Virus record (IMG/VR): IMGVR_UViG_3300034410_000463 | Location: 19,334-83,333 of that record | From: a virus | Lineage: Duplodnaviria; Caudoviricetes | Strand: one strand, 5' to 3' | DNA length: 64,000 bases | Shown here: positions 1 to 64,000 of the stretch, piece by piece | How the letters are laid out: each line of letters opens with the position of its first letter | How positions within the stretch are numbered: position 1 is the first letter of the stretch | The notes under the pieces: model-generated | Database searches by the model: none | What the model was told of the DNA's origin: nothing | The model's input: the letters and a program-made list of their open reading frames with translations, nothing else | Position numbers and translations under genes: made by a program

Positions 1-40
1 AAATTATTTTTAGATTTTTTAAGTGATAAGGGATAATCGT

Positions 41-1267
41 ATGAAAATGAATTTACAACTTTTAAATGATGTAGTACTAGATTACGATAATCCAGATAAA
101 GTATATGCGTTAGCTCGAGAATACGACAGATTAGAACAAGGATCAGGCGCATTTAGTTTTTACTTACGTGCTGCTGATATGTCACCCGGAAAAACATTCG
201 AAGAAAAATGGCTTCAATATAAATCAATAATCTTTTCTGCATTCATCTATAAAAGAAATAGGAATCGCCAGCTAAGTGTTGAAGGGCTACTTAAAATTGC
301 TATTGAAACATTACCTGAAAGACCAGAAGCTTATTACTTTCTTGCACAAGAAAAAAGAGAAAGAGATGATTGGCGTGAATGCTTAATGTATTCAAAGATT
401 GGTATTACTAATATTGCTGATAAAGCACCCGACAGAGATCTACCGTATCCAGGCGACATGGCATTACGTTTATTATATGCTCGCGCTAAGTGGAAAACCG
501 ATGGTAGAGATGAATCTAAAAACCTTGCATTTGATATTAGATATAAGTCAAGACTCAGAGCTGATGATCTTCTAGAAGCTGATACATTACTAAGAGAGCA
601 CGGCTACCCAAGTACATTACCTTACACACCAGAATTATTAGATCGTTATAAGTTTAAGTTTGATGGTATAGAAAATATTGAAACAAACTATTCTCGCCAT
701 TTTCAAGATATGTTTGTATTGTCTGTATTGGACGGTAAGCGTAATGGTACGTTTGTAGAGATTGGATCAGGTCACCCAACACTATTTAATAATACAAAAT
801 TATTAGAAGAAGAGTTTGATTGGAAAGGTGTATCCGTTGATAATTCAGAAAGATTTGCTCATATATTCTCAAGAGAAAGAAACACTACAATGATTTTTGC
901 TGATGCAGCTACTTCTAATTATGAAGGATTGTTTAAGCAGCATTGCCTTGAAGAACATATTGATTTCTTACGTATTAATGCCGAAGGTGCTTCAATTGCT
1001 GCTCTTAATCAAATACCGTTCGCAAAACACGAGTTTGGTATTATTCAATTCCAACATAACGCGTGTTGGTGGGGTGAAGAGATTAGAGAAGAATCTCGTA
1101 AGAAACTTCAAGAAATTGGATATGTATTATTAGTACATGATGTTGCAGTTGACGGCAGTCAAAATTACGAAGATTGGTGGGTACATCCAATGCACGCTAA
1201 CCGTAAGAAGCACATGCAATCTAATAAAATTAATTTCGCTTGGAATTATATGATGGAGCAACTATAA
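41..1267 (+). CDS. TPR-like N-terminus fused to FkbM-like SAM methyltransferase
   Basis: Helical repeats (PERPEAYYFLAQ), then YSRHFQDMFVL, FVEIGSGHP, WKGVSVD, IDFLRINAEG and EDWWVHP, typical of FkbM-type proteins in marine phages; ATG at 41. Confidence 0.7.
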   Translation: MKMNLQLLNDVVLDYDNPDKVYALAREYDRLEQGSGAFSFYLRAADMSPGKTFEEKWLQYKSIIFSAFIYKRNRNRQLSVEGLLKIAIETLPERPEAYYFLAQEKRERDDWRECLMYSKIGITNIADKAPDRDLPYPGDMALRLLYARAKWKTDGRDESKNLAFDIRYKSRLRADDLLEADTLLREHGYPSTLPYTPELLDRYKFKFDGIENIETNYSRHFQDMFVLSVLDGKRNGTFVEIGSGHPTLFNNTKLLEEEFDWKGVSVDNSERFAHIFSRERNTTMIFADAATSNYEGLFKQHCLEEHIDFLRINAEGASIAALNQIPFAKHEFGIIQFQHNACWWGEEIREESRKKLQEIGYVLLVHDVAVDGSQNYEDWWVHPMHANRKKHMQSNKINFAWNYMMEQL

Positions 1268-2028
1268 TGAAACCAGTATTAATAACGGGAGGATTCGATC
1301 CTATCCATTCAGGACATATCGCATATATGAAAGCGGCCAAAGAACTAGGGTCTATTCTATACGTTGGTGTAAATTCTGATGAATGGTTAACTCGTAAGAA
1401 AGGTCGTCCGTTTATGTCACTCGAAGAAAGAATGGCAATTATTAAAGAGATTGGTTGTGTAGGACACGTATTCTCTTTTAATGATGACGACGATACGGCT
1501 ATTAATGCTATTGAATATGTAAAACATTCCGCTCCTCGTGGTGCTGAAATTATCTTTGCAAACGGCGGAGATCGTACAAAAGGTAATATCCCCGAAATGT
1601 TTAGTGGCGGAGATCAAGTAAAATTTGTGTTTGGTGTTGGTGGAGATGATAAAAAGAATAGCTCATCTTGGATTTTAAAAGAATGGGATAAGCCAACTAC
1701 TCAAAGACTGTGGGGAAAGTACAGAGATTTAGATTCTAATGGTCATTGGAAAGTAAAAGAGTTATCTATTGATGTGGGTAAGTCTTTATCAGACCAGCAA
1801 CACTTTAAAAGATCTGAACATTGGCACATTGTTGATGGTACTTTGGAGATGAATCTTGAATTTGCTGACGGAACCACTACATCTAACATATATAAAACTG
1901 GTAGTAGTATCGATATTCCAATAAATACATGGCATAAAGCAACTAATGTTGGTAGCTGTCCTGTAAAGGTTATCGAAGTTTGGATGGGATACGAACTATC
2001 TGAAGAAGATATAGAAAGAAGATCTTAG
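1267..2028 (+). CDS. Sugar-phosphate nucleotidyltransferase (HldE/TagD-like) fused to cupin (mannose-6-P isomerase type II-like)
   Basis: ITGGFDPIHSGH, GVNSDEWLTRKKG, FANGGDR, KKNSSS; C-terminal SDQQHFKRSEHW and HKATN; TAATG overlap with previous stop. Confidence 0.8.
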   Translation: MKPVLITGGFDPIHSGHIAYMKAAKELGSILYVGVNSDEWLTRKKGRPFMSLEERMAIIKEIGCVGHVFSFNDDDDTAINAIEYVKHSAPRGAEIIFANGGDRTKGNIPEMFSGGDQVKFVFGVGGDDKKNSSSWILKEWDKPTTQRLWGKYRDLDSNGHWKVKELSIDVGKSLSDQQHFKRSEHWHIVDGTLEMNLEFADGTTTSNIYKTGSSIDIPINTWHKATNVGSCPVKVIEVWMGYELSEEDIERRS

Positions 2029-2051
2029 TATTATTTTAAAGGTCATACCTT

Positions 2052-2080
2052 ATTATACCACGGCTATCAAAGGTTGTCAA
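2052..2080 (-). promoter_or_regulatory. sigma70 early promoter (antisense to upstream + strand genes)
   Basis: TTGACA-N17-TATAAT with upstream A-tract on minus strand. Confidence 0.7.
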
Positions 2081-2089
2081 CTGTTTTTT

Positions 2090-2097
2090 TATAAATA
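2090..2097 (+). promoter_or_regulatory. T4-type late promoter
   Basis: TATAAATA before the structural gene block. Confidence 0.75.
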
Positions 2098-2131
2098 CCT
2101 ATAAATTAATCTATTTTAAACAAAGGAGACG

Positions 2132-2542
2132 ATGATGGCTTTTCAGTTATCAGTAGCAGCAAGAAACGCTACCCTAGCCGCGATCGAAACAGAAATTGGT
2201 GTAAACCCTATCTTAACTATTTCAACTGGCTCAAAACCTGCCGATGCTGCAACAGCTAACACAGGTACGGTTCTAGCGACAATGGTTTTACCAAGTGATT
2301 GGTTAGGTGCCGCTACTTCTGGATCTATTGCATTATCAGGTACTTGGCAAGACTTATCAGCTGATGATTCCGGTACTGCTGGTTATTTCAGATTGCACAA
2401 CAACGCTGGCACAGAATGTCATATGCAAGGTTCTATTAGTGCTACGGGTGCTGGTGGAGATATGCAATTAGATAATACTAATATTGCAACAGGTCAGCAA
2501 ATTAATATAACCACATTTACGATCACTGCTGGTGGGGCTTAA
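2132..2542 (+). CDS. Putative virion structural protein
   Basis: AARNATLAAIE...GTAGYFRL...GDMQLDNTNIATGQ family common in tailed phages; AGGAG RBS; late context. Confidence 0.55.
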   Translation: MMAFQLSVAARNATLAAIETEIGVNPILTISTGSKPADAATANTGTVLATMVLPSDWLGAATSGSIALSGTWQDLSADDSGTAGYFRLHNNAGTECHMQGSISATGAGGDMQLDNTNIATGQQINITTFTITAGGA

Positions 2543-2564
2543 CTTTAACATAAGGTAAAGCCAC

Positions 2565-3152
2565 ATGTCTGCAAATGGTGCGGTTACAACAACAGTAGAT
2601 TTTACATATTTTGGCGGTGGTTACGTCCAAGTATCTGGAGAAGTATCGGGTGTAATTGGTACTTCTTTTGTATTTGATGGTGTTGCTCCAATCTATGGCG
2701 AAATTCAACCCGTTACTATTGACTTTGGTTTTAGTGCAGGCGTTGAAACACCTACGATCTATGCTACAGCAGATGTTGGCTTTGATTTTGCCTCATATTC
2801 CTTTATTGAGTTTGGTGTACAGCGATATGCATCTGTCGCAAATAACGTATTATTTGACTACACCGCAAACTCATCTGGTTATGTTACAACACACGTTAAC
2901 TTTAATCCTACATTAGACTTTACGCTCGATACCAACCTATACATATTTTCTTTAGGTGATGGCTCGGGCACGTTTTCATTTGATATCGAAAGTCTAGGTT
3001 ATAATATATCTACCAGAGAATATTCAAAAACTGGTGGAAACTATGTTTCTTTTGATGGAATTGACAAAAATGCAACAAATGTGATCAATCCAACAAACGG
3101 AATTAAATTACTCAACAACGGAATATCGAAAGCTGAGATTCTACAGACATAG
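2565..3152 (+). CDS. Hypothetical beta-rich structural protein
   Basis: ORF with RBS; Phe/Gly/Thr-rich; late cluster. Confidence 0.5.
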   Translation: MSANGAVTTTVDFTYFGGGYVQVSGEVSGVIGTSFVFDGVAPIYGEIQPVTIDFGFSAGVETPTIYATADVGFDFASYSFIEFGVQRYASVANNVLFDYTANSSGYVTTHVNFNPTLDFTLDTNLYIFSLGDGSGTFSFDIESLGYNISTREYSKTGGNYVSFDGIDKNATNVINPTNGIKLLNNGISKAEILQT

Positions 3153-3204
3153 TTTACTTTTAATAAATATCTAATAAATAAAAGTATAACTCGGAGATAA
3201 ACAA

Positions 3205-3537
3205 ATGGCGGCTAGCTTTTACATAAAACAAAACGATACTGCACCGTCTATTGAAGCAGGCCTTACAGATTCTAATGGTAGAACTAAATCTATGGCTAAC
3301 GCTTCTGCAGTCGTGTTTCACATGCAAGACGAGAATGGTAACGTTCTTATCGAAGACGGTGTTGGAACTATTAAAAATCCTGCAAAAGGAATCGTTGCAT
3401 ACGATTGGCAAGCTGGTGATACTTCAAACACTGGCATTCATAGTGCTGAGTTCCAAATAACATATAATAATGGTCAAATCGAAACGTTCCCTAATACTGG
3501 TTACATTAAAGTAATCGTTAAAGACGAATTGGCTTAA
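3205..3537 (+). CDS. BppU-like Ig-fold structural protein
   Basis: FYIKQNDTAPSI...GIVAYDW...EFQITY...ETFP pattern; GGAG RBS; AATAAATA upstream. Confidence 0.55.
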   Translation: MAASFYIKQNDTAPSIEAGLTDSNGRTKSMANASAVVFHMQDENGNVLIEDGVGTIKNPAKGIVAYDWQAGDTSNTGIHSAEFQITYNNGQIETFPNTGYIKVIVKDELA

Positions 3538-3549
3538 AGGAAAAATACA

Positions 3550-4293
3550 ATGGCACAACCACAATCAAGAGAAGAATTTAAAGATTATTGTTTAAGAAAA
3601 ATCGGTGCACCAGTAATCGATATTAATGTTTCTGAAGAACAGGTTGAAGATCGTGTAGATGAAGCTGTATCTTTTTGGAGAGATTATCATTACAACGGCA
3701 GCCAATTAGTATATCTTAAGCACCAATTAACAGCCCAAGACGTAGAAAACGGATATATTAACTTACCACAAAAGCTCCTTGGTATTTCAAGAATATTCCC
3801 ACTCGATACTTCTATTTCAACAGGTAGTGGTATATTCAATGTAAATTATCAATTCGTTTTAAATAACCTGAATGATCTTACAGGATATACAATTCAAAAT
3901 TACTATATGACGATGTCGCATTTAACTTTCTTGCAAGAATGGCTTGTAGGTAAACCGCTTATTCGTTATAACAAACACGTGAATAAACTTTATATCGATG
4001 CTGGTAAAGCATCTTTACGTGAAGGTAAGTATATTATTATTGAAGCATACGACGTCGTTGATGAAGATGCTTATCCTGACGTATTTGGAGATCGTTGGTT
4101 ACAAAACTATGCTACGGTTCTTATCAGAGAACAGTGGGGTTTAAACCTAACTAAATTTACAAACATGCAGTTGGTAGGTGGCGTAAGCTTTAACGGAGAG
4201 CAAATTTTGCAGGAAGCAAGAGCTGAAAGAGAAAAAATGGAAGAAGAAGCAATACGGTCTCTTCAACCTCTCACGTATAATTTCATTGGATAA
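3550..4293 (+). CDS. gp13: Neck protein gp13
   Basis: PQSREEFKDYCLRKIGAPVIDINV, WLQNYAT, GGVSFNG; synteny. Confidence 0.9.
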   Translation: MAQPQSREEFKDYCLRKIGAPVIDINVSEEQVEDRVDEAVSFWRDYHYNGSQLVYLKHQLTAQDVENGYINLPQKLLGISRIFPLDTSISTGSGIFNVNYQFVLNNLNDLTGYTIQNYYMTMSHLTFLQEWLVGKPLIRYNKHVNKLYIDAGKASLREGKYIIIEAYDVVDEDAYPDVFGDRWLQNYATVLIREQWGLNLTKFTNMQLVGGVSFNGEQILQEARAEREKMEEEAIRSLQPLTYNFIG

Positions 4294-4296
4294 AAA

Positions 4297-4977
4297 ATGG
4301 CAACGAATGCATACTTTAGGAATTACGACAATTTCAACGAGCAGAATTTAATTGATGATCTAGTAATAGAATCAATTAAAATGTATGGCGTTGACGTTAA
4401 ATACCTAAGTGGTAAATTTAACAATGTCGATGATGTCTTTAACGAAGACGATACACCTCTATATGATGAGATGTATGGCTTTGAAGTATATGTCAAAAAT
4501 GTTGATGGCTTTGAAGGTGAGGGTGATTTCCTATCTAAGTTTGGTTTACAAATTCGAGATCAGGTTACATTCACAGTTGCTATACGAACGTTTGAAAGAT
4601 ACGTTACCCGTAAGGATACAGAAAAAGTCCGCCCAAGAGAAAACGATATCATTTGGTTGCCACTTAATCAGAAAATGTACAGAATTACTTACGTAGAACA
4701 TGAGGCTGTATTCTATCAATCTGGTAAGTTACAAACTTATGATATTAAATGCGAACTCATGGAGTTCTCAAACGAAAGATTCGACACAGGCCGATACGAA
4801 ATCGATCATTACTTTGATGATATTAAATCTACGACCGACGTTGTACAAACACTTGAAGACGTTGCTAATAACGATCCTATCGCTCAAAACTTTGAGTTTG
4901 AAAAACTTGCAGATGATATATTAGACTTTTCTGAGGTTGATCCATTTAGTGAAAATCTTAGCATAGAGGATTCATAG
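4297..4977 (+). CDS. gp14: Neck/head completion protein gp14
   Basis: EQNLIDDLVIESIKMYG, GFEGEGDFLSKFGL; synteny. Confidence 0.9.
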   Translation: MATNAYFRNYDNFNEQNLIDDLVIESIKMYGVDVKYLSGKFNNVDDVFNEDDTPLYDEMYGFEVYVKNVDGFEGEGDFLSKFGLQIRDQVTFTVAIRTFERYVTRKDTEKVRPRENDIIWLPLNQKMYRITYVEHEAVFYQSGKLQTYDIKCELMEFSNERFDTGRYEIDHYFDDIKSTTDVVQTLEDVANNDPIAQNFEFEKLADDILDFSEVDPFSENLSIEDS

Positions 4978-4978
4978 A

Positions 4979-7066
4979 ATGGCAATTGCAAATTACTTTT
5001 ATAACGAGACTACACGAAGATACGTTGCGCTATTCGGTACTTTATTTAATCAAATAAAAATTGAAAGATCAGATAATGCTGGCAATAACGTGCAATCAAT
5101 GATTGTACCATTGTCTTATGCACCAGCTCAAAAAGTTCTTTCAAGATTGAGAGATGATCCCGATCTATTAAACAGTAGAAAGACTGCAATAACACTTCCA
5201 CGCATGTCTTTTGAAATTACGAGTTTAAACTATGATCCACAAAGAAAGATTGGATCTACTCAAAAGATGGTTAAAACAGCAAAAGCAGAGTCTGATGCAT
5301 CTCGTAACTTTGTACATAGTTCGGTACCATACAACGTAGAATTTTCATTGTACATTATGACTAAGTATAGTGAAGATGCTACAAAGATCTTAGAACAAAT
5401 TATTCCATTCTTTACTCCTGATTGGACTGTTACGGCGAAGATGGTTAACGATTTAGATCCTATCGACATTCCAATTGTATTGAACTCAGTGACTACTGAA
5501 GACCTTTACGAAGGTGATTATGAATCACGACAAACTGTTCTATACACACTAACTTTTACTTTAAAAGGTTGGTACTTTGGACCAGAGAAGAAACAAAAAG
5601 TAATTAAGTTCATTGACATAGATATGATGACCGACTCGGCATCTAACGCACCTCGCCAAGAAGGTGTTACAATTAAGCCAGGACTAGATTCAAACGGTAA
5701 TCCATTAACAGAAGATGGTGTGGGTGCAACCGCAACTGCAGTTCTTGATAATGGATCAGTAGGCGGAGTTATCATTACAAATGATGGTGAAAACTATAAC
5801 GCTAATAACGATATATCAATATCTATTGCAGCTCCGGATGCTTTAGATGCAGATATTTCAGCCGTAATTACTAACACAACCATTGGTTCTATTGCAATAA
5901 ACGAGGCTGGCGGGTTTTATTCTTCACCTCCTAATATCTCTATTACCGCTCCAGACCTACCTGCTACGACTGCTGAGGCCACTCAGGTGCTCACAGATGG
6001 TGTTATAACAGGAATAGATGTATCTAATGGCGGAACATATTATAGTTCTGGCACAATCACAATATCAGAACCACCAGCTCAATCTCCATATGTTAAGTTT
6101 GGAGATGATGCTTTATATCACGACGACCATGCAGACACGACATTCCTACACACGACAGGAATTAATCTTGTTACTGCTGGATCTGGTTTTGAAATAGATT
6201 TCTGGATATATCCAACAGAATTTAATGCCGCGGATTCTCACGTAATACATTTTCCCGGCACTACAATGAGAATAGAATTAGAAGCAGACGGTGAAGCAGT
6301 TTATAGACCTAACTTTAACGCAGCTCCTACAAGATCAAACGAACAATTAAATCTTAACGAATGGAACCATTGCCGAATTGAACACGTTGGTACTGTTACT
6401 AGATGGTGTGTTAACGGAGTAGCAGATACAGGTGGTACTGGTCCTCAAGGATTTATTCTTGGGGGTGGTGCAACTATTAACGCCGGTTCAAGATCAGCAG
6501 GCGAAAAGAGTTTCCTCGGCGCTTTAGATAATATAACATTAAGCGTACGTTCAGCGTTAACACCAGCAGGTTCATACACAGTACCAACGTCACCAACATC
6601 TGGCGATGATTATACTGGCAACTTCGATAAAGATATTGCTACAGCCGATCTCGTAATTACTGACGGTGAAGTTACTGCAGTTACAATGAGTAATGGCGGT
6701 GCTAGGTATGACGCTAATACAGTTATTACAATATCAGCTCCGGATGGAACTCCATCTACATTCCAAGCATCAGCTACTGCTGTTCTTGTTAACGGGGGAG
6801 TAGATTCAGTAGTGATAAATAATAATGGGAAGTTCTATTCCACGGCAAACGTTACTATCGATTCAGTTGTTGCTAACACGGCTACTGCTGAAGTTGTAAT
6901 TGACGGAACAGATCAAGTCGGTTCGATAAATATAACGAATGCTGGCTCTGGATATAGAACAACTCCTGCAGTTACAATTGGTGGACCAGCAGCAACATCA
7001 GTTCCATATACACAAATTGAATTTGATGATGACTGGGGTATTATTACAATATTTGAGGATGAATAA
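4979..7066 (+). CDS. gp15: Tail terminator gp15 with large insertion (six beta-repeats and a LamG-like domain)
   Basis: N-terminal ~240 aa match gp15 (VPLSYAP, LPRMSFE, PYNVEFSL, ILEQIIPFFTP, FTLKGWYFGP); insertion at about 5720-6990. Confidence 0.88.
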   Translation: MAIANYFYNETTRRYVALFGTLFNQIKIERSDNAGNNVQSMIVPLSYAPAQKVLSRLRDDPDLLNSRKTAITLPRMSFEITSLNYDPQRKIGSTQKMVKTAKAESDASRNFVHSSVPYNVEFSLYIMTKYSEDATKILEQIIPFFTPDWTVTAKMVNDLDPIDIPIVLNSVTTEDLYEGDYESRQTVLYTLTFTLKGWYFGPEKKQKVIKFIDIDMMTDSASNAPRQEGVTIKPGLDSNGNPLTEDGVGATATAVLDNGSVGGVIITNDGENYNANNDISISIAAPDALDADISAVITNTTIGSIAINEAGGFYSSPPNISITAPDLPATTAEATQVLTDGVITGIDVSNGGTYYSSGTITISEPPAQSPYVKFGDDALYHDDHADTTFLHTTGINLVTAGSGFEIDFWIYPTEFNAADSHVIHFPGTTMRIELEADGEAVYRPNFNAAPTRSNEQLNLNEWNHCRIEHVGTVTRWCVNGVADTGGTGPQGFILGGGATINAGSRSAGEKSFLGALDNITLSVRSALTPAGSYTVPTSPTSGDDYTGNFDKDIATADLVITDGEVTAVTMSNGGARYDANTVITISAPDGTPSTFQASATAVLVNGGVDSVVINNNGKFYSTANVTIDSVVANTATAEVVIDGTDQVGSINITNAGSGYRTTPAVTIGGPAATSVPYTQIEFDDDWGIITIFEDE

Positions 7067-7563
7067 TGAGCGACGAAAAGATTTCTTCTGCACTTGGCAT
7101 CAGGCCAATGTCAGAAATTGATGAAGATGAAAAGCAAGAGCAAGTACCTACAGTAATACCTGCTGTTAAAAACGAGGTTGCTGAAGCATCACCTCAATTG
7201 CCTGCTGTTTTATCTGACGTTGAAAAAGAGAATTTAGAAGACATTGAACATGTCCGTCAAAACGTCGCTGAAGTTATAGAAACTGGTAAAAGTGCTATGG
7301 AAGAAATGTTAGAAATAGCCAAGCAATCAGAACAGCCTCGAGCATTTGAAGTAGTTTCTACTTTAATGAAAACATTATTAGATGCTAACAAAGATTACGC
7401 TGATATATCTACTAAAAAGAAATTTGCTAAAGAAGAAATAAACGAGCCTAAAGAAGCAGCGGGCGGTAACACAGTTACTAATAATAATCTCATTGTATCG
7501 ACATCAGATCTTCTCAGAATGTTAAAAGATCAGGAAGATGATAAAGGTGTAATTGATGGGTGA
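7066..7563 (+). CDS. gp16: Terminase small subunit gp16
   Basis: AKQSEQPRAFEVVSTL, VTNNNLIVSTSDLL; directly upstream of gp17. Confidence 0.88.
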   Translation: MSDEKISSALGIRPMSEIDEDEKQEQVPTVIPAVKNEVAEASPQLPAVLSDVEKENLEDIEHVRQNVAEVIETGKSAMEEMLEIAKQSEQPRAFEVVSTLMKTLLDANKDYADISTKKKFAKEEINEPKEAAGGNTVTNNNLIVSTSDLLRMLKDQEDDKGVIDG

Positions 7564-9151
7564 TGGATATCTAGGCAATTCACACCTTAAAAAGGTTCAG
7601 GAACAGATTGAATGGACTCCTGAGCTTCTTAAGGAATATATGAAGTGCGCTGATGATCCTGTTTATTTTGCAAAAGAATATATTAAAATTGTACATGTGG
7701 ATCGAGGATTAGTTCCCTTTGATATGTACGATTATCAAAAAGAGATTTGTGATAAGATTTTTAAAGAAAGAAGAGTTGCAGTTTTAACAGCTCGTCAGTC
7801 AGGTAAGACCACAACAGCAGTGGCAGTTATTCTACATTATATCTTATTCAATGAATTTAAAACTGTAGCTATCCTTGCGAATAAAGGAGATGCCTCTAGA
7901 GAGGTTATGGCTAGAGTTAAGTTAGCATATGAAGCATTGCCAAAATGGTTACAGCAGGGCATCGAGGAGTGGAATAAAGGTAACATAGCACTCGAGAATG
8001 GATGCCAAGTACTAGCAGGAACAACATCTTCCAGCGCTATTCGTGGTAAATCAGTTAACTTTCTATACCTAGATGAGGTTGCCTTTATTGAAGGATACGA
8101 TGAGTTTTTCGCATCAGTATATCCAACTATTTCATCTGGTGAGAGCACTAAGCTATTAATGACTTCTACACCTAATGGATTAAATCATTTTTGGAAAACC
8201 TGTAAAGGAGCCAAAGAAGGTACAAACGGTTATGAATATCAAGAAGTAATGTGGTATGATGTTCCTGGTCGAGATGATAAATGGAAACGAGAAACACTTG
8301 AAGCTTTAGATCACGATGAACAAAAGTTTAACCAAGAATATTGTTGTGAGTTTCTTGGTTCTTCGGGTACACTTGTTTCAGGAGCTAAGCTCAAAGAACT
8401 TTATGCTGAAAAACCTATTGCTCAAAGCGAAGGGTTTATTCAATATGAAAAACCTGAAAAAGATAAAAATTATGTAATAACTGCAGACGTTGCAAGAGGT
8501 AAAGGTTTAGATTATTCAACTTTTACTGTTTTTGATATTACTGATATGCCATATAGACAGGTCGCTGTTTATAGAGATAATTATATCGGTCCAATAGATT
8601 TTGCATCTGTATTGAATAGATGTGGTAAACTATATAATGAAGCAGGTGTATTAGTAGAAATTAACGATATCGGCGGGCAAGTTGTCGATGTTTTACACAT
8701 AGACTATGGTTATGAGAATTTACTTTATACGCAAAACTCTGGGCGGAGTGGTAAAGTACTTAGTGGCGGATTCGGAAAAAACGTAGAAAATGGTATAAGA
8801 ACAACAAAACTTGTAAAGGGAACTGGTTGTTCTATGTTAAAAATGCTCGTTGAACAAAACCAATTGTTTATACGAGACCATGAAACAATACAAGAATTGA
8901 GCAGGTTTTCTAGAAAAGCTAACTCATTCGAAGCAGAATCCGGTTTTCATGATGATTTAGTAATGAATTTAGTATTGTTTGCTTGGATGACCGAGCAGGC
9001 CTACTTTAAAGATATGACTGACATAAATACATTAAAGAAGCTCAGAGAAAAAACAGAAGAGCAAATTGAAGAAGAAATGCTACCGTTTGGTTTTATCGAT
9101 GATGGAGACAATGATGATGGATTCTATCACGATGATGGCCTTCGACTATGA
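7556..9151 (+). CDS. gp17: Terminase large subunit gp17
   Basis: YLGNSHLK, ARQSGKTTT Walker A, LYLDEVAF Walker B, STPNGLNHF, ADVARGKGLDYS, HDDLVM. Confidence 0.97.
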   Translation: MGDGYLGNSHLKKVQEQIEWTPELLKEYMKCADDPVYFAKEYIKIVHVDRGLVPFDMYDYQKEICDKIFKERRVAVLTARQSGKTTTAVAVILHYILFNEFKTVAILANKGDASREVMARVKLAYEALPKWLQQGIEEWNKGNIALENGCQVLAGTTSSSAIRGKSVNFLYLDEVAFIEGYDEFFASVYPTISSGESTKLLMTSTPNGLNHFWKTCKGAKEGTNGYEYQEVMWYDVPGRDDKWKRETLEALDHDEQKFNQEYCCEFLGSSGTLVSGAKLKELYAEKPIAQSEGFIQYEKPEKDKNYVITADVARGKGLDYSTFTVFDITDMPYRQVAVYRDNYIGPIDFASVLNRCGKLYNEAGVLVEINDIGGQVVDVLHIDYGYENLLYTQNSGRSGKVLSGGFGKNVENGIRTTKLVKGTGCSMLKMLVEQNQLFIRDHETIQELSRFSRKANSFEAESGFHDDLVMNLVLFAWMTEQAYFKDMTDINTLKKLREKTEEQIEEEMLPFGFIDDGDNDDGFYHDDGLRL

Positions 9152-9159
9152 AAAGCTCA

Positions 9160-9190
9160 TATAAATAGCAAATCGAGTAATTTATAAATA
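9160..9190 (+). promoter_or_regulatory. Two T4-type late promoters
   Basis: TATAAATA at 9160-9167 and 9183-9190, upstream of gp18. Confidence 0.75.
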
Positions 9191-9247
9191 GAAACAGTTA
9201 TAACAATTAAATTAAAACGCGTTTCTAATTAAATAAAGGAGAAAAAC

Positions 9248-11206
9248 ATGGCTTTTTCCGTAAGTCCTTCCGTCATTGTTCGTGAAGTGGATGCGAGTCA
9301 GGCAGTACCAGGCGTTGCAACAGCTCCAGCGGCAATAGCTGGCATATTCAAGTGGGGTCCAACTAATGATCCTATTTTAATTACTTCCGAAAATCAATTA
9401 GTAGATCGCTTTGGTACACCAACCGACGACAACTACGAGACATTTTTCACAGCAACAGACTACCTCTCATATTCAAATGCCCTTTACGTGGCACGAGCAG
9501 ATGATGGATCATTAACCGCCTCAGGTACTACCGAAGTACTTGATGCAAATAACAACGTAATTGCAGAAGACAGTACATATGCAGCTTTTGACGCTAAATA
9601 CGCTGGTGCTTTAGGTAACTCAATTGAGGTATCTTGGGCCACGGCAGGTTCCTTCACGGATACCGTAGCAGCTGTAGGTGATATTGAAAATAATGGAATT
9701 TCTAACAACTCAGTAACACAGACAATTGATTTTAATGCTTCAGCGTTAACCTTTGAAACTGCAAATACAGTAGCAGCCCCATCAGTATATGTTGGCGATG
9801 TTCTTGTAATTGGTAATTCAAGCGTTGGGTTCCAAGAGCTGACTGTTGCAACAGTAGCTTCAACTGATATCGATGAAGAGTTTGGTTCAGGTAATACCGC
9901 AGTAACAGCTACTGTTGGTACAACAACTGAACTTACATTCAACACAAGATATACACTGGCTGAAACATCTTTAAACAAATTATCAATCGTTAAAAAGTGG
10001 CAATACAATTCAACTTTTGGTAAAGCTCCTGCAACTGGTAACATCCACGTGGCTGTTATCGATAAAGACGGCTTGATTTCTGGAACTCCAAACGAAGTAT
10101 TAGAAGTATTTGATAATCTTTCTACTACCGCAGGTTCTGTAGATCCACAAGGTGCTTCAAACTTCTATGAAACAGTAATCGAAAACAGTTCATCTTGGAT
10201 TAAAGTTGCTAATACAGCGGTAGTTACTGCAGCAATGACCAACGAAGATAGTGTTGGTACAGAAAAGCTTAACCAATACGAACGTATGGCAGGCGGTACT
10301 GATGCTTCCACTGAATCATCGGCAACGTTGAGTTCATTAGCATTTGCTTGGGATACATTCAAAAATACAAACGAAATCGATATTTCCTTTATCCTTCAAG
10401 GTAAAGGTGATGATCTAGGTGTAAGAGCTAACTATATTATCTCTAACGTTGCAGATTATCGCAGAGATTGCGTTGCTTTCATATCCCCATCTAAAGAAGC
10501 AGTAGTTGACGAATTAAAAACTAATTCTAAAATGGAAAATGCTATTGCATATCGTAACAAGATTCAAAATTCTTCTTACGCGTTCATTGATAGTGGTTAT
10601 AAATACCGTTATGATAAGTACAACGACAAGTATCGTTGGACTCCATTGAACGGTGACATGGCAGGTCTTTCAGCAAGAGTAGATCCTTGGGAATCACCAG
10701 CCGGTTACAGAAAGGGTATCATTAAGAATATCGTTAAATTAGCGTTTAACCCAAGTAAACCACAAAGAGATGTTTTATATAGCTCGGATGTTAATCCAGT
10801 TATGTCTCAAGCAGGTCGTGGAATTGTATTATTTGGTGATAAAACTGGTCTTGGTATTAATAGTGCTTTTGACAGATTGAATGTTCGTAGATTGTTCATC
10901 GCTGTTGAGAAAAGTATCGCGACTGCAGCTGAAAGCTTCTTGTTCGAGTTTAATGATGATTTTACACAAACTCAATTCAAGAACATCGTTGATCCATTCC
11001 TTCGGGATATCCAAGGACGTCGTGGAATTATTGACTATCGTGTTGTTTCTGACGCATCAGTTAATACCCCCGAAGTTGTAGATGCAAACAAATTCCGTGC
11101 AAGCATATTCATTAAACCAGCTCGTTCTATTAACGTTATCGAATTAACATTCGTGGCAACTAGAACTGGTGTAGAGTTTGACGAAATTGTTGGTCAGATC
11201 GCGTAA
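9248..11206 (+). CDS. gp18: Tail sheath protein gp18
   Basis: SPSVIVREVD, FKWGP, LFGDKT, FDRLNVRRLF, FEFND, IKPARSIN. Confidence 0.97.
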   Translation: MAFSVSPSVIVREVDASQAVPGVATAPAAIAGIFKWGPTNDPILITSENQLVDRFGTPTDDNYETFFTATDYLSYSNALYVARADDGSLTASGTTEVLDANNNVIAEDSTYAAFDAKYAGALGNSIEVSWATAGSFTDTVAAVGDIENNGISNNSVTQTIDFNASALTFETANTVAAPSVYVGDVLVIGNSSVGFQELTVATVASTDIDEEFGSGNTAVTATVGTTTELTFNTRYTLAETSLNKLSIVKKWQYNSTFGKAPATGNIHVAVIDKDGLISGTPNEVLEVFDNLSTTAGSVDPQGASNFYETVIENSSSWIKVANTAVVTAAMTNEDSVGTEKLNQYERMAGGTDASTESSATLSSLAFAWDTFKNTNEIDISFILQGKGDDLGVRANYIISNVADYRRDCVAFISPSKEAVVDELKTNSKMENAIAYRNKIQNSSYAFIDSGYKYRYDKYNDKYRWTPLNGDMAGLSARVDPWESPAGYRKGIIKNIVKLAFNPSKPQRDVLYSSDVNPVMSQAGRGIVLFGDKTGLGINSAFDRLNVRRLFIAVEKSIATAAESFLFEFNDDFTQTQFKNIVDPFLRDIQGRRGIIDYRVVSDASVNTPEVVDANKFRASIFIKPARSINVIELTFVATRTGVEFDEIVGQIA

Positions 11207-11233
11207 TAAATATACTTAAAAGGAGAAGAACAC

Positions 11234-11767
11234 ATGGCATTTAACATTAATCAGTTCAAATCAGAACTAGTTGGTGGCGGTGCACGTCCTACGCTCTTCC
11301 AATGTCAGATCACCAACCCGGTTAATCAGACTGCCGACATTAAAGTACCATTTATGGTACGGGCAGCTGGAATCCCTGAGTCTTCAGTAGGGCAGTATTC
11401 TGTTCCCTACTTTGGACGACAGGTTAAATATGCCGGTGATAGGATATTCGCGGACTGGACAGTTACCGTAATCAATGACGAAGACTTTGCTATCAGAAAC
11501 GCAATGGAAGAGTGGATGAACTTCATCAACTCTCATGATTCAAATTCAAGAGGCTTGCCTCAACAGTACAAATCTAACGGTCAAATTACTCAGTTTAGTA
11601 AAGATGGTTCAGTATTACGTACTTACATTTTTGAAGGCATGTTCCCAATTGCTATTGATGGCATTCAAATGGATTGGTCCGCTACTGATTCTATTGAAGA
11701 ATTTAGTATTACATTCCAGTACGATTTATGGAGAGTTGAAGGTAATACTGGCGTACCAACTACATAA
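11234..11767 (+). CDS. gp19: Tail tube protein gp19
   Basis: GGGARPTLF, PYFGRQVKYAGDR, WTVTVINDEDF, IEEFSITFQY. Confidence 0.95.
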   Translation: MAFNINQFKSELVGGGARPTLFQCQITNPVNQTADIKVPFMVRAAGIPESSVGQYSVPYFGRQVKYAGDRIFADWTVTVINDEDFAIRNAMEEWMNFINSHDSNSRGLPQQYKSNGQITQFSKDGSVLRTYIFEGMFPIAIDGIQMDWSATDSIEEFSITFQYDLWRVEGNTGVPTT

Positions 11768-11794
11768 TTTATTATATAATGTGAGGATTGAAAA

Positions 11795-13354
11795 TTGAAA
11801 TTATTTGGGTTTGAAATAAACAGAGAAAGCGAAGAGATCGTAGCTCCGGTCTCTTTCGCTGAACCATTGAACGATGACGGTGCTATTACCGTTGGAAACG
11901 CAGTGGGTGGATTCTATAGTACTATTCTAGATTTAGAAGGTACTGCTAAGACTGAGTCCGAGCTAGTGACAAAATATCGTGGTCTCGCCATGAATCCCGA
12001 AATTACTCAAGCGGTGGATGAAATCGTTAATGAAGCAATTTCGGTCGATTTAGCAGACAAAGTTGTAGATATTGTTATGGACGACTCAGATCTTCCAGAT
12101 AAGGTCAAGGATAGAGTTTCAGAAACTTTCCAAGAAGTACTTACTCTATTGGATTTTTCTAATACTGGCTACGATACTTTTTCAAAGTTTTATATTGATG
12201 GTAGAGTTAATTATCACTGTATCATTAATGAAGAAGATCTTAAAACCGGTATTCAAGAGCTACGTTATGTTGATCCACGTAAATTAAAACTTATTCGTGA
12301 AATGGATAAGAAAAATATGGATAAGCATTCTGGAGTTCCAGTTAAAAAGATTAAATCTGAGTACTACATGTATTCAGAAAATGGTTTTGGTAGCGAAAAA
12401 GGATCAGGAACTTCTGGTTCTCAGGGATATAAAATTGCAAAAGACTCTATTGCCCGTATTACATCGGGTCAAATGAGTGAAAATAATGCTCTTGTTTTAT
12501 CACATTTGCATGCAGCAATTAAGCCAATTAACCAGTTAAGGATGCTCGAAGATGCGACAATCATCTATACTTTAACAAGAGCACCTGAAAGAAGAATTTT
12601 TTATATTGATGTCGGTAACTTACCTAAGTCTAAAGCCGAGCAATATTTAAGAGATATGATGGTTCGTCACAAGAACAAGCTACAGTATAATTCATCTACT
12701 GGTGAAATTACAGATGCTCGTAAGATGATGACTATGACAGAAGATTTTTGGTTCCCTCGCCGTGGTGGTGAGAGAACTACTGAAGTGGATACATTAGCAG
12801 GTGGTAATGCTCAAGGTTTAACTAATGATGAAAACCTACAGTACTTCCAGCGTAAACTATATAAATCGCTTAAGGTTCCACTATCACGTTTAGAACCAGA
12901 AACAATGTACTCTTTTGGTCGTGTTTCTGAAATTACTCGAGATGAACTTAAGTTTAGCAAATTTATTCAACGTTTAAGAAATCGCTTTTCATCTTTGTTT
13001 ACTCAAATTTTAGAAAAGCAGCTTATTCTTAAAGGTATTATGACACCAGAAGAATTTGCAGAATTAAAACCAGCTTTAAGATACGACTTTATTAAAGACA
13101 ATTATTTTACTGAATTGAAAGAAGCTGAAATTGCACGTGAAAGATTAACAACTCTAAGAGAAGTTGACGAGCATATCGGCACATATTATTCAAGAGAATG
13201 GGTTCGTAAAAATGTTCTTCGTATGACTGATGATGATATTAAAGATATGGAGAAACAAATCGCCGCAGAAGCTGGAACTGAAGATGCTCCAGATGGTGGC
13301 GAAGATGATGAAGATACGAATCGCGAAGAGGATTCAAAAGTCGTTAATGGATAA
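11795..13354 (+). CDS. gp20: Portal vertex protein gp20
   Basis: RAPERRIFYIDVGNLP, KAEQYL, EDFWFPRRGG, ITRDELKF; TTG start with GAGGA RBS. Confidence 0.97.
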   Translation: MKLFGFEINRESEEIVAPVSFAEPLNDDGAITVGNAVGGFYSTILDLEGTAKTESELVTKYRGLAMNPEITQAVDEIVNEAISVDLADKVVDIVMDDSDLPDKVKDRVSETFQEVLTLLDFSNTGYDTFSKFYIDGRVNYHCIINEEDLKTGIQELRYVDPRKLKLIREMDKKNMDKHSGVPVKKIKSEYYMYSENGFGSEKGSGTSGSQGYKIAKDSIARITSGQMSENNALVLSHLHAAIKPINQLRMLEDATIIYTLTRAPERRIFYIDVGNLPKSKAEQYLRDMMVRHKNKLQYNSSTGEITDARKMMTMTEDFWFPRRGGERTTEVDTLAGGNAQGLTNDENLQYFQRKLYKSLKVPLSRLEPETMYSFGRVSEITRDELKFSKFIQRLRNRFSSLFTQILEKQLILKGIMTPEEFAELKPALRYDFIKDNYFTELKEAEIARERLTTLREVDEHIGTYYSREWVRKNVLRMTDDDIKDMEKQIAAEAGTEDAPDGGEDDEDTNREEDSKVVNG

Positions 13355-13390
13355 ATATAATCAAATCAAAGTAAATCTAGGAGATTTCAA

Positions 13391-14857
13391 ATGAAGTCCT
13401 TTAAACAAATAATTTCGGAAGTAGCACAGCCAAAAGAAAAAGGTGCTCACGAAGAGCAAGCCTTTAAGGATCAACATACTTACGAAGTAAAGCCACACCC
13501 AGTTGCGTTGGATACTCAATTCACTGGTGATATTCAAAAGCCTCAGGCCATGCGTAAAGCTGACCAGAAAGGCGATGCTAATTACGACAAAGCATATTCA
13601 AAAGGTATCTTTGAAGAAGAAGCTAATCTTCAAGAAGATCCTTCTCAAGAAATTCCAATGATGGAAAAGCAATTAGACTTTATCAGTCAAGCTGTTTCAG
13701 AAATTAAAGATTCTCTTGGTAACGGTGATCCAAAAGAATGGTATCAAAACAAATTAACTGCAGCTTATGAAGCGGTTAAAACTTTGCATGCTAACCTTCA
13801 AACCGAAGCATTATCAGGTGGTCAAAAAGAACTTGATACTGATTCAGATGGCGACATCGATGCTAAGGATCTTGCAGCACTCAGAGCTCGTAAAAAAAAG
13901 AAAACAAATGAAGAATTAGATGAAGATATGAATAAGGTTCACACCGTTGATATCGATCACGACGGTAGTAAAGATGCTAATGCAAAGAAGCACAATATTA
14001 CTTTAAAGAAAACCGGCGATTATTCTCATAATGCTACTGGTAAGAAAAAAGATCTTCACAAGTATTTAGCTAAGCACTATGATTCACACGATGATGCTAA
14101 AGAGCTACATCCAGAATTGCATGAAGCAGACAAGCTAAGTGTTAAAAAAGCAATTGGTATTGCAACTGATAAGAGATACAAAGGTGGTAACATGTCTGGC
14201 GCTGTAAAGGCAATGGATAAAATGAAGCCCGGTATTTCAGATCACCCACAAGTTAGAGCTGTTCTTAAAAGAGTAAATGAATCGCTTTTTGAACTTGACG
14301 AAGATATGAATAAGGTTCACACCGTTGATATCGATCATACAGGCGATCATGATGCAAATGCTAAAAAGCATAACATTACTTTAAAGAAATCTAAAGGTAC
14401 TGCCGATTCACACAGTGCTACTGGTAAGAAAAAAGATCTTCAAAAGTATTTAGCAAAACATTACGATTCACACGATGATGCAAAAGATATTCATCCTGAA
14501 GTACATGAAACAACTATGTCTGCTACTAAAAAGCCAGTAACAATGACTGGTCCAGATGGTAAGACTCGTACAGTTATGAAAACTACTAAAGTAAAAAATA
14601 CTGACGATCACGGACAAGATAAAATCAAAACAAACGAATCTATTATCCAAGAGTTAGAAGAAAATATCAAGTTTAAAGTTGGTATGCTGAGACTTAAAAA
14701 TGGTAAATCAGTAGTTCTTAAGAAGCAAGACTCAGACTTATTAACTCAAATGTTTAAAGATCTTTCACCTACAAACCGTAGAAAACTTGGTGCAGTAGCT
14801 ATGAAAGACGAAGCTGGATTTAAAGAAATCCTTGGATTTGCAAGAGAAGCGTTGTAA
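13391..14857 (+). CDS. Prohead core/internal protein; putative gp21-processed polyprotein with duplicated module
   Basis: Lies between gp20 and gp21; N-terminus MKSFKQIISE resembles T4 capsid-targeting sequences; many xxE junctions; internal repeat. Confidence 0.65.
   Translation: MKSFKQIISEVAQPKEKGAHEEQAFKDQHTYEVKPHPVALDTQFTGDIQKPQAMRKADQKGDANYDKAYSKGIFEEEANLQEDPSQEIPMMEKQLDFISQAVSEIKDSLGNGDPKEWYQNKLTAAYEAVKTLHANLQTEALSGGQKELDTDSDGDIDAKDLAALRARKKKKTNEELDEDMNKVHTVDIDHDGSKDANAKKHNITLKKTGDYSHNATGKKKDLHKYLAKHYDSHDDAKELHPELHEADKLSVKKAIGIATDKRYKGGNMSGAVKAMDKMKPGISDHPQVRAVLKRVNESLFELDEDMNKVHTVDIDHTGDHDANAKKHNITLKKSKGTADSHSATGKKKDLQKYLAKHYDSHDDAKDIHPEVHETTMSATKKPVTMTGPDGKTRTVMKTTKVKNTDDHGQDKIKTNESIIQELEENIKFKVGMLRLKNGKSVVLKKQDSDLLTQMFKDLSPTNRRKLGAVAMKDEAGFKEILGFAREAL
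13913..14509 (+). repeat. Two copies of a ~70-aa coding module (13913-14125, 14291-14509)
   Basis: Identical run gaagatatgaataaggttcacaccgttgatatcgatca; both copies encode KKHNITLKK and ATGKKKDL.KYLAKHYDSHDDAK. Confidence 0.92.
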
Positions 14858-14859
14858 AA

Positions 14860-15102
14860 ATGGCCTGGGTAGAAGTTCCTGGATCATACCACGCTGTTAG
14901 CAATACTCATATTTGGGAGTATGATAACGCCGCCACAGCAGCAAGTACATATGTAGATGCTAATGGAACAACGGCAAATGGCATAAGAAGTTTTACACCA
15001 CCGGGTGGAACCGCACAAGAAATATACGTAAAGGTGCGTAAAACAGGTGAAACCGCAGAACGCGGCGAGTTAAGTAAAACATATTATGACGCAAGAGTAT
15101 AA
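14860..15102 (+). CDS. Hypothetical protein
   Basis: 80-aa ORF between core protein and gp21. Confidence 0.55.
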   Translation: MAWVEVPGSYHAVSNTHIWEYDNAATAASTYVDANGTTANGIRSFTPPGGTAQEIYVKVRKTGETAERGELSKTYYDARV

Positions 15103-15109
15103 AAAGAAT

Positions 15110-15117
15110 TATAAATA
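15110..15117 (+). promoter_or_regulatory. T4-type late promoter
   Basis: TATAAATA upstream of gp21. Confidence 0.7.
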
Positions 15118-15148
15118 TAACTGAATAGTATAAAGATAGAGGCACAAA

Positions 15149-15841
15149 ATGAAACTTATTACAGAAGTTGTAGAAGAATGTAATGTTATTACAGATCTCA
15201 ATGAAGAAACTGGCGAAAAGTCGTACTTCATTGAAGGTATCTTCATGCAAGGAGATATCAAGAATCGTAACGGGCGCATTTATCCTTCTGCGGTTCTAGA
15301 AAAAGAAATGAATCGTTATAATAAAGATTTCATTGGTACTAAAAGAGCACTTGGTGAGTTGGGACACCCCGATGGACCAGCTATTAACGGAGATAGAGTA
15401 TCACACCTTATCACCGAAATGTCAAAAGATGGCTCTAATTTTACCGGCAAAGCAAAGATTTTAGGTACTCCGATGGGTAACATCGTCAAAACATTAATGG
15501 ACGAAGGTGTTCTTATTGGTGTATCTACAAGAGGACTTGGTTCTGTTAAGCAAGGCAAAGACGGAATCATGGAAGTACAAAACGATTTCCATTTAGCTAC
15601 TGTTGATATTGTAACAGATCCATCTGGACCGAATTGTTTCGTAAATGGCATTATGGAAAATGCGGAATATTTCTACGATATTGCTTCAGGTAACTGGCTT
15701 CCTCAGGACGTTTCGGTTGAAGAAGTAATTGAAGAAATCCAGCAAACAGTAGAGAAAGAAGTTAGAAGAACAGTTCGTCGAGTAGATGAAAGCACAGCCG
15801 CTGCGTTATTCGAGCGATTTGTGTCTGGTCTTAGAAAATAA
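15149..15841 (+). CDS. gp21: Prohead protease gp21
   Basis: MKLITE, IEGIFMQG, NRNGRIYP, ALGELGHP, GVSTRG, DIVTDPSGP. Confidence 0.96.
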   Translation: MKLITEVVEECNVITDLNEETGEKSYFIEGIFMQGDIKNRNGRIYPSAVLEKEMNRYNKDFIGTKRALGELGHPDGPAINGDRVSHLITEMSKDGSNFTGKAKILGTPMGNIVKTLMDEGVLIGVSTRGLGSVKQGKDGIMEVQNDFHLATVDIVTDPSGPNCFVNGIMENAEYFYDIASGNWLPQDVSVEEVIEEIQQTVEKEVRRTVRRVDESTAAALFERFVSGLRK

Positions 15842-15899
15842 CTTTTTAATAAATAGTAAACATATAGAATAACCAATTAAGTTAAAAGGAGTAGAACAT

Positions 15900-16880
15900 A
15901 TGTCAAATGAGTTAGACGAAAAGTTCGTTGAGAAATCTGGTGGCGACGTTGTTCCTGCAGCAGAAGTGCAGGATACCGTATCTCCAGAAGGCGGCGAAAT
16001 CAAGAAGAAAAAGGCAGATGTCAAAAAATCAGTAGATCCAAAAGCTGACAAAGTAGACAAAGTCACTCCAGGCCAAGGCGCTGTTGCAGAAGAAGCTGAA
16101 GAAGCTGATGCTGAAGCGGTTGTTGAAGAAGTAGTTGAAATTGAGGAATCAATCCAAGCTATGTTCGAAGGCGTGGACCTCTCAGAAGAATTCAAATCAA
16201 AAGTAACATTAGTCTTTGAAGCAGCTGTTCATGAAGCAGCAACTGCAAAAGCTGAAGTTGTAATTGCAGAGAAAACTGAAGCTCTAGAAGTAGAGATGAA
16301 AGAATCAGTAGATACTGCAGTTGAAAAAATCGTTGAAAATCTTGATTCTTATCTCGACTACGTAGTAGAAGAGTGGATGAAAGAGAACGAGCTTGCTATT
16401 GAAACCGGCGTTAAGGTAGAAATGGCAGAGTCATTAATGACTGGTCTTAAAGGATTATTCGAAGAGCACAACATCGAAGTCGATGATGAAACTATCGACG
16501 TAGTTGCTGGCTTGGAAGAAGAAGTTCAAGAACTTAAGACTACTGCTAATGAAAAGATCAGTGAAAACGTTGAACTACATAAGCAGATTGCATCACTTAA
16601 TGCAGATAGAGTATTTGACGAAATGACCGAAGACTTGACTATCACCCAGCGTGAGAGACTTAAAGTTCTTTCTGAGAAACTCGACGTACAAGATATTGCG
16701 GAATACAAAACCGATCTTTCAACACTTAAGGAATCTTTCTTTGCTAAGAAAGCTACTGTAGTTGAGGAAGTTGAGGAAGAGCAAGAAATCATTACTGAAG
16801 AAACAGCGGTTAAGAGACCAGTCTCTGATCACTCTTCAATTAATGCTCTCGTTGAGTCTCTAAACGCAAGAAACAAATAA
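15900..16880 (+). CDS. gp22: Prohead core scaffold gp22
   Basis: LSEEFKSKVTLVFEAAV, YLDYVVEEWMKEN; synteny. Confidence 0.93.
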   Translation: MSNELDEKFVEKSGGDVVPAAEVQDTVSPEGGEIKKKKADVKKSVDPKADKVDKVTPGQGAVAEEAEEADAEAVVEEVVEIEESIQAMFEGVDLSEEFKSKVTLVFEAAVHEAATAKAEVVIAEKTEALEVEMKESVDTAVEKIVENLDSYLDYVVEEWMKENELAIETGVKVEMAESLMTGLKGLFEEHNIEVDDETIDVVAGLEEEVQELKTTANEKISENVELHKQIASLNADRVFDEMTEDLTITQRERLKVLSEKLDVQDIAEYKTDLSTLKESFFAKKATVVEEVEEEQEIITEETAVKRPVSDHSSINALVESLNARNK

Positions 16881-16896
16881 CCCAAAACAATAATAT

Positions 16897-16904
16897 TATA
16901 AATA
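16897..16904 (+). promoter_or_regulatory. T4-type late promoter
   Basis: TATAAATA upstream of gp23. Confidence 0.75.
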
Positions 16905-16944
16905 GATCCAGATAGAACTTATTTAAACAAGGAGATAGACAATT

Positions 16945-18288
16945 ATGGCACAGTCAAACTATCAAGCTCTTGTGGAGAAGTGGGGCCCCATTTTGGAGCA
17001 CGACTCTTTTTCACCAATTGCAGATCAACACAAGAAATCTGTCACTGCGACAATTCTTGAAAACACAGAAAAGGCTCTCGTAGAATCAGGTGATATCTCT
17101 GCTTCTATGACTGGTCTTCTTAGCGAAACTACAGTAACAGGCGATGGCGGCTTCGGTTCAGCTTCAACTGCTGCTGGTCCAACTGCTGGTTACGATCCAG
17201 TATTAATCTCATTAGTACGTCGTGCAATGCCTAATCTTATGGCATACGACATTGCTGGTGTACAGCCAATGACAGGTCCAACAGGACTTATCTTTGCAAT
17301 GCGTTCAACTTACACTAACCAAGCTGGCGGCGAAGCTTTCTACAACGAAGCTGATACTGACTTCTCTGGTACAGGTGCTCATAGCGCGAAACTAGGCGAA
17401 GGTTCAGAAACTACTGGTGTAGGCCTTGACACTGACGATGCTGAAGCATTGGGAACTCTCCCAATCGTAGGCGGAACCGGTGCTGCTGGTGACCCAGTTG
17501 CTCCAACTACTTCATTCGGCGAAATGGCCTTCTCAATCGAGAAAGTTACGGTTGCTGCGAAGTCAAGAGCTCTGAAAGCTGAATACACTACTGAGCTTGC
17601 TCAGGACCTTAAAGCAGTTCACGGCTTAGATGCTGAAACTGAATTAGCCAACATTCTCCAGTCTGAAATCTTAGTTGAGATCAACAGAGAATTGGTTCGT
17701 ACAATCTACTCAAATGCTGTTGCTGGTGCAACTGCTACCGCCGCTCCGGGTACATTCGACTTAGACGTTGATGCAAACGGTCGTTGGTCAGTAGAGAAGT
17801 TCAAAGGTTTAATGTTCCAAATCGAGCAAGAAGCTAACGCTATTGCAAAAGGAACCAGACGTGGTAAAGGTAACATCGTAATTTGTTCTTCAGACGTAGC
17901 TTCTGCATTGCAAATGGCCGGTGTACTTGATTACACTCCTGCTCTTAACAGCAACGCTCTTTCAGTAGATGATACTGGTAATACTTTTGCTGGTGTACTT
18001 AACGGTCGCTACAAAGTATATATCGATCCATATGCTGGTGCAAACTACCTAGTTGTAGGCTATAAAGGTTCTTCATCTTTCGATGCTGGTATCTTCTATT
18101 GCCCATACGTTCCATTACAAATGGTTCGTGCAGTTGGTGAGAATAGCTTCCAACCGAAAATTGGTTTCAAAACCCGTTACGGTATGGTCTCTAACCCATA
18201 TGCTAAAGGAATCACACAAGGTTCTGGTGCATTGGATGCCAACAGCAACGTATACTACCGTAGAGTTGCAATCGCTAACTTATTCTAA
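16945..18288 (+). CDS. gp23: Major capsid protein gp23
   Basis: LISLVRRAMPNL, VQPMTGPTGLIFAMR, KSRALKAEYT, FYCPYVPL, GFKTRYG. Confidence 0.98.
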   Translation: MAQSNYQALVEKWGPILEHDSFSPIADQHKKSVTATILENTEKALVESGDISASMTGLLSETTVTGDGGFGSASTAAGPTAGYDPVLISLVRRAMPNLMAYDIAGVQPMTGPTGLIFAMRSTYTNQAGGEAFYNEADTDFSGTGAHSAKLGEGSETTGVGLDTDDAEALGTLPIVGGTGAAGDPVAPTTSFGEMAFSIEKVTVAAKSRALKAEYTTELAQDLKAVHGLDAETELANILQSEILVEINRELVRTIYSNAVAGATATAAPGTFDLDVDANGRWSVEKFKGLMFQIEQEANAIAKGTRRGKGNIVICSSDVASALQMAGVLDYTPALNSNALSVDDTGNTFAGVLNGRYKVYIDPYAGANYLVVGYKGSSSFDAGIFYCPYVPLQMVRAVGENSFQPKIGFKTRYGMVSNPYAKGITQGSGALDANSNVYYRRVAIANLF

Positions 18289-18346
18289 GCTAGCAAGCAA
18301 ATATAATAAGAAGGGTGGGTTAAACCACCCCATTATTAATAAGATT

Positions 18347-18374
18347 AGAGAGTTCTTTGGAACTCTCTTTTTTT
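18347..18374 (+). terminator. Intrinsic terminator after gp23
   Basis: AGAGAGTTC-TTTG-GAACTCTCT followed by T-run; second hairpin GGGTGG/CCACCC at 18313-18330. Confidence 0.85.
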
Positions 18375-18388
18375 ATGTGTGTGATTTG

Positions 18389-19141
18389 TTACGCTAAGTA
18401 TTCTGTCAGTCGATCGACTTTTTTACAGAAATCGTGATATGCACTAGTGACTTTATAGTGATTGTAGAATAGAGCTTTCTTTATTCTTTCCCACAAGCTT
18501 TTTTCAAGCATGGGATAACCAAACGAGAATACAATACATTCATAGTGCTGATAGTTACGACACGTTTGAATATTCCAAAATTTAGTTAGCTCTCCGTCCG
18601 TATATGGCTTTTCTCGTTTTTCCATTTGAGATGAATTTTCATAATTATCATCGTCATATACAATGTGTAAAGTAATGCCACCTTCAGACCACCAAGGTAC
18701 TTCCTTGCGAGGTCTCTCAACAGTGTTAATAACATTATCATACCAATAGATATCACACCTCAGATCCCTCATCTCACGCATGAATTGGCCTTTTTGCTCT
18801 TTAGTGTTGAATACTATACCAATATATCGATGCTTAGAATCATCATGACCTTGACAACTAGTGAACGTTAGATAACCTTTTTTCTGTAAAGCAAGGACTG
18901 CGTCTTTAACTCCTGGCTCAAGGTTCTTTTCCATAATATCAGAATACTGACTTACGAAAGAAGATACATATTTTCCAAACTCGTCTTTATACACATACGT
19001 ACGACCATTGTCGAAATGCTCATTGCCCTTAACGAACATAGCATAATGGTGACGATCTTCGGGAGTATTTAAAGCTGGTAAGGTTTCTTCTTGAACGTAT
19101 TGTTGTTCGTATTGAACACGATATTCGTATTGAGATTTCAT
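18389..19141 (-). CDS. Hypothetical protein with TYW3-like SCxGH motif
   Basis: LEPGVKDAVLALQKKGYLTFTSCQGH; GATAAATA at 19185-19192 upstream. Confidence 0.55.
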   Translation of the reverse strand: MKSQYEYRVQYEQQYVQEETLPALNTPEDRHHYAMFVKGNEHFDNGRTYVYKDEFGKYVSSFVSQYSDIMEKNLEPGVKDAVLALQKKGYLTFTSCQGHDDSKHRYIGIVFNTKEQKGQFMREMRDLRCDIYWYDNVINTVERPRKEVPWWSEGGITLHIVYDDDNYENSSQMEKREKPYTDGELTKFWNIQTCRNYQHYECIVFSFGYPMLEKSLWERIKKALFYNHYKVTSAYHDFCKKVDRLTEYLA

Positions 19142-19156
19142 CTGAGCTCCATGAAT

Positions 19157-19183
19157 AAAAAAAGGAGAGCCTAAGCCCTCCTT
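19157..19183 (-). terminator. Intrinsic terminator
   Basis: Minus strand AAGGAGGGC-TTAG-GCTCTCCTT followed by U-run. Confidence 0.75.
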
Positions 19184-19204
19184 CTATTTATCACCTATAG
19201 ACTA

Positions 19205-19501
19205 TTAATCTACTTGCTGCTCGATTCCTTTTACAGGCTCTAATACTGCTTCTGCAAATTGCATAAACTCTTCACTCTTAGCTGCTTCTTGAGCTAAGTT
19301 AGAAGCATGATAGATACGTGCTAGTTTATTGAAATCTTTCTTTGGGACCAAACAATCTTCGAGAATTTTCTCAGCAATTGCTTTCATATGGTCTTTTTCA
19401 GCTTCAATTCTTACCATCGAGTTAGACATTTCCTTCAAAGCATTTTGAATTTGTGTTCTATTCTTTTCGGTAATAATTGTTGGTAGTGTTTCGTCACTCA
19501 T
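19205..19501 (-). CDS. dsbA: dsDNA-binding protein DsbA (T4-like)
   Basis: KDFNKLARIYH resembles T4 DsbA KMFNRLLALYH; similar size. Confidence 0.7.
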   Translation of the reverse strand: MSDETLPTIITEKNRTQIQNALKEMSNSMVRIEAEKDHMKAIAEKILEDCLVPKKDFNKLARIYHASNLAQEAAKSEEFMQFAEAVLEPVKGIEQQVD

Positions 19502-19514
19502 AATATAACTCCAG

Positions 19515-19670
19515 TTAGGTTGTACTTGCGATTAAATTAATTAAAGCCATAGCACCAAACATAAACGCAAGTACGACAAATTGTACTATTGAGGCATAAG
19601 CTGCCTGTCTGATTGGATGCATTTCAGCCAGTTTTTCTAAAACAGATTCGTTTTCTATATCCTTATTCAT
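19515..19670 (-). CDS. Small membrane protein (51 aa, below ORF-track cutoff)
   Basis: MNKDIENESVLEKLAEMHPIRQAAYASIVQFVVLAFMFGAMALINLIASTT; GGGAGA RBS. Confidence 0.6.
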   Translation of the reverse strand: MNKDIENESVLEKLAEMHPIRQAAYASIVQFVVLAFMFGAMALINLIASTT

Positions 19671-19755
19671 ATATCTCCCTAGTTAATGACACAAATCTTC
19701 ATACATGCCAGAATACTTACGGTGATGGCTCTGATCTCCATCATGTATTTTAATG

Positions 19756-20181
19756 TTATAGTTCCCCAGCTTCTCTAAGTTGGGCCCTGATTTTCGTTGC
19801 CGAAATTTCGTGAATGTCTGACCCAAGGTCATGTTCTGTAAATGTGTAGCCGACACCGCGACCATAGCTGATATCCACAATATTAGGAACGCAGATAATA
19901 ATATATTCATATCCATTTTCATATCCTTCTTTTCGTAATCCATTCTCGATTGCTTCAACTACTTGAATCTCGCCAAACGGATTATCATCTTGTGTTTGGG
20001 TTCTTCCGCCACCGGCATCTTTGTCAACTATACCGCCTACGTCTCGAACCATTATAGCAACTTGTCCAGTGACTTCTAAGGCACGTTTGAACAGTGCTGT
20101 ATGGCCATCATGCCAAGGTTGCCAACGCCCGAGCATTTGAGCTGTGGGCTTCTGATAATCAAAAAACTCTTTTTCTATCAT
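19756..20181 (-). CDS. HxGH nucleotidyltransferase (cytidylyltransferase/NMNAT superfamily)
   Basis: GRWQPWHDGH and ISATKIR motifs. Confidence 0.8.
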   Translation of the reverse strand: MIEKEFFDYQKPTAQMLGRWQPWHDGHTALFKRALEVTGQVAIMVRDVGGIVDKDAGGGRTQTQDDNPFGEIQVVEAIENGLRKEGYENGYEYIIICVPNIVDISYGRGVGYTFTEHDLGSDIHEISATKIRAQLREAGEL

Positions 20182-20182
20182 T

Positions 20183-20401
20183 TTATCTCCTATTTAAACC
20201 AATTCTAATATACTTATACCACAATCTTTCATGGCCGTAGTACAAAACAAATTTAATAACGAGATCTGCTAGAAATACCATGCCAACCGCTTTCGGTGGT
20301 AAGCCAAAATACCAAGCAATAATTGCTGTGGTTATACTAGCTATTATACGCCATGTTACGGCTTTTGTCAAATGTCGAATCTTACTTACTGACTCTGTCA
20401 T
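20183..20401 (-). CDS. DUF2061 small membrane protein
   Basis: KAVTWRIIAS...KFVLYYGHERLW. Confidence 0.8.
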   Translation of the reverse strand: MTESVSKIRHLTKAVTWRIIASITTAIIAWYFGLPPKAVGMVFLADLVIKFVLYYGHERLWYKYIRIGLNRR

Positions 20402-20850
20402 TTTTCAATGTTCAAAGTAAACGCAAGCTGCGGGTTTCGCTTCATGAACGTGGCGACAACTAGCATTAAAGTTGAGGGTGTATCTTCAAACCATTCGGAT
20501 ACATGATAATCAACTTTTTCTGGTGGCACAAACATTTTATTTGTATCTTCAAATCGGCCTTCTTCTATCGTATCCATCCAAACAGTAAAGTCTGGATCAA
20601 AGGCTTCTCGAGCTGCTTCAGTAGGACATACAAAATCAGTAACAACAATCTTACCTGCTAATGCTGCACCATCACTTAAGTGGCGCATACGATTTGCTTG
20701 TCTCATACGACCTTCAGGACTAAAGTCCCAATCATCGTAATGCTTACGAACTTGATCTGCATTAATATGAACTGCATCAAGAAGTCCAGCCAGTGGTTTT
20801 GCTAAAGTAGTTTTCCCACTACCTGGCAAACCAAAAATCAATATTTTCAC
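20398..20850 (-). CDS. cysC: Adenylylsulfate (APS) kinase-like P-loop kinase
   Basis: GLPGSGKTT, NADQVR, DFSPEGR, DFVCPT; GTG start. Confidence 0.72.
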   Translation of the reverse strand: MKILIFGLPGSGKTTLAKPLAGLLDAVHINADQVRKHYDDWDFSPEGRMRQANRMRHLSDGAALAGKIVVTDFVCPTEAAREAFDPDFTVWMDTIEEGRFEDTNKMFVPPEKVDYHVSEWFEDTPSTLMLVVATFMKRNPQLAFTLNIEK

Positions 20851-20877
20851 TCAACATTCTCCTTTATAAGTTGGTGT

Positions 20878-20901
20878 AAAAAAGGGAGCCCGAAGGCTCC
20901 C
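20878..20901 (-). terminator. Intrinsic terminator with cUUCGg tetraloop
   Basis: GGGAGCC-TTCG-GGCTCCC-TTTTTT on minus strand. Confidence 0.9.
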
Positions 20902-20914
20902 AATAGAGGGGGAA

Positions 20915-21871
20915 TTAAGCAGCTTCTGCCATCTCAATTGCAATGTCCAATGCTTTAACTTTACGATTTGCATTGCCACCAAACCATGCTGACGCCATAC
21001 GAGTATCCGCTGAACGACATAGCTTGTGATCTGCCATGTATGTTACTGCGTTGTATGCATTCCACCATGAGCCTGGACGGAAGTGATCACCTGGTTGGTT
21101 CTCAACATATTGCATGGCTTGCTCAGCAGTTCGTGATAATGTCTTATCTTCACGAGAAGACTCACCAAAGACTTTAGCCATGAAACGTTCAAGTGCTTGT
21201 TGATCCTTGTATTGCTTAGAGCCAAGGAACTCAGCAGCTTCTTTGAATTTCTCAACTTTATTGTGAGATAAACCAAGTGCTTCTTTAACAATGTCGGCAT
21301 TGAATTTAGAACGGTGATTGATTCGAATCGATGGCTGATTTTTCTCGCTAAGAGCTACTGCCAAAGTATTGTTACAAACAACTCGTTCCATTACAAACTT
21401 AACATCAATTGCTTTACCGTACTGGTGTGGATTAGAGAAAAGCATATAACCTTTCACTTCATCACCATTGAACAATGAGAAGCCGTCTTTAACGTCAGCC
21501 AATGCCCATACGATTTGTCCATCTTTAAGAGATCCAGCGGTATCCATTACCATGTCGCCTGCTTTTACGAAGTCTGTAAAGAAGTCGAAAGCTTCAGAGT
21601 TTTGTACTGGATTCCAGCCTTTACCCACCTGTGTCAACACTTTAGAATCGGTAGAACGTACCAACGCTTGCTGACCTGTTGGAAGTGTGTCACCCTTGTG
21701 ACGGAATAGAGTATCGATCTTTTCAACTTCCCAGTCAAGTCCTGCAGCAACCTGCATTTCTCGTGGAGTCATGTCGTCCGATACCGGAGTACCAAGGCCA
21801 TGCCAAGGTAGGCCATTGGATTCGCGATATGCCATTTGGGCTACGCCATTTATCATTTCAAGTTCATGCAT
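20915..21871 (-). CDS. DUF932/DUF945 family phage protein
   Basis: PWHGLG, AGLDWEV, VQNSEAFDFF, TAGSLKDG, RVVCNNTL. Confidence 0.82.
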   Translation of the reverse strand: MHELEMINGVAQMAYRESNGLPWHGLGTPVSDDMTPREMQVAAGLDWEVEKIDTLFRHKGDTLPTGQQALVRSTDSKVLTQVGKGWNPVQNSEAFDFFTDFVKAGDMVMDTAGSLKDGQIVWALADVKDGFSLFNGDEVKGYMLFSNPHQYGKAIDVKFVMERVVCNNTLAVALSEKNQPSIRINHRSKFNADIVKEALGLSHNKVEKFKEAAEFLGSKQYKDQQALERFMAKVFGESSREDKTLSRTAEQAMQYVENQPGDHFRPGSWWNAYNAVTYMADHKLCRSADTRMASAWFGGNANRKVKALDIAIEMAEAA

Positions 21872-21906
21872 AATATAGTTTCCTTAGTTTTTCATTTGAT
21901 AAGATA

Positions 21907-21935
21907 ATAATATATCGTTTAAGAACGAATGTCAA
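21907..21935 (-). promoter_or_regulatory. sigma70 early promoter
   Basis: TTGACA-N17-TATTAT with A-tract. Confidence 0.75.
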
Positions 21936-21944
21936 CTGTTTTTT

Positions 21945-22133
21945 TTAAAAATTTGCAGGTTGACTCATAGGATCTTCAGCATCTAAGATGTCGAATAGAT
22001 CCATTTTTAACTCTGCAAGAGCTCGTTTTACGGCTGGACTGAAAGTGTAAGAAGCAATGCTTTCAACTGAGGCAATCGCACCTTGTGCTTCACTAATCGC
22101 GTCCATCTTTTCTTTAACATTTTCAATTTTCAT
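21945..22133 (-). CDS. Hypothetical early protein
   Basis: ATG 22133 with AAGGA RBS behind promoter. Confidence 0.6.
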   Translation of the reverse strand: MKIENVKEKMDAISEAQGAIASVESIASYTFSPAVKRALAELKMDLFDILDAEDPMSQPANF

Positions 22134-22162
22134 AACTAATCCTTTTATCAATTTACTGTACC

Positions 22163-22191
22163 ATTATATTCGGTTTAAGAACAAATGTCAA
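22163..22191 (-). promoter_or_regulatory. sigma70 early promoter
   Basis: TTGACA-N17-TATAAT. Confidence 0.85.
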
Positions 22192-22222
22192 CTGTTTTTT
22201 TGATTTTATTTGAAGTTTTTTG

Positions 22223-22594
22223 TTAAGCAGCTCGCTGCAAGTAAGTTGCTAAGACTTGGAATCCTGTACCGTCGTAGAGTTTGTTAACGAGCCATTGAGT
22301 TCCATCCCACAAGTAAAGATATTCGGCACCCCAGTTGTCGGCCTTCTCATATGCATCTTTACTGCCGAAGAAATCAGCTGGATCGTCATTTACTGCACTT
22401 TCTTTAGACTCAGAGTATGAGTCACTTAAAGATGAAAGATAACCGCCTTTAGCAACCATGTTAGCTTCAGCATCAGAGTTATAAGAGTCTAACAACGTAG
22501 CTCCAACTCCTTCTAAATAACCATCATAGTGACAATAGCTTGCAGTAACAGTACCATTATCGTTTAAAGTTCCAATCATTGAACGTGTACCCAT
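22223..22594 (-). CDS. Conserved phage early protein
   Basis: MGTRSMIG...YCHYDGY...EYLYLW pattern frequent in phage early genes. Confidence 0.7.
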   Translation of the reverse strand: MGTRSMIGTLNDNGTVTASYCHYDGYLEGVGATLLDSYNSDAEANMVAKGGYLSSLSDSYSESKESAVNDDPADFFGSKDAYEKADNWGAEYLYLWDGTQWLVNKLYDGTGFQVLATYLQRAA

Positions 22595-22629
22595 AACAAA
22601 TTTCCTTCTTTATTTGATTTGATATAGTA

Positions 22630-22658
22630 ATTATATTCGGTTTAAGAACAAATGTCAA
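22630..22658 (-). promoter_or_regulatory. sigma70 early promoter
   Basis: TTGACA-N17-TATAAT. Confidence 0.85.
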
Positions 22659-23100
22659 CTGTTTTTTTCATTTTATTTGATAAAAATTCAAATTTATTTG
22701 GGATATCTAGATCAGGAATTGGATCAAATCCCCAGTGGAGTAGAGCCTGTCGCTGTTTTAAGCGCTTAGAAAGATCGCCATTTCCGTTCTTTTTTACTTG
22801 AGCTCCATGCCTTGCTCCGAAGGACCGCCAGCGTTTAATCTGGTGAGCATCTAGAGCTTCGATTCTACGACCTTGATAGTATCGTAGGTACCACTGGAAC
22901 CATCCCATCGGGTCTTCTGGAGTGATCCAGCCACGCTCTTGCCACACCTCTAGAGGCTGTGAAGCACCCTCCATAAACAAGTTTGTTTTAGTGATTATAG
23001 GCTTGCGATCGAAATCAGGATTAGTATCCAGATAATATGAACCATCAAAGATGCCCAGTTCGAGCATCTCATATGGTGTGAAGGTAGGATTAAACTCCAT
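22642..23100 (-). CDS. Conserved viral hypothetical protein
   Basis: TPYEMLELGIFDG, WQERGWI, DPMGWFQWYLRYYQGRR, HQIKRW, QALLHW. Confidence 0.7.
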   Translation of the reverse strand: MEFNPTFTPYEMLELGIFDGSYYLDTNPDFDRKPIITKTNLFMEGASQPLEVWQERGWITPEDPMGWFQWYLRYYQGRRIEALDAHQIKRWRSFGARHGAQVKKNGNGDLSKRLKQRQALLHWGFDPIPDLDIPNKFEFLSNKMKKTVDICS

Positions 23101-23389
23101 TTGTTACACTGTATCCAAGAGTAAGCTCAACCCATTGTTTGCCGAGATCTTCAGCAAATGCTACAATTAGGTTCTCACGTGGATCAGTGTCCATATATTG
23201 TATATGATCAGAAAGAGCCATATCGTCAGCTTTACGGAAGTACTCTACAGCTTTTCTAAAGTCGGCTTGATCGTCGACATACAGCTCTTTAAGGTTTTCA
23301 CTAGCTCGTTCGATATACCCGTCATATGATTTGATGAGAGTTTCAACGTGTGAAAGTTTTGCGTTGGTCCAAAAGTCTTGAGTTGTCAT
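23090..23389 (-). CDS. Hypothetical early protein
   Basis: GGAG RBS, ATG 23389. Confidence 0.6.
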   Translation of the reverse strand: MTTQDFWTNAKLSHVETLIKSYDGYIERASENLKELYVDDQADFRKAVEYFRKADDMALSDHIQYMDTDPRENLIVAFAEDLGKQWVELTLGYSVTNGV

Positions 23390-23415
23390 ATAAAGCTCCA
23401 TTAATTTATAGTACT

Positions 23416-23444
23416 ATTATACATCATTTGAAAACGAATGTCAA
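23416..23444 (-). promoter_or_regulatory. sigma70 early promoter
   Basis: TTGACA-N17-TATAAT. Confidence 0.82.
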
Positions 23445-23508
23445 CAGTTATTTAGATCAAAAAGTTATAAGAACTTCAATCTTTAGAACTTTTAGTTATA
23501 TGGCTTAT

Positions 23509-23880
23509 TTAGTGAACGATCTCAGATTGCATTGGTAAACAGTCAATCAAATCCCATGCGTATTTTCCATAGCCAGATTTAACGATGTTTACGACGTCAG
23601 CATAAGGACCTTTTGAATTATCAAAGACTGGAGCGATAAATGCTTTTGGGCACCTTCGTTTTAGATATATTCTCCAGTATTCTTCAGCATCTTCCTTATC
23701 AAAAAAGCCAACTGCTTTCGTAATTTCAAATGGATTGTGAGTAGAGAACAGAGCAACCAAGCGCTTGTCCGTTGGGTCTTGATCCATGAACGTCATATCC
23801 TCGTTTTTTGCAGTGCCTAAGAATATTCCTTCTTCTGGATCTATAATAATAAACTTTTCTTGATAGTCATCATTCACCAT
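23509..23880 (-). CDS. Hypothetical protein
   Basis: 123-aa ORF coupled to upstream gene. Confidence 0.6.
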   Translation of the reverse strand: MVNDDYQEKFIIIDPEEGIFLGTAKNEDMTFMDQDPTDKRLVALFSTHNPFEITKAVGFFDKEDAEEYWRIYLKRRCPKAFIAPVFDNSKGPYADVVNIVKSGYGKYAWDLIDCLPMQSEIVH

Positions 23881-24064
23881 GTTTCACCAGCTCTACTTCT
23901 CCATTTTCATCTAGTCTGGTTTTTACGTATCCATCTTCAATAAGACGATCAATTGTGGCTTCAATAAGTTTGTTAATGTCTTGGCGAACTACGTTGGATT
24001 GCATCCATTTTCCCACGTAAGTAAAGATAACTGCCGTAGCTAATAACCATAATTCTGTGTTCAT
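23870..24064 (-). CDS. Small protein with N-terminal hydrophobic segment
   Basis: MNTELWLLATAVIFTYVG; ATGA overlap. Confidence 0.6.
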   Translation of the reverse strand: MNTELWLLATAVIFTYVGKWMQSNVVRQDINKLIEATIDRLIEDGYVKTRLDENGEVELVKHGE

Positions 24065-24633
24065 GCTACTTGCTCTCCTTGATAACCTTCCCACCACGAC
24101 GGTGCCGGTCTACCTTTAACCCACTTTGCAAAATACTTTGATTCGTGGTAGTAGTTACGATATGCTTTTACTGCGTCACCTTTAACGATGCATTGCGGAT
24201 ATTGCGCCATTGCTTGAGCAAATTCAGTTAAGCCAATATCAGGCATATTTGCTGGACACTCTTTAAGGAAGTCCTTAAGCTTTTGATATGTTAGGTGTTG
24301 CTTATTGAAACGATACTCAAACTCACTGCAGAGTGCTAGAAAGTGCTCATAGTGCCAATCATAATTAGCCTTAGAAGCCATAGTCCAAACAGTACAAGGG
24401 TGACCAGCATGTACGGATTTGTACATGATTGCTTCCTTAGCAGAATCTGGGAGCAAGTAATGTTTAACCATTCGCTTACCAGATTTAGAAGGTGCTTGGT
24501 ACTCTTTACCATCAAGAATACGATGGGCCGTGGAAAGCATTTGAGCTGACTCTACGATCATTTTTGGAATGTGTTTGTCGCACATCATTTTTGCTGATTC
24601 GACAGGACATTCGGATAATACAAATACGTTCAT
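24061..24633 (-). CDS. Pyrimidine-dimer DNA glycosylase (DenV-related) family protein
   Basis: CDKHIPKMIVESAQMLSTAH, HAGHPCTVW, AYRNYY. Confidence 0.72.
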   Translation of the reverse strand: MNVFVLSECPVESAKMMCDKHIPKMIVESAQMLSTAHRILDGKEYQAPSKSGKRMVKHYLLPDSAKEAIMYKSVHAGHPCTVWTMASKANYDWHYEHFLALCSEFEYRFNKQHLTYQKLKDFLKECPANMPDIGLTEFAQAMAQYPQCIVKGDAVKAYRNYYHESKYFAKWVKGRPAPSWWEGYQGEQVA

Positions 24634-24848
24634 TACTTCACCCAGTGGTGGTTGTATTTTGAAGGAAGATTTTCACAACTATATGAATCGCCTTCTTCAT
24701 AATTAGATACTGAAACACATTCATTAGCTGAATAACTAACGTAAACATCTGGTAGCATTAGAGTATCCATAGAAACCTTTGCTGCAAACGCTGCACCAGC
24801 GATAACGAGGAACCAAAGAACAATACTAGATTTGTATATGTTTTGCAT
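24633..24848 (-). CDS. Small exported/membrane protein
   Basis: Hydrophobic N-terminus; two Cys. Confidence 0.55.
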   Translation of the reverse strand: MQNIYKSSIVLWFLVIAGAAFAAKVSMDTLMLPDVYVSYSANECVSVSNYEEGDSYSCENLPSKYNHHWVK

Positions 24849-24879
24849 GAGCTTTTCCTTTATTTTAATTTATATATAA

Positions 24880-24908
24880 ATTCTAATTCATTTAAAAATG
24901 AATGTCAA
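24880..24908 (-). promoter_or_regulatory. sigma70 early promoter
   Basis: TTGACA-N17-TAGAAT. Confidence 0.7.
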
Positions 24909-25081
24909 CTGTTATTTTCAATTAAATTGTTTGTTTCAGGATATACGTCGAGAGGGCAATCTTTTTCTTGTTCAAACTTGTTAGCCCAATCAAGATCAGT
25001 CATTGGTTCAGAAGAACCATCGTTGGCCATGCCATCAAATTCCTGTTCAACAGCATCGCCTTTATTTTTTTCATTATCCAT
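24905..25081 (-). CDS. Small acidic protein (58 aa, below ORF-track cutoff)
   Basis: MDNEKNKGDAVEQEFDG...IENNS; stop codon lies inside TTGACA. Confidence 0.55.
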   Translation of the reverse strand: MDNEKNKGDAVEQEFDGMANDGSSEPMTDLDWANKFEQEKDCPLDVYPETNNLIENNS

Positions 25082-25095
25082 AATAGAATCCTTTC

Positions 25096-25317
25096 TTATT
25101 TTGATAGGTAAGCATCGGCAGCTGAATCGAAAGCTTCAGCCAGATCAGCAAGAACAATTCCTGCTTCGTCATGTTTTAAAACATCCATGTAAACGTCAGC
25201 TTCAACAAAATTCCAGTTAATGCTATCGTCAGAATTGCGGTTTTCTTTGGAAGCTACAGCTGCTTCAAAAGACTTATTGAGTGTGGGCATCCAAACGCTA
25301 CGAGATAAAATTTCCAT
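25096..25317 (-). CDS. Hypothetical early protein
   Basis: GGAG RBS behind promoter. Confidence 0.6.
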   Translation of the reverse strand: MEILSRSVWMPTLNKSFEAAVASKENRNSDDSINWNFVEADVYMDVLKHDEAGIVLADLAEAFDSAADAYLSK

Positions 25318-25355
25318 AACCTACTCCAACTTTTATTAATTAATTTCATATAGCT

Positions 25356-25384
25356 ATTATATTTCATTTAAAAACAAATGTCAA
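25356..25384 (-). promoter_or_regulatory. sigma70 early promoter
   Basis: TTGACA-N17-TATAAT. Confidence 0.82.
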
Positions 25385-25629
25385 GGCTTTTTTTGAGTTA
25401 TTTCCATATAATCTGAAAAGAGCTCTGAGTGGTGTGCATGCTCAAAGTAAACAGTATCTTCATAAACACTCGTAAACTTTGTATGCTCCCATTGATACTT
25501 TTCAAAATTTGACTTACAAAAATCTATAGCATTAGATCTCCAGTCAGAATGATGCCTAACTGGGTTTGCGTTCCCAGTAGACATCCACTTCTGTTTGTAT
25601 TCAAAGATTTGAACCGGAGTCATCTTCAT
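25381..25629 (-). CDS. Hypothetical protein
   Basis: 82-aa ORF coupled to upstream gene. Confidence 0.6.
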   Translation of the reverse strand: MKMTPVQIFEYKQKWMSTGNANPVRHHSDWRSNAIDFCKSNFEKYQWEHTKFTSVYEDTVYFEHAHHSELFSDYMEITQKKP

Positions 25630-25961
25630 TATTTCTTACCTTTATATCCAAGAGCTTCCATTGCATAGACCGGAGAACCATTAGTTTCATAACCATACTT
25701 TTCAGAGTAAAATTTGTTTTTATGGTTAGACAGTTCAAGATATTTCTCAACAGTCACGTTCTTCACTAGGAAGTTAACCCACGCTTTCCAAGGCTTATAA
25801 CCATACTTAAAACGAGCGATAAACTCAGGCTTTGGCAAACCAACCCAAGAAGGGTGACAGTTAGGATTAGCCACTTCCATATTAACAGACTCAGTATGCT
25901 TACCACGATACATCAAATACATACCGTCCCAAGTAAAATCGTCTTTATTAAATGCTGTCAT
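25629..25961 (-). CDS. Hypothetical early protein
   Basis: AAGGAG RBS behind promoter. Confidence 0.65.
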   Translation of the reverse strand: MTAFNKDDFTWDGMYLMYRGKHTESVNMEVANPNCHPSWVGLPKPEFIARFKYGYKPWKAWVNFLVKNVTVEKYLELSNHKNKFYSEKYGYETNGSPVYAMEALGYKGKK

Positions 25962-25990
25962 AACAAACTCCTTAATTAATTTATATGTAT

Positions 25991-26019
25991 ATTATATTCA
26001 ATCTAAGAGCGAATGTCAA
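25991..26019 (-). promoter_or_regulatory. sigma70 early promoter
   Basis: TTGACA-N17-TATAAT. Confidence 0.85.
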
Positions 26020-26038
26020 CTGTTTTTTTGATTTAATT

Positions 26039-26227
26039 TCAAGTTTTTTTAGACCATTCTGTTATATAGGACAAAGAAAACATACTAAAAGGGAATAAGA
26101 CAATAAAAACAAACAATACCCAGTTCTCTGCCGCACCGTAGGTGACTCTCTGGTACGATGCGACTGCTATTACAATTGCCCATAAAACTAAAATACCAAC
26201 GTTCTTAACCATCTTTATATGCCTCAT
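26039..26227 (-). CDS. Small two-TM membrane protein
   Basis: Two hydrophobic segments. Confidence 0.55.
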   Translation of the reverse strand: MRHIKMVKNVGILVLWAIVIAVASYQRVTYGAAENWVLFVFIVLFPFSMFSLSYITEWSKKT

Positions 26228-26393
26228 GTTTGCTCATTACATCAGCTGCATCATCCACAGCCGAATATGAATGTTTAATTTCCTCAATGGTGTAAAATTC
26301 ATCATCTCTGATGCTTGTCTTGTATGGCTCAGTGTCTTCTATACGTGTACACATGCATACCATATCACCTTTATTATCACGAACTACAAACAT
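26205..26393 (-). CDS. Hypothetical protein
   Basis: GAGG RBS; ORF in early cluster. Confidence 0.5.
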   Translation of the reverse strand: MFVVRDNKGDMVCMCTRIEDTEPYKTSIRDDEFYTIEEIKHSYSAVDDAADVMSKHEAYKDG

Positions 26394-26394
26394 A

Positions 26395-26649
26395 TTATAC
26401 CTCTAATATTGCGGTTTTAAGAAATTCTTCGTCTAGATCAGTACCAATTATCTCAGTAAGCAAATTTGCTATTACGACATAATCTCTAGATCTAAACACG
26501 TAACACTCTCTTCCAGTATCTGGACCTTCAGCTATCTTAGCAACAGTGCAAGTGCAACCATGTTCTAAAGCTAATTCCTCGATATGAGGATCTGATGATC
26601 CATACGAAGTGGGCATAGAAACCATGTACATTACGACTGTTTCCTCCAC
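26395..26649 (-). CDS. Hypothetical protein
   Basis: ORF in early cluster. Confidence 0.5.
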   Translation of the reverse strand: MEETVVMYMVSMPTSYGSSDPHIEELALEHGCTCTVAKIAEGPDTGRECYVFRSRDYVVIANLLTEIIGTDLDEEFLKTAILEV

Positions 26650-26936
26650 GGCTTTTTAGCACCATCTTGTGGTCTGCCGTCTTGAGCCATTTCGCTTTTA
26701 TACCCGTTGAGTATAAAGTTCAATTTGTATTGATCTATACCACGAGTAGTTTCGATAGCCTTTTTAACAGCGTTCAGTTCAAGGTCACGCTCTGGTCTGT
26801 TAGACTTTTGCTTCTCCTTATGTACCACACCATACAGTTCGTAAAGTTTAGTCATTGATAAAGGTTTAATTAGATTGCGAGCTTCCAAAGCATAATTACG
26901 TTTTTCAGATTCTTCTTGATGTCTCCATTTACTCAT
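26631..26936 (-). CDS. Hypothetical early protein
   Basis: AAGGA RBS behind promoter. Confidence 0.6.
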   Translation of the reverse strand: MSKWRHQEESEKRNYALEARNLIKPLSMTKLYELYGVVHKEKQKSNRPERDLELNAVKKAIETTRGIDQYKLNFILNGYKSEMAQDGRPQDGAKKPWRKQS

Positions 26937-26969
26937 AACTTGATTCCTTAATTAAGTCAATATACTGTC

Positions 26970-26998
26970 ATTATACATCGTTTGAGATCAAATGTCAA
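26970..26998 (-). promoter_or_regulatory. sigma70 early promoter
   Basis: TTGACA-N17-TATAAT. Confidence 0.82.
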
Positions 26999-27667
26999 CT
27001 ATACGTTATACATTTCTTTATATTTTTTTCGAACTGATAAGAAGTGTTCTAAGTAATCAAAAGTATTCACTTTAAAGACTTGTGACTCATGATCGTCAAC
27101 TGCAACTAAAATGACTGCTTGTTTGATTGCAACACCAGTTCTTTCGAGAAAGGCGGCGGCATAGAAGCATGCTTGAATGAAGTAACCTTCAATCCATTCT
27201 TCTTTCTTTGGTTTACGAGAAGTTTTGAAATCGATGATGGATAGAACACCATCATATTCGGCGATACAGTCAACTTGACCTGCCGTTTTGAGTTTGTCAC
27301 TGTATAGGAAAGATTCTTGCATCCATACATTATCTAAACGACCATCTATGATCTTTCTTAAATCATTAAATGTGTTGAGATTGGCAGGCATTTGTTTACC
27401 TTTCCAATCTTCTTCGTTGTTGATATAATCTTCAGCAAGTTTGTGAACTGCAGTACCACGACCAGCTGCTTGGCGAGAGATCTTATTAGCTTCTTCTTCG
27501 CCAACACGTGCTCGCCATGCCATAATACCTTCTTTTGAAAGTATTCCTAAAACTGTTGTGATTGATGGATATGCGTTACCTTCAGGAGTAAAGTATCTAC
27601 GGCCTGCTTCGGTAGTCTTACGTGTTAACGTTGGTAACTCTATGCCGTGATCGACGTGGGTAAACAT
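26999..27667 (-). CDS. PD-(D/E)XK exonuclease
   Basis: YPSITTVL, RGTAVH, AGQVDCI, IIDFKTSRK, YFIQACFYA. Confidence 0.85.
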   Translation of the reverse strand: MFTHVDHGIELPTLTRKTTEAGRRYFTPEGNAYPSITTVLGILSKEGIMAWRARVGEEEANKISRQAAGRGTAVHKLAEDYINNEEDWKGKQMPANLNTFNDLRKIIDGRLDNVWMQESFLYSDKLKTAGQVDCIAEYDGVLSIIDFKTSRKPKKEEWIEGYFIQACFYAAAFLERTGVAIKQAVILVAVDDHESQVFKVNTFDYLEHFLSVRKKYKEMYNV

Positions 27668-27698
27668 AATATAGCCTCATTTTTTTCATATATTACAT

Positions 27699-27727
27699 AT
27701 TATAACAAAAGAGAAACGAAATGTCAA
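27699..27727 (-). promoter_or_regulatory. sigma70 early promoter
   Basis: TTGACA-N17-TATAAT. Confidence 0.82.
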
Positions 27728-27775
27728 CAGTTAATTTTGTTTCATATAATGTACAATGTATAGCTTATGAAACGT

Positions 27776-29767
27776 TTAGTGCAATGCTTCCCACGTGAAA
27801 CCAGTATATACTTCGAGCTTTTGGCTAGTAGTATTCCATATTACCATACCAGTTTGTGTCTGGAGCTGGCCTCGTTCAGTGCTGCTCAAGTTAGCAAATA
27901 CTACTGGAAGATTAGATATTGTAACGCGACGAGCAAAATTACTTCCGCCGCCACCGGTAATAGTAATACCATCATCAAGATTGCCAGCGCTGTCTTCTGT
28001 CATCAGCGATATAGTTTCCCTACTTAGGTTTCCGCCAATATTAATTTCCGCAGTGGCAGCACTACCAAGCAGCCACTGCATAGTTAATTCGGCAGAGGTG
28101 TCGTTAGTTATTTTGTAACCATTCATATCTAGGTTACTTGACATCGACCCACTCAAGTGAGGAGAGAAACTAAATTCACCGTTTACTGATGAATAACTTA
28201 GTGCGCCTCCAGGAGTTGGTGCACCCGTAGAAACAGAAAGATCGGTATAAACGATTCCATTATCTGGTCCTTGGAGACCTTGCAAGCCTTGTAAACCTTG
28301 AACACCTTGAACGCCCGGATCACCAATACCAGCAATACCCTGAACTGATTCAGGACCTTGAACACCTTGAAGACCTTGAGCGCCTGTTTGACCGATACCA
28401 GTTGCTCCTTGTAAACCACCTACACCTTGTAAGCCATTTGGTCCTGGAACAGCTTCTCCTTGCAGACCTTGAACACCCGCGCCTTGTAGACCTTGAACAC
28501 CCTGTGGACCAACATCTCCAACTAAACCTTGAGCGCCCGAACCTGCTGGGCCTTGTACACCAGGATCGCCTACACCAAGTAGACCTTGAATACCTTGCAC
28601 GGAACCAGATGGTCCTTGAATACCCTGATTACCTAGTGGCCCATCGCCACCTTCTGTACCCTGTGGTCCTTGTGCACCTTCAGCATCTATACCTTGAACA
28701 CCCTGTGGACCAGTTCCGCCTGGACCAATTAAACCTTGTGTTCCTTGGTGGCCTTGCAATCCAAAACCTGCTGGACCAGTATCACCTTGAACACCTTGAA
28801 TGCCTGTGCCGCTAGTACCTTGGTTACCCTGCAATCCAAAACCTGCCGGACCTTCTGGGCCATCACTACCTTGAACACCTTGAACTGTTGCGCCAGCTGG
28901 AGCAGACGGTCCTTGAATACCTTGAGGACCAAAATCACCTGGGTCACCAGCATTACCGTCAGCACCTTGCAAACCAGTTTGACCTTGAATGCCCTGTGAT
29001 CCTGATGTACCAAAACCAATTGGTCCTTGTAATCCATCAGTACCTTGAATACCTTGTACGCCTTGGTCTCCACCGCCGCCTCCGCCACCAGCTCCAGCGG
29101 GACCTTGAACACCTTGGTTACCAGATAATCCAATACCATTTGTACCTTGAGCGCCAGTTGTTCCTTGTGGGCCTGGATCTCCACCAGAACCAACAAAGCC
29201 TTGAAGACCTTGTAGTCCACCACCGCCGCCATCGGTAATTCCGTAACCAGCTAATGTTGTTGGTGTATTTGTAATAGTAGACCAAGCTTGGTTATGAGAA
29301 CTTGGTGGGAAAGATGATGGTACGCCTGTTAAGCTTGAATACGCAAAATCTTGTGATATGCCGGCAGCATTAATAGTAACACTGTCGTTTGTTGAATTTG
29401 TTGTAAGAGTAATGTTTGAACCAGCAATGAACTCTAAGGTATCTGTTGCTGTGTCGGCAGAAACACTTGCTTGCCCTGCGACTGATACAATACTGAAAGC
29501 GTTTTGGTTAACGTCACCGCCACCACCGCCTCCGCCACCCGATCCTAGGCTTCCCCAAGCACCGTTTTGATAGCCCTCAAAAGAGTTAAGACTTGTGTTG
29601 TATCTTAGGTATCCATCAGTTGGTGTGCTGTCTCTATCACCAGTTGTACCTGCTGGAATTTCAATTGAACCTGTTTCGGAAGTACGCGGAGCGATCGCAT
29701 CGAAATTGTCGTCCATCTCGTTATATGTGAGGGCAGATCCCTTATCACCGCGTTTAATAATTGACAT
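27776..29767 (-). CDS. Collagen-like fibre protein
   Basis: N-terminal [14 protein letters not shown] anchor; long Gly-X-Y tract; C-terminal [15 protein letters not shown]. Confidence 0.85.
28260..29230 (-). repeat. Gly-X-Gln collagen repeat tract (approximate limits)
   Basis: Recurrent GVQG/GLQG/GIQG/GPQG; accttg repeats on + strand; GC-rich relative to flanks. Confidence 0.9.
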
Positions 29768-30204
29768 TATGTCGAGTCCCCTTGATCGTTATAATATTTA
29801 CCCACGTAAGAAATAAACCCAGTTGGGTAATTTGAAGGTATCTGTATATTTATATAATTTTCTTCAACATATCCTTCCAAAACATATTCGAAGCTTGGTG
29901 GATACTCTATATTTATATAACCTGCCTCTGCATAGTTCGGCATAGCATAACGATGTGAATAAGTATATGTTACTCCTTCAGCCGCAGTTACGTACCCTGG
30001 ATTATCTACTACGTAATCATCTACCGTAAAATTAAATAGTTCTATTTCTGCTGGTGTAAGTAAGTAATCATCTACAGTCTCACCTTCAGGTAATGGAGAA
30101 GGTGGAGTGAAAGTATACGCTTGCGCTTGTAGATCTGCTTTAACGGCAGGATCTGTTTCTATTGCTATTTGAGCAAATAGTGCAGCGTAATTTGGTTTAG
30201 GCAT
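29767..30204 (-). CDS. Tyr-rich repeat protein (fibre-associated?)
   Basis: [35 protein letters not shown]. Confidence 0.6.
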
Positions 30205-30205
30205 T

Positions 30206-30505
30206 TTATCCTCCGGCTAAACACGTAAACGAGCCGGAAGCACATATATTCGGTAACCACGATCCGTGGCCTGATGTTGCGTCTAATACTCGATGCACTG
30301 GAACTCCGCCAGCAAAAACTCTTGATGAACCGGTTACTGCGATATCCCCGCATGCTGTAGCACCGCCGATTGTTACTGCAAGAGATCCGTTAACGAAAAC
30401 TCTTCCTTGCGCTGACGATACATAAGGTGTTTTATGAAATGGGTTGCCGGTTGGACTAGCGTGTCCTAAATGTGAATCCATTCCTACTCGTGCCATTGGC
30501 ATCAT
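30206..30505 (-). CDS. PAAR spike tip protein (gp5.4-like)
   Basis: ARVGMDSHLGH, VFVNG, TACG, GSSRVF; GGAGA RBS supports start 30505. Confidence 0.8.
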   Translation of the reverse strand: MMPMARVGMDSHLGHASPTGNPFHKTPYVSSAQGRVFVNGSLAVTIGGATACGDIAVTGSSRVFAGGVPVHRVLDATSGHGSWLPNICASGSFTCLAGG

Positions 30506-30526
30506 TTTACTGTCTCCTAAAAGTAA

Positions 30527-30546
30527 GAATGGCCCGAAGGCCATTC
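30527..30546 (-). terminator. Stem-loop with cUUCGg tetraloop after phoH
   Basis: GAATGGCC-TTCG-GGCCATTC; weak U-tract. Confidence 0.65.
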
Positions 30547-30563
30547 TCTGTTAAATTAACTAG

Positions 30564-31316
30564 CTAAGCCGCTATTTGAATGCGTTCCTTTGCTAATATA
30601 TATTCTTTTACGAGACCCGACCGGACAATGTCTTCGGGAGTAAATTGAATAGTTTCAAAACTATCTACTTTTTGGATTACCCGTAAAAAATCTCTGAGAC
30701 CGGAAACTTCTGCTCGATTCCTCGATGTCGCTAAGTCATCTTGCCTTGTGTCTCCGCAGAATACAATCTTGGACGATTCTCCTACTCGTGTGATAATTGT
30801 ATCTAATTCGTGGTATGTCATAGATTGACATTCGTCTACAATAATAATTGCGTTATCGAATGTTAATCCTCTGACGAATGAGGACGTCATAAACTTAACC
30901 ATGCCTTTTTGTTGAAGTATTTGATATGCATCTCCACGACCGAATAAGTCGTTGACGATATCTGAGTAGGGTACTGAATATAGTGCCTCTTTTTGCTCTT
31001 TGCTTCCTGGCATGAAGCCTTGTTCGCGTGTCTGAACTGCAGATCTAACTACGATGATTTGTTCATATCCTCCTTTCTTAAGTACGTCGTTCAGTGCTAA
31101 ATACATAGCACACATCGTTTTACCTGTACCTGCTGTCCCGATGGCCGCGATATTGTATCCTGAATTATAAGATTTAAACATATCTCCCTGAGTTGGTGTT
31201 AATGGTTTAATTTGTCTCATACCAAAGTTTTGATTTAAGATACTTACCATGTGCTCCTGATCTCTTGATTGACGTTGTTTTTCTCTTCTGGATAATCTTC
31301 GCTGTTTAGCTGCCAT
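30564..31316 (-). CDS. phoH: PhoH family ATPase
   Basis: GTAGTGKT, GFMPG, SFVRGLTF, IVDECQ, GDTRQ, IVRSGLVK. Confidence 0.93.
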   Translation of the reverse strand: MAAKQRRLSRREKQRQSRDQEHMVSILNQNFGMRQIKPLTPTQGDMFKSYNSGYNIAAIGTAGTGKTMCAMYLALNDVLKKGGYEQIIVVRSAVQTREQGFMPGSKEQKEALYSVPYSDIVNDLFGRGDAYQILQQKGMVKFMTSSFVRGLTFDNAIIIVDECQSMTYHELDTIITRVGESSKIVFCGDTRQDDLATSRNRAEVSGLRDFLRVIQKVDSFETIQFTPEDIVRSGLVKEYILAKERIQIAA

Positions 31317-31360
31317 TGAACTCTCCTAGTTGTTTGTAGGATAAACTTTCAAATCGATCA

Positions 31361-31603
31361 TTACCAAGTATTAATGTTATCCTTTTTATGGTGGTGTTTT
31401 ACGTTTTTGAGAACATCACGAAAGCCGTCATCAGGCTTGATTAGCCCAAGACGGTGCGCATCTCCAATTGACGGAGCGCGTACAATTCTTTGTTGTAAAT
31501 GGGGGTTGTCGAGCTTGAACTGATCTAGCTCTGCGATCTTCATGGTGATTTCCATGAATTCTTCTGGTTCTTTTGTTGTGTCTGCAAATGTATATATTGG
31601 CAT
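31361..31603 (-). CDS. Conserved T4-like small protein
   Basis: MPIYTF...NPHL...KPDDGFRDVLK. Confidence 0.65.
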   Translation of the reverse strand: MPIYTFADTTKEPEEFMEITMKIAELDQFKLDNPHLQQRIVRAPSIGDAHRLGLIKPDDGFRDVLKNVKHHHKKDNINTW

Positions 31604-31625
31604 ACATTCTCCTATTCTATAATAT

Positions 31626-31658
31626 AAAAAAAGCCAACTAGATAATACATAGTCGGCT
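31626..31658 (-). terminator. Intrinsic terminator
   Basis: AGCCGACTA-N9-TAGTTGGCT followed by U-run. Confidence 0.65.
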
Positions 31659-31695
31659 CAAACGTTTGTTAGTGATAGACTGTATTATATGATTA

Positions 31696-31703
31696 TATTT
31701 ATA
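31696..31703 (-). promoter_or_regulatory. T4-type late promoter
   Basis: TATAAATA on minus strand. Confidence 0.6.
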
Positions 31704-31726
31704 ATCGTAATACACTCAAGAGGGCA

Positions 31727-32320
31727 TTATCCAACAATTATTTCATATATTTCTTTCCAGTTCGTGACCCGCTGAGCCTTACCTGAATAGTCTTTATTGA
31801 ACGTATGTCCCATTAAAATAGACTCTAATCCGAGCTCTACACCAAGGTCTGCATTTTCTGGCTTATCTTCAATCCACCAACATTCTGTTCCACGGTATTG
31901 TTCCAAAGCTTCGTCTTTATCAGCACCAGTATCTAAGTAAACAAACGTATCAAATACGCTTGGTCCAAACATTTCAATTAGATTCTTTGTTCTTAGATGT
32001 TGTGCATAGTAATCATTGCTTAGAGAACTAATCACTCTGAAGACATATCCGTGCTCTTCATGAAGCTTTTTCATATACTTAATAGTATCACGTAGAGGAG
32101 GTAGGCAACGTATCCAAGCAGACTCGTTGAACATACGAACTAAACGTTCTTTTTCAACATGATCTAATCCATAACGCTTGGTAACGTCGTATTCTTTTTC
32201 AGCGCCAGGCACTGTTTCGTAACCGTGTTTATCCATCCATTGTGTGAAGGAAAATAGCCAATCGAGTAGTACTCCATCGACGTCGGTTAATATTACTTTT
32301 TCACTTAAACTCATATTCAT
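31727..32320 (-). CDS. HAD-family 5'(3')-deoxyribonucleotidase
   Basis: ILTDVDGVLLDW, WIEDKPEN. Confidence 0.8.
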   Translation of the reverse strand: MNMSLSEKVILTDVDGVLLDWLFSFTQWMDKHGYETVPGAEKEYDVTKRYGLDHVEKERLVRMFNESAWIRCLPPLRDTIKYMKKLHEEHGYVFRVISSLSNDYYAQHLRTKNLIEMFGPSVFDTFVYLDTGADKDEALEQYRGTECWWIEDKPENADLGVELGLESILMGHTFNKDYSGKAQRVTNWKEIYEIIVG

Positions 32321-32347
32321 ACTTTCTTTGTTATTTAATTTAATACT

Positions 32348-32386
32348 ATTATAACAAAAAAGGGGCTGAATGTCAACCCCTTTTTC
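32348..32386 (-). promoter_or_regulatory. sigma70 promoter embedded in a terminator palindrome
   Basis: TTGACA-N17-TATAAT; AAAAAGGGGTTGA-CAT-TCAGCCCCTTTTTT. Confidence 0.8.
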
Positions 32387-32405
32387 ACTTTAATTTAAAC
32401 TAAAT

Positions 32406-32768
32406 TTATGATGAGAACTTAAACTTAGCTTGTTGAGCAGAACACTTGTAACGCTTACCGGTTGTTCCACATGTGTATTGGTAAGGATAAGCTTTAGCTC
32501 TTGTATTGTAACCAGTAAGTTGGTCACCATTAGAGTTGGTCATTGCTAGACCAGCTTGTTTAGCCATCATTTCTAAAATGCTATCAGATCGTGTAGTAGC
32601 ACCTTTGATCTTAGCTTCAACCTTGATAGTAACCTCAGCTTCAGAGAATCTCATGTTACCAACATTGATATCTAAGTTTGTTTTAACAGCATACTTGTTC
32701 ATTACTTCTTGCATTTCTGAACGAAGGGCGTTAAGAGTAGCTTTGTCAAATTTAGCGAATTTAGTCAT
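32406..32768 (-). CDS. Hypothetical early protein
   Basis: AAGGAA RBS behind promoter. Confidence 0.65.
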   Translation of the reverse strand: MTKFAKFDKATLNALRSEMQEVMNKYAVKTNLDINVGNMRFSEAEVTIKVEAKIKGATTRSDSILEMMAKQAGLAMTNSNGDQLTGYNTRAKAYPYQYTCGTTGKRYKCSAQQAKFKFSS

Positions 32769-32802
32769 AATATAGTTCCTTGTTTAATCAATTTATATAT
32801 GT

Positions 32803-32831
32803 ATTATAAGCTATTTTGAACCGTTTGTCAA
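32803..32831 (-). promoter_or_regulatory. sigma70 early promoter
   Basis: TTGACA-N17-TATAAT. Confidence 0.85.
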
Positions 32832-32897
32832 CTGTTTTTTTCATTTAATTTCAAATTAATTTCAAAAAACTAGCTTATTTCCTCATTTGTTAGATAC

Positions 32898-32926
32898 ATT
32901 ATAAGTCATTTGAAAGGAAATGTCAA
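32898..32926 (-). promoter_or_regulatory. sigma70 early promoter (tandem)
   Basis: TTGACA-N17-TATAAT. Confidence 0.8.
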
Positions 32927-32950
32927 GGCTTTTTTTCATTTAATTACAAA

Positions 32951-33148
32951 TTATTTGCCTTTTTTGGGCTTTCTTTTGATATTATTGTCAGAGTCGTACC
33001 ATCGATCTGAGAACTTCTGCCTACGGGCCTCTTTTACAGCCCGTTGCTTACCACCTTTGTTTTTACCTTTGGTCTTGTAATCGTCGTCAGTACCCCACTC
33101 ATCATCTTCCCAAGCGTCGCGGAATTTCTTGATGCGCTTCTTACTCAT
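32951..33148 (-). CDS. Small Lys-rich protein
   Basis: 65-aa highly charged ORF. Confidence 0.5.
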   Translation of the reverse strand: MSKKRIKKFRDAWEDDEWGTDDDYKTKGKNKGGKQRAVKEARRQKFSDRWYDSDNNIKRKPKKGK

Positions 33149-33165
33149 GTTGATTTACCCTTATA

Positions 33166-33591
33166 TCATTCTTTTATTAAGTTTGGAAATGCTTCTGTTA
33201 TAACTTTCTTAGATAACCCTTTAAATGGCTTCTTAGATATCATCTGAACCAGCGTTTTAGCATCGTCATTGTCTACATCTTCTAATAAACTAATGAATAG
33301 CTGCTCACGCTTAATTTGCTTCAAATTATCATATCCGCCACCTTCAACAAAAATTCTTAGACGACGAGCCTCTGAATATAACAGTGCTTTTGCTTCGTCT
33401 TCATATTCATTTTCATTCCACGGTGGTGGAGTATCAGGTACTAAGAATTTAATATTACTGTCATATGTATAAGATATGATAGTTCTCAAAGGCTGATTGT
33501 CATGCTTTTGAAGGAATGCTACCTTCGCCTTAGCTGATTTCTCTGCACCTGCTCCAGCGAGTATTTCGCTGATTGATATTCGTACCGCCAT
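33166..33591 (-). CDS. Conserved T4-like hypothetical protein
   Basis: LYSEARRL, KREQLFISLLE; adjacent to rnh. Confidence 0.7.
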   Translation of the reverse strand: MAVRISISEILAGAGAEKSAKAKVAFLQKHDNQPLRTIISYTYDSNIKFLVPDTPPPWNENEYEDEAKALLYSEARRLRIFVEGGGYDNLKQIKREQLFISLLEDVDNDDAKTLVQMISKKPFKGLSKKVITEAFPNLIKE

Positions 33592-33592
33592 G

Positions 33593-34453
33593 TTAAAAGT
33601 CCTGTATGTCTGTGATCAAGTGCTTTAATTTCTTTTCTACAAAGAAGTTGAATAGGCGTTCCCTGCCAACACTTGATTCTTTATTATATGATTCAAGAAC
33701 TAAATCTTGATACTTTTGTGGAATCTGAGAAAGGTCGATCATCATTTTATTACGATGGAATCGACGAAGAGTTTCTTCATCCATAACCTCTGGGCCTTGT
33801 GAATAAAGTGCTAGACGCTTTTTAGTCATAGGACTTTGACGTTCACCAACAGCCAAGCAATTATCTGGGGATAAGATGTTTGGAACACCATCACCGGTAT
33901 CACCCTTTAGAATATGCTCATTGAGATAGTTAACGGGCTGATCATTACGAATCCAGCGTTTGCGGATAGGATCATACTGATCGACGTTAGCATATTTTTG
34001 CAACTGGATAAAATCCTTATCAGCTGAAAGAATCAAGAACTTTTCAGAACCAATGTTCAATTCAGATCCATATTCATTAATAACTGCACCGATAATATCG
34101 TCAGCTTCACAATGTTCAATATGGATTACTTTATAAGGAAAGTACTCATCCATTTCAGAACGCACGTTATTCATAATTTGAAATAGTGCATTCCAATCCA
34201 TGCCTGATTTATCCCTACCAGCTTTACGATTTGCCTTGTAGTAAGGATATGCCTCTTTGCGCCACGTATTTTTACCGTCGCAACAAACTACGATTTCACC
34301 ATACTCTTCTGAGAATTTTTTGCGGTTTGATCGTATTGAGTTTAAAAACATGTGGCGAATGATTGATTCATCTGCTGCCACATCCGTGTGGTTACCAATA
34401 CTTGCAAATAAAGACGCAAGGATAACCTGATTGTAGTCTACTAATATAGCCAT
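33593..34453 (-). CDS. rnh: T4 RNase H / 5'-3' exonuclease
   Basis: ILVDYNQV, WRKEAYPYYKANR, EADDIIG, SADKDFIQLQ, GDTGDGVPNILS. Confidence 0.92.
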   Translation of the reverse strand: MAILVDYNQVILASLFASIGNHTDVAADESIIRHMFLNSIRSNRKKFSEEYGEIVVCCDGKNTWRKEAYPYYKANRKAGRDKSGMDWNALFQIMNNVRSEMDEYFPYKVIHIEHCEADDIIGAVINEYGSELNIGSEKFLILSADKDFIQLQKYANVDQYDPIRKRWIRNDQPVNYLNEHILKGDTGDGVPNILSPDNCLAVGERQSPMTKKRLALYSQGPEVMDEETLRRFHRNKMMIDLSQIPQKYQDLVLESYNKESSVGRERLFNFFVEKKLKHLITDIQDF

Positions 34454-34486
34454 AATATTTTCCGTTTCATTTAATCTTCATAGATC

Positions 34487-34515
34487 ATAATAACCTATGT
34501 AGATCCAATTGTCAA
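34487..34515 (-). promoter_or_regulatory. sigma70 promoter
   Basis: TTGACA-N17-TATTAT. Confidence 0.7.
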
Positions 34516-34519
34516 CCTT

Positions 34520-35476
34520 TTATTTGGTGGCAGCTTTTTCTCTAAGGATTTTAGTCCATAGATTAGAAAAGCTGTCAATGTCATTGGCTACAAGTCCAAA
34601 TTTATCTGATCTTGTAAACCGGTTAAAGAATTGAGGATCGTTCTTTTGAGCTTCCAACACACTCTTAGTAACTGCATATGCAATCGATGCGTGTTTAGTT
34701 GGATCTTCGGTATAGTCATACATAACTGTAGCACTTGCCGCTGTTTCGGCCAAAGCACCATAGTTTGGATGAATACAAATCAATCCAGATCGAATTGCTT
34801 CAATAAGAGCAATACACGACGTTTCTTTCCAAACATTGGGATATAAGAAAATGTGTGATCTATCTAATGCTTCGAGTACTTCTTTATTAGAAACATTACC
34901 ATGATTTGTCATTTTTGGATGATCTTCGATTTGTTTAAAGATCTTAGCATATGGTTCATCTCTTTGAGGCCAACCATAAATGCCGAAAGAAGAATAAACA
35001 TCAAGATGAATGTTATCATATTCTTTTGATAAAGCATCAAATGCTGGTATCAATAGCTCTAAACCACGGTGTGGAGTAGTATGATAAACGAATCGAATTG
35101 TTTGTGTATTCTTTTCTTCTGCTTCATACCGTTTTTCAATAGCATTAGGAATAACCGAACACTTTGAATACGGAATGCCAAAATAAGCAATGTATTGATC
35201 ACGCTGCCATGAGGTCACAAAAACAAAGTGATCGAACTTAGTCCAACCATTATCAACTAAGATTTTGTTTTCAGGATCTTCGGCTAGGTCGTGACAGTAC
35301 AAAATGTTTTTCACATCTTCAGGAATATCCCTAGGACGTGAAAAGTGGATTGCATAACCTTGTAATAATTCAGGTTGAACAGTATCGAGAAGACGCTTGC
35401 GCATCATCTCGGTACCACCTTTTGAATTTTTAGACAGCTCGGTTTCTACAACCTCACCTTTGTAAATCATACTCAT
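34520..35476 (-). CDS. GT-B (GT4-like) glycosyltransferase
   Basis: KGGTE, HTTPHRGL, YPNVWKETSCIALIEA, GALAET. Confidence 0.85.
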   Translation of the reverse strand: MSMIYKGEVVETELSKNSKGGTEMMRKRLLDTVQPELLQGYAIHFSRPRDIPEDVKNILYCHDLAEDPENKILVDNGWTKFDHFVFVTSWQRDQYIAYFGIPYSKCSVIPNAIEKRYEAEEKNTQTIRFVYHTTPHRGLELLIPAFDALSKEYDNIHLDVYSSFGIYGWPQRDEPYAKIFKQIEDHPKMTNHGNVSNKEVLEALDRSHIFLYPNVWKETSCIALIEAIRSGLICIHPNYGALAETAASATVMYDYTEDPTKHASIAYAVTKSVLEAQKNDPQFFNRFTRSDKFGLVANDIDSFSNLWTKILREKAATK

Positions 35477-35479
35477 TGC

Positions 35480-35749
35480 TTACCCCGCTTGAAAAGCTTT
35501 GATAGAGTCCCAACGGAATGATCGCCAACCAGCGTTATCAACATCATAAACCGCCAAAACATTTGGATTAGGTTTCTTAGGTGCCGGTGGTGTTTCACCT
35601 TCGGCAAGTACTTTTTCTACTACAGCGGGTAATAGTTCAGCCTTGAGAGTGGCCGCCATTACACGTTCATCACCATTTACTTTTGTAAACGTAACTGAAC
35701 ATACACCTGCGTGTAGTGCGCTTTGAATTTCTTCTTTCTTTAATTGCAT
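35480..35749 (-). CDS. Nested in-frame gene (89 aa, WYL/SH3-barrel-like)
   Basis: Internal AATAAATA (35773-35780), AAGGAG RBS (35757-35762), ATG 35749. Confidence 0.6.
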   Translation of the reverse strand: MQLKKEEIQSALHAGVCSVTFTKVNGDERVMAATLKAELLPAVVEKVLAEGETPPAPKKPNPNVLAVYDVDNAGWRSFRWDSIKAFQAG

Positions 35750-36385
35750 ATTATTGCTCCTTATCACATTGATATTTATTTCATTTTCAAAAATTTCTTT
35801 GAGAGCTCCATTGAAGTCCTCTACAGTAGAATTGTTGTGGATTCTATATGATTGTACATCAAACTTGTGCGGAAGTACATACTTTTTTTCAATACTTGTT
35901 GCATGATTAAGTACGTATTCCTTTGTAATATTTCCATCGAAATATCTACGTGAGTCTGATGAGAAATCATGTCCTTCACGAGTAAGTTGAACTAAGCGGA
36001 AATTTTCTTTACCAACCTTTTCAACTACTGGCAACAACTCATCGATAAAGCCGCCATCAGAGATAGCATAATCTTTTGTAAGATCGATCTCATCAGCAAC
36101 GAGTTTACCAAAATAGTCTAAACCCATACGAGGTTTAATTACTTTTTCTGATACATATATCATTGCTTCACGGCATGACATATGCCCTAAGTCTTGACAG
36201 CGTACTTCTTTTAAATCACGATTTTCGTAACGATCCATAAACCATTCTTTATCTACATTAAAGTATTTGATGGTTTCTTCGTATAGACGATACTTAAAAG
36301 AAAGGTGTTTATAACCTTTAGCTTTAAAGAAATCTGCTGCGTGGTCTTTACCACATGCTGGAGGGCCATTAAAAAGTATTATCAA
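35480..36385 (-). CDS. dNMP-kinase-like P-loop protein in frame with a C-terminal WYL/SH3-barrel (DUF2693-like) domain
   Basis: FNGPPACGKD, ISDGGF; C-terminal VTFTKVNGDER, VYDVDNAGWRSF; TTG start with GGAGGA. Confidence 0.7.
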   Translation of the reverse strand: MIILFNGPPACGKDHAADFFKAKGYKHLSFKYRLYEETIKYFNVDKEWFMDRYENRDLKEVRCQDLGHMSCREAMIYVSEKVIKPRMGLDYFGKLVADEIDLTKDYAISDGGFIDELLPVVEKVGKENFRLVQLTREGHDFSSDSRRYFDGNITKEYVLNHATSIEKKYVLPHKFDVQSYRIHNNSTVEDFNGALKEIFENEININVIRSNNMQLKKEEIQSALHAGVCSVTFTKVNGDERVMAATLKAELLPAVVEKVLAEGETPPAPKKPNPNVLAVYDVDNAGWRSFRWDSIKAFQAG

Positions 36386-36387
36386 GT

Positions 36388-36633
36388 CTATCCTCCAAAC
36401 TTATCATTAACAATTGCTTGTAGTTCAGACGAGAACGCATCTTTTAATTCTTTATCAGTAATACCAACCATGATGAAATCACGATCTTGAGAATTTAAAT
36501 AGGGCATAGCATCAGTAATAGAAACTGCACCAGTTTCATACAAAGCTAGATCGCGGGGTTTTACAGTGATCGTTCTTGTGCGGGTTTTGCCGGTAAGAAC
36601 GCTTTTTCGAGTCACATCCATAATATTCTCCAT
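36388..36633 (-). CDS. Conserved phage hypothetical protein
   Basis: DAMPYLNSQDRDFIMVGIT pattern. Confidence 0.6.
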   Translation of the reverse strand: MENIMDVTRKSVLTGKTRTRTITVKPRDLALYETGAVSITDAMPYLNSQDRDFIMVGITDKELKDAFSSELQAIVNDKFGG

Positions 36634-36657
36634 TGAAAGATAATTGGTATATTATCT

Positions 36658-36686
36658 AATATAACACAGCTTTAAACAAATGTCAA
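36658..36686 (-). promoter_or_regulatory. sigma70 promoter
   Basis: TTGACA-N17-TATATT. Confidence 0.7.
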
Positions 36687-37099
36687 CTGTTTTTTAAGCT
36701 TTTTACATGATTCCTATGTATCTTACATTGGATAATTCCGTTATAAAAATCATCTCTTAATAGTACATCATGTTCAAATTGGTACTTGGCTTCTAGATAA
36801 CCAAGTTCACCTTTACTTTTACATAAGGTTAAGATCTCTCTATGAAAGTTATCTGCACCTTTTTCTTCTACCATCAATTTAACTTCTTCAGAAGAACCGT
36901 AGTACTTTTGCCAATCGGTTTCTTTTACTACAGTTCTTCGTCTTTTCTTGCCTTTGAGAGGTGGAAGCTTTCGCTTTGAAGTAAGTAACTTTTTACCAAC
37001 GTATTTCATACCGTTTGATTTGTCGGTAATCAAGTACACAAAGCCTACCCATTCTTCAATCATTTCAGAGGTGAACTCTTCACCCTTATACAGCCACAT
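36683..37099 (-). CDS. Small GIY-YIG endonuclease-like protein
   Basis: GFVYLIT...KYVGKK, YYGSS, FHREIL, YLE, FYN. Confidence 0.75.
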   Translation of the reverse strand: MWLYKGEEFTSEMIEEWVGFVYLITDKSNGMKYVGKKLLTSKRKLPPLKGKKRRRTVVKETDWQKYYGSSEEVKLMVEEKGADNFHREILTLCKSKGELGYLEAKYQFEHDVLLRDDFYNGIIQCKIHRNHVKSLKNS

Positions 37100-37128
37100 A
37101 ATAACTCCATAGTTAATTCATATAGAGT

Positions 37129-37136
37129 TATTTATA
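37129..37136 (-). promoter_or_regulatory. T4-type late promoter
   Basis: TATAAATA on minus strand. Confidence 0.6.
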
Positions 37137-37137
37137 G

Positions 37138-37326
37138 TCAATAGCCACCGGTCTTGAACCACCCTTTTCCTTTAAGTGCAAAGCCTCCATCGCCAGCTTT
37201 AATTACTTTTTTCAATTCATCTTTTGCTTTACATTCAGGACAGTCAGTAAGTGCATCATCAACTATCCTTTGAACGATATCAAATTCATGTCCGCATTTT
37301 TTACATTCATATGAATATGTTGGCAT
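37138..37326 (-). CDS. FmdB-family zinc-ribbon protein
   Basis: MPTYSYECKKCGHEF, CPEC, FALKGKGWFKT. Confidence 0.88.
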   Translation of the reverse strand: MPTYSYECKKCGHEFDIVQRIVDDALTDCPECKAKDELKKVIKAGDGGFALKGKGWFKTGGY

Positions 37327-37333
37327 GGTTCTC

Positions 37334-38473
37334 CTACGACAATACGTCTACAATTACTTGAGCAATTTCTCTAAATCGCTTTTCATCAAAGCCACGCGTT
37401 GTTTCAGCAGCCGTACCAATACGAATACCACTTGTTTCCATGAATGGACGAGGATCATTTGGAATACCATTTTTGTTAACAGTAATTCCAGCATGTTCAA
37501 GTCTATCAGCAGCTTCTCTACCAGAATATTTGCTTTCACTTAAATCCATTAGAATAATATGAGAATCAGTTCCACCTGTTTGTACTGGGAAACCTTTTTC
37601 TTCAAATACTTCACACATTGCTTTAGCATTTGCGATAACTTGATCGGCGTATTGAGCAAATTCATTAGTAGATGCTTCAATAAAACACTGAGCTTTTGCT
37701 GCAATGATATGCATCAATGGACCACCTTGCGTTCCTGGGAATATAGCACTATTAATCTTTCGTGTATAGTCTGGGTTATTCCATAAGATAATTCCACCAC
37801 GAGGACCACGAAGTGTTTTATGAGTGGTAGATGTTACTACATCAGCAAAAGGTACTGGATTATAGTAACTTAAGCCTGCAACTAGACCAGAGTAGTGAGC
37901 CATATCTACAAGTAACAATGCTCCTACTTCATCAGCTATTTCCCTAAACATTTTCCAATCAATTTGACGAGGATATGCGCTTGCACCAGCAACAATCATC
38001 TGTGGTTCCAATTCAAGTGCTTGTTCACGAATAGCTTTGTAATCTAATAAACCCTCTTCGTTAACACCGTAAGTATGTGAACTAAACCAAGATCCCGATA
38101 CGTTGACTTTAGCTCCATGCGATAAGTGACCGCCACTCGCAAGATCCATACCTAGAACGGTATCACCTGGTTTTAGAAAAGCTTTAAATACAGCAAGGTT
38201 AGCGTTAGCTCCTGAGTGTGGCTGTACATTTGCAAACTTAGCACCAAACAACTTTGTAACGGTATCAATTGCAAGTTGTTCTACATCATCACAGTTATCA
38301 CATCCATTATAATATCTTTTTGCTGGATAACCTTCAGCATACTTGTTAGTAAATATACTACCTGATAACTCCATTACTGCATCACTTGCATAGTTTTCAC
38401 TTGCAATCAGTTCTACTGTTTCTTCTTGCCTTTTTTCTTCAGCGTTGAGAATGTCTCTAATTCTTTGGTCCAT
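37334..38473 (-). CDS. glyA: Serine hydroxymethyltransferase
   Basis: ELIASEN, NKYAEGYP, NVQPHSG, GGHLSHG, TSTTHKTLRGPRGG, GIRIGT. Confidence 0.97.
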   Translation of the reverse strand: MDQRIRDILNAEEKRQEETVELIASENYASDAVMELSGSIFTNKYAEGYPAKRYYNGCDNCDDVEQLAIDTVTKLFGAKFANVQPHSGANANLAVFKAFLKPGDTVLGMDLASGGHLSHGAKVNVSGSWFSSHTYGVNEEGLLDYKAIREQALELEPQMIVAGASAYPRQIDWKMFREIADEVGALLLVDMAHYSGLVAGLSYYNPVPFADVVTSTTHKTLRGPRGGIILWNNPDYTRKINSAIFPGTQGGPLMHIIAAKAQCFIEASTNEFAQYADQVIANAKAMCEVFEEKGFPVQTGGTDSHIILMDLSESKYSGREAADRLEHAGITVNKNGIPNDPRPFMETSGIRIGTAAETTRGFDEKRFREIAQVIVDVLS

Positions 38474-38480
38474 TTTTTTA

Positions 38481-39602
38481 TTAATCCTCTCGTTGTCCTA
38501 TACCCCAATCGATAACAACTGGGAACCTTGGTATGCCATCAGGCGTTAGTTGGAAGTATCTCAGTGTAGCCCAATCAGGCGATACTCCAGATTCGAATAA
38601 TGCAGCCAATACTGTTTGATTGCCTCTTACACCAGCTCCGAACTCTTGGCCATTGATTTGTAATACAAATCGTTTGACGTGACCTGCCCAATTGCCTTTT
38701 CCTTCTTCTACTCTAAGAACGTTAAATTCTTCAGTAATAAATTCTTTTCGTTTTAATAACGATTTTGATCTTTTATTTTGTTGGTATGGATCATTTGTAC
38801 GAATCATTTGACCTTCATAGCCATCTTCAGTATATTCACCATATAACTGATCCATATCTTCTTGATTAGAAATAGAACGAGTAGATACGGTTTTAACTGA
38901 TTCGTATTCAGATAGTTTACTTAAAACAGTAATACGCTTTTTAAATGATGCCGTTGGAGTAATCAAATCATACACGTGATACTCTACTAAACCCGCAGCT
39001 TCAGCAATATCTTCGGGTGTTGGTTTAGTTTTACGAACTAAAGAAGTAATCTTATTAAAATTATCTTTAAGATCATGATTATATAACTCACCATCGAGAA
39101 TAGCATCTGGATTTTCTTCAAAGTATGGCTTTAAGCTTTCAAAAATATGTGGTACACCAATTATTTCTTTACCTGCACGAGACCACAATCCATTAGCACG
39201 AGCAATACAACGAATGCCATCTAGTTTAGGTTGAGAAAAGTATTCATTGTTATCCCAATCAAACTTAGCGTCTTCATATTTTGCCGCTAACATTGGTTTA
39301 ATCTTATCAAAAGAATCAATGTCTTGCTTTAATCTAAAGTAACCACGTTCAAGTCTCTTTTTAAAATCAGCGAGCATTTCTTGTTCAGCTTGACCTTGCA
39401 AAGATGTCTCGTTAGCTTTACCAACATTCTTTTGTTCTACGATTTTCCAACCAGACTCGACTTGTTTGCCTTCCTCTAAACCAGAAACTGTACGCCAATA
39501 ATAACTACCATTCTCTTCACTTACTTCACCACGCCACATTCTAACTTGACCTTTAGAGTCTCGTTTATATAGTGGAGCTGTACCTGCAATAATATTATTC
39601 AT
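38481..39602 (-). CDS. ATP-dependent DNA ligase
   Basis: SQPKLDGIRC, LDGELY, GYEGQMIR, LLKRK, IPRFPV. Confidence 0.92.
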   Translation of the reverse strand: MNNIIAGTAPLYKRDSKGQVRMWRGEVSEENGSYYWRTVSGLEEGKQVESGWKIVEQKNVGKANETSLQGQAEQEMLADFKKRLERGYFRLKQDIDSFDKIKPMLAAKYEDAKFDWDNNEYFSQPKLDGIRCIARANGLWSRAGKEIIGVPHIFESLKPYFEENPDAILDGELYNHDLKDNFNKITSLVRKTKPTPEDIAEAAGLVEYHVYDLITPTASFKKRITVLSKLSEYESVKTVSTRSISNQEDMDQLYGEYTEDGYEGQMIRTNDPYQQNKRSKSLLKRKEFITEEFNVLRVEEGKGNWAGHVKRFVLQINGQEFGAGVRGNQTVLAALFESGVSPDWATLRYFQLTPDGIPRFPVVIDWGIGQRED

Positions 39603-40045
39603 TATCTTCTCATCCTAGCTATGTCTTTAGCTTGTTCTGTTCCTCGCATGACTGGAACTGCGTTTGATTTGTGCATTTGTCCGATCCCGACAATGAGATC
39701 TCCGGTATATTGTTGCGGCTCTCGCTTTCGTCCTGAGTCTGGAATTGAACCCGCCGCCTTGCTGATTGGCGCGCTTGGATAATTCGGCGATTTGCGTTGG
39801 TACGATTCCTCTGGGACATAGGGCTTAAATTCCTTTTTCTTTTTGGGTTTAGTTTCGCCGAAGACGTATGCTTGATACTCTTCAAATGTTTTGTATTGTA
39901 AGTTATGGCAGTTAGACCTACGCATAGCTTTATTATGCTGTCGCCAGCTTACTTCCATTTCAGCAAGTTTCTTTTGAGTTAACTTACGTCTTTTCTTTTT
40001 TGAATTGCCGTGTACTTGCACGCCTTGAATCATATGCATTGTCAT
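39602..40045 (-). CDS. Conserved T4-like basic protein
   Basis: YTGDLIVGIGQMHKSNAVPV. Confidence 0.65.
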   Translation of the reverse strand: MTMHMIQGVQVHGNSKKKRRKLTQKKLAEMEVSWRQHNKAMRRSNCHNLQYKTFEEYQAYVFGETKPKKKKEFKPYVPEESYQRKSPNYPSAPISKAAGSIPDSGRKREPQQYTGDLIVGIGQMHKSNAVPVMRGTEQAKDIARMRR

Positions 40046-40079
40046 ATGAGCACCTCACTATCATCATTATATAACTACC

Positions 40080-40113
40080 ATTATAACAAAGGGCTGACGT
40101 AATGTCAACCCTT
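40080..40113 (-). promoter_or_regulatory. sigma70 promoter embedded in a hairpin
   Basis: TTGACA-N17-TATAAT; AAGGGTTGAC-ATTAC-GTCAGCCCTT. Confidence 0.8.
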
Positions 40114-40117
40114 ATTT

Positions 40118-40375
40118 TTACAAACTATGACCAGTTCCGGTATATCCTGTATCTTCTACATATTGTAGAAGCTCTTTATATCCACCAATGTATTGTTGAT
40201 CGATAAAAATCTGTGGTACACTTTTAACCGCTACTGGAGCTCTATCCATTAATTCAGCTAAAAGGTTTTGTGCTCTGCCTACATCCTTATATTCATACGT
40301 AAGGCTTCGGTTCTCTGCAAAGGTCTTTGCTTTTGTACAAAAACCACAATTTGCTTTTCCATAAATTGTAATCAT
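40118..40375 (-). CDS. Glutaredoxin (NrdC-like)
   Basis: CGFC, SVPQIF, IGGY. Confidence 0.92.
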   Translation of the reverse strand: MITIYGKANCGFCTKAKTFAENRSLTYEYKDVGRAQNLLAELMDRAPVAVKSVPQIFIDQQYIGGYKELLQYVEDTGYTGTGHSL

Positions 40376-40608
40376 TCTTCTCTTTCCTCTTCTAATTGAT
40401 ATGCGCCTGCTGGTAACTTAAAAGCTTTCATCAGCGCTAACATTTGTTTTGGCGAGATAATGCAATAATCGTAATGTTCTGAGTCAAAATCGAATTGTCT
40501 TATATAAACAACTTCTTCGTGCATTATAATTTGCACATCTTCGTATTCACCGCCTGGGTCTAGTATAGTGATCGAAGTTTCGTCCCAGTCCATTTCAATT
40601 GTAAACAA
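40372..40608 (-). CDS. Hypothetical protein
   Basis: 78-aa acidic ORF. Confidence 0.55.
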   Translation of the reverse strand: MFTIEMDWDETSITILDPGGEYEDVQIIMHEEVVYIRQFDFDSEHYDYCIISPKQMLALMKAFKLPAGAYQLEEEREE

Positions 40609-40614
40609 ATTAAC

Positions 40615-40809
40615 TCACCATAATCCTAACATTTTACTATTACCTGCTATAATAAAAAAGCAAGTTACGATATGTACAGTCCACCAAAAAGTTCTTATCA
40701 TGGCTACAAAATCGGCTTGTCTATCTGACTCACCAACCTTTTCACCCAAGCTTTGAGCCCAGATACGCCACCATTTATTTAATTTTTTTCTAATCCCATA
40801 GAGACTCAT
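40615..40809 (-). CDS. Small membrane protein
   Basis: WRIWAQSLGEK...TM segment. Confidence 0.6.
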   Translation of the reverse strand: MSLYGIRKKLNKWWRIWAQSLGEKVGESDRQADFVAMIRTFWWTVHIVTCFFIIAGNSKMLGLW

Positions 40810-41413
40810 AATATTTCCCGAACAATTTGAACCCGTTAGTCATGCGTTCTTGATGTGCGTGTCGCCCTTCATCATCCGTCCATTCAAATGCACCACTTAA
40901 TGGTCCATCTTTTCCTTCTATATAGTCACCGTAGTATTCTTCTTCCCAATGGTCTTTGCACTTTTGTTCAAACGCCCAGATCATTTCGCCTATTACATAA
41001 TCCCAACGATCATGCCATTTAACATCAGTTTCAGCTTCTTCTAAATAACGCTTTTCTTGCTTTTTAGTAAGACGAAGTTCCTTTGGTACATCTGCATTGT
41101 CTACAAACGGAGAACCATGTTTAGTTTCTTTTAGCTGCTTTAACATTGGAAGGATAATTGGAGCAAGAGTATTATCCATGCTCCAAGTATCGTGACTGTC
41201 TATACGAATAAATTGCTTCTGTTCACGTCGATCAAACCACAATCTATTAACTATATTATATACATCTTGCCAGAATTTGTCAACTGCTTCATAGTAATAA
41301 TCTTCGAAATCACCTTTATCAGGCCACTCAAACATGCCATATTTATTATTCATATGGCGCTGATACATATTACAAGTTAGCCTATAAGGATATTTTCCAA
41401 TTTTTATTTTCAT
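40790..41413 (-). CDS. Conserved phage hypothetical protein
   Basis: DTWSMDNTLAPIILPMLKQLK, GFKLFGKYYESLWD. Confidence 0.7.
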   Translation of the reverse strand: MKIKIGKYPYRLTCNMYQRHMNNKYGMFEWPDKGDFEDYYYEAVDKFWQDVYNIVNRLWFDRREQKQFIRIDSHDTWSMDNTLAPIILPMLKQLKETKHGSPFVDNADVPKELRLTKKQEKRYLEEAETDVKWHDRWDYVIGEMIWAFEQKCKDHWEEEYYGDYIEGKDGPLSGAFEWTDDEGRHAHQERMTNGFKLFGKYYESLWD

Positions 41414-41414
41414 A

Positions 41415-41948
41415 TTACTGCCCGGCTAAATAAGCCATTACTGTTTCTGGAGAAGACTCACCATATGGATCTTCATTTTCCTTAGTGGCCGCTGGCTCCA
41501 CAAACATTTTTTCTACTTCGTTATCGTTAATTACTACGGCAAATCTTTTCGATCTTGAACCAAAGCCAATAACACTAAAATCACCGAGCTGTCCTAGCGC
41601 TTCGGCAAAATACCCATTACCATCTGGGATAACTTTAACTTTCTCAACACCGAGCTTTTCAGCCCAAGCGTTCATTACAAATCCATCGTTTACAGAAGAA
41701 ACATAGATTTCATCAATACCCATCTCTTTAATAGCTTCGTAGTTTTCTTCAAAGCCAGGAAGTTGTTGAGATGAACACGTCGGTGTAAACGCGCCTGGTA
41801 AAGAAAATACAATTGTACGTTTACCACCAAACATTTCAATTGAGTCCATAGGCAACCAACTACCACCAATAGGGCATCCACCATCTTCAGGTTCTACATC
41901 TCCGGTTCTGGCCATAAATGTAATTTGCGGGATCATATCTTTAATCAT
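41415..41948 (-). CDS. Peroxiredoxin (Prx5-type)
   Basis: FSLPGAFTPTCS, SVNDGFVMNAW, PDGNG. Confidence 0.92.
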   Translation of the reverse strand: MIKDMIPQITFMARTGDVEPEDGGCPIGGSWLPMDSIEMFGGKRTIVFSLPGAFTPTCSSQQLPGFEENYEAIKEMGIDEIYVSSVNDGFVMNAWAEKLGVEKVKVIPDGNGYFAEALGQLGDFSVIGFGSRSKRFAVVINDNEVEKMFVEPAATKENEDPYGESSPETVMAYLAGQ

Positions 41949-42658
41949 GTTGTTAACTCCTCAAGTTGTTTCCACGTATCACGCCAATCTTTTACTTGGT
42001 GCGATTTTCCATTTGTGCGTTCTTCTATTGCTTTTGCTATTGACCAATCATTACCTGAAGGAAATATTGAATCACCAAAGAAATGAATCTTTTCTCGATA
42101 GTTTTGAAAGTCTTCAAGTATCTGGCTTTTATCTGAACCAGTGGGGTGAATATCAATACCAGTTTCACCACCAACAGTTGCGGTAATATCCTTATAGTAA
42201 GAATTGATTATGTGAGCAATAGTTTCACGCTCTTTATTTAACGTATCATATTCTACGTACTCTGCACGTTGTTCTTTTGTTGCGTTACGCCCAACAACAG
42301 AAAAGTTCATCATTCCAGGCCGTTCTTCTTTATGGTTACCTGTTCTTACAGGAAATCTACTGGCTTGAAGCCAACCATCAAGAATACGATGCATAGAAGG
42401 AGGAACTTTCCAAGCAGAAGATCGTACTTTTTCTGATCCGGAATATACGTCACTACCAGAGCAGTTGTAAACTTTCTTACAAAGATTATAAGTTGGTTCA
42501 CTAATTTGTTCAATTGTTTTATCTCGATCTGAACCAGTTACGAGGTAAACATCATTTACTAAACAGAAAGTATTAAACCAAGCTTTAAAGTCTAAATCAA
42601 TAATACCTCTACTTGGCGTTAAAGTACCATCTACATCAAATACATATTTTGTGCTCAT
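41945..42658 (-). CDS. HAD-IIB phosphomannomutase-like protein
   Basis: FDVDGTLTPSR, VTGSD, GGETGIDI, DKSQIL, FFGD...GND. Confidence 0.85.
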   Translation of the reverse strand: MSTKYVFDVDGTLTPSRGIIDLDFKAWFNTFCLVNDVYLVTGSDRDKTIEQISEPTYNLCKKVYNCSGSDVYSGSEKVRSSAWKVPPSMHRILDGWLQASRFPVRTGNHKEERPGMMNFSVVGRNATKEQRAEYVEYDTLNKERETIAHIINSYYKDITATVGGETGIDIHPTGSDKSQILEDFQNYREKIHFFGDSIFPSGNDWSIAKAIEERTNGKSHQVKDWRDTWKQLEELTT

Positions 42659-42846
42659 GTCTCGTCCGTTCTAATACACTGCAACTCAGATTCGAGTGGA
42701 AGCTTGTATCTTTCCTCAAATATAATTCTAGCTGTTTCACAAGCTAACCTATCTTCATACATATGAAGAGGATGGTACACGATAGTATCAGGTGCTACCA
42801 TATAGTTTGCTTGTATTGTTGTTATAAGAAATAATCCCCAAAACAT
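42655..42846 (-). CDS. Hypothetical exported protein
   Basis: Hydrophobic N-terminus; two Cys. Confidence 0.5.
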   Translation of the reverse strand: MFWGLFLITTIQANYMVAPDTIVYHPLHMYEDRLACETARIIFEERYKLPLESELQCIRTDET

Positions 42847-42974
42847 TAGTAGTTACTCCATTCATCTTCAGGTTGTTCAAGACCCAGCCTGTGCTGGAAG
42901 TAATGTGCTTTACCATTTACTCTATATCCTATCGGGATACCTAAAAAATCTTCGTAAATAATATAACAAACCAT
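42846..42974 (-). CDS. Small hypothetical protein (42 aa)
   Basis: MVCYIIYEDFLGIP...; fills the gap exactly between neighbours. Confidence 0.4.
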   Translation of the reverse strand: MVCYIIYEDFLGIPIGYRVNGKAHYFQHRLGLEQPEDEWSNY

Positions 42975-43160
42975 CTATTCAGCTCCAGTCCAATGTAATC
43001 GATCATGGGCTTTTCTTGTAAGCTTAGAAAACCTTTCAGCTAATCTCATAACAAACTCGTCGTCTGATTTGTTAGCCATGTCGTGCAAAAAGCTTTCCAT
43101 GTCTTGATCATCTTTGCGGATTTGTGTTAACTCTTCTCTACTTATCTGGGGCATAATCAT
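42975..43160 (-). CDS. Hypothetical protein
   Basis: ORF in operon. Confidence 0.5.
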   Translation of the reverse strand: MIMPQISREELTQIRKDDQDMESFLHDMANKSDDEFVMRLAERFSKLTRKAHDRLHWTGAE

Positions 43161-43329
43161 ATCCTAGACTAAAAGTCACTGTTGGTTGTTCATATTTAAT
43201 TGTAAAGTTACCAAAACCATTATCATTTACTACTGACCAATTCAGTTGAGGATAATCCAAAGGTAACTCAATTTGTTCTGGGTAGATATCGTAAAACTTA
43301 AATTCTAATTGTTCTTCTTTAATTGACAT
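43138..43329 (-). CDS. Hypothetical protein
   Basis: ORF in operon. Confidence 0.45.
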   Translation of the reverse strand: MSIKEEQLEFKFYDIYPEQIELPLDYPQLNWSVVNDNGFGNFTIKYEQPTVTFSLGYDYAPDK

Positions 43330-43741
43330 GTTCGCATACCCTCTTTTTTAAATCGCTTGAACTAAAGCGATGGTCTCTTTTGTTGAAGTAAAGATCAATA
43401 TCACGTTTGCGACATATATCTCTGCCAGTAAAATCCTTATCCCTGTACTCTTCTCCTAATATTCTAACATCGAGATCAAGCATTGTCAATATATCTTCAA
43501 CATCTTTTTCAGAATTATATGGGATAATCTCATCGACATAACTGATACCATTCAGTTGAGTATAGCGTTCAACTATAGTTTGAACAGGAGCATTCTTTTC
43601 TTTGCGATCTTGAGATGGATCCATTTGTAATCCACAAATAAGATAATCGCATTGAGCTTTTGCTTCTCTTAACATTGACACGTGGCCTGCATGTAACAGA
43701 TCAAATGTACTAAAGGTTATACCTACAATCATATTCGCCAA
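43319..43741 (-). CDS. TagD-like glycerol-3-phosphate cytidylyltransferase
   Basis: TFDLLHAGH, YVDEIIPY, RDHRFSSS. Confidence 0.88.
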   Translation of the reverse strand: MANMIVGITFSTFDLLHAGHVSMLREAKAQCDYLICGLQMDPSQDRKEKNAPVQTIVERYTQLNGISYVDEIIPYNSEKDVEDILTMLDLDVRILGEEYRDKDFTGRDICRKRDIDLYFNKRDHRFSSSDLKKRVCEHVN

Positions 43742-44052
43742 TTGATCTCCGTAATATTATCTGGCATTTCAAGCGGATTAAAATGCTCGGTTTGGCGAGA
43801 CCAGCTTTTTAGCATTCCTTGGCCATAGGTAGTTACTCCATATGAATCTTTATCGCATTCATAAGTTGAGCCAGAATAACCTTTAAAAATAAACTTATTC
43901 TCTGTTTCTTCAACACCCGTGATGCCGCTATTTAAACGCCAAGCATCTGGATTATAAGGATTTCCTTCATACCAAGTACCAAAGATTCTATAATGAGGAT
44001 CAGTGCCAGTAATTTCAACTAGCATCCATTTATCTGGTCTGTAATTACTCAC
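43729..44052 (-). CDS. Conserved phage hypothetical protein
   Basis: NYRPDKWMLV, WRLNSGI, GYSGSTYEC; likely GTG start 44052. Confidence 0.65.
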   Translation of the reverse strand: MSNYRPDKWMLVEITGTDPHYRIFGTWYEGNPYNPDAWRLNSGITGVEETENKFIFKGYSGSTYECDKDSYGVTTYGQGMLKSWSRQTEHFNPLEMPDNITEINWRI

Positions 44053-44380
44053 TGGTATCTTTCCAATCTGCGATGAAGTCGAGCTTTTGATTGCGAGTCC
44101 ATTCTTTAAGATAATCATTGTCACGATCAAATAGATTCACGATACGCTCTTCATCTAAAATCATACCATCGATGATTTGTTCGCCAATCCACTTTTGAGA
44201 GAACTCTTTTACATCTTCACATGTAACATTATCTTTTGCCCATTCAATTTGTTTGGCTGGGTCAGCGCTAATATCTATATCTGGGTTTAAAGCCTGAAGC
44301 TCAGATACGGGAACAGCATATCGCTGTCTAAATTGAGATACCGTTGTTACTACGACGTAACGTTCTTTAGGATTCGACAT
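44045..44380 (-). CDS. Hypothetical protein
   Basis: ORF in operon. Confidence 0.6.
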   Translation of the reverse strand: MSNPKERYVVVTTVSQFRQRYAVPVSELQALNPDIDISADPAKQIEWAKDNVTCEDVKEFSQKWIGEQIIDGMILDEERIVNLFDRDNDYLKEWTRNQKLDFIADWKDTSE

Positions 44381-44777
44381 TTACAAACTCTCCATTTTTA
44401 ACTTTAAAGATACCATCAAGTCCAGTAGATCTGATATAAGCTCTACCACCATCGATCATTTTACCATCTATAAAAAGACAATCATGATGGCAAGAGGAAT
44501 AATGCCAATCACCATCTTTGTTTTGAATCATACCAAACTCATAGTCTTCTACGATATCAGCATTAGTAATAAGCACACGATCATCGCTAGTACTGCGTAG
44601 ACCAAAGTATTTATTGCCAAACTCAGGGTGAGGAGTTTCTCTATAGAAAATGTCTAATGGTTGGTCACTATTTTGCAAATCAGTCGTGCAAACATAAGAC
44701 ACAGGTACACCATCTTTTTTACTATATAACTCAGCTACCTTATCAGTATTGAATAAGCTTGGATGCTTAATATTCAT
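44367..44777 (-). CDS. Conserved phage hypothetical protein
   Basis: YSSCHHD, MIDGGRAYIR. Confidence 0.65.
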   Translation of the reverse strand: MNIKHPSLFNTDKVAELYSKKDGVPVSYVCTTDLQNSDQPLDIFYRETPHPEFGNKYFGLRSTSDDRVLITNADIVEDYEFGMIQNKDGDWHYSSCHHDCLFIDGKMIDGGRAYIRSTGLDGIFKVKNGEFVNVES

Positions 44778-44812
44778 AGTTTAACCTTTTGTTATCGGAT
44801 GTTACAATTATA

Positions 44813-45442
44813 CTATACTTCTTCGTCAATGTCAACTGCTTTTTCAGCTTTTTTCATCTGACGCTCAAGAACCTTAACTTTCTTCTTTAAACGCTTGATG
44901 CATTCGTCACCATCCATCCAAATGTCTTTGTTATCAAGAATAGAAGTAATTTCTTTTTCAGTTAAGAAGTCAGAATAAACTTCACGCAATAACTTCTCAG
45001 ACCAATCTTTTTCGTGAGATAGACGATCATACATCTCGCCACCTTTACCAACTACACCACTTGAATAGTTGTGGAACATGAACATAGAGTGTGGTGATAC
45101 TTCAAACTGGTGTCCGTGTAAGAAGATCAAAGTCGCCGCACTCATACAAGCACCTTCTACAGAAACAACGATGTTTGCAGCAGTATCAGATAGCACTCGC
45201 ATAAATTGTATAGCAGTAAACAGATCACCGCCGGAAGAGTTAATATAAAACTTTAGAACATCGTTTTCACCAGCAGAACGAATGGTATCAAACCAATCGA
45301 TATAATCTTCCGATGATTCAATGTCTCCGCTTAAATAAAACTCGTGAATATTAACACATTGTTTTGATATAATGCGATTGCCTTGAGCAACTGGAGGCTT
45401 TAGTAAATCCATTAAATCTATTTGTTTATTAGCTTTTTTCAA
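44813..45442 (-). CDS. ClpP-like (S14) protease subunit
   Basis: FYINSSGGDL, CMSAATLIF, SMFMFH, DIWM. Confidence 0.85.
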   Translation of the reverse strand: MKKANKQIDLMDLLKPPVAQGNRIISKQCVNIHEFYLSGDIESSEDYIDWFDTIRSAGENDVLKFYINSSGGDLFTAIQFMRVLSDTAANIVVSVEGACMSAATLIFLHGHQFEVSPHSMFMFHNYSSGVVGKGGEMYDRLSHEKDWSEKLLREVYSDFLTEKEITSILDNKDIWMDGDECIKRLKKKVKVLERQMKKAEKAVDIDEEV

Positions 45443-45455
45443 AGTTATAGTCCTT

Positions 45456-45590
45456 TTAGTAAGTGTGTACGACTTTTCTACATTCGGCCATTCTTCTCAT
45501 GCTTGATAGCGTTCCATATAAGTCGTCGTCGTTTTTAACTGCGAATGCTAGCCACAAGATCAAAATCAACCTGGCGATTAGCATCCTCAT
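45456..45590 (-). CDS. Small protein with hydrophobic N-terminus (44 aa)
   Basis: MRMLIARLILILWLAFAV; ATGA overlap with upstream gene. Confidence 0.5.
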   Translation of the reverse strand: MRMLIARLILILWLAFAVKNDDDLYGTLSSMRRMAECRKVVHTY

Positions 45591-46105
45591 TGATGTATGG
45601 TTATCTCCTCGATATTAAGCGGAGTATAGTTTATTTGTTCAACGCAAGCACAAAAGTATGGACCATCAGGCGATGGATTTCTGTGTATGTGACCGTGAAC
45701 ATTTATTTTATCTTCTTTAAATCTGTGCTTCTCAGCTAGCGTCGAAGGATGCAAAGGTGTGTGAGTAAAAATGAATCCAGGAATATCGATCCATAGTTGC
45801 ACGTCTTTAAAGAATTGTCCGATATGTTTTACATTGTCATGATTACCAAGTACAAGTCTTTTCTTACCTGGCAGTTTAGCAAAGTTGTGTTCCATCCATT
45901 CTGATTTATGGTGGCCAAATAGAACATCACCACAATGAATTACAGTATCATTAGGACCAACAACGCTTACCCAATTATCCATCATTGCTTCGTTCATTTG
46001 ATCAATAGATTCAAAGGTGCGTGTAGCTTCGCCAAGATAGTTTTTAAATTCTAATATGTTTCCGTGGTTAAAGTGAGTATCACTTATAACAAACGTTTTG
46101 CTCAT
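45587..46105 (-). CDS. Calcineurin-like metallophosphoesterase
   Basis: SDTHF, HCGD, GNHD, FTH, NVHGHIH. Confidence 0.9.
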   Translation of the reverse strand: MSKTFVISDTHFNHGNILEFKNYLGEATRTFESIDQMNEAMMDNWVSVVGPNDTVIHCGDVLFGHHKSEWMEHNFAKLPGKKRLVLGNHDNVKHIGQFFKDVQLWIDIPGFIFTHTPLHPSTLAEKHRFKEDKINVHGHIHRNPSPDGPYFCACVEQINYTPLNIEEITIHQ

Positions 46106-46635
46106 TTTTCTTCCCAGCGATAATAAATGTGTGCTCCAATACGACCAACCATTTGAAGGCTGTCTGCCCAGAATGGGTCTACGTATGATGCGTGATAATG
46201 TGTAGCACCTTCAGTAATTCCTCGGTATTGTCCATACTCAAACATTGAATAAGCAATTGATTGTGCTTCATACCAACGATCCATATCTAAAGGAACGTCA
46301 GGTTTACCATCGCAATACCAAGAGAACTGACATGTTTTACTTCCTGCTATATAGCCATCTTGTACAACACCACAAATCGTGTCTGGATATCTTCGATCTA
46401 TTACTCGATTCATTACTACGTCTGTAACAGATATTTTATCTGCTAGATTACTTCCACGTGCTTCATAATAAATGTTTTGAGCTAAGCAATGTAATTCATC
46501 GGCTCGGTGCTCGGTAGTTTGTCGCAAGACTGCTGCTTCATCTGCCATTGACTTTGCATATACTGGATAGATAATCCCACCAATAATAAAAACAAACATG
46601 ATTATTGAATTTATAATTTTTTGATTCTTAGTCAT
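46102..46635 (-). CDS. SleB-like cell wall hydrolase with N-terminal TM anchor
   Basis: CLAQNIYYEARG, VVMNRV, CQFSWYCDG, GATHYHA, IGAHIYY. Confidence 0.92.
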   Translation of the reverse strand: MTKNQKIINSIIMFVFIIGGIIYPVYAKSMADEAAVLRQTTEHRADELHCLAQNIYYEARGSNLADKISVTDVVMNRVIDRRYPDTICGVVQDGYIAGSKTCQFSWYCDGKPDVPLDMDRWYEAQSIAYSMFEYGQYRGITEGATHYHASYVDPFWADSLQMVGRIGAHIYYRWEEK

Positions 46636-46661
46636 AGTACACTCCAATCAATTTATATGTC

Positions 46662-46690
46662 ATTATAAACCAACCAGATACCAATGTCAA
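46662..46690 (-). promoter_or_regulatory. sigma70 early promoter
   Basis: TTGACA-N17-TATAAT. Confidence 0.82.
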
Positions 46691-46693
46691 CAG

Positions 46694-46927
46694 TTATTTT
46701 ATATTATTTAGTAAGTTTTTAAGGCGCCAGAGGAGGGTTTTTGTCTCTACAGTGTCAGTCCAGCAGTCCTCTTGTGATGTAATATCATGTAGAATCTCCT
46801 TAAGCATGGTGTTCTCCTGCCTCAGAGCGTCATTATCTCTGAGAGCAGACTGTTTAGCCTTCTTATGCTCATCTATTTCTAGATTAAGATTTTGTACTGT
46901 TCTTTCGTTTATTTTTAGCTTTGGCAT
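46694..46927 (-). CDS. Small coiled-coil protein
   Basis: MPKLKINE...; overlaps the end of the upstream gene. Confidence 0.45.
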   Translation of the reverse strand: MPKLKINERTVQNLNLEIDEHKKAKQSALRDNDALRQENTMLKEILHDITSQEDCWTDTVETKTLLWRLKNLLNNIK

Positions 46928-48482
46928 TTTTCTTTCCGTATTTTTCAAAGAATGCGTAATCACTCACATATGCGCGTTTAATAAATTCTATTTGTTCCTC
47001 AGTAAAATCATCTACTGTAATCTCTTTATTAGTTACGTTATGTGCTACACCAATATCAAAGTACTTATTAACATCTTCACGTTTTACTACTTCAATGTCT
47101 GTAAAGTTTTCAGTATCGACAAATCTACACTGGGGGTGGAAATGATGTACTTGATGTCCACCAGTAATCTTGTTTAGATTACGGAAGAATAAATCAATCT
47201 TTTCTTCTTTTGAAAGCGTATCTAAATCTTTATCAAAGCTTTTAAAAATGTCTTTACCGTAATCGTAATATCTTTGCTTTTTAGTAATATAAACATTAAT
47301 CAAAGATATGAACCTATCAACTGGATCAGTAAAGATCATGATAGGCTTTTTATTCTCTTCAATGAACCGCTTATACAAACGAGTTCCACGCATTACTTGC
47401 TTACGACCAGGAAAGCTTTCCTTAATTGTTACTGAACAAGACCGCGGTACTTCAAACCAAAGCTTTTCATTATCATCTTCAAGATCATACATCAATGGCC
47501 AATCTAACTTTTGGCACCAATAACAATTGCAATCATTGAATGCGTACGTTGAATTAATATCTACTTCAGGCAATAAGAAGTCTTTAACAAACGGCGTTTC
47601 AAAAATCAGTTCGGGTAGTTCAGAATGAGGATACCTTTTAAGAATATGATCAGTATTAGAATCAGGTGCAACATTACCTTCAACTGGTTCGGTAGTATCT
47701 ACGAATTGTTTATAATCTGCGTATCCACCTTCACTATGCCATTTAAAGCTATCGAATGCGTGAGCAAACGAATCAGCTTTTGTTTGACGTTGTTGAGTTG
47801 ATCCCATCCAAGCAAAGTGCCAACCCATATCTTCTTGAATAACTCCGTCGTGAGTTGGAAATCTTACCGGCAGAGAAATGTTACCACAACGTAGATTACT
47901 TAACTTAAATGTTTGAGCTTGTTCTTTTGTCGCAAAGAACATAGCACGTTTCCATATAACTGGTTCACCATTACGATGATGGATACGTAGATCAGCTCGA
48001 CCTTGTAAATATACAAGTGGAATTTTAACAATTAAGTTTGGGTGATTGTATGTCTGTTTTGCAAGCCAATGAATGTGTTTAGGATTAATGACTTCGTCAG
48101 CATCACCATAAATGAATACGTCGCGCTGATCAAATTCAGTCATACCCATCATAACAGCATCTTTTTGTAGACGTTCTCTTACTCGTGCATATAATGATTC
48201 TCTATTATTAGCGTTTACACCAGCATTCTTTCTATCAATATCAAGTATTTCAAGATCTTCCGTTTCTGGAATATCATGTTCTATGTAGATAATCTTTTCA
48301 ATAGGAAGGCCAAGCTTACGAGCAACTTCAGGAAACTTACGTTCTACTGGTTTACCAGCATGAGTCTTATTTGACTCAACAATAATAAACTTATCTACAT
48401 GATCTTTTAATAGGTTTACACGTAAATAAAGTAACTCTTCTCCGTAGGGAGCGAACCAGGGAAAACAATCTACTACTTTCAT
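46884..48482 (-). CDS. GT17 (MGAT3-like) glycosyltransferase fused to a sulfotransferase-like domain
   Basis: VDCF, LLYLRV, VDKFIIVES, GDADE, GWHFAW; C-terminal FEVPRSCSVTI, FTDPVDRFIS, HFHPQ. Confidence 0.75.
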   Translation of the reverse strand: MKVVDCFPWFAPYGEELLYLRVNLLKDHVDKFIIVESNKTHAGKPVERKFPEVARKLGLPIEKIIYIEHDIPETEDLEILDIDRKNAGVNANNRESLYARVRERLQKDAVMMGMTEFDQRDVFIYGDADEVINPKHIHWLAKQTYNHPNLIVKIPLVYLQGRADLRIHHRNGEPVIWKRAMFFATKEQAQTFKLSNLRCGNISLPVRFPTHDGVIQEDMGWHFAWMGSTQQRQTKADSFAHAFDSFKWHSEGGYADYKQFVDTTEPVEGNVAPDSNTDHILKRYPHSELPELIFETPFVKDFLLPEVDINSTYAFNDCNCYWCQKLDWPLMYDLEDDNEKLWFEVPRSCSVTIKESFPGRKQVMRGTRLYKRFIEENKKPIMIFTDPVDRFISLINVYITKKQRYYDYGKDIFKSFDKDLDTLSKEEKIDLFFRNLNKITGGHQVHHFHPQCRFVDTENFTDIEVVKREDVNKYFDIGVAHNVTNKEITVDDFTEEQIEFIKRAYVSDYAFFEKYGKKNAKAKNKRKNSTKS

Positions 48483-48483
48483 T

Positions 48484-49071
48484 CTACTTCCTTCTTTCCA
48501 ATATGGTTAAACCATTACAATTAGTCTTATGCTTCTTAAACTGCCAGTGAGGATTTGCAATTACAAAGTCAATTACTGCTGGAAGTAAACCTTGACCAGC
48601 GATTGCTTTGCGGTCAGGATTTGCAGCCCAATCAACTTGCTCATCTCTTACGCCATATGTATGTGTATCATGGAATGCAAGATATTTACGAGCAGCATTA
48701 CCGTGCAGCTTAAGTTCTTCTCTTAATTGCTGTTGGCTATGCCATGTATCAATAAAGATTAGATCGGTTGGTTCAATAAGAATATTAAGCGTGTTTGCTT
48801 TTGTATATTCTACATCTTTACCAACCTTCTTAGCAATCTTAAATAGATCATTCAATGGATTATGAATTTCAAGATCATATGCTCTTAAAGTTACTTGAGC
48901 TTTTAAGAATGCTTTTGTGCTTGCTCCAAACCTACTACCAAACTCAGTGACATGTGTACAATCTTCGGCTAATGTTAATAGATCATGCAAATGTTCATCA
49001 ATATCAGTTTTAGTATTCTTTTCTTGCTGATAATGCCTTTCTATCAGCTCATTCCATTCACTCATATTCAT
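48484..49071 (-). CDS. Class I SAM-dependent methyltransferase
   Basis: VTEFGSRFGAST, DLIFIDTWH, LAFHDT, NCNGLTIL. Confidence 0.85.
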   Translation of the reverse strand: MNMSEWNELIERHYQQEKNTKTDIDEHLHDLLTLAEDCTHVTEFGSRFGASTKAFLKAQVTLRAYDLEIHNPLNDLFKIAKKVGKDVEYTKANTLNILIEPTDLIFIDTWHSQQQLREELKLHGNAARKYLAFHDTHTYGVRDEQVDWAANPDRKAIAGQGLLPAVIDFVIANPHWQFKKHKTNCNGLTILERRK

Positions 49072-50093
49072 ACGTCAAGCCACCTTGTATTTTCTAATGT
49101 CCAAGTTACAACTTCAGCGATACGTTGATCAACTGGTTTCGGGGTCCATCCCATCTGTGCCATTCTGTCACCAGAGAGAGCATAGCGCAAGTCATGACCA
49201 GGGCGAGAGCTGTGGAAATCCATGAATTCATATTTTAACTCCTTGCCTTGTGCGTCGGCAATCATTTGTGCGAGTTGTAAGTTATTCAATTCAGTCGCAC
49301 CGCAGATATTGAACTTAGGACATTTAACGCCTGAATTATTTTCAACGTTAAGAGTATCAGTATGTTCTAATAGGAACAGTGTAGCATCCGCAACATCTTC
49401 AGCATGAATATAATGTCGTGATCCTGGAATTGTTTTTGTTTCATCACTATGAATCGTTACTGTACCACCGTCGCGTACATTACGAATAGTCATAGGAATA
49501 AACTTTTCAGGATGTTGACGTTCACCAAACACGTTCATAGTATGCGTAATATAAATTGGCATATCATATGTGTTTTGATAAGCTACACAAAGTTCTTCAC
49601 CACCTGCTTTTGAAGCAGAATATGGATTAGTAGAATTATAACGATCATACTCGTCGTACTTAACATCATCAGGAGCAGGACCAAAGACTTCATCTGTTGA
49701 GAAGTATAGGAACCTTTCCAAGTTAGGTTGTTTACGAGCAAGTTCTAGAATATTACACGTACCAACGACGTTATCCATTACAAATTCCATTGGATGGTCA
49801 ATTGAACGATCTACGTGAGAGCCTGCTGCCAAATGAGCAACAATATCAACGTCACCAATATCTGCTAAGAGCATTGGATTAAATTCTGCTTTTAAATCGT
49901 GAAAGATTGTACGAAGACGTGAACGTTCTTCAGGGGTGCGATCTTGTAAAAGATCATGTAATCTGTTTAGGTTACCACTATAATCTAAACGATCTACAGT
50001 AACGATATCCCAATCAGTTCTTTTGAGTACCTGGTTGATTAAGTGATGGGCAATAAAGCCACCGCCACCAGTGATAAGTATTTTCTTAGCCAT
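49068..50093 (-). CDS. NDP-sugar 4,6-dehydratase (RmlB-like)
   Basis: ITGGGGFI, DRLDYSG, HLAAGSHVDRSI, STDEVFG, YSASKA, SRPGHDLRY; ATG 50093. Confidence 0.9.
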   Translation of the reverse strand: MAKKILITGGGGFIAHHLINQVLKRTDWDIVTVDRLDYSGNLNRLHDLLQDRTPEERSRLRTIFHDLKAEFNPMLLADIGDVDIVAHLAAGSHVDRSIDHPMEFVMDNVVGTCNILELARKQPNLERFLYFSTDEVFGPAPDDVKYDEYDRYNSTNPYSASKAGGEELCVAYQNTYDMPIYITHTMNVFGERQHPEKFIPMTIRNVRDGGTVTIHSDETKTIPGSRHYIHAEDVADATLFLLEHTDTLNVENNSGVKCPKFNICGATELNNLQLAQMIADAQGKELKYEFMDFHSSRPGHDLRYALSGDRMAQMGWTPKPVDQRIAEVVTWTLENTRWLDV

Positions 50094-50127
50094 TATATCT
50101 CCGTCATCAATAACATTGTAAAGTAGT

Positions 50128-50153
50128 CTCAATAGCCCCGAAGAGCTATTGAG
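50128..50153 (-). other. 11-bp leader stem-loop with cUUCGg loop, no U-tract
   Basis: CTCAATAGCTC-TTCG-GGGCTATTGAG, between late promoter and RBS. Confidence 0.75.
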
Positions 50154-50165
50154 TGTTGTTACGTT

Positions 50166-50173
50166 TATTTATA
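50166..50173 (-). promoter_or_regulatory. T4-type late promoter for the glycan operon
   Basis: TATAAATA just after the porin stop codon. Confidence 0.65.
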
Positions 50174-50175
50174 AT

Positions 50176-51132
50176 CTAAAACAAGTATTCGATTGTAGCC
50201 TTAAAGCTGTTATCAAACTTTCTATTTCCGTATGGTCCTTCCATCGCTTTATTTTGATGGTAGTATAATCCATATCTCATTGGTCCTTTTGGATCTGGTG
50301 TATATAAAGCACCATAGTAATTAAACGTCAAGCCAACATCGTCATCTTCAACTCTGTGTGCTGTAAGCATTACTTCTTTACTATGAATATACATTATACC
50401 ATAATCTTTACGAATGTTTCCACCATCATCAAATTGTTCATATCCAATCGATACAGGAATCCTGAATGGGAAAAGAGATAAACCAGCTGAATAACCAACC
50501 TGTTTGTCTTTACCATTAGTATCAATCTGCATGTAAGATAGATCTAAAATAAATGCACGAACTGTAGCACCAGCATAAGTAGTTTCTGTCTCTGGTTCAT
50601 AACCAACAACACCACCAAATGGTAGGCCACCACGTTTCATGCGATATTCATTAAATTTAAACTCATTATTATTTTGCCAATTACCAAACGTAACGACAAC
50701 TTTTTCTTTATGGTCAATACGAGAGTTTGGTTCGATAACAATTACTGGTGCTCCAATTTTAGATGTTTTTGCAAAACCTAAACGTTGAGCATCTGTTTCA
50801 CCAATATAAACTCTTGTGTTTGTTCCTTTAATACCAAAGCCCATTTGTTTCTCTAGGACTGAGTTATCTTTTGTACGATCTAACATATAGGTAGTATCGT
50901 ATCTTGCTCCTGCTCCAACCCAATCAATAGGGCCGTGATCATTTAGTTTCTTTTGAAAGCCCGCGAATACTTCACCACGTGTATCAATATCGCCTTCTGG
51001 CCATTCGTCATCAATATATACTTCTAATTCACCATTAATATAAAAACCAGTTTCTTCTTCTTTTACTTCTTCAGCAAAAGCTGTTGTCGCCATAAGCGTC
51101 ATGCACAATAGTGCGCTATTTAAAAATTTCAT
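50176..51132 (-). CDS. Outer-membrane beta-barrel porin-like protein
   Basis: Signal peptide ending ATTAFA; amphipathic strands; C-terminal FKATIEYLF. Confidence 0.75.
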   Translation of the reverse strand: MKFLNSALLCMTLMATTAFAEEVKEEETGFYINGELEVYIDDEWPEGDIDTRGEVFAGFQKKLNDHGPIDWVGAGARYDTTYMLDRTKDNSVLEKQMGFGIKGTNTRVYIGETDAQRLGFAKTSKIGAPVIVIEPNSRIDHKEKVVVTFGNWQNNNEFKFNEYRMKRGGLPFGGVVGYEPETETTYAGATVRAFILDLSYMQIDTNGKDKQVGYSAGLSLFPFRIPVSIGYEQFDDGGNIRKDYGIMYIHSKEVMLTAHRVEDDDVGLTFNYYGALYTPDPKGPMRYGLYYHQNKAMEGPYGNRKFDNSFKATIEYLF

Positions 51133-51192
51133 TTCCTTATAACCTGTAATGCGTCTCTTCCCAGAGACTTCTGTTAAAATCTTAGAGAATTG

Positions 51193-51612
51193 TTACTTCA
51201 ACCAGCCAATCTTTTCGCCAGCTGCAATTCGTCTTTCAGCTTCCTTTTTTGAGCCAGGATAACGTGTCGCCCAAAGTATAATCAATCCAAACGTAATCGC
51301 CATGTAAATAGTAGCTTTAACGTTTGCAAGGGTAAAGAAAAATACTACTAATGAAGTTGACATAACTGCAACCATTAGGTATTTTGCTTTAGTGGGATAT
51401 ACACGATATGTCCCCCATTCTTTAATGAAAGGACCAAACCGTGGGTGGTTTAAAATCCAAGCATGAAATCTTTCATTTGATTTTGCGAAGCAGAAAGTAG
51501 CTCCTAAGATTGGTGTACTCCAAGGAAGACCTGGAAGAAGTACGCCTAGATAAGCGACTCCTAATAAGATAATCCCTAAGCAAAACCAAAATGCTTTTTT
51601 AATTTTATTCAT
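51193..51612 (-). CDS. ybaN: YbaN/DUF454 inner membrane protein
   Basis: GVLLPGLPWSTP, FAKSNERFHAWILNHPRFGPFIKEW. Confidence 0.88.
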   Translation of the reverse strand: MNKIKKAFWFCLGIILLGVAYLGVLLPGLPWSTPILGATFCFAKSNERFHAWILNHPRFGPFIKEWGTYRVYPTKAKYLMVAVMSTSLVVFFFTLANVKATIYMAITFGLIILWATRYPGSKKEAERRIAAGEKIGWLK

Positions 51613-51628
51613 TGTTTTTCCTTTATTA

Positions 51629-51979
51629 TTATAGTGCTGTAACTTTATCCATGTCAAAATTAATACTAATTCCGCATCCACATTCTGACGCGACGTTAGG
51701 ATTTCTCAATTCAAAATGTTGATTAAAAACATTTCTTATATAGTCAATTTCAGTTCCAGCCAAATATGCTTGCGCATCTTTATGTACGGCCAATATACCA
51801 GTATCACATTGAATTAAAAAGTAATCTGTATCTTTGACTTCTTCTTTTTGTGCAACCTTCCAATCGTATTCGAATCCGCCACAACCTCCACCTTTAATAT
51901 CTAAAGTAACGGCGTAGCAATCATGTTCTTGGCAGAGTTCGCTTACTTTAAGGTTAGCGTTTCCTGTAACAGTAATCAT
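51629..51979 (-). CDS. iscA: HesB/IscA A-type Fe-S carrier
   Basis: [28 protein letters not shown]. Confidence 0.92.
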
Positions 51980-53166
51980 TCTAATACCTCTTTTAATGCT
52001 TGCACTAACTGGATCATCATCACATCGTCGTGATAAGGAGTAGGTGCAATTCTTAATCTTTCAGTACCAGCCTGAACGGTTGGACTGTTAATAGGTTGAA
52101 TGTAAATTCCAAACTCGTTTAATAAACGATCACTTGCTTCTTTACATTTAAAAGCATCGTTAATCATTACTGGTACGATATGAGTACACGCATTTTTGTG
52201 TACTGGTATATTTGCTTCGGCCAGCATATGCTTTAACTTTATTGCTCTTTCTTGCTGTTTGTCTCTCAAATGTGGATTATCACGTAAGTACCTGATTGAA
52301 GCCAAAGCTCCTGCACAGATTATTGGACTGGTTGACGTTGTAAAAATAAATCCAGAAGCAACACATCTAATGGCATCAATAATATTACTGTTACCTGCGA
52401 TGTATCCACCTTGAACACCAAACGCCTTTCCTAACGTTCCATTAAGAATATCAATCCTATGAGACAATCCTAACATTTGACAATAACCACCGCCAGTATC
52501 TCCATAGAGGCCAACGGCATGTACTTCATCAATATAGGTCATTGCCTTATATTTATCTGCTAAATCACAGATGGCTTGAATTGGACTAATATCTCCGTCC
52601 ATTGAATATACGCTTTCAAAAACAATAACAGGAATTTGATCATTCATCTGGCATGTCTGTAACGCCAGTTCAAGTTCGTCCATATTATTATGTTCGAAAA
52701 TCATTTTAGGTGCTTTACTGTGATTGATTCCAACAATTAATGAAGCATGATTTTTAGAATCTGATATAAAACAAATATTAGGAATGATTCTACTTAAAGC
52801 AATAAGCGACCATTCATTTGCAACATAAGCGCTTGTGAATAATAAAGCACCTTCTGTTTGGTGTAAAGAAGCAAGTTCTTTTTCTAATGTAACGTGATAA
52901 TGTGTATTACCACCAATATTGCGAGTACCACCTGAACCAGATCCTGTTTGATCTAATGCGCTGTGCATTGCACTTACGACATATTCATTTTGACCTTGGC
53001 CAAGATAATCATTTGAACACCAGTTAATAATATTCTTTGGTGCATATTTGCCGTACCAAATTGAGCGAGGAAAATCTCCACGCTCTCTTAGTATATCGTT
53101 GAATACTCTGTATCGACCATCATTTTTATATTCATCAATTTTACGATCAAAGTACTCATTGTACAT
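51976..53166 (-). CDS. hemA: 5-aminolevulinate synthase (Shemin C4 pathway)
   Basis: [52 protein letters not shown]. Confidence 0.93.
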
Positions 53167-54293
53167 TATAGACTAAACCCCTTAAACGTATCGGCGGCAA
53201 CATCTTGTTTAGTACCACCTTGTACATAAGATGTAATTTCTGTTTCCTGAGGCGCAACCTGCACCTCTGCTCCTGATATCCATTTTTGAGTCCAAGGCAA
53301 TGGATTATTTTTAATGCTATATGGTGATTGTAGTTTAACATTTGTCATACGACGAGTAGCAATAAACTCAATATATTGCTGTAGTAACTCTGCATTCAAA
53401 CCAATCATAGAACCATCTTTAAACAGATATTCTGCCCAAGCTTTTTCTTGGTTTACTGCGTCAACAAACATTTGTACACATTCTGCTTCTGTTTCCTTTG
53501 CAATCTTTTCAAAGTCTTTGTCTTCTTTTCTAATAAGCTTAAGCATCAATTGAGTAGAAGCAAGGTGAATGTTTTCGTCACGAGCAATTAACTTAATAAT
53601 CTTAGCGTTACCTTCCATTTTCTTTAATTCGGCGAATGCCCAAGAACATGCGAATGAAACATAGAAACGTACACCCTCAAGAATATTAACACTCATCAAT
53701 GTGAGATATAACAATTTCTTAAGTTCATACATGTCAACTTTTACTTTCTTACCATTAACAGTATGTGTACCTTCACCAAGAAGATTATAGTAACCAGTCA
53801 TTTCAATTAGACGATCGTAATAGCCTGAGATAGAATCTGCACAATCGACGATTTCTTTTACATTCAACATCTCATCAAAAATCTTAGATGGATTAGAATA
53901 AATGTTACGAATAATATGTGTATATGAACGACTATGGATTGTTTCTGAAAAAGTCCAAGTAATAATCCAATTCTCTAGTTCTGGTAAAGAAACAATAGAA
54001 CCAAAGCTTTCAGCTGGTGCACGACCTTGTACACTATCTAATAGAATTTGCCGCTTAAGGTTACTTGTAAAAATGTGTTGCTCGTGTTCAGTAAGACCTT
54101 TAAAGTCTTTAGCATCTTGGTAGATGTCTACTTCTTCAGGGCGCCAAAAGAAGCCAAGCTGCTTGTCGGTTAATTGATCAAATTGTTTATACTTTAATGT
54201 ATCATATCTTTGAATTGTCGGACCTCCTGTTGGATCCAAAAAAGATGCAACGGATGTGTGGTCAACACGGTTGTTTACGTCAAAAACGCTCAT
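53166..54293 (-). CDS. nrdB: Ribonucleotide reductase class Ia beta subunit
   Basis: [41 protein letters not shown]. Confidence 0.97.
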
Positions 54294-54359
54294 TTGCTAA
54301 TTTCCTTTATATGAGATTTCTTATTATTATACTAACATGTTTTTTGCGGATGTCAACAG

Positions 54360-56678
54360 TTATATGGTGCAGGACTCACATTCACCGTCGTCTTCTTCGC
54401 CTTGTGCTAAAGGTTCTTCAGACATCTTATCAACATCAATTTCACCTTGACCATCATATGTATTGAAGTAATACAATTGCTTGCCGCCGTACTTATAGAA
54501 CATTAGTAGGTGTTGCAATAGTACACTCATTGGAATCTTTTCATCTTCAAAAAATACTGGATTATAACTTGTATTAACAGATATACCTTGGTCGATATAC
54601 TTTTGCAATACTGCCATAATTTTCAAATAGCCTTCGGGAGACTTTTGATCCCATAGTAAATCGTATTTATTCTTTAAGCGTCTATACTCTGGAACTACTT
54701 GCTTAAGAACACCATGCTTAGATTGCTTAACGGAAATCAATGAACGAGGTGGTTCAATACCGTTAGTAGCATTTGCAATTTGAGCTGATGTTTCACTTGG
54801 CATAAGAGCCATTAGTGTAGAATTACGAATACCTGTTTCTTTTAATTGCTCGCGCAATCCTTTCCAATCTTGACGTTCCTTGTGTGGAACCAATTCATCA
54901 AGATCTTTCTTGTAAGTTTGGTTAGGTGTAATACCTGAACCATATTTTGTTTCACAAATACCTGGGATGTTACCTTTTTCAACTGCAAGATTGGCCGAAG
55001 CTTTAATAAGATAATAAGACCATGCTTCAGCATATTCATCAACAAGCTCTAATCCTTCGGTGGTAATATCTTGATATGATAAATCATGCTTAGCCATCCA
55101 ATATGCAAAGTTAATAATACCAACACCAATTGGTCTACGCTTTTCAGTACTTAATTGCGCTGCTAAAATAGGATAGTTTTGATAATCTAATAAAGCATCT
55201 AATCCACGAACTGCAAGATCACAAGCCTTCTCAAAATCTTCTACACAACGTACGTTACCCCAATTGATTGCGCTTAAAGTACAAAGACTAATCTCACCTT
55301 CTGGGTCATTAACATCAGTAAGTGGTTTAGTTGGTAGATCAATTTCTGCACATAAGTTTGACTGGCGAATAGGAGCAAGTTTTGGATCAAACGAACCATG
55401 CTCATTTGCGTTATCAACATTTTGCAAATAGATACGACCTGTGTTTTTACGTTCTTCCATAAAGGAACTAAACAATTCAGCTGCTGGGATTTTCTTTTTA
55501 CGTAATCTTGTATTGCGCTCAGCAGTTTCATATAAACGTCTAAATTCATCTTGGTCGGCATAGAAAGCTTCGTACAAACCAGGAACGTCGCTTGGTGAGA
55601 ACAAAGTAATATCTCCACCAGTAATCAAGCGCTCATACATTACCTTATTAAATTGTACACCGTAATCCATATGCCTAACACGATTATCTTCAGTACCCTT
55701 ATTATTTTTAAGTACTAATAAATCTTCTGCTTCATAATGCCAAATAGGATAATAGATTGTAGCAGCTCCACCGCGTACTCCACCTTGAGAACAAGACTTA
55801 GTAGCAGCTTGGAACATTTTATAAAAAGGAATTATACCTGTGTGGTATGCATCACCTTTACGAATAGGGGTTCCAATAGCTCTGATCGATCCACCCCCGA
55901 TTCCAATTCCTGCTTTTTGTGAAACGTACTTAACAATACTTGAGCTAGTAGCATTGATACTATCAAGGCTGTCGTCAGTCTCAATAAGGACGCAACTACT
56001 GAATTGTCGCTGAGGTGTGCGTACACCAGCCATAACAGGAGTAGGGAGACTAATATCATGTAGACTAATAGCATCATAGTAATCCTTTACGTATTGTAGT
56101 CGTGTTTCCTCGGGATAATCATGAAACAAAGTAGCAGCAATAAGAATGTAACACATTTGTGGCGTTTCAAAGATTTCACCGGTAACTCTGTTTTGACATA
56201 GATATTTACCACGCAATTGCTCCATAGCAACATACGTTAAATCTTCATCACGAGCATGTTTAATAAAACCATCGATCTTACTCCACTCTTCGTCATTATA
56301 GTATGATATTAATTCTGGATCATAGAAACCACGGTCAATATTCTTTTCAACTAACTCTTTAACTGTACATGGAGTATAACCACCATACACTTCTTTACGA
56401 AGACCATAGTTAATTAATCTCCCACCTACGAATTGGTAGTTAGGAGTCTCTTCACTGATAAGATCAGCCGCCGCCTTAATAAGAGTTTCTTGAATTTCTT
56501 TTGAAGTAATACCAGAGAAAAACTGAATCTGACTTTTGATTTCTACTTCTGATGGTGAAACACCGGTTATATCATTACAAGCGTGAAAAACTACTTTGTG
56601 TAACTTATCTACATCCATCGGTTCTTGACTACCATCACGCTTCGTAACTTGTATAATTTGTATCATACTTTCTTTCAT
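54360..56678 (-). CDS. nrdA: Ribonucleotide reductase class Ia alpha subunit
   Basis: ATP cone VTKRDG, QFSSCVL, QSNLCAEI, SLCTLSA, MPSETS, CESCTI. Confidence 0.98.
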   Translation of the reverse strand: MKESMIQIIQVTKRDGSQEPMDVDKLHKVVFHACNDITGVSPSEVEIKSQIQFFSGITSKEIQETLIKAAADLISEETPNYQFVGGRLINYGLRKEVYGGYTPCTVKELVEKNIDRGFYDPELISYYNDEEWSKIDGFIKHARDEDLTYVAMEQLRGKYLCQNRVTGEIFETPQMCYILIAATLFHDYPEETRLQYVKDYYDAISLHDISLPTPVMAGVRTPQRQFSSCVLIETDDSLDSINATSSSIVKYVSQKAGIGIGGGSIRAIGTPIRKGDAYHTGIIPFYKMFQAATKSCSQGGVRGGAATIYYPIWHYEAEDLLVLKNNKGTEDNRVRHMDYGVQFNKVMYERLITGGDITLFSPSDVPGLYEAFYADQDEFRRLYETAERNTRLRKKKIPAAELFSSFMEERKNTGRIYLQNVDNANEHGSFDPKLAPIRQSNLCAEIDLPTKPLTDVNDPEGEISLCTLSAINWGNVRCVEDFEKACDLAVRGLDALLDYQNYPILAAQLSTEKRRPIGVGIINFAYWMAKHDLSYQDITTEGLELVDEYAEAWSYYLIKASANLAVEKGNIPGICETKYGSGITPNQTYKKDLDELVPHKERQDWKGLREQLKETGIRNSTLMALMPSETSAQIANATNGIEPPRSLISVKQSKHGVLKQVVPEYRRLKNKYDLLWDQKSPEGYLKIMAVLQKYIDQGISVNTSYNPVFFEDEKIPMSVLLQHLLMFYKYGGKQLYYFNTYDGQGEIDVDKMSEEPLAQGEEDDGECESCTI

Positions 56679-56711
56679 CCTTTAGCTTATAATATACTTT
56701 ATCTGGTTCTT

Positions 56712-56719
56712 TATTTATA
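56712..56719 (-). promoter_or_regulatory. Possible T4-type late promoter upstream of nrdA
   Basis: TATAAATA overlapping the thyA stop codon. Confidence 0.45.
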
Positions 56720-57581
56720 CTGCCATATTTGCTTTTATTGTATCATGGTGCAAATAATTTGTCAACTTAAAAGATTTGATTTCGTCAATTCTAAAATAAG
56801 TGTCGTTTAAATCTAATTTAAATGTTGGATTAATTTCTAGCTCTGGCAATGGGTAATGATCTCGAGACAATTGTTCCTTTACTTGATCAAAGTGGTCATT
56901 GTAAATATGAGCATCTCCAATGGTATGAACAAACTCTCCAACTTCTAGACCACAGTGACGAGCTATAATATGTGTTAATAAAGCATATGATGCAATATTA
57001 AACGGCACACCTAGAAAGGCATCGGCACTTCTCTGATACATTTGACAACTTAGCCTACCATTATATACTCTAAACTGAGCAAAGGTATGACAAGGCGGTA
57101 GTGCCATCTTATCAATTTCTGGTGGATTCCAAGCACTTAAAATAATACGTCTACTATCTGGATTATTTTTTATTTGTCCGATGATTGTTTTGATTTGATC
57201 ATCACCATTAAAGTTGCGCCATTGTGAACCATAAACAGGTCCAAGCTCTTTACGCATTGAGCCATTGTGATAACCAAGATCTTTGCCTTGTTTATCTGCA
57301 TTGGCTGTCCAAATAGTTTGTTTCTTTGAAAGGCTTAAACGGTTTTCTTTAAAAGTTAATTCAGCGAGACGTCTTTCGTCTGTGCTTCCTTCAAGAAACC
57401 ATAGCAATTCTGCAACAACTGATTTCCATGCAAGACGTTTGGTAGTAACGGCAGGAAAGCCATCTTGTAAATTAAATCTCATTTGATAACCAAATATAGA
57501 ACGAGTACCCGTTCCTGTCCGATCATTTACATCTTCACCAAACTCTAGGATGTCCTCTAGTAATTTATGATAATTTTTCAT
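56715..57581 (-). CDS. thyA: Thymidylate synthase
   Basis: DRTGTG, ELLWFL, LGPVYG, ALPPCH, YQRSAD, GVPFNIASY, AHIY. Confidence 0.97.
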   Translation of the reverse strand: MKNYHKLLEDILEFGEDVNDRTGTGTRSIFGYQMRFNLQDGFPAVTTKRLAWKSVVAELLWFLEGSTDERRLAELTFKENRLSLSKKQTIWTANADKQGKDLGYHNGSMRKELGPVYGSQWRNFNGDDQIKTIIGQIKNNPDSRRIILSAWNPPEIDKMALPPCHTFAQFRVYNGRLSCQMYQRSADAFLGVPFNIASYALLTHIIARHCGLEVGEFVHTIGDAHIYNDHFDQVKEQLSRDHYPLPELEINPTFKLDLNDTYFRIDEIKSFKLTNYLHHDTIKANMAV

Positions 57582-58053
57582 TCAAAGTCCATTTAGTAAT
57601 TGTTCCAAAATCTCTTTCATCAATAGATTCAGCAGAATATTTTTCTGTAATTAATTCTTTATCTAAGAACGTATCACAATCATAACTGCCTTCTACTTCG
57701 TTCAGCCATAACTCATCTATAATATCTAAACAAGAGTGTACAAGCTGTGCGCCACCAATAATCCATACTGGTAACTCATAATTTAAATTTACAATCTGTT
57801 GTTTGATTTGTGCAGTAAAAACATTATCAGGTACTTTTGGCCATTCATAATCATAGTTGCTTGTTATGACAATGTTTGATCTTTTCGGCAATTTGAATGG
57901 TAGACTTTCCCAAGTCTTGCGTCCCATAATTACTGCAGAGTTTAGTGTACATTCTTTAAACCACTTTAAATCTTCGGGGTTCTTTTCCCAAGGTAAGTCG
58001 CCATCTTTACCTATGCCCCAATCTTTGTCGTGAGCAAGTATTGCTCTTATCAT
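57565..58053 (-). CDS. folA: Dihydrofolate reductase
   Basis: GIGKDGDLPW, VIMGRKTWES, IIGGA, CDTF; ATG 58053. Confidence 0.95.
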   Translation of the reverse strand: MIRAILAHDKDWGIGKDGDLPWEKNPEDLKWFKECTLNSAVIMGRKTWESLPFKLPKRSNIVITSNYDYEWPKVPDNVFTAQIKQQIVNLNYELPVWIIGGAQLVHSCLDIIDELWLNEVEGSYDCDTFLDKELITEKYSAESIDERDFGTITKWTLNEKLS

Positions 58054-59060
58054 GTTTTTCTCCAAGCCTGAAATTTTAATTCTGCCTGTAAACCTTTATG
58101 TGTATTGTCTTCAATTAGCTTTTCAACATTAACACCTTTAAGATGCATGTCATTAATATCTTTTGCTACGACATTATCAGGCCATATACAAATCCTGTAA
58201 CCTTGCTTAATAACTTTTTCCATACGCTTATGGATTTCTTTATTACGTGGTTCAGCATCAAATACATATATTGCGTTTTCGTTTGCAGAATTACCGTTGC
58301 CTTCAGCACCATTCATAGAGATAGCATTTTCAAGGAACATACTATCCAAAGCGCCTTCAACAATATAATATGGATGTTCTAGATTAACTCTATCAAGACC
58401 AAATATCTTAGGTCTTTCTTCGAACATAATAGTTATATATCTAATTCCCTTAGGATTAAATCCACGAGCTGATACACCAAAGCATTTACCATTTTCATCA
58501 ACAAAAGGTATTACGAGTCTTGATTCATCTTTGCCTATTTTACTAGTATCAAACTTATCAGGAATGATAGTATTAATCCAAGTCATAAACTTAGGAGCAA
58601 AGAACATTCTATAATGATGTTGAGATGGAATTTGCCGTGATACAACATACTTCTTTATTGGATGGTTGAAGTCAAGTTGAGAAACTTTCTTTAATCCTTT
58701 GAGAGGATCTTTCTTAAATACTGGAGCTTTTGTTTTAAACTGATCAGTATTATCTTTTTTAGTATCGTCAGCATGAGTATTTGCCACAAACTTTTCAGCA
58801 ACATAATCATTGTACAGTAGAGGATCGATAGTCTTTAGAAAGAAGCTATAGCCCATAGACGCACCACAGTTATGACAATAATAGGAGAACTTGTTATCCC
58901 TTTCTAGAAGCCAACCGCGGGACTTAGAGCGACTCTTTTGTGAATCACCACATATAGGACAACGGAAGTTAATTTTATAAGGATTGGTATGCTTTATCTT
59001 AAAGTTTTCAAGACGACCAGATAACATTTGAGCATACTGTATATCAACAAATTCTGCCAT
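58050..59060 (-). CDS. gp61: DNA primase gp61
   Basis: FRCPICGDS, CHNCG, RLVIP, IVEGALDS, DINDM. Confidence 0.95.
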   Translation of the reverse strand: MAEFVDIQYAQMLSGRLENFKIKHTNPYKINFRCPICGDSQKSRSKSRGWLLERDNKFSYYCHNCGASMGYSFFLKTIDPLLYNDYVAEKFVANTHADDTKKDNTDQFKTKAPVFKKDPLKGLKKVSQLDFNHPIKKYVVSRQIPSQHHYRMFFAPKFMTWINTIIPDKFDTSKIGKDESRLVIPFVDENGKCFGVSARGFNPKGIRYITIMFEERPKIFGLDRVNLEHPYYIVEGALDSMFLENAISMNGAEGNGNSANENAIYVFDAEPRNKEIHKRMEKVIKQGYRICIWPDNVVAKDINDMHLKGVNVEKLIEDNTHKGLQAELKFQAWRKT

Positions 59061-59144
59061 AATAATTCCATAAAGTTAAGGTATAGGTACATTATACCAC
59101 AGAAGCAGCACAATGTACACTATTATTTTCAATTCTTATATGTT

Positions 59145-59173
59145 ATTATATATTAAGATGTGCTAATTGTCAA
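59145..59173 (-). promoter_or_regulatory. sigma70 promoter for primase
   Basis: TTGACA-N17-TATAAT. Confidence 0.78.
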
Positions 59174-59670
59174 CTGCCAACGAGTGCTGTCCAGTTTACT
59201 TCAGCCGCGACTAATAGAACAGCAACACCGATACCCATAATGTACCATCTCCACTGTTCTAATATTTTAATACGATCATCGATTCTTGTCAACCGTACTT
59301 CGAGTGCGCCGTTCATTTTACCAAGTTGAAGCATAATTTCGTCATTGCGCTGTTTACGATCTAATTTAGTTTCATTAGCTAGCAGCTGGTGATCTTCTCT
59401 AGAAGATTTGCGGTGATCTTCTAGACGTCGGTGTATTACTTCAGCTCTTTTAATATCTTCTTCTTTAATTTCGCTTGCACGTGCTTCAAGGTCTTCTAAT
59501 TTATCTGCAGTATTTTTAAGAATTTCACCCTGAACCGCAACTTTTTGCGATATTTCGGTCATTGCTTCTAGTGCTGTGTCGAACTTATCAAAAAATCTTT
59601 CGATTTGTTTAATATCTTTTTTAATCAGAGCTACGTCTGTTTTTAAATTTTTGTCGGTGATATCTGTCAC
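59170..59670 (-). CDS. Coiled-coil protein with C-terminal TM (possible lysis accessory)
   Basis: Heptad-rich; QWRWYIMGIGVAVLLVAA; follows the spanins. Confidence 0.55.
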   Translation of the reverse strand: MTDITDKNLKTDVALIKKDIKQIERFFDKFDTALEAMTEISQKVAVQGEILKNTADKLEDLEARASEIKEEDIKRAEVIHRRLEDHRKSSREDHQLLANETKLDRKQRNDEIMLQLGKMNGALEVRLTRIDDRIKILEQWRWYIMGIGVAVLLVAAEVNWTALVGS

Positions 59671-59695
59671 GCTACCTGTTCCTCGGTTTAAATAG

Positions 59696-59732
59696 AAAAA
59701 AAGCCCTGGAACTATTTTTAATCACAGGGCCT
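59696..59732 (-). terminator. Probable intrinsic terminator
   Basis: GCCCTG...CAGGGC stem with long loop and U-run. Confidence 0.5.
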
Positions 59733-59760
59733 ACTACATTCTATACTCTAACAAGTCTAT

Positions 59761-60117
59761 TTATTCATCAAAGGCATTCTCGTATAAAATAATTATACTT
59801 TTTTGTTGGCTGATATATGCCCTAAGGTCGCTTAAGTTTAAAGCAATCTTATTGTAATTATCAGTGGTGAGTGCAAAGAAAACCTTATCGCCTTTCATTT
59901 CAGCGAAGATCTCATCTATGTTATCTGCCGTAACTACTACAAATTCTACATCACGAAGATCTAGAACGTCAGGCGTAGGTACGATAGGTGCTGGGGGAGT
60001 AACGTATTCTGTTTCAGTTATTATTTTCGCTGGTGGCGCCACTGGAGTCGATGAGCACGCCGTTAGCAATAAGATCATCGTAAATCCAAGGACACTCGCT
60101 GTTAAATGATTTACCAT
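59761..60117 (-). CDS. o-spanin (Rz1-like lipoprotein)
   Basis: Lipobox LLTAC; Pro-rich linker; overlaps the i-spanin 3' end. Confidence 0.82.
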   Translation of the reverse strand: MVNHLTASVLGFTMILLLTACSSTPVAPPAKIITETEYVTPPAPIVPTPDVLDLRDVEFVVVTADNIDEIFAEMKGDKVFFALTTDNYNKIALNLSDLRAYISQQKSIIILYENAFDE

Positions 60118-60535
60118 TCTTCGCGCTCCTTTCTATATCAGTCAAGGCTGCACCAGATAGTATTTCGAAACAACGATTTACTTTCTTTGATGCGTTATTC
60201 AAAACTCTTTCAACTAATACTGGTTTAGCAACACCAAGTGCTCCTAAATCATGTTTACCTAAACGAGTTCTGAGTTTATTGTTTTGAGAACGAATGTCAC
60301 CAAACTTAGCTTGAAGTTCGTTATATTGATCTCTTTGTTTTTCGAAGTTAGCTTCCATCTTAGCAATGGTATCAACATTTTTAAGATTTACTTCTTCCAA
60401 TCGGTCTACATTAGCTGTTAACGTGGCGTTATAAGCTGTTATAGTTTCAATTTTAGCTTGGGTGGTGTTGTAATACCATACGAAACCACCACCCATCACT
60501 AAGATTATTAGACCTGTATACATAAACGAAGGCAT
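60014..60535 (-). CDS. i-spanin (Rz-like)
   Basis: N-terminal TM, coiled coil, two Cys. Confidence 0.8.
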   Translation of the reverse strand: MPSFMYTGLIILVMGGGFVWYYNTTQAKIETITAYNATLTANVDRLEEVNLKNVDTIAKMEANFEKQRDQYNELQAKFGDIRSQNNKLRTRLGKHDLGALGVAKPVLVERVLNNASKKVNRCFEILSGAALTDIERSAKNGKSFNSECPWIYDDLIANGVLIDSSGATSENNN

Positions 60536-60541
60536 GGGATA

Positions 60542-61069
60542 TTACTTGCTGCAGTAAGAGGCGTATAGACCTTCAAACTTTGCTTTGCCACAACCGTATT
60601 CATCATTGATTTTCTTAAACATATCTGCTTTAGAAGTTTTTGGATGAAGTGATTTCATTGCTGCACCGATTTCTTCATCAGCGCCAGAGTAATTTTCGTT
60701 CTTTTTAAAGAAGCCTTTGATCTTGTCACCTACAGTTTTCTTCTTAGGTGGCTGTGCACTAGCTGCTTTAGCTTGAGCTACAGCTGCTTTTCTTAATGCG
60801 TCTGAGAAGTTTTCGTCGACAGACTCATTTTTTTCATCTTCGTCTTCGTCTTCGTCTTCGTCCTCATCATCATCCTGGTCTTCTACTTCTTCGTCATCTT
60901 TATCTTCTTCATCTTCGTCATCAGCATCTTTTGCTTTTGCTTCCATGATTTCGATATATTTTTCTTCAAGCTTGGTAGTAATACGAGTTTGAATCTCTTC
61001 TTCGAACGCCTCTTTCATTTCGAGAGGGCGACCTGCCATTGCTTCTTGTACAATTTTCTCTAAAGACAT
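60542..61069 (-). CDS. gp67-like prohead core protein with C-terminal extension
   Basis: Helical N-terminus followed by a poly-Asp/Glu tract, as in T4 gp67; AATAAATA at 61109-61116. Confidence 0.6.
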   Translation of the reverse strand: MSLEKIVQEAMAGRPLEMKEAFEEEIQTRITTKLEEKYIEIMEAKAKDADDEDEEDKDDEEVEDQDDDEDEDEDEDEDEKNESVDENFSDALRKAAVAQAKAASAQPPKKKTVGDKIKGFFKKNENYSGADEEIGAAMKSLHPKTSKADMFKKINDEYGCGKAKFEGLYASYCSK

Positions 61070-61114
61070 GTTAATCTCCTTGTTTAATTTAATATGATAT
61101 TGTTAATCTATTTA

Positions 61115-61966
61115 TTATCCAAGCAACTTTGCCTGGGTAGCTGGACCAACGATACCATCTGCGACTAGACCGTTTAGTTTTTGCCATTTTTTAACTGCTG
61201 TTTGTGTTCCAAAGCCAAAATCTCCATCAGCTGCAATGCCGAGTGCCTTTTGCATCTTTGCAACATCATCTCCTTTCATGCCCTTACGTAATGTACGAAC
61301 TTCTTTGGATTTTTTGCCTTCTCCACCAGCTTTACATTTGCCGGCAAGAATAGCTTTTGCGTCTTTATAACGCTTATCCCGATCTTCTAATCCAATAGTA
61401 CCACCATTAATTTTCTTGGTTAGCCCTAGATTATCATCATTATCGGCATATTTTTCTAATTTGTTTGTTTTCCAGAACCAACAGGCTGATTCGATTGCTC
61501 CTGCTGGTGTTGCAACATATTCTGCTGCTTCTTCAGCTGACATGTCGACTGATTTTCCAAATGCTGTATAATTATTTCTACCTGTAAGTTGCTTAATGCC
61601 ACGACCCCTAAATCTCCAGCCGTCACCATCGTCGGTATTGCCCAAGGCACCGCGCTTAGATCTGAATTCATCTTGGTAAACATAGTTCGCAATCTTCTTA
61701 GGATCCCGCGCGTAATCTTTAGCATCTCTTTTTCCTTCACCAAAGTAACGACCAAACACACTATTAAGTGCTTTTTCGCTATAGTTTAAATTTTCTTCAA
61801 GACGAGTAAAATCAGCTGACTCGTGAGCACATTGTGCCATAAAACCAGCGATACGTAGATCGGTAGTAATATCATATGCTTTAAAAAGTTGTTGAGCTGC
61901 GTCGTACCACTCTTCTGGATTTTTATTCCGTGGAATCATCGCGCTAAATTGTTCTAGTGTAATCAT
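61115..61966 (-). CDS. Endolysin: GH19 catalytic domain plus peptidoglycan-binding domain
   Basis: FMAQCAHES, EENLNYS, FRGRGIKQLTGRNNY, KKINGG; C-terminal DGDFG...ADGIVGPAT. Confidence 0.92.
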   Translation of the reverse strand: MITLEQFSAMIPRNKNPEEWYDAAQQLFKAYDITTDLRIAGFMAQCAHESADFTRLEENLNYSEKALNSVFGRYFGEGKRDAKDYARDPKKIANYVYQDEFRSKRGALGNTDDGDGWRFRGRGIKQLTGRNNYTAFGKSVDMSAEEAAEYVATPAGAIESACWFWKTNKLEKYADNDDNLGLTKKINGGTIGLEDRDKRYKDAKAILAGKCKAGGEGKKSKEVRTLRKGMKGDDVAKMQKALGIAADGDFGFGTQTAVKKWQKLNGLVADGIVGPATQAKLLG

Positions 61967-62556
61967 TTTGTAGGTGCTCCCATAATATCTCTAAGTTTCT
62001 TTTTCTTAGACTTATTGCTTTTAGTCCATTTCGCTTGAGCTGCTTTAGACATGTGACCCGCGTCCATGCCTGCAATACCACCAGCACCAACAGAATTGGC
62101 GGCGGGTTCTTCTTCAAGTTCAGGTTTTGTATTGATGTGCTCAAATAAAGTTTCAACTTCTTCATTTAAAGCCTTGACATTTGCGTCTTCTTTGATATAA
62201 TTGACATATCGGTCATTAAATACTAATAAAGATTCTTTCATCTGTTCATCAGATATATCTTCATTTAGTAATGAATCATCGCTAAAATGCTTGTATTCTT
62301 TAATAAGGAATAAGGCAGCAGCATAAGATGCAAGCTTTGAACTACCACCCGGTAGCTTAGCAAGCAGTCTTTTCATATTGCGTACCATAACATCAAAAAC
62401 ACCCCATGCTTTCTTTTGCTTAGCATCGCGGTCTTTCTTTTTGATTAGTATATTTCCATTTTTATCAATCACACCAAGCTTAAACGCATCCCACTTTTCA
62501 AAAGGTGTTGCGAGTCTTCTTACGAATTGATAAACTAAAAATAGATCTACGACCAT
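61963..62556 (-). CDS. Conserved T4-like late protein
   Basis: YQFVRRLATPFEKWDAFKLGVIDKNG, SYAAALFLIKE. Confidence 0.7.
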   Translation of the reverse strand: MVVDLFLVYQFVRRLATPFEKWDAFKLGVIDKNGNILIKKKDRDAKQKKAWGVFDVMVRNMKRLLAKLPGGSSKLASYAAALFLIKEYKHFSDDSLLNEDISDEQMKESLLVFNDRYVNYIKEDANVKALNEEVETLFEHINTKPELEEEPAANSVGAGGIAGMDAGHMSKAAQAKWTKSNKSKKKKLRDIMGAPTK

Positions 62557-62557
62557 T

Positions 62558-62932
62558 CTAGATTTCCTTAAGTGTTTCTAATATAAAATCATTTGAGTCT
62601 ATATTACCAGAGTTTAAAATAATATCATCGTATTTAATTATTTCCGGCATGTAGTTCAAATATTCTACGAACGGTTTCAGGCAGTCATGGAACTCATGAA
62701 GCTTCATGAAGAGCATGTTAGTTGCTTCCGGACCAAACACATTATAAATTATGATTAAGTGATTCAAAATCAACCTTTCTCTTAAGTCGTCATCTTGCCT
62801 ATATCTGCCAAATAGCTTGCGCAAATATTGGAATCGCTTTAAGTCCTCTTCGAACTCAGATATATCTGAGCATTGAGGGTTATCATAATGTTTTGATGCA
62901 AACAACAGAAAAGTTGATTCTGTCAATATCAT
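62558..62932 (-). CDS. Conserved T4-like hypothetical protein
   Basis: YDNPQC, EFEEDLKRFQY, RLILNHLIIIYNVFG. Confidence 0.75.
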   Translation of the reverse strand: MILTESTFLLFASKHYDNPQCSDISEFEEDLKRFQYLRKLFGRYRQDDDLRERLILNHLIIIYNVFGPEATNMLFMKLHEFHDCLKPFVEYLNYMPEIIKYDDIILNSGNIDSNDFILETLKEI

Positions 62933-62949
62933 AATATTAATTTCTCAGT

Positions 62950-63261
62950 TTAACTGTCGGCTACGATAGTATCTTCAACTGCTGTATTTCCAGTAACACC
63001 AGCATCACCAACAGTGGCTTGATCTACTGTGCCACCTTTCATTGGTACTAAGCATTCTGCAAAGTGACGGCCATTTGCTGTATGATACAACCACCAGCCA
63101 GGACCTGTAATTCCTTTAGCTCTGTTTGACGCAACAGCTGCTTCTTCATCAGAAACAAAGATCGCATTGTCAATGTCGTGTGATTTGTTAGTGTTGGCTG
63201 CAGCGTCTTCCAAGAATTTTGGTGCTGATGCTAACTCATCGGTTTTTCCCCATAGTGCCAT
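62950..63261 (-). CDS. Late hypothetical (virion?) protein
   Basis: MALWGKTD...GITGPGWWLY; TATAAATA at 63296-63303. Confidence 0.65.
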   Translation of the reverse strand: MALWGKTDELASAPKFLEDAAANTNKSHDIDNAIFVSDEEAAVASNRAKGITGPGWWLYHTANGRHFAECLVPMKGGTVDQATVGDAGVTGNTAVEDTIVADS

Positions 63262-63295
63262 TGTATTTCTCCTAATTAGCGGGTTTTTATAATTC

Positions 63296-63303
63296 TATTT
63301 ATA
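63296..63303 (-). promoter_or_regulatory. T4-type late promoter
   Basis: TATAAATA on minus strand. Confidence 0.65.
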
Positions 63304-63307
63304 AAAC

Positions 63308-64000
63308 CTAAGCAGGTTTTGGTTTATTTTGTTGTTGGTTTTGTTTTCTCTTAGCTTCTGCTTGTTTTTGCTTAAGATCACGTACTCGTTGCTTTGCAGC
63401 CTGCATTCTTTCACGATCTTTTTGTTTTTGCTCAATAGATTTAGCTTTTTTCTCAGCAGCATCTGCTCTTCCGGCTGTGCTCATACGATTGGCAGCTTTC
63501 TTAATTCCTTTACCTGCTAATCTAGCAGTTCCGACAGCAGCTTTAGCACCTAGTTTAAATGCACCACCAACGGCTTTACCAATGAACTCGTCAAGTTGCT
63601 CTGGAGACATTGCTTCCAATTCAGCCATACTGATATTATTTTCATTAATATACTGAGCTGTAATCTGGTTAACTTGCTCTTCAGACAAAGATTCAGCTTT
63701 ATATTTGTAAGGAGCTGGTTTGCCAGATAGAGAATTTGCTTTTGGATTTTTTCTTACAAGACCTTTTGGATCTTTTAAGTGAATATCAGAATCAGTTGTA
63801 CGCTTGATTTCTGAACCAATACCTTTATGACGCTTATCAAATCTCTTTTGATGTTTGTCTTGGGCTTTCTTTGTTGCTGATCCGTAATCGCCGCCACCAG
63901 GCATTCTTTTATTTGCTGATTGCTTGTATTGCTTCATAGCTTTTTTCTTATAGCTCTTTAAAGTAGCAGGAGATAATTCGTCAAGCTGTTCTGTTTCTTC
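63308..64000 (-). CDS. 5'-truncated internal-head-type protein (start lies outside the window)
   Basis: Frame stays open to 64000: EETEQLDELSPATLKSYKKKA; later EQLDEFIGK; Lys-rich modules. Confidence 0.65.
   Translation of the reverse strand, partial: EETEQLDELSPATLKSYKKKAMKQYKQSANKRMPGGGDYGSATKKAQDKHQKRFDKRHKGIGSEIKRTTDSDIHLKDPKGLVRKNPKANSLSGKPAPYKYKAESLSEEQVNQITAQYINENNISMAELEAMSPEQLDEFIGKAVGGAFKLGAKAAVGTARLAGKGIKKAANRMSTAGRADAAEKKAKSIEQKQKDRERMQAAKQRVRDLKQKQAEAKRKQNQQQNKPKPA

Follow-up and report, generated by a model that had tools for sequence, protein, structure and literature searches.

Chlorovirus PBCV-1 encodes A064R, a protein that combines two rhamnosyltransferase domains with a methyltransferase domain. 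In 2023, Freeman et al. are said to have found that mycobacteriophage glycosyltransferases O-glycosylate capsid and tail-tube proteins; to our knowledge this is the only phage virion glycosylation shown experimentally. These phages are siphoviruses of Actinobacteria whose glycosyltransferase genes lie beside structural genes, without sulfation. The fibril-glycosylation clusters of the Megavirinae, for example ma457-ma468 of Moumouvirus australiensis, comprise 4,6-dehydratases, glycosyltransferases, a sulfotransferase and a SAT/APS kinase, and sulfated virion glycans have been proposed for these viruses, as for the phage considered here (PMC10117803). Among phages, standalone ‘sulfotransferase family proteins’ are found in the cultured T4-like cyanophages P-SSM7 (E3SP23), ACG-2014f, S-T4, S-SCSM1 and Roseobacter phage SIO1 (gp5.1). 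Of phage sulfotransferases it has been stated that ‘the biological function ... remains unclear’ (PMC10580990).

We compared these systems with a cassette on the minus strand at 46884-50173 of a 64,000-nt stretch of viral DNA, the whole of which is referred to as the window. The glycan build-and-decorate cassette claimed by the initial annotation is real and conserved: every core item is present, including the dehydratase, the methyltransferase, the GT17-sulfotransferase and their tight coupling. The cassette and its 3′ boundary consist of:

49068..50093, minus strand: RmlB-like NDP-hexose 4,6-dehydratase, extended SDR, 341 aa, P0003 (Pfam, PDB, motifs)
48484..49071, minus strand: class-I SAM-dependent O-methyltransferase-like protein, 195 aa, P0002 (fold)
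47565..48482, minus strand: GT17-family glycosyltransferase domain, aa 1-306 of P0001 (Pfam PF04724)
46923..47558, minus strand: sulfotransferase-fold domain, aa 309-520 of P0001, nearest to Sulfotransfer_2 (fold, motifs, relatives)
46694..46927, minus strand: small coiled-coil-like ORF, 77 aa, ATG at 46927, last gene of the unit
46662..46690, minus strand: perfect sigma-70 promoter, TTGACA-17-TATAAT, opening the next unit (cell-wall hydrolase) and marking the 3′ boundary of the cassette

The three enzyme genes follow each other in the order dehydratase, methyltransferase, fusion and are translationally coupled: the dehydratase stop and the methyltransferase start overlap in ATGA, and a single nucleotide separates the methyltransferase stop from the fusion start. 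The small ORF overlaps the end of the fusion gene and is kept at the same place in most relatives (29-73% identity). All three enzymes are predicted to be soluble and to lack a membrane anchor, with no hydrophobic segment in any of them (maximum KD19 <=1.32). The surrounding genes belong to the nucleotide-metabolism arm (nrdAB, td, frd, SHMT) and not to the structural genes.

Like the Megavirinae clusters, the cassette joins a virus-encoded 4,6-dehydratase with a glycosyltransferase and a putative sulfotransferase. Those clusters, however, belong to giant eukaryotic viruses, have complete sugar pathways and encode a bifunctional SAT/APS kinase, whereas in the phage no ATP sulfurylase was found, part of the sugar route is missing and a GT17 domain is fused to the putative sulfotransferase. 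P0001 resembles A064R in being a soluble viral fusion of a glycosyltransferase with a sugar-decorating domain; A064R modifies the capsid glycan in the cytoplasm. The decorating domain of A064R, however, is a methyltransferase instead of a sulfotransferase. PBCV-1 also infects a eukaryote, and the structure of its capsid glycan has been solved experimentally. The cyanophage and SIO1 sulfotransferases are single-domain proteins, in contrast to the GT17-fused P0001.

P0001 (532 aa) consists of the GT17 domain and the sulfotransferase-fold domain. The N-terminal domain matches PF04724 with 28.9-30.3 bits (cut-off 26), GT17 is also matched by 18 of 18 standalone homologs (best 7e-15), and the DxDE and GWHFxWxG motifs are invariant; it is predicted to be an inverting GT-A glycosyltransferase with an intact DxD motif. 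For the C-terminal domain in the window no Pfam match was obtained even at E <=1, but PF03567 is matched by 4 of 9 standalone homologs (best 1.1e-7) and, colinearly and below threshold, by two related fusions. Its AF2 model has a pLDDT of 87.8. When it was compared with 48,161 PDB representatives, the top 17 matches were all sulfotransferases, led by heparan sulfate 2-O-sulfotransferase (2-OST; 3f5f/4ndz, Sulfotransfer_2) with a Z of 7.7, which is in the middling range, and an rmsd of 4.1 over 171 residues; the first non-sulfotransferase followed at Z 3.8. Megaviridae sulfotransferase and GT25-fused proteins are also among its structural neighbours. Both 2-OST and the C-domain contain the PSB loop, the RxxS motif of the 3′-PB site and a His pair, which is catalytic in 2-OST. 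They differ in that 2-OST is a eukaryotic Golgi enzyme with 13% identity to the C-domain, that Arg replaces the canonical Lys in the PSB loop of the phage domain, and that the phage family has conserved an extra N-terminal CxCxxC motif. Arg at this position is common in bacterial Sulfotransfer_3-type enzymes. Of 37 distinct proteins with a length of >=500 aa, 30-34 keep the motifs P-R-S-C-S-V-T-x-K, DPxxRFxS and HHF, which are conserved in standalone homologs as well. A profile-profile comparison (hhalign) with the phage's own Sulfotransfer_2 clade aligned only a 27-column C-terminal motif, with a probability of 6.9%. Taken from fold, motifs and relatives, the C-domain probably adopts a PAPS-type sulfotransferase fold with conserved 5′-PSB and 3′-PB motifs. 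Its best viral matches in Foldseek (E 2.7e-6 to 6e-4) were the cyanophage and SIO1 standalone sulfotransferases, a likeness at the level of the fold only, because a tblastn search of 50,697 phage records with the C-domain as query yielded nothing at E <=1e-3.

The dehydratase matches Pfam Epimerase (7e-50) and GDP_Man_Dehyd (4e-47), and its top PDB sequence matches are all dTDP-glucose 4,6-dehydratases (to 1.6e-46). It carries the GxxGxxG, STDE and YxxxK motifs with an intact TDE/YxxxK active site. Its score against TIGR01181 (243 bits) lies under the RmlB equivalog cut-off of 365 and therefore does not fix the nucleotide sugar. RmlA, RmlC, an epimerase and a reductase were not found on the 91.8-kb contig, on which the deoxysugar route is incomplete. 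The methyltransferase shows by sequence a sub-threshold match to Methyltransf_24 alone (17.6 versus 26.3 bits). Its AF2 model (pLDDT 90.9) was matched in Foldseek with a probability of 1.00, first by M. hassiacum MeT1 (6e-8) and next by cation-dependent O-methyltransferases, so that its fold points to a class-I SAM O-methyltransferase. Its homologs in marine metagenomes number 318 and lie on contigs of up to 227 kb.

Further genes with a possible role in sugar or sulfate metabolism lie elsewhere in the window:

20398..20850, minus strand: P-loop kinase, similar only to the N-terminal part of APS kinase (AAA_33, 34.1 bits)
34520..35476, minus strand: GT4 glycosyltransferase (PF00534, 2e-11)
41945..42658, minus strand: PMM-like HAD-IIB phosphomutase (PF03332, 4.5e-26)
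43319..43741, minus strand: TagD/RfaE-like cytidylyl/adenylyl-transferase (PF01467, 5.8e-13)
1240..2028, plus strand: nucleotidyltransferase-cupin fusion beside structural genes (PF01467, 2.4e-15; MannoseP_isomer, 6.8e-22)

The kinase matches APS_kinase with 32.6 bits over model positions 5-91 of 152 and the PDB APS kinase 2yvu over residues 3-82 (4.5e-5); this candidate ‘APS kinase’ appears to be a generic P-loop kinase with a weak APS-kinase likeness. A 141-aa HxGH nucleotidyltransferase carries the GRxQPxHxGH motif of NMNAT-type adenylyltransferases and looks NMNAT-like. The self-sufficient PAPS route suggested initially is not supported by these results, as neither ATP sulfurylase nor CysD was found among the phage contigs of the bin, the 27.6 bits of the kinase lie below the NCBIfam apsK cut-off of 138.7 and the HxGH protein looks NMNAT-like. 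Among the context genes listed at the outset, the PMM-like, TagD-like, GT4 and nucleotidyltransferase-cupin genes hold up, while the APS kinase with its N-terminal match and the ‘FkbM’ methyltransferase (a 15-bit sub-threshold match) are weak. NCBIfam matches of the TagD/RfaE-like protein stay under their cut-offs, and a PMM-like gene lies near the cassette in one relative (L030).

The gene-neighbourhood comparison found 62 IMG/VR loci, ~55 of which carry the full fusion and are syntenic. In the relatives nrdB, an aminotransferase, DUF454 and an optional porin-like gene are followed by the dehydratase, the methyltransferase, the GT17-sulfotransferase, the small ORF and the hydrolase. The fusion ORF is intact in all ~55 full-fusion loci at 51-87% identity; relatives L058-L061 are without the sulfotransferase-fold domain. 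Beyond the window, the same contig holds a second cassette of a glycosyltransferase, a Sulfotransfer_2 gene (47.6 bits) and another glycosyltransferase, which shares TATAAATA, a UUCG hairpin and the GGAGATATAATG start context with the first. Three related records also carry Sulfotransfer_2 as a standalone gene. No isolate was found to have the GT17 fusion; the sole match, in an uncultured phage of 642 kb, was confined to the N-domain. Describing such a system as uncharacterized in tailed phages is fair experimentally, but sulfotransferase genes had already been annotated in cultured T4-like cyanophages, and also in giant viruses.

The following elements precede the cassette:

50166..50173, minus strand: T4-type late-promoter-like motif TATAAATA (exact match)
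50128..50153, minus strand: leader hairpin with an 11-bp stem and a C(UUCG)G tetraloop (folding)
50094..50116, minus strand: conserved leader and ribosome-binding region, ATGTTATTGATGA-GGAG-ATATA before the ATG, unique in the window
51628..51657, minus strand: perfect sigma-70 promoter (12/12), 1.5 kb upstream of the cassette

Both TATAAATA and the leader hairpin were thus recognized correctly ahead of the cassette. TATAAATA has 13 copies in the window, all on the local coding strand and most of them intergenic; four stand ~40 nt ahead of plus-strand genes in the structural arm, among them those for the capsid protein gp23 and the prohead protease, and the motif also precedes nrdA. Of 32 distinct relatives, 31 have ATAAATA upstream of the dehydratase, whatever gene precedes, compared with 3.8% of background 130-nt windows. 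The hairpin (leader MFE -18.3 kcal/mol, z = -3.7) has a weak T tail; 18 of the 32 relatives have a hairpin of unrelated sequence at the same spot and the others have none, so that it is an optional element. Nearly invariant among relatives and independent of the upstream gene is the leader with the ribosome-binding region. A TTG at 50132 was rejected as dehydratase start in favor of the ATG at 50093 behind GGAG. The sigma-70 promoter precedes DUF454 and then the porin-like gene and is a possible source of early read-through into the cassette. Late expression, as originally claimed, agrees with the identity of TATAAATA to the structural-gene motif and with its conservation in relatives, but ‘late only’ is not supported in view of the promoter at 51657-51628. 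Given this promoter, the early-type neighbour genes and TATAAATA before nrdA, late timing is putative only.

The product of the cassette is probably a sugar decoration that is both methylated and sulfated. Late in infection, the dehydratase would convert a host- or phage-made NDP-hexose to an NDP-4-keto-6-deoxyhexose, a 6-deoxy-sugar precursor. The GT17 domain would add a sugar to a cytoplasmic acceptor, and the fused domain would then sulfate this sugar or its neighbour with PAPS from the host or made from host APS; because glycosyltransferase and sulfotransferase are fused, they may act consecutively on one acceptor. The methyltransferase would O-methylate the glycan. As acceptor we propose one of the phage's structural proteins (capsid, collagen-like fibre or a tail part), whose assembly takes place in the cytoplasm during the same period. 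This is the least certain step, to which the sequence offers no pointer, and we infer that such a protein is slightly more likely than the host envelope.

The same enzymes could indeed act on a glycan of the host envelope, be it an O-antigen or capsule unit linked to undecaprenyl or some other surface glycan, so that the host surface is remodelled and superinfection is blocked or progeny are kept off debris; we consider this somewhat less likely. LPS-type genes in marine T4-like cyanophages are usually interpreted as serving such envelope remodelling. The cassette's surroundings would suit it: directly upstream lies a porin-like outer-membrane protein with a signal peptide (sub-threshold OMP_b-brl, 23.3 versus a cut-off of 28.7 bits), further upstream the DUF454 membrane protein, whose perfect promoter allows read-through; GT4, TagD-like and PMM-like genes are typical envelope-polysaccharide families, and structural genes are not adjacent. 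A cyanomyovirus with 22 cell-wall synthesis/modification genes has been read in this way (PMC12801897). However, a late-type motif lies directly upstream in nearly all relatives, the three enzymes are soluble without an anchor, and the cassette belongs to the fixed, syntenic core and not to a hypervariable island. The phage is moreover T4-like and presumably lytic, as T4-like phages are known to be.

It is improbable that the C-domain is a sulfotransferase-fold relic, for example an acceptor- or nucleotide-binding module, with a glycan that is methylated and unsulfated. The missing direct Pfam match, the low hhalign probability, the Lys to Arg exchange, the relatives devoid of the domain and the unproven PAPS supply of the phage would fit such a relic, but PRSCSVT-K, DPxxRFxS and HHF are almost invariant in 34 fusion variants of 51-84% identity and persist in standalone homologs, Arg is common at this position in Sulfotransfer_3-type enzymes, and the twin cassette retains a canonical Sulfotransfer_2 gene. 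We regard it as very improbable that the target is a base of the phage DNA, a metabolite or another small molecule. The cassette does lie within the nucleotide-metabolism arm, and DNA hypermodification by viral glycosyltransferases is known, but GT17, sulfation and a dehydratase are not mentioned there (10.1101/2023.12.21.572611). A late-type promoter would also be the wrong timing for replication-coupled DNA modification. Relatives of the GT17 and Sulfotransfer_2 families have glycans as their substrates, and the structural neighbours are heparan-sulfate sulfotransferases.

We therefore favor, tentatively and with slightly less than an even chance, a methylated, sulfated glycan made late in infection by three coupled enzymes on a virion protein. 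As part of this explanation, and with the same reservation for the whole, the cassette may form a transcription unit for glycan tailoring that is conserved within an abundant, uncultured lineage of marine T4-like myophages.

The cassette lies on a 91.8-kb contig, C116, that is a T4-like myovirus and belongs to a bin, G000, of 3.6 Mb and 274 contigs (window at G000:C116:19321-83320). Its gp23 shares at most 65% identity with phage records; the nearest are Sinorhizobium phiM12-like phages, next cyanophages and OM43 and SAR11 myophages. A homolog of T4 DsbA is also encoded in the phage. The cassette as initially described, with a promoter-like motif, a hairpin, a leader and three coupled genes, was confirmed and is located in the arm for replication and nucleotide metabolism, between nrdB and ligase. 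The features are as follows.

Features of the cassette and its surroundings (window coordinates)
1-18288, plus strand: arm with neck protein, prohead protease, scaffold and gp23 capsid protein
Minus-strand arm: RNase H, DNA ligase, SHMT, nrdA/B, td, frd, PhoH and a collagen-repeat protein
51657-51628, minus strand: perfect sigma-70 promoter, upstream of the cassette
50173-50166, minus strand: TATAAATA, a T4-type late-promoter-like octamer after the stop codon of the gene for a 318-aa porin-like protein, ahead of the cassette
50153-50128, minus strand: leader hairpin with an 11-bp stem, closed by C(UUCG)G
46690-46662, minus strand: perfect TTGACA-17-TATAAT, which opens the next unit (cell-wall hydrolase)

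The stop codon of the RmlB-like dehydratase gene (product P0003) and the start of the methyltransferase gene (P0002) overlap as ATGA, 1 nt separates the methyltransferase stop from the start of the gene for the GT17-sulfotransferase fusion (P0001), and a small ORF overlaps the 3′ end of the latter. None of the three proteins contains a hydrophobic segment. Relatives were found at 62 IMG/VR loci, about 55 of which carry the full fusion. Gene order is constant among them: nrdB, aminotransferase, DUF454, (porin-like gene), dehydratase, methyltransferase, GT17-sulfotransferase, small ORF, hydrolase. Identity to the window amounts to 68-96% for the dehydratase, 51-88% for the methyltransferase and 51-87% for the two fusion domains. 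Rather than a hypervariable island, the cassette is a fixed core element. Variants occur: in four loci (L058-L061) GT17 lacks the sulfotransferase domain, in L028 the methyltransferase is absent, and in L060 and L061 a 2OG-Fe(II) oxygenase stands between dehydratase and methyltransferase. This oxygenase (PF13640, 1e-19; L060:4681-5445 and the corresponding position in L061) may represent an alternative decoration or protein-hydroxylation step. A link to collagen hydroxylation was considered; since no such oxygenase is present on the window contig and collagen-like genes occur in only two of five related fragments, this idea is left without support.

Two neighbouring regions are described here as well. 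The porin-like gene, which lies directly upstream of the cassette in some relatives only, encodes in the window (50176-51132, minus strand) a protein of 318 aa whose N-terminus resembles a signal peptide and whose last residue is aromatic; it gives a sub-threshold match to an OMP beta-barrel (23.3 bits). In L012:8906-11435, three heme-pathway-like genes are inserted downstream of the cassette, among them a uroporphyrinogen decarboxylase-like N-terminus and its neighbours (all assigned by eye); they fit the ALAS-like aminotransferase upstream of the window cassette.

P0003 (341 aa) is an extended SDR. Its best NCBIfam family is by a wide margin RmlB (TIGR01181, 243.2 bits; runner-up LegB at 100 bits), with a score under the equivalog cut-off of 365.1, and its best ten PDB sequence matches are all RmlB enzymes. 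Both the extended-SDR Rossmann motif (GGGGFIA, i.e. GxxGxxG) and the dehydratase catalytic set (STDE for S/T-D-E and YSASK for YxxxK) were found in the translation. Although its score stays below the RmlB cut-off, the uniform PDB matches and the intact motifs identify P0003 as a nucleotide-sugar 4,6-dehydratase. P0002 (195 aa) scores 17.6 bits against Methyltransf_24 (PF13578), below the gathering cut-off of 26.3, and neither NCBIfam nor PHROGs yielded a match. It has 318 homologs in metagenomes, on contigs of up to 227 kb, and one homolog, P0261, carries PF13578. The model of P0002 (pLDDT 90.9) matched class-I O-methyltransferases with a Foldseek probability of 1.00, and the structure search returned at least 500 PDB matches at E ≤1e-3. 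Nearly all of the matches listed are methyltransferases, chiefly O-methyltransferases; the best is MeT1 of Mycobacterium hassiacum (6g80, 6.2e-8), which we take to be a sugar methyltransferase. A Rossmann-like class-I methyltransferase fold is predicted from this model. PDB sequence and profile searches with the methyltransferase and with the GT17 and C-terminal domains of the fusion gave only noise, or a marginal 3-OST match (E 1.2).

The fusion P0001 (532 aa) had no match in PHROGs or NCBIfam. Its N-terminal half matches GT17 (PF04724, cut-off 26) with 28.9 bits for the whole protein and 30.3 bits for the domain alone, and so do all 18 standalone N-half homologs (best 7e-15). The GT-A DxD motif, D127-x-D129-E130, is invariant in these 18 homologs as well as in 37 of 37 related proteins, alongside an equally invariant GWHFxWxG. 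These data identify the N-half as a GT17 domain; a profile search for a solved GT17 relative found none. In this family, MGAT3 transfers GlcNAc in beta-1,4 linkage to a mannose acceptor. An exhaustive HMMER search recovered many standalone N-halves (~300-320 aa) and C-halves (~200-245 aa) and also many other fusions.

For the C-terminal half (residues 301-532 or 309-532) no Pfam family was found at E ≤1. Among nine standalone C-half homologs, four match Sulfotransfer_2 (PF03567; best 1.1e-7), and two related fusions give colinear, sub-threshold matches to the same family. Alignment of the C-domain family by hhalign with the phage's own Sulfotransfer_2 clade was not significant (probability 6.9%, 27 columns), and the probability with the phage's own Sulfotransfer_2 protein was 1.2%. 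The C-domain model (pLDDT 87.8) was compared with 48,161 chains in an unbiased search: ranks 1-17 are sulfotransferases with Z from 7.7 (heparan sulfate 2-O-sulfotransferase) to 4.0, and the first non-sulfotransferase fold follows at Z 3.8. Matches in BFVD reach down to 2.7e-6. As motifs we looked for a 5′-PSB loop of the form P-K/R-x-x-S/T-T/S and a 3′-PB site of the form R-x-x-S, and both were found. P-R-S-C-S-V-T-x-K is present in 30 and DPxxRFx[ST] in 32 of 37 distinct proteins of ≥500 aa, and R82 is invariant across the C-domain family. P-R-S-C-S-V-T-x-K, DPxxRFxS and HHF are near-invariant while the fusion variants share just 51-84% identity; the canonical loop Lys is replaced by Arg in P0001, which, like the hhalign result, speaks against a sulfotransferase. 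By analogy, P-R-S-C-S-V-T-x-K is expected to be the 5′-phosphosulfate loop and DPxxRFxS the 3′-phosphate site, both as predicted PAPS contacts. We regard the sulfotransferase fold and homology of the C-domain as very probable, and hold its predicted catalytic competence with less confidence. Close relatives of the C-domain are essentially restricted to viral contigs. A motif scan of 185,579 species genomes returned a single locus; it lies in a Saprospiraceae MAG, on a contig of 10 kb that is most likely another mis-binned phage. The cellular context therefore gave no functional clue.

Upstream of the dehydratase gene, the leader folds with an energy of -18.3 kcal/mol (z = -3.7) and ends in GGAG-ATATA-ATG, and the start codon is therefore the ATG at 50093; a start at TTG 50132 was dropped for this reason. 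TATAAATA occurs 13 times in the window (7.7 expected, a mild excess), each time on the local coding strand and in the majority of cases in intergenic positions. It is found ~40 nt before the start codons of gp23, the prohead protease and two more genes of the plus-strand structural arm. As is typical of T4-type late promoters, the octamer is thus on the coding strand, upstream of genes and common to structural genes. Of 32 distinct upstream sequences from related viral contigs, 31 have ATAAATA no more than 130 nt from the dehydratase start, compared with 3.8% of background windows, and the motif is kept whether the preceding gene is the porin-like gene, DUF454 or another. The motif is located at about -40 in loci without a hairpin and at -62 to -90 in loci with one. 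Hairpins (dG ≤ -8) were detected in only 18 of the 32 loci and have several unrelated stem sequences; the hairpin is therefore facultative, and the conserved elements ahead of the dehydratase are the promoter motif and a leader of ~25 nt. This leader, ATGTTATTGATGA-GGAG-ATAT (window 50094-50116, minus strand, and the same place in L009-L061), is more conserved across relatives than the flanking coding sequence, occurs once in the window and may be a translational operator or a protein-binding site. The possibility that the leader holds a conserved upstream mini-ORF was rejected because the frame differs between relatives, one of which is 1 base shorter. Elsewhere in the window (31703-31620, minus strand), a strong hairpin with its T-run stands between another copy of TATAAATA and the next gene, a promoter-then-terminator-like arrangement as at the glycan cassette.

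A second cassette was found beyond the window, in the stretch L072 (C116:83000-91772), with these features.

Features of the twin cassette
L072:4930-6988 (C116 ~87930-89990), minus strand: twin cassette of three overlapping, tightly coupled genes
Twin gene, minus strand: 216-aa glycosyltransferase-like protein (by eye)
Twin gene, minus strand: canonical Sulfotransfer_2 (47.6 bits, motifs PKTACSS and RDPFDR)
Twin gene, minus strand: 227-aa GT25-like protein (by eye)

Ahead of the twin cassette come TATAAATA, a GGTAG-TC(UUCG)GG-CTACC hairpin that carries a T-run, and the same GGAGATATAATG start context as at the main cassette. The twin joins glycosyltransferase and Sulfotransfer_2 in the same design, and thus the phage pairs both enzyme types twice under one regulatory design. 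Standalone Sulfotransfer_2 genes were also found in three related records.

The initial annotation had taken the cassette to be expressed late only. This timing could not be upheld, as transcription from the sigma-70 promoter at 51657-51628 could continue across the porin-like gene and enter the cassette, the T tail of the hairpin is weak in the window phage, and TATAAATA is additionally found upstream of nrdA. Perfect 12/12 matches to TTGACA-N17/18-TATAAT occur at 51657-51628, 46690-46662 and 44835-44807, all on the minus (coding) strand and within 13 kb; a fourth sigma-70-like site at 56765-56737 matches in 11/12 positions. The three perfect promoters split the arm into early-type units, with the glycan cassette between two of them.

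The proposed self-sufficient supply of PAPS was not supported either. The candidate APS kinase (ORF 20398-20850, 150 aa) reaches 32.6 bits against PF01583 (cut-off 21.1) over model positions 5-91 of 152 only, is outscored by AAA_33 and obtains 27.6 against 138.7 for NCBIfam apsK. In the PDB, an APS kinase gives the best full match (4.5e-5, residues 3-82), and the resemblance is confined to the N-terminal part of APS kinase; by eye, APS-kinase-like motifs past the P-loop are retained. The kinase gene is coupled with genes for a 72-aa hydrophobic protein and a 141-aa HxGH nucleotidyltransferase (window 19756-20850, minus strand), a trio kept together on contigs C123 and C235. We rejected the HxGH protein as an ATP sulfurylase: it bears an NMNAT-type GRxQPxHxGH motif and yielded NMNAT-type matches only, around GRWQPWHDGH (E ~0.8). 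Across the bin, ATP sulfurylase was found only once, on C134, as a bacterial Sat-CysC fusion, and no CysD-type match was obtained. This 570-aa ATP sulfurylase-APS kinase fusion (G000:C134:62926-64053; L001:1420-3132, minus strand) is found on 468 contigs of up to 628 kb. The PAPS/APS reductase family (PF01507) had no match anywhere in the bin, which suggests, if the bin is complete, that PAPS is made for sulfation and not for assimilation. On the contig no RmlA- or RmlC-type gene was found, and a complete deoxysugar route is not supported; the FkbM methyltransferase of the initial annotation reaches a sub-threshold 15 bits.

The bin does not represent a clean genome: at least seven different T4-like capsid genes are present in it, and the association between phage and bacterium is therefore unreliable and host assignment unsafe. 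Contigs named for mixed content include C123, C235, C79, C259, C160, C225, C183, C102 and C78, among others; two further copies of the glycan cassette are located on C183 (84-96% identity) and C102 (55-85%). Megablast of the cassette locus against 50,697 phage records gave no DNA match. In tblastn searches of the same records the sole match of the fusion was to its N-domain, in a 642-kb uncultured phage, and the C-domain found nothing. No cultured relative of the locus was present among these records, from which near-identical entries may be missing.

Taken as a whole, the glycan reading stands in part: a conserved build-and-decorate cassette is retained, without the self-sufficient PAPS supply, the full deoxysugar route and the exclusively late timing. 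As to the target, we tentatively consider that part of the lineage's own particle carries a sulfated, O-methylated, 6-deoxyhexose-containing glycan, made late by the two co-regulated glycosyltransferase and sulfotransferase cassettes, a possible reading that we hold as doubtful. The glycan would likely be placed on the collagen-like fibre or the capsid. As sulfate donor the host would provide APS or PAPS, with a possible supplement from a minimal phage APS-kinase-like enzyme. A role of the cassette in DNA glycosylation was rejected as unlikely. Virion glycosylation has reportedly been demonstrated in mycobacteriophages, to our knowledge only in these, and we know of no phage with sulfate. In the mycobacteriophage type, with its glycan on capsid or tail proteins, the glycosyltransferase genes lie inside the structural operon, whereas the window cassette is not so placed. 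Chloroviruses encode multidomain proteins in which a glycosyltransferase is fused with a methyltransferase.

The kind of system is already known. We know of no annotated phage sulfotransferase for which a function has been demonstrated. Cultured T4-like cyanophages, and other phages too, carry genes annotated as sulfotransferases, and the role of these in phages has been stated to be unclear (PMC10580990). The closest described systems are the glycosylation clusters of giant viruses: those of Moumouvirus australiensis and Cotonvirus contain 4,6-dehydratases, glycosyltransferases, a sulfotransferase and SAT/APS kinase, and sulfation is putative there as here (PMC10117803). New are the fusion of GT17 with a sulfotransferase domain, the fixed position of this fusion in a lineage that is abundant and uncultured, and the late-promoter, hairpin and leader design common to two cassettes.

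The cassette is a tractable test case, being small, fixed in synteny and present on many marine metagenome contigs, and with glycosyltransferase and sulfotransferase in one polypeptide it offers an obvious single-protein assay. The common design of the two cassettes (motif, UUCG hairpin, leader) also offers a way into the architecture of late transcription units in these uncultured phages. A sulfated virion glycan, if true, would be the first on any bacteriophage particle. If marine virions or infected cells carried a negatively charged, methylated glycan, this would affect adsorption, grazing and particle aggregation, as well as what becomes of the sulfur and carbon in viral lysates.

Follow-up and report, generated by a model that had tools for sequence, protein, structure and literature searches.

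[quoted passage not shown] The minus-strand gene order is nrdB, ALAS, a gene for an IscA-type Fe-S carrier, ybaN (DUF454) and a gene for a porin-like protein (Table 1). A sequence-only reading had taken hemA, iscA, ybaN and the porin gene to be a coordinated iron and heme unit, translationally coupled to nrdB and extending from 51,193 to 54,293; nrdB, ALAS, iscA and ybaN do lie within this interval, but the porin gene lies outside it. The explanation favoured here, which is considered moderately probable, is that the locus carries a published type of viral ALAS gene (valaS) together with a conserved YbaN partner that handles heme or tetrapyrrole at the membrane, iscA being a later insertion, the porin optional and the adjacency to nrdB an inherited gene order.

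Table 1. Genes and promoter-like motifs of the RNR-ALAS region, listed in the direction of the minus strand (positions are those of the window).
Feature	Position	Strand	Evidence and remarks
Sigma-70-like site, 11/12 with TG	56765-56737	-	Upstream of nrdA; motif match, putative function
T4-late-type TATAAATA motif	56712..56719	-	Just upstream of nrdA; motif match, putative function
nrdA, class Ia RNR large subunit, 772 aa	54360..56678	-	First gene downstream of the late-type motif at 56712-56719; homologues in IMG/VR relatives
Sigma-70-like promoter match, 10/12 with extended TG	54329..54356	-	nrdA-nrdB spacer; consensus match only
nrdB, class Ia RNR small (di-iron) subunit	53166..54293	-	NF006576, 521.6 bits (cut-off 346)
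valaS (viral ALAS), 396 aa	51976..53166	-	TIGR01821, 553.8 bits (cut-off 338.55)
A-type Fe-S carrier (IscA/SufA/ErpA family), 116 aa	51629..51979	-	PF01521, 39.2 bits, and TIGR00049, 74.5 bits, both over cut-off
Perfect sigma-70 consensus TTGACA-18-TATAAT (12/12)	51628..51657	-	In the iscA 3' end, 15 nt upstream of the ybaN ATG; putative function
YbaN/DUF454 inner-membrane protein, 139 aa	51193..51612	-	PF04304, 92 bits (cut-off 35.1)
Porin-like outer-membrane beta-barrel protein, 318 aa	50176..51132	-	Signal peptide, C-terminal ...EYLF, predicted fold
Late-type TATAAATA motif	50166..50173	-	Between the porin stop and an epimerase gene; motif match

T4-type genes for the portal, sheath, major head protein, ligase and primase are present in the window, and the major capsid proteins of Sinorhizobium phage phiM12, Methylophilales phage Melnitz and Pelagibacter phage HTVC008M share 62-65% identity with that of the window. 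The stretch would come from an uncultured marine T4-like myophage, from the region that holds its nucleotide-metabolism and auxiliary genes. It is highly improbable that the region is instead cellular, an alphaproteobacterial island or prophage in which ALAS is the host hemA and not a lytic-phage gene. Such an origin is suggested by the binning of the contig into an alphaproteobacterial MAG (bin 100% complete, 5.1% contamination) and by the distribution of ALAS, which is typical of Alphaproteobacteria (162 of 201 genomes searched), but it is effectively refuted already by the full T4-like structural and replication set, by the close relatives, which are IMG/VR viral contigs including some complete genomes with terminal repeats, and by the bin itself, which contains three phage ALAS copies besides its own cellular ALAS, the latter only 53% identical and located among housekeeping genes (ispG, prfA, prmC). 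Co-binning with this MAG is no evidence of infection. Phage-type ALAS-ybaN contigs are also found in unrelated MAGs, and where ALAS-bearing phage contigs are binned with unrelated bacteria, pathway inference for such MAGs can mislead.

The enzyme could have been of the BioF or KBL type, an outcome that the sequence-only reading had itself named as fatal to its interpretation. This candidate is rejected, since the protein passes the ALAS model TIGR01821 and scores below the cut-offs for bioF (300.4 vs 426.45 bits) and kbl (298 vs 460 bits); serine palmitoyltransferase (SPT) models also score far below theirs. By family the protein is a bona fide ALAS, for which catalysis is predicted. Its best solved relatives are ALAS 7x98 (E 4e-133) and the R. 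capsulatus ALAS 2bwn (E 2e-120). The sequence GTLGKAFG aligns with GTLAKAYG of 2bwn, the motif holding the PLP lysine, and NHAS and IDEVHAVG are conserved between the two proteins, all three motifs being invariant in our alignment A1. The His, Asp and His of the NHAS and IDEVHA motifs are presumably the PLP-contacting residues of R. capsulatus ALAS. The PLP lysine of the latter enzyme is K248 and many viral AlaS proteins (vAlaS) are devoid of the heme-feedback residues His342 and Cys400 (PMC11480375). Both are absent from the window protein, which has Lys at the position of His342 and ends before Cys400 (R. capsulatus numbering). The window valaS would make 5-aminolevulinate from glycine and succinyl-CoA in the infected cell and, because both feedback residues are missing from its sequence, probably supplies ALA free of heme-feedback control.

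The impression that a phage ALAS is unusual does not hold, as valaS was described in 2024 and one viral AlaS shown to be active (Wegner et al., 2024, Nat Commun 15:8783; PMC11480375), and relatives of the window gene are present on at least 583 IMG/VR contigs; since phage ALAS is already published, the stretch is no new kind of auxiliary metabolic gene. The enzyme with demonstrated activity is that of the freshwater phage CB_2 and not of the window lineage, and vAlaS proteins, which are ∼55% identical to Pelagibacteraceae AlaS, cluster apart from the bacterial enzymes (PMC11480375). Among the isolated phages of INPHARED no ALAS of >34% identity and no phage-type YbaN was found, the matches being BioF/KBL or bacterial contaminant records, an absence that does not imply rarity. 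The window gene and the valaS of Wegner et al. (2024) are of one enzyme family, are found in T4-like (pelagimyophage-like) contigs of marine origin, keep the catalytic residues and are without His342 and Cys400. The window gene differs from the published account in following immediately on RNR genes, in having ybaN as a conserved partner and, within its sub-lineage, in being accompanied by iscA and a porin gene. The text and accessible supplements of PMC11480375 make no mention of DUF454/YbaN, nrd genes, Fe-S carriers or a porin, and the pelagimyophage paper PMC7029224 makes none of ALAS, DUF454 or a porin.

Coupling of ALAS to nrdB had been deduced from overlapping start and stop codons, and the overlaps themselves are as described: a single base is common to the stop codon of nrdB and the start codon of ALAS (cTAtAATGtac, TAATG), and four bases are common to the end of ALAS and the beginning of iscA (gaATGAtt). 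They are the only such overlaps in the nrdB-ALAS-iscA-ybaN-porin run. Translation of ybaN probably begins at the ATG at 51612, which follows AAAGGAAAAACA; with this start iscA and ybaN do not overlap and are separated by 16 nt, and the gap between ybaN and the porin gene is 60 nt. In a greedy gene call, overlaps are found at 28 of the window's 91 same-strand junctions, and 14 of these 28 measure exactly 1 or 4 nt, so that those at nrdB/ALAS/iscA (TAATG and ATGA) are nothing unusual for the window. ALAS is located downstream of RNR genes in 72 of 80 relatives, where the upstream slot is filled by three different RNR types; RNR type and thyA/thyX have been exchanged in place among these relatives, and homologues of nrdA (87-92% identical) occupy the same position in IMG/VR relatives. 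The presence of three RNR types upstream of ALAS argues against a specific link between ALAS and the iron of NrdB, and the proposed translational coupling is better read as generic compact packing. The adjacency of ALAS and RNR genes looks like inherited synteny, a gene order that would have been passed on within a hyperplastic region without a functional tie to the di-iron centre.

A single coupled operon is likewise not the simplest reading, since ybaN has its own perfect sigma-70-type match, a putative promoter that is retained at 11/12 in one (L264) of two metagenome contigs sharing the window's gene order and is not conserved in the other (L265). A scan of the gene run for the intrinsic-terminator consensus revealed weak minus-strand hairpins only, all inside coding sequence, and the TATAAATA motif that follows the porin gene is probably the start of the next unit, a glycan cassette. 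Three junctions, nrdB/ALAS, ALAS/iscA and ybaN/porin, are spanned by marine RNA-library contigs, which are strandless and possibly derived from DNA carry-over; they cover parts of the region, and the uncovered parts do not imply silence.

The carrier encoded between ALAS and ybaN exceeds the TIGR00049 cut-off of 58.8 bits and scores below the equivalog cut-offs for IscA (TIGR02011, 52.8 vs 150.6 bits), SufA (TIGR01997, 71.7 vs 136.2) and ErpA (NF010147, 67 vs 117), so that "iscA" is a loose name. It resembles the IscA/SufA/HesB-like carriers of marine phages in belonging to the PF01521 fold family and in its three conserved cysteines, C33 and C100-G-C102, which are invariant in our alignment (A3). 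Relatives of the protein were detected on at least 576 IMG/VR contigs, A-type carriers being very common in marine viral contigs, and related phages encode IscA elsewhere in the genome. Other phage A-type carriers have no RNR, ALAS or ybaN gene within 5 kb in 76 of 80 loci, and in three other phages the carrier gene is separated by glutaredoxin and HAD-type genes from nrdB, which lies 1.2-1.4 kb upstream. The window sub-lineage alone has the carrier wedged between ALAS and ybaN, an arrangement present in three loci only (the window, L264 and L265) and in none of 80 IMG/VR relatives; L264 and L265 keep the gene order of the window despite identities of 75% for IscA and 70% for YbaN. The gene is thus an insertion confined to one sub-lineage, in which, as a later arrival that has been retained, it would add an Fe-S delivery function.

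The porin-like protein begins MKFLNSALLCMTLMATTAFAEE, a signal peptide, and its final residues EYLF provide a C-terminal aromatic residue. It has no NCBIfam or PHROG match and no Pfam family over threshold (OMP_b-brl reaches 23.3 bits, below the 28.7 cut-off), and its 119 metagenomic homologues are all annotated as blank or "hypothetical protein". The AlphaFold2 model (pLDDT 79, pTM 0.73) has 16 predicted beta-strands, and its top Foldseek matches are OmpU, OmpK36 and the Rh. blastica porin (E 4e-9, TM 0.56-0.65). The protein thus has a signal peptide, a C-terminal aromatic residue and a modelled 16-strand, porin-size barrel, as do general diffusion porins (OmpU, OmpK36/OmpC, Rhodobacter blasticus). 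Unlike these, it falls in no curated sequence family and is carried by a lytic-type T4-like phage, and it is only ∼10-14% identical to the solved porins; phage-borne porins such as Lc/NmpC of lambdoid prophages offer a possible comparison. The gene is present in ∼10 of 80 relatives and would be an optional extra in this variable slot.

The coordinated hemA-iscA-ybaN-porin unit envisaged earlier survives in part: the co-occurrence of ALAS and YbaN stands, and the distribution of iscA and the porin among the 80 relatives does not support their inclusion. The conserved unit is ALAS plus YbaN. Of 74 IMG/VR loci, 69 have ybaN ≤1.7 kb downstream of ALAS in otherwise changing surroundings, and in 35 of 70 the start codon of ybaN overlaps the stop codon of ALAS; the ATGA-type overlap accounts for half of ALAS/ybaN junctions vs ∼9% of window junctions generally. 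All five large ALAS-bearing viral records also encode DUF454, and in one of them, a complete 201-kb genome, the two genes co-occur at a distance of 35 kb. In phages of that type (L069/L078), a 118-122-aa membrane protein encoded downstream of ALAS was considered as a YbaN analogue and rejected, as it matches no Pfam family and could not be recognised as DUF454, the real ybaN being the gene 35 kb away. Some of the linkage is due to shared ancestry, because most ALAS-ybaN loci belong to one phage lineage.

These distributions can also be taken to mean that there is no functional unit at all, ALAS, IscA, YbaN and the porin being independent accessory genes in an insertion hot spot behind the RNR genes, with adjacency and overlaps reflecting compact phage packing and shared descent. 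The rarity of iscA and the porin gene at the site, the in-place exchange of RNR type and thyA/thyX, the frequency of overlapping junctions in the window and the promoter-like site of ybaN's own are all consistent with this account, as is the occupation of the slot between ALAS and ybaN in other relatives by unrelated genes (AOX, a 2OG-Fe(II) oxygenase, a GroES-like protein and a 274-aa membrane protein). YbaN moreover occurs without ALAS, which is absent nearby in 15 of 73 phage ybaN loci; a 91%-complete 183-kb phage genome encodes ybaN and hemO and no ALAS. The persistence of the ALAS-DUF454 pair in changing surroundings, its excess of ATGA-type overlaps and its co-occurrence even at 35 kb argue the other way, as do the independent heme contexts of cellular DUF454 in three bacterial orders (see below), and a set of unconnected accessory genes is considered unlikely.

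For the favoured pairing of ALAS with YbaN, the most direct indications of function come from cellular relatives of the latter. The PF04304 match of the phage protein spans profile positions 1-114 of 115, and the score against the E. coli YbaN equivalog NF007818 is 63.6 bits vs a cut-off of 163; by sequence the protein is a member of the DUF454 family and no YbaN equivalog. It shares with cellular DUF454 proteins the LPGxP motif and invariant His56, Trp52, Trp66 and Lys77 (alignment A4), but is only ∼30-40% identical to them and has a phage-specific, charged C-terminal tail (RYPGSxEEAxRRIxAGEKIGWLK in A4) and, in most phage relatives, an N-terminal MNQLExAFF extension. The AlphaFold2 model (pLDDT 82.5) is all-helical, with about four long hydrophobic helices, and has no structural match in the PDB at E ≤ 0.001.

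That YbaN is tied to iron and heme loci, as the sequence-only reading had stated, is borne out. Heme genes are found directly beside 23 of the 75 closest cellular DUF454 loci, which come from related genomes and are not independent samples: hmuV/U/T in 13 (with hutX also detected in five of these), hemW in 5 and heme oxygenase in 5. The contexts differ by order, hmuTUV-hutX being found in Rhizobiales, hemW mainly in Rhodobacterales and hemO in Sphingomonadales. E. coli ybaN belongs to the direct Fur regulon, iron restriction induces DUF454, and DUF454 co-occurs with heme oxygenase at T11SS loci. The phage gene thus resembles cellular DUF454 genes and E. coli ybaN in its association with heme and iron genes, and is unlike the cellular genes in being paired with a heme-synthesis gene, ALAS being within 6 kb of none of the 75 cellular DUF454 loci, so that the ALAS-YbaN pair has no cellular precedent. 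The adjacency of cellular DUF454 and heme genes is new here and supports a heme-handling role for YbaN, the link being one of gene neighbourhood and regulation. As the cellular relatives are iron-regulated and lie beside genes for heme import, a heme chaperone or heme oxygenase, YbaN, the conserved partner of ALAS, would handle heme or tetrapyrrole at the membrane, whether in trafficking, insertion or transport.

The destination of the ALA bears on a further alternative. Three hemO-pcyX pairs are encoded on other contigs of the bin, equal in number to its three phage ALAS copies, and hemO is present in four of the five large ALAS-bearing records; this recalls the "broken cassette" and "individual valaS" cases of Wegner et al. 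(2024), with hemO and pcyX elsewhere in related phages. Because related phages and the other phage contigs of the bin carry heme oxygenase and bilin reductase, ALA may end up in heme, part of which would be converted to bilin with release of iron. It has to be considered whether ALA is instead directed mainly into a phage-directed heme-to-bilin route (ALAS, host heme synthesis, phage heme oxygenase and a PcyX-type reductase) and not into respiratory heme, a route that could free iron for Fe-S and di-iron proteins, with YbaN and IscA on its heme and iron side. In addition to the genes just listed, such a route would agree with the hemO of the ybaN-bearing genome that has no ALAS, with the cellular DUF454 genes beside heme oxygenase in Sphingomonadales and at T11SS loci, and with the published three-gene valaS-hemO-pcyA/X cassettes (PMC11480375). 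Set against it are the location of the hemO-pcyX pairs, which are known from the bin's other contigs and not from the ALAS contig of the window, the failure to identify a bilin acceptor here, and the description of the purpose of the catabolic genes as "enigmatic" (PMC11480375); bilin as the main product is accordingly rated as possible though doubtful.

Beyond the 2024 paper, what is new is the context of the enzyme, marine T4-like valaS being almost always accompanied by a DUF454/YbaN gene. It may tentatively be proposed that DUF454/YbaN proteins handle heme or tetrapyrroles, as transporter, chaperone or guard against free porphyrin, and that phages with a feedback-free ALAS have recruited them, in some lineages together with an Fe-S carrier and a porin, to steer newly made tetrapyrrole and iron. 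If true, this would be the first testable functional assignment for DUF454, a family with members as far apart as E. coli and marine phages. Should YbaN indeed act on heme or porphyrin, these phages would manipulate heme through synthesis, trafficking and breakdown together and not by one extra enzyme.

The minus-strand run that holds the viral 5-aminolevulinate synthase (ALAS) gene reads primase, DHFR, thyA, nrdA, nrdB, ALAS, A-type Fe-S carrier (iscA), YbaN/DUF454, porin-like, epimerase, methyltransferase and glycosyltransferase. The TAATG junction of nrdB with ALAS and the ATGA junction of ALAS with iscA are as the sequence-only reading described them, although the interval that it gave for the module (51193-54293) leaves out the porin gene. 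The likely start of ybaN is the ATG at 51612, so it does not overlap iscA. Start-stop overlap is ordinary in this phage genome, since overlaps occur at 28 of the 91 same-strand junctions in the window and measure 1 or 4 nt at 14 of these.

The enzyme (396 aa) is an ALAS, as had been proposed: its score against TIGR01821, the ALAS equivalog model, is 553.8 bits (cut-off 338.55), its best solved relatives are 7x98 (ALAS, E 4e-133) and R. capsulatus 2bwn (E 2e-120), and the PLP-lysine and PLP-contacting motifs are kept. A BioF/KBL-type enzyme is thereby ruled out; the protein lies below every cut-off of the BioF, KBL and serine palmitoyltransferase models while passing TIGR01821. It is without the regulatory His342, which aligns with Lys, and Cys400, which the chain end precedes, matching the missing feedback residues reported for many viral AlaS enzymes (Wegner et al., 2024; PMC11480375). 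The gene is the known auxiliary gene valaS, and the view that a phage ALAS is unusual does not stand. In the same study valaS was described from large freshwater phages and from marine contigs resembling pelagimyophages, alone or with hemO (heme oxygenase) and pcyA/X (bilin reductase), and one viral enzyme complemented an E. coli ALA auxotroph. Relatives are encoded by at least 583 IMG/VR contigs, identity to the window ALAS is 76-97% in more than 120 protein clusters, and marine DNA runs from at least seven studies contain the exact stretch; among isolated phage genomes no relative above 34% identity was found.

A specific, iron-based link of ALAS to nrdB had also been proposed. Among the best 80 of the at least 583 IMG/VR loci (ALAS 68-88% identical to that of the window), ALAS follows ribonucleotide reductase (RNR) genes in 72. 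The slot between primase and ALAS (IMG/VR loci L024-L103) is filled by three RNR types, namely class Ia nrdA-nrdB, an ATP-cone NrdB with a short (565-aa) NrdA, and a third type 25-35% identical to the second; in the same region thyX alternates with thyA and DHFR, and the primase and glycan cassette flanks are constant. Whole nucleotide-metabolism cassettes are thus replaced in place among related phages, and the ALAS-nrdB link is positional, an inherited synteny rather than a NrdB-iron connection.

The conserved partner of ALAS in related phages is YbaN/DUF454, for which no discussion as a valaS partner was found in the literature searched. In 69 of the 74 loci that have enough sequence, ybaN is found no more than 1.7 kb downstream of ALAS; overlap of its start with the ALAS stop occurs in 35 of 70, mostly as ATGA, and DUF454 is present in all five large ALAS-bearing viral records. 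In most relatives, but not in the window, YbaN has the N-terminal extension MNQLExAFF. This conserved extension (15-19 residues; L027-L075) begins with the ATG that overlaps the ALAS stop; the closest relatives of the window also do without it, and the metagenome contig L265 keeps it after iscA. One of the five large records, a complete phage genome of 201 kb with terminal repeats, has ALAS at a distance of 35 kb from ybaN: the ALAS gene has moved, and the phage-type ybaN is still near the RNR genes. The moved ALAS stands beside a DUF932 gene and is followed by an unrelated multi-pass membrane protein (118-122 aa) for which Pfam gives no match. Conversely, ALAS is nearby at 58 of 73 phage ybaN loci, and the dependence of ybaN on ALAS is weaker than that of ALAS on ybaN. 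The phage record G206 (182.7 kb, 91% complete; locus L371) has ybaN and hemO and no ALAS, as does G210 (locus L409), in which the two genes are about 7 kb apart; these records hint that YbaN has a general tie to heme and not one specific to ALA synthesis.

The window YbaN clearly belongs to DUF454 and has a charged C-terminal tail specific to phages; it is modelled as all-helical with about four long hydrophobic helices, and no solved structural relative of the model was found. When a phage YbaN alignment was used to scan one genome per species, the five best matches were short phage-like contigs in MAGs of unrelated bacteria, three with phage-type ALAS beside ybaN. Within 6 kb of DUF454, ALAS was found at none of 75 true cellular loci, and heme genes directly adjoin DUF454 in 23 of the 75, a count drawn from related genomes that are not independent samples. 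They comprise 13 Rhizobiales-type loci with a heme ABC transporter (HmuV, 294 bits on NF010068), five of them also with HutX (175 bits on TIGR04108), five mainly Rhodobacterales loci with HemW (TIGR00539, 284.5 bits) and five Sphingomonadales loci with heme oxygenase (PF01126, 76 bits). E. coli ybaN belongs to the direct Fur regulon (PMC7157518), iron restriction induces DUF454 in Avibacterium (PMC7970244), and DUF454 co-occurs with heme oxygenase in T11SS loci (bioRxiv 2024.09.26.615229). The stated association of YbaN with iron and heme loci holds.

Of the proposed module, the ALAS-ybaN pair recurs elsewhere, but the Fe-S carrier and porin are lineage-specific add-ons. No iscA occupies the ALAS/ybaN position in the best 80 IMG/VR loci; the order nrdB-ALAS-iscA-ybaN-porin was found in two metagenome contigs, L264 (IscA 94% identical) and L265 (IscA 75%, ALAS 80%, YbaN 70%), and iscA is a retained sub-lineage insertion. 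Its product passes the A-type carrier subfamily model with all three ligand cysteines kept, and is below the IscA, SufA and ErpA equivalog cut-offs. Relatives occur in at least 576 IMG/VR contigs, and at 76 of 80 loci examined RNR, ALAS and ybaN are absent within 5 kb. In other T4-like phages iscA follows nrdB, glutaredoxin and a 96-aa protein, with a HAD-type gene preceding it in L119 and L136, so an A-type Fe-S carrier near RNR genes recurs without ALAS. The porin gene, found in about 10 of the best 80 loci, always lies between ybaN and the epimerase gene; its homologues are metagenomic and unnamed, and its model (pLDDT 79) is a barrel of 16 predicted strands best matched by general porins (E 4e-9, TM about 0.6). 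Elsewhere the ALAS/ybaN space holds an alternative oxidase (PF01786, 238 bits), a 2OG-Fe(II) oxygenase, a GroES-like gene, a PP-loop protein or a conserved 274-aa membrane protein.

The transcription layout suggested by motifs would include T4-late-type TATAAATA sites (13 observed vs 7.7 expected), which precede structural genes on the plus strand and, on the minus strand, bracket nrdA through porin. Three perfect sigma-70 sites resemble T4-type early promoters and lie just upstream of the coding-strand starts of primase, ybaN and the 46647 gene; the one before ybaN, inside the iscA 3' end, is 11/12 in L264 and not conserved in L265. Short contigs from marine RNA libraries (three studies) cover parts of the region and bridge nrdB/ALAS, ALAS/iscA and ybaN/porin; the support that they lend is weak, as they are strandless and DNA carry-over is possible.

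Coordinates of motifs in the window and of comparable features in related loci
Feature	Position	Strand	Remark
TATAAATA late-type motif	56712-56719	minus	just before nrdA
TATAAATA late-type motif	50166-50173	minus	just after porin gene
TATAAATA, other positions	2090, 9160, 9183, 15110, 16897	plus	several immediately precede genes for structural proteins (sheath, major head protein)
TATAAATA, range	29847-63296	minus	
Sigma-70-like, 11/12		minus	before nrdA
Sigma-70-like, 10/12		minus	before nrdB, with TG
Sigma-70, 12/12	59145-59173; 51628-51657; 46662-46690	minus	TTGACA, 17-18 nt, TATAAT
RNR slot	L005 (G000:C102) 10037-13856		
YbaN extension	L029 about 8188-8245		
ALAS moved away from ybaN	L069 6995-8563; L078 5264-6850; L344 3889-4311		
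nrdB to iscA	L119 2677-5336; L136 1788-4601; L141 3174-5336		
ALAS/ybaN slot	L096 8182-8745; L095 8188-8793; L081 8188-9012; L090 9016-9282		more distant relatives

The window is part of a T4-like myophage contig, with a gp15-type sheath stabiliser, tail sheath, portal, major head protein, DNA ligase and primase. Identity of its major capsid protein to those of Sinorhizobium phage phiM12, Methylophilales phage Melnitz and Pelagibacter phage HTVC008M is 62-65%, and no cultured relative is close. The contig (C116, 91.8 kb) belongs to a 274-contig, 3.6-Mb bin (G000) classified within Alphaproteobacteria, with four ALAS copies, three of them phage copies (C116, C183, C102), several nrdA/nrdB sets and three hemO-pcyX pairs on contigs other than the ALAS ones. 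In this bin an alphaproteobacterial genome is mixed with contigs from three or more related myophages (C116, C183/C78, C102, C105, C172 and C173 were contrasted with C169 and C175), and copy-number or pathway inference from it as a species representative would mislead. Viral and bacterial AlaS cluster apart with a single bacterial exception, a Rhodobacter-like bin from marine sponge symbionts (PMC11480375), which could be the same artefact. Short contigs in MAGs labelled Flavobacteriales, Polynucleobacter and Vibrio (L184, L187, L188), in which phage-type ybaN comes directly after phage-type ALAS (65-70% identical), are probably phage DNA that was mis-binned.

The observation behind the sequence-only reading is thus confirmed and its interpretation partly supported: the genes and overlaps, the true ALAS and the heme link of YbaN stand, but not the rarity of ALAS, the nrdB link or iscA and porin as conserved members. 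The counts of cellular heme contexts are new here, as are the iscA sub-lineage and the genome that holds both ALAS and ybaN, unlinked. Heme oxygenase is found in four of the five large ALAS-bearing records, and the ALA may as plausibly pass by way of heme to bilin and iron as simply top up respiratory heme.
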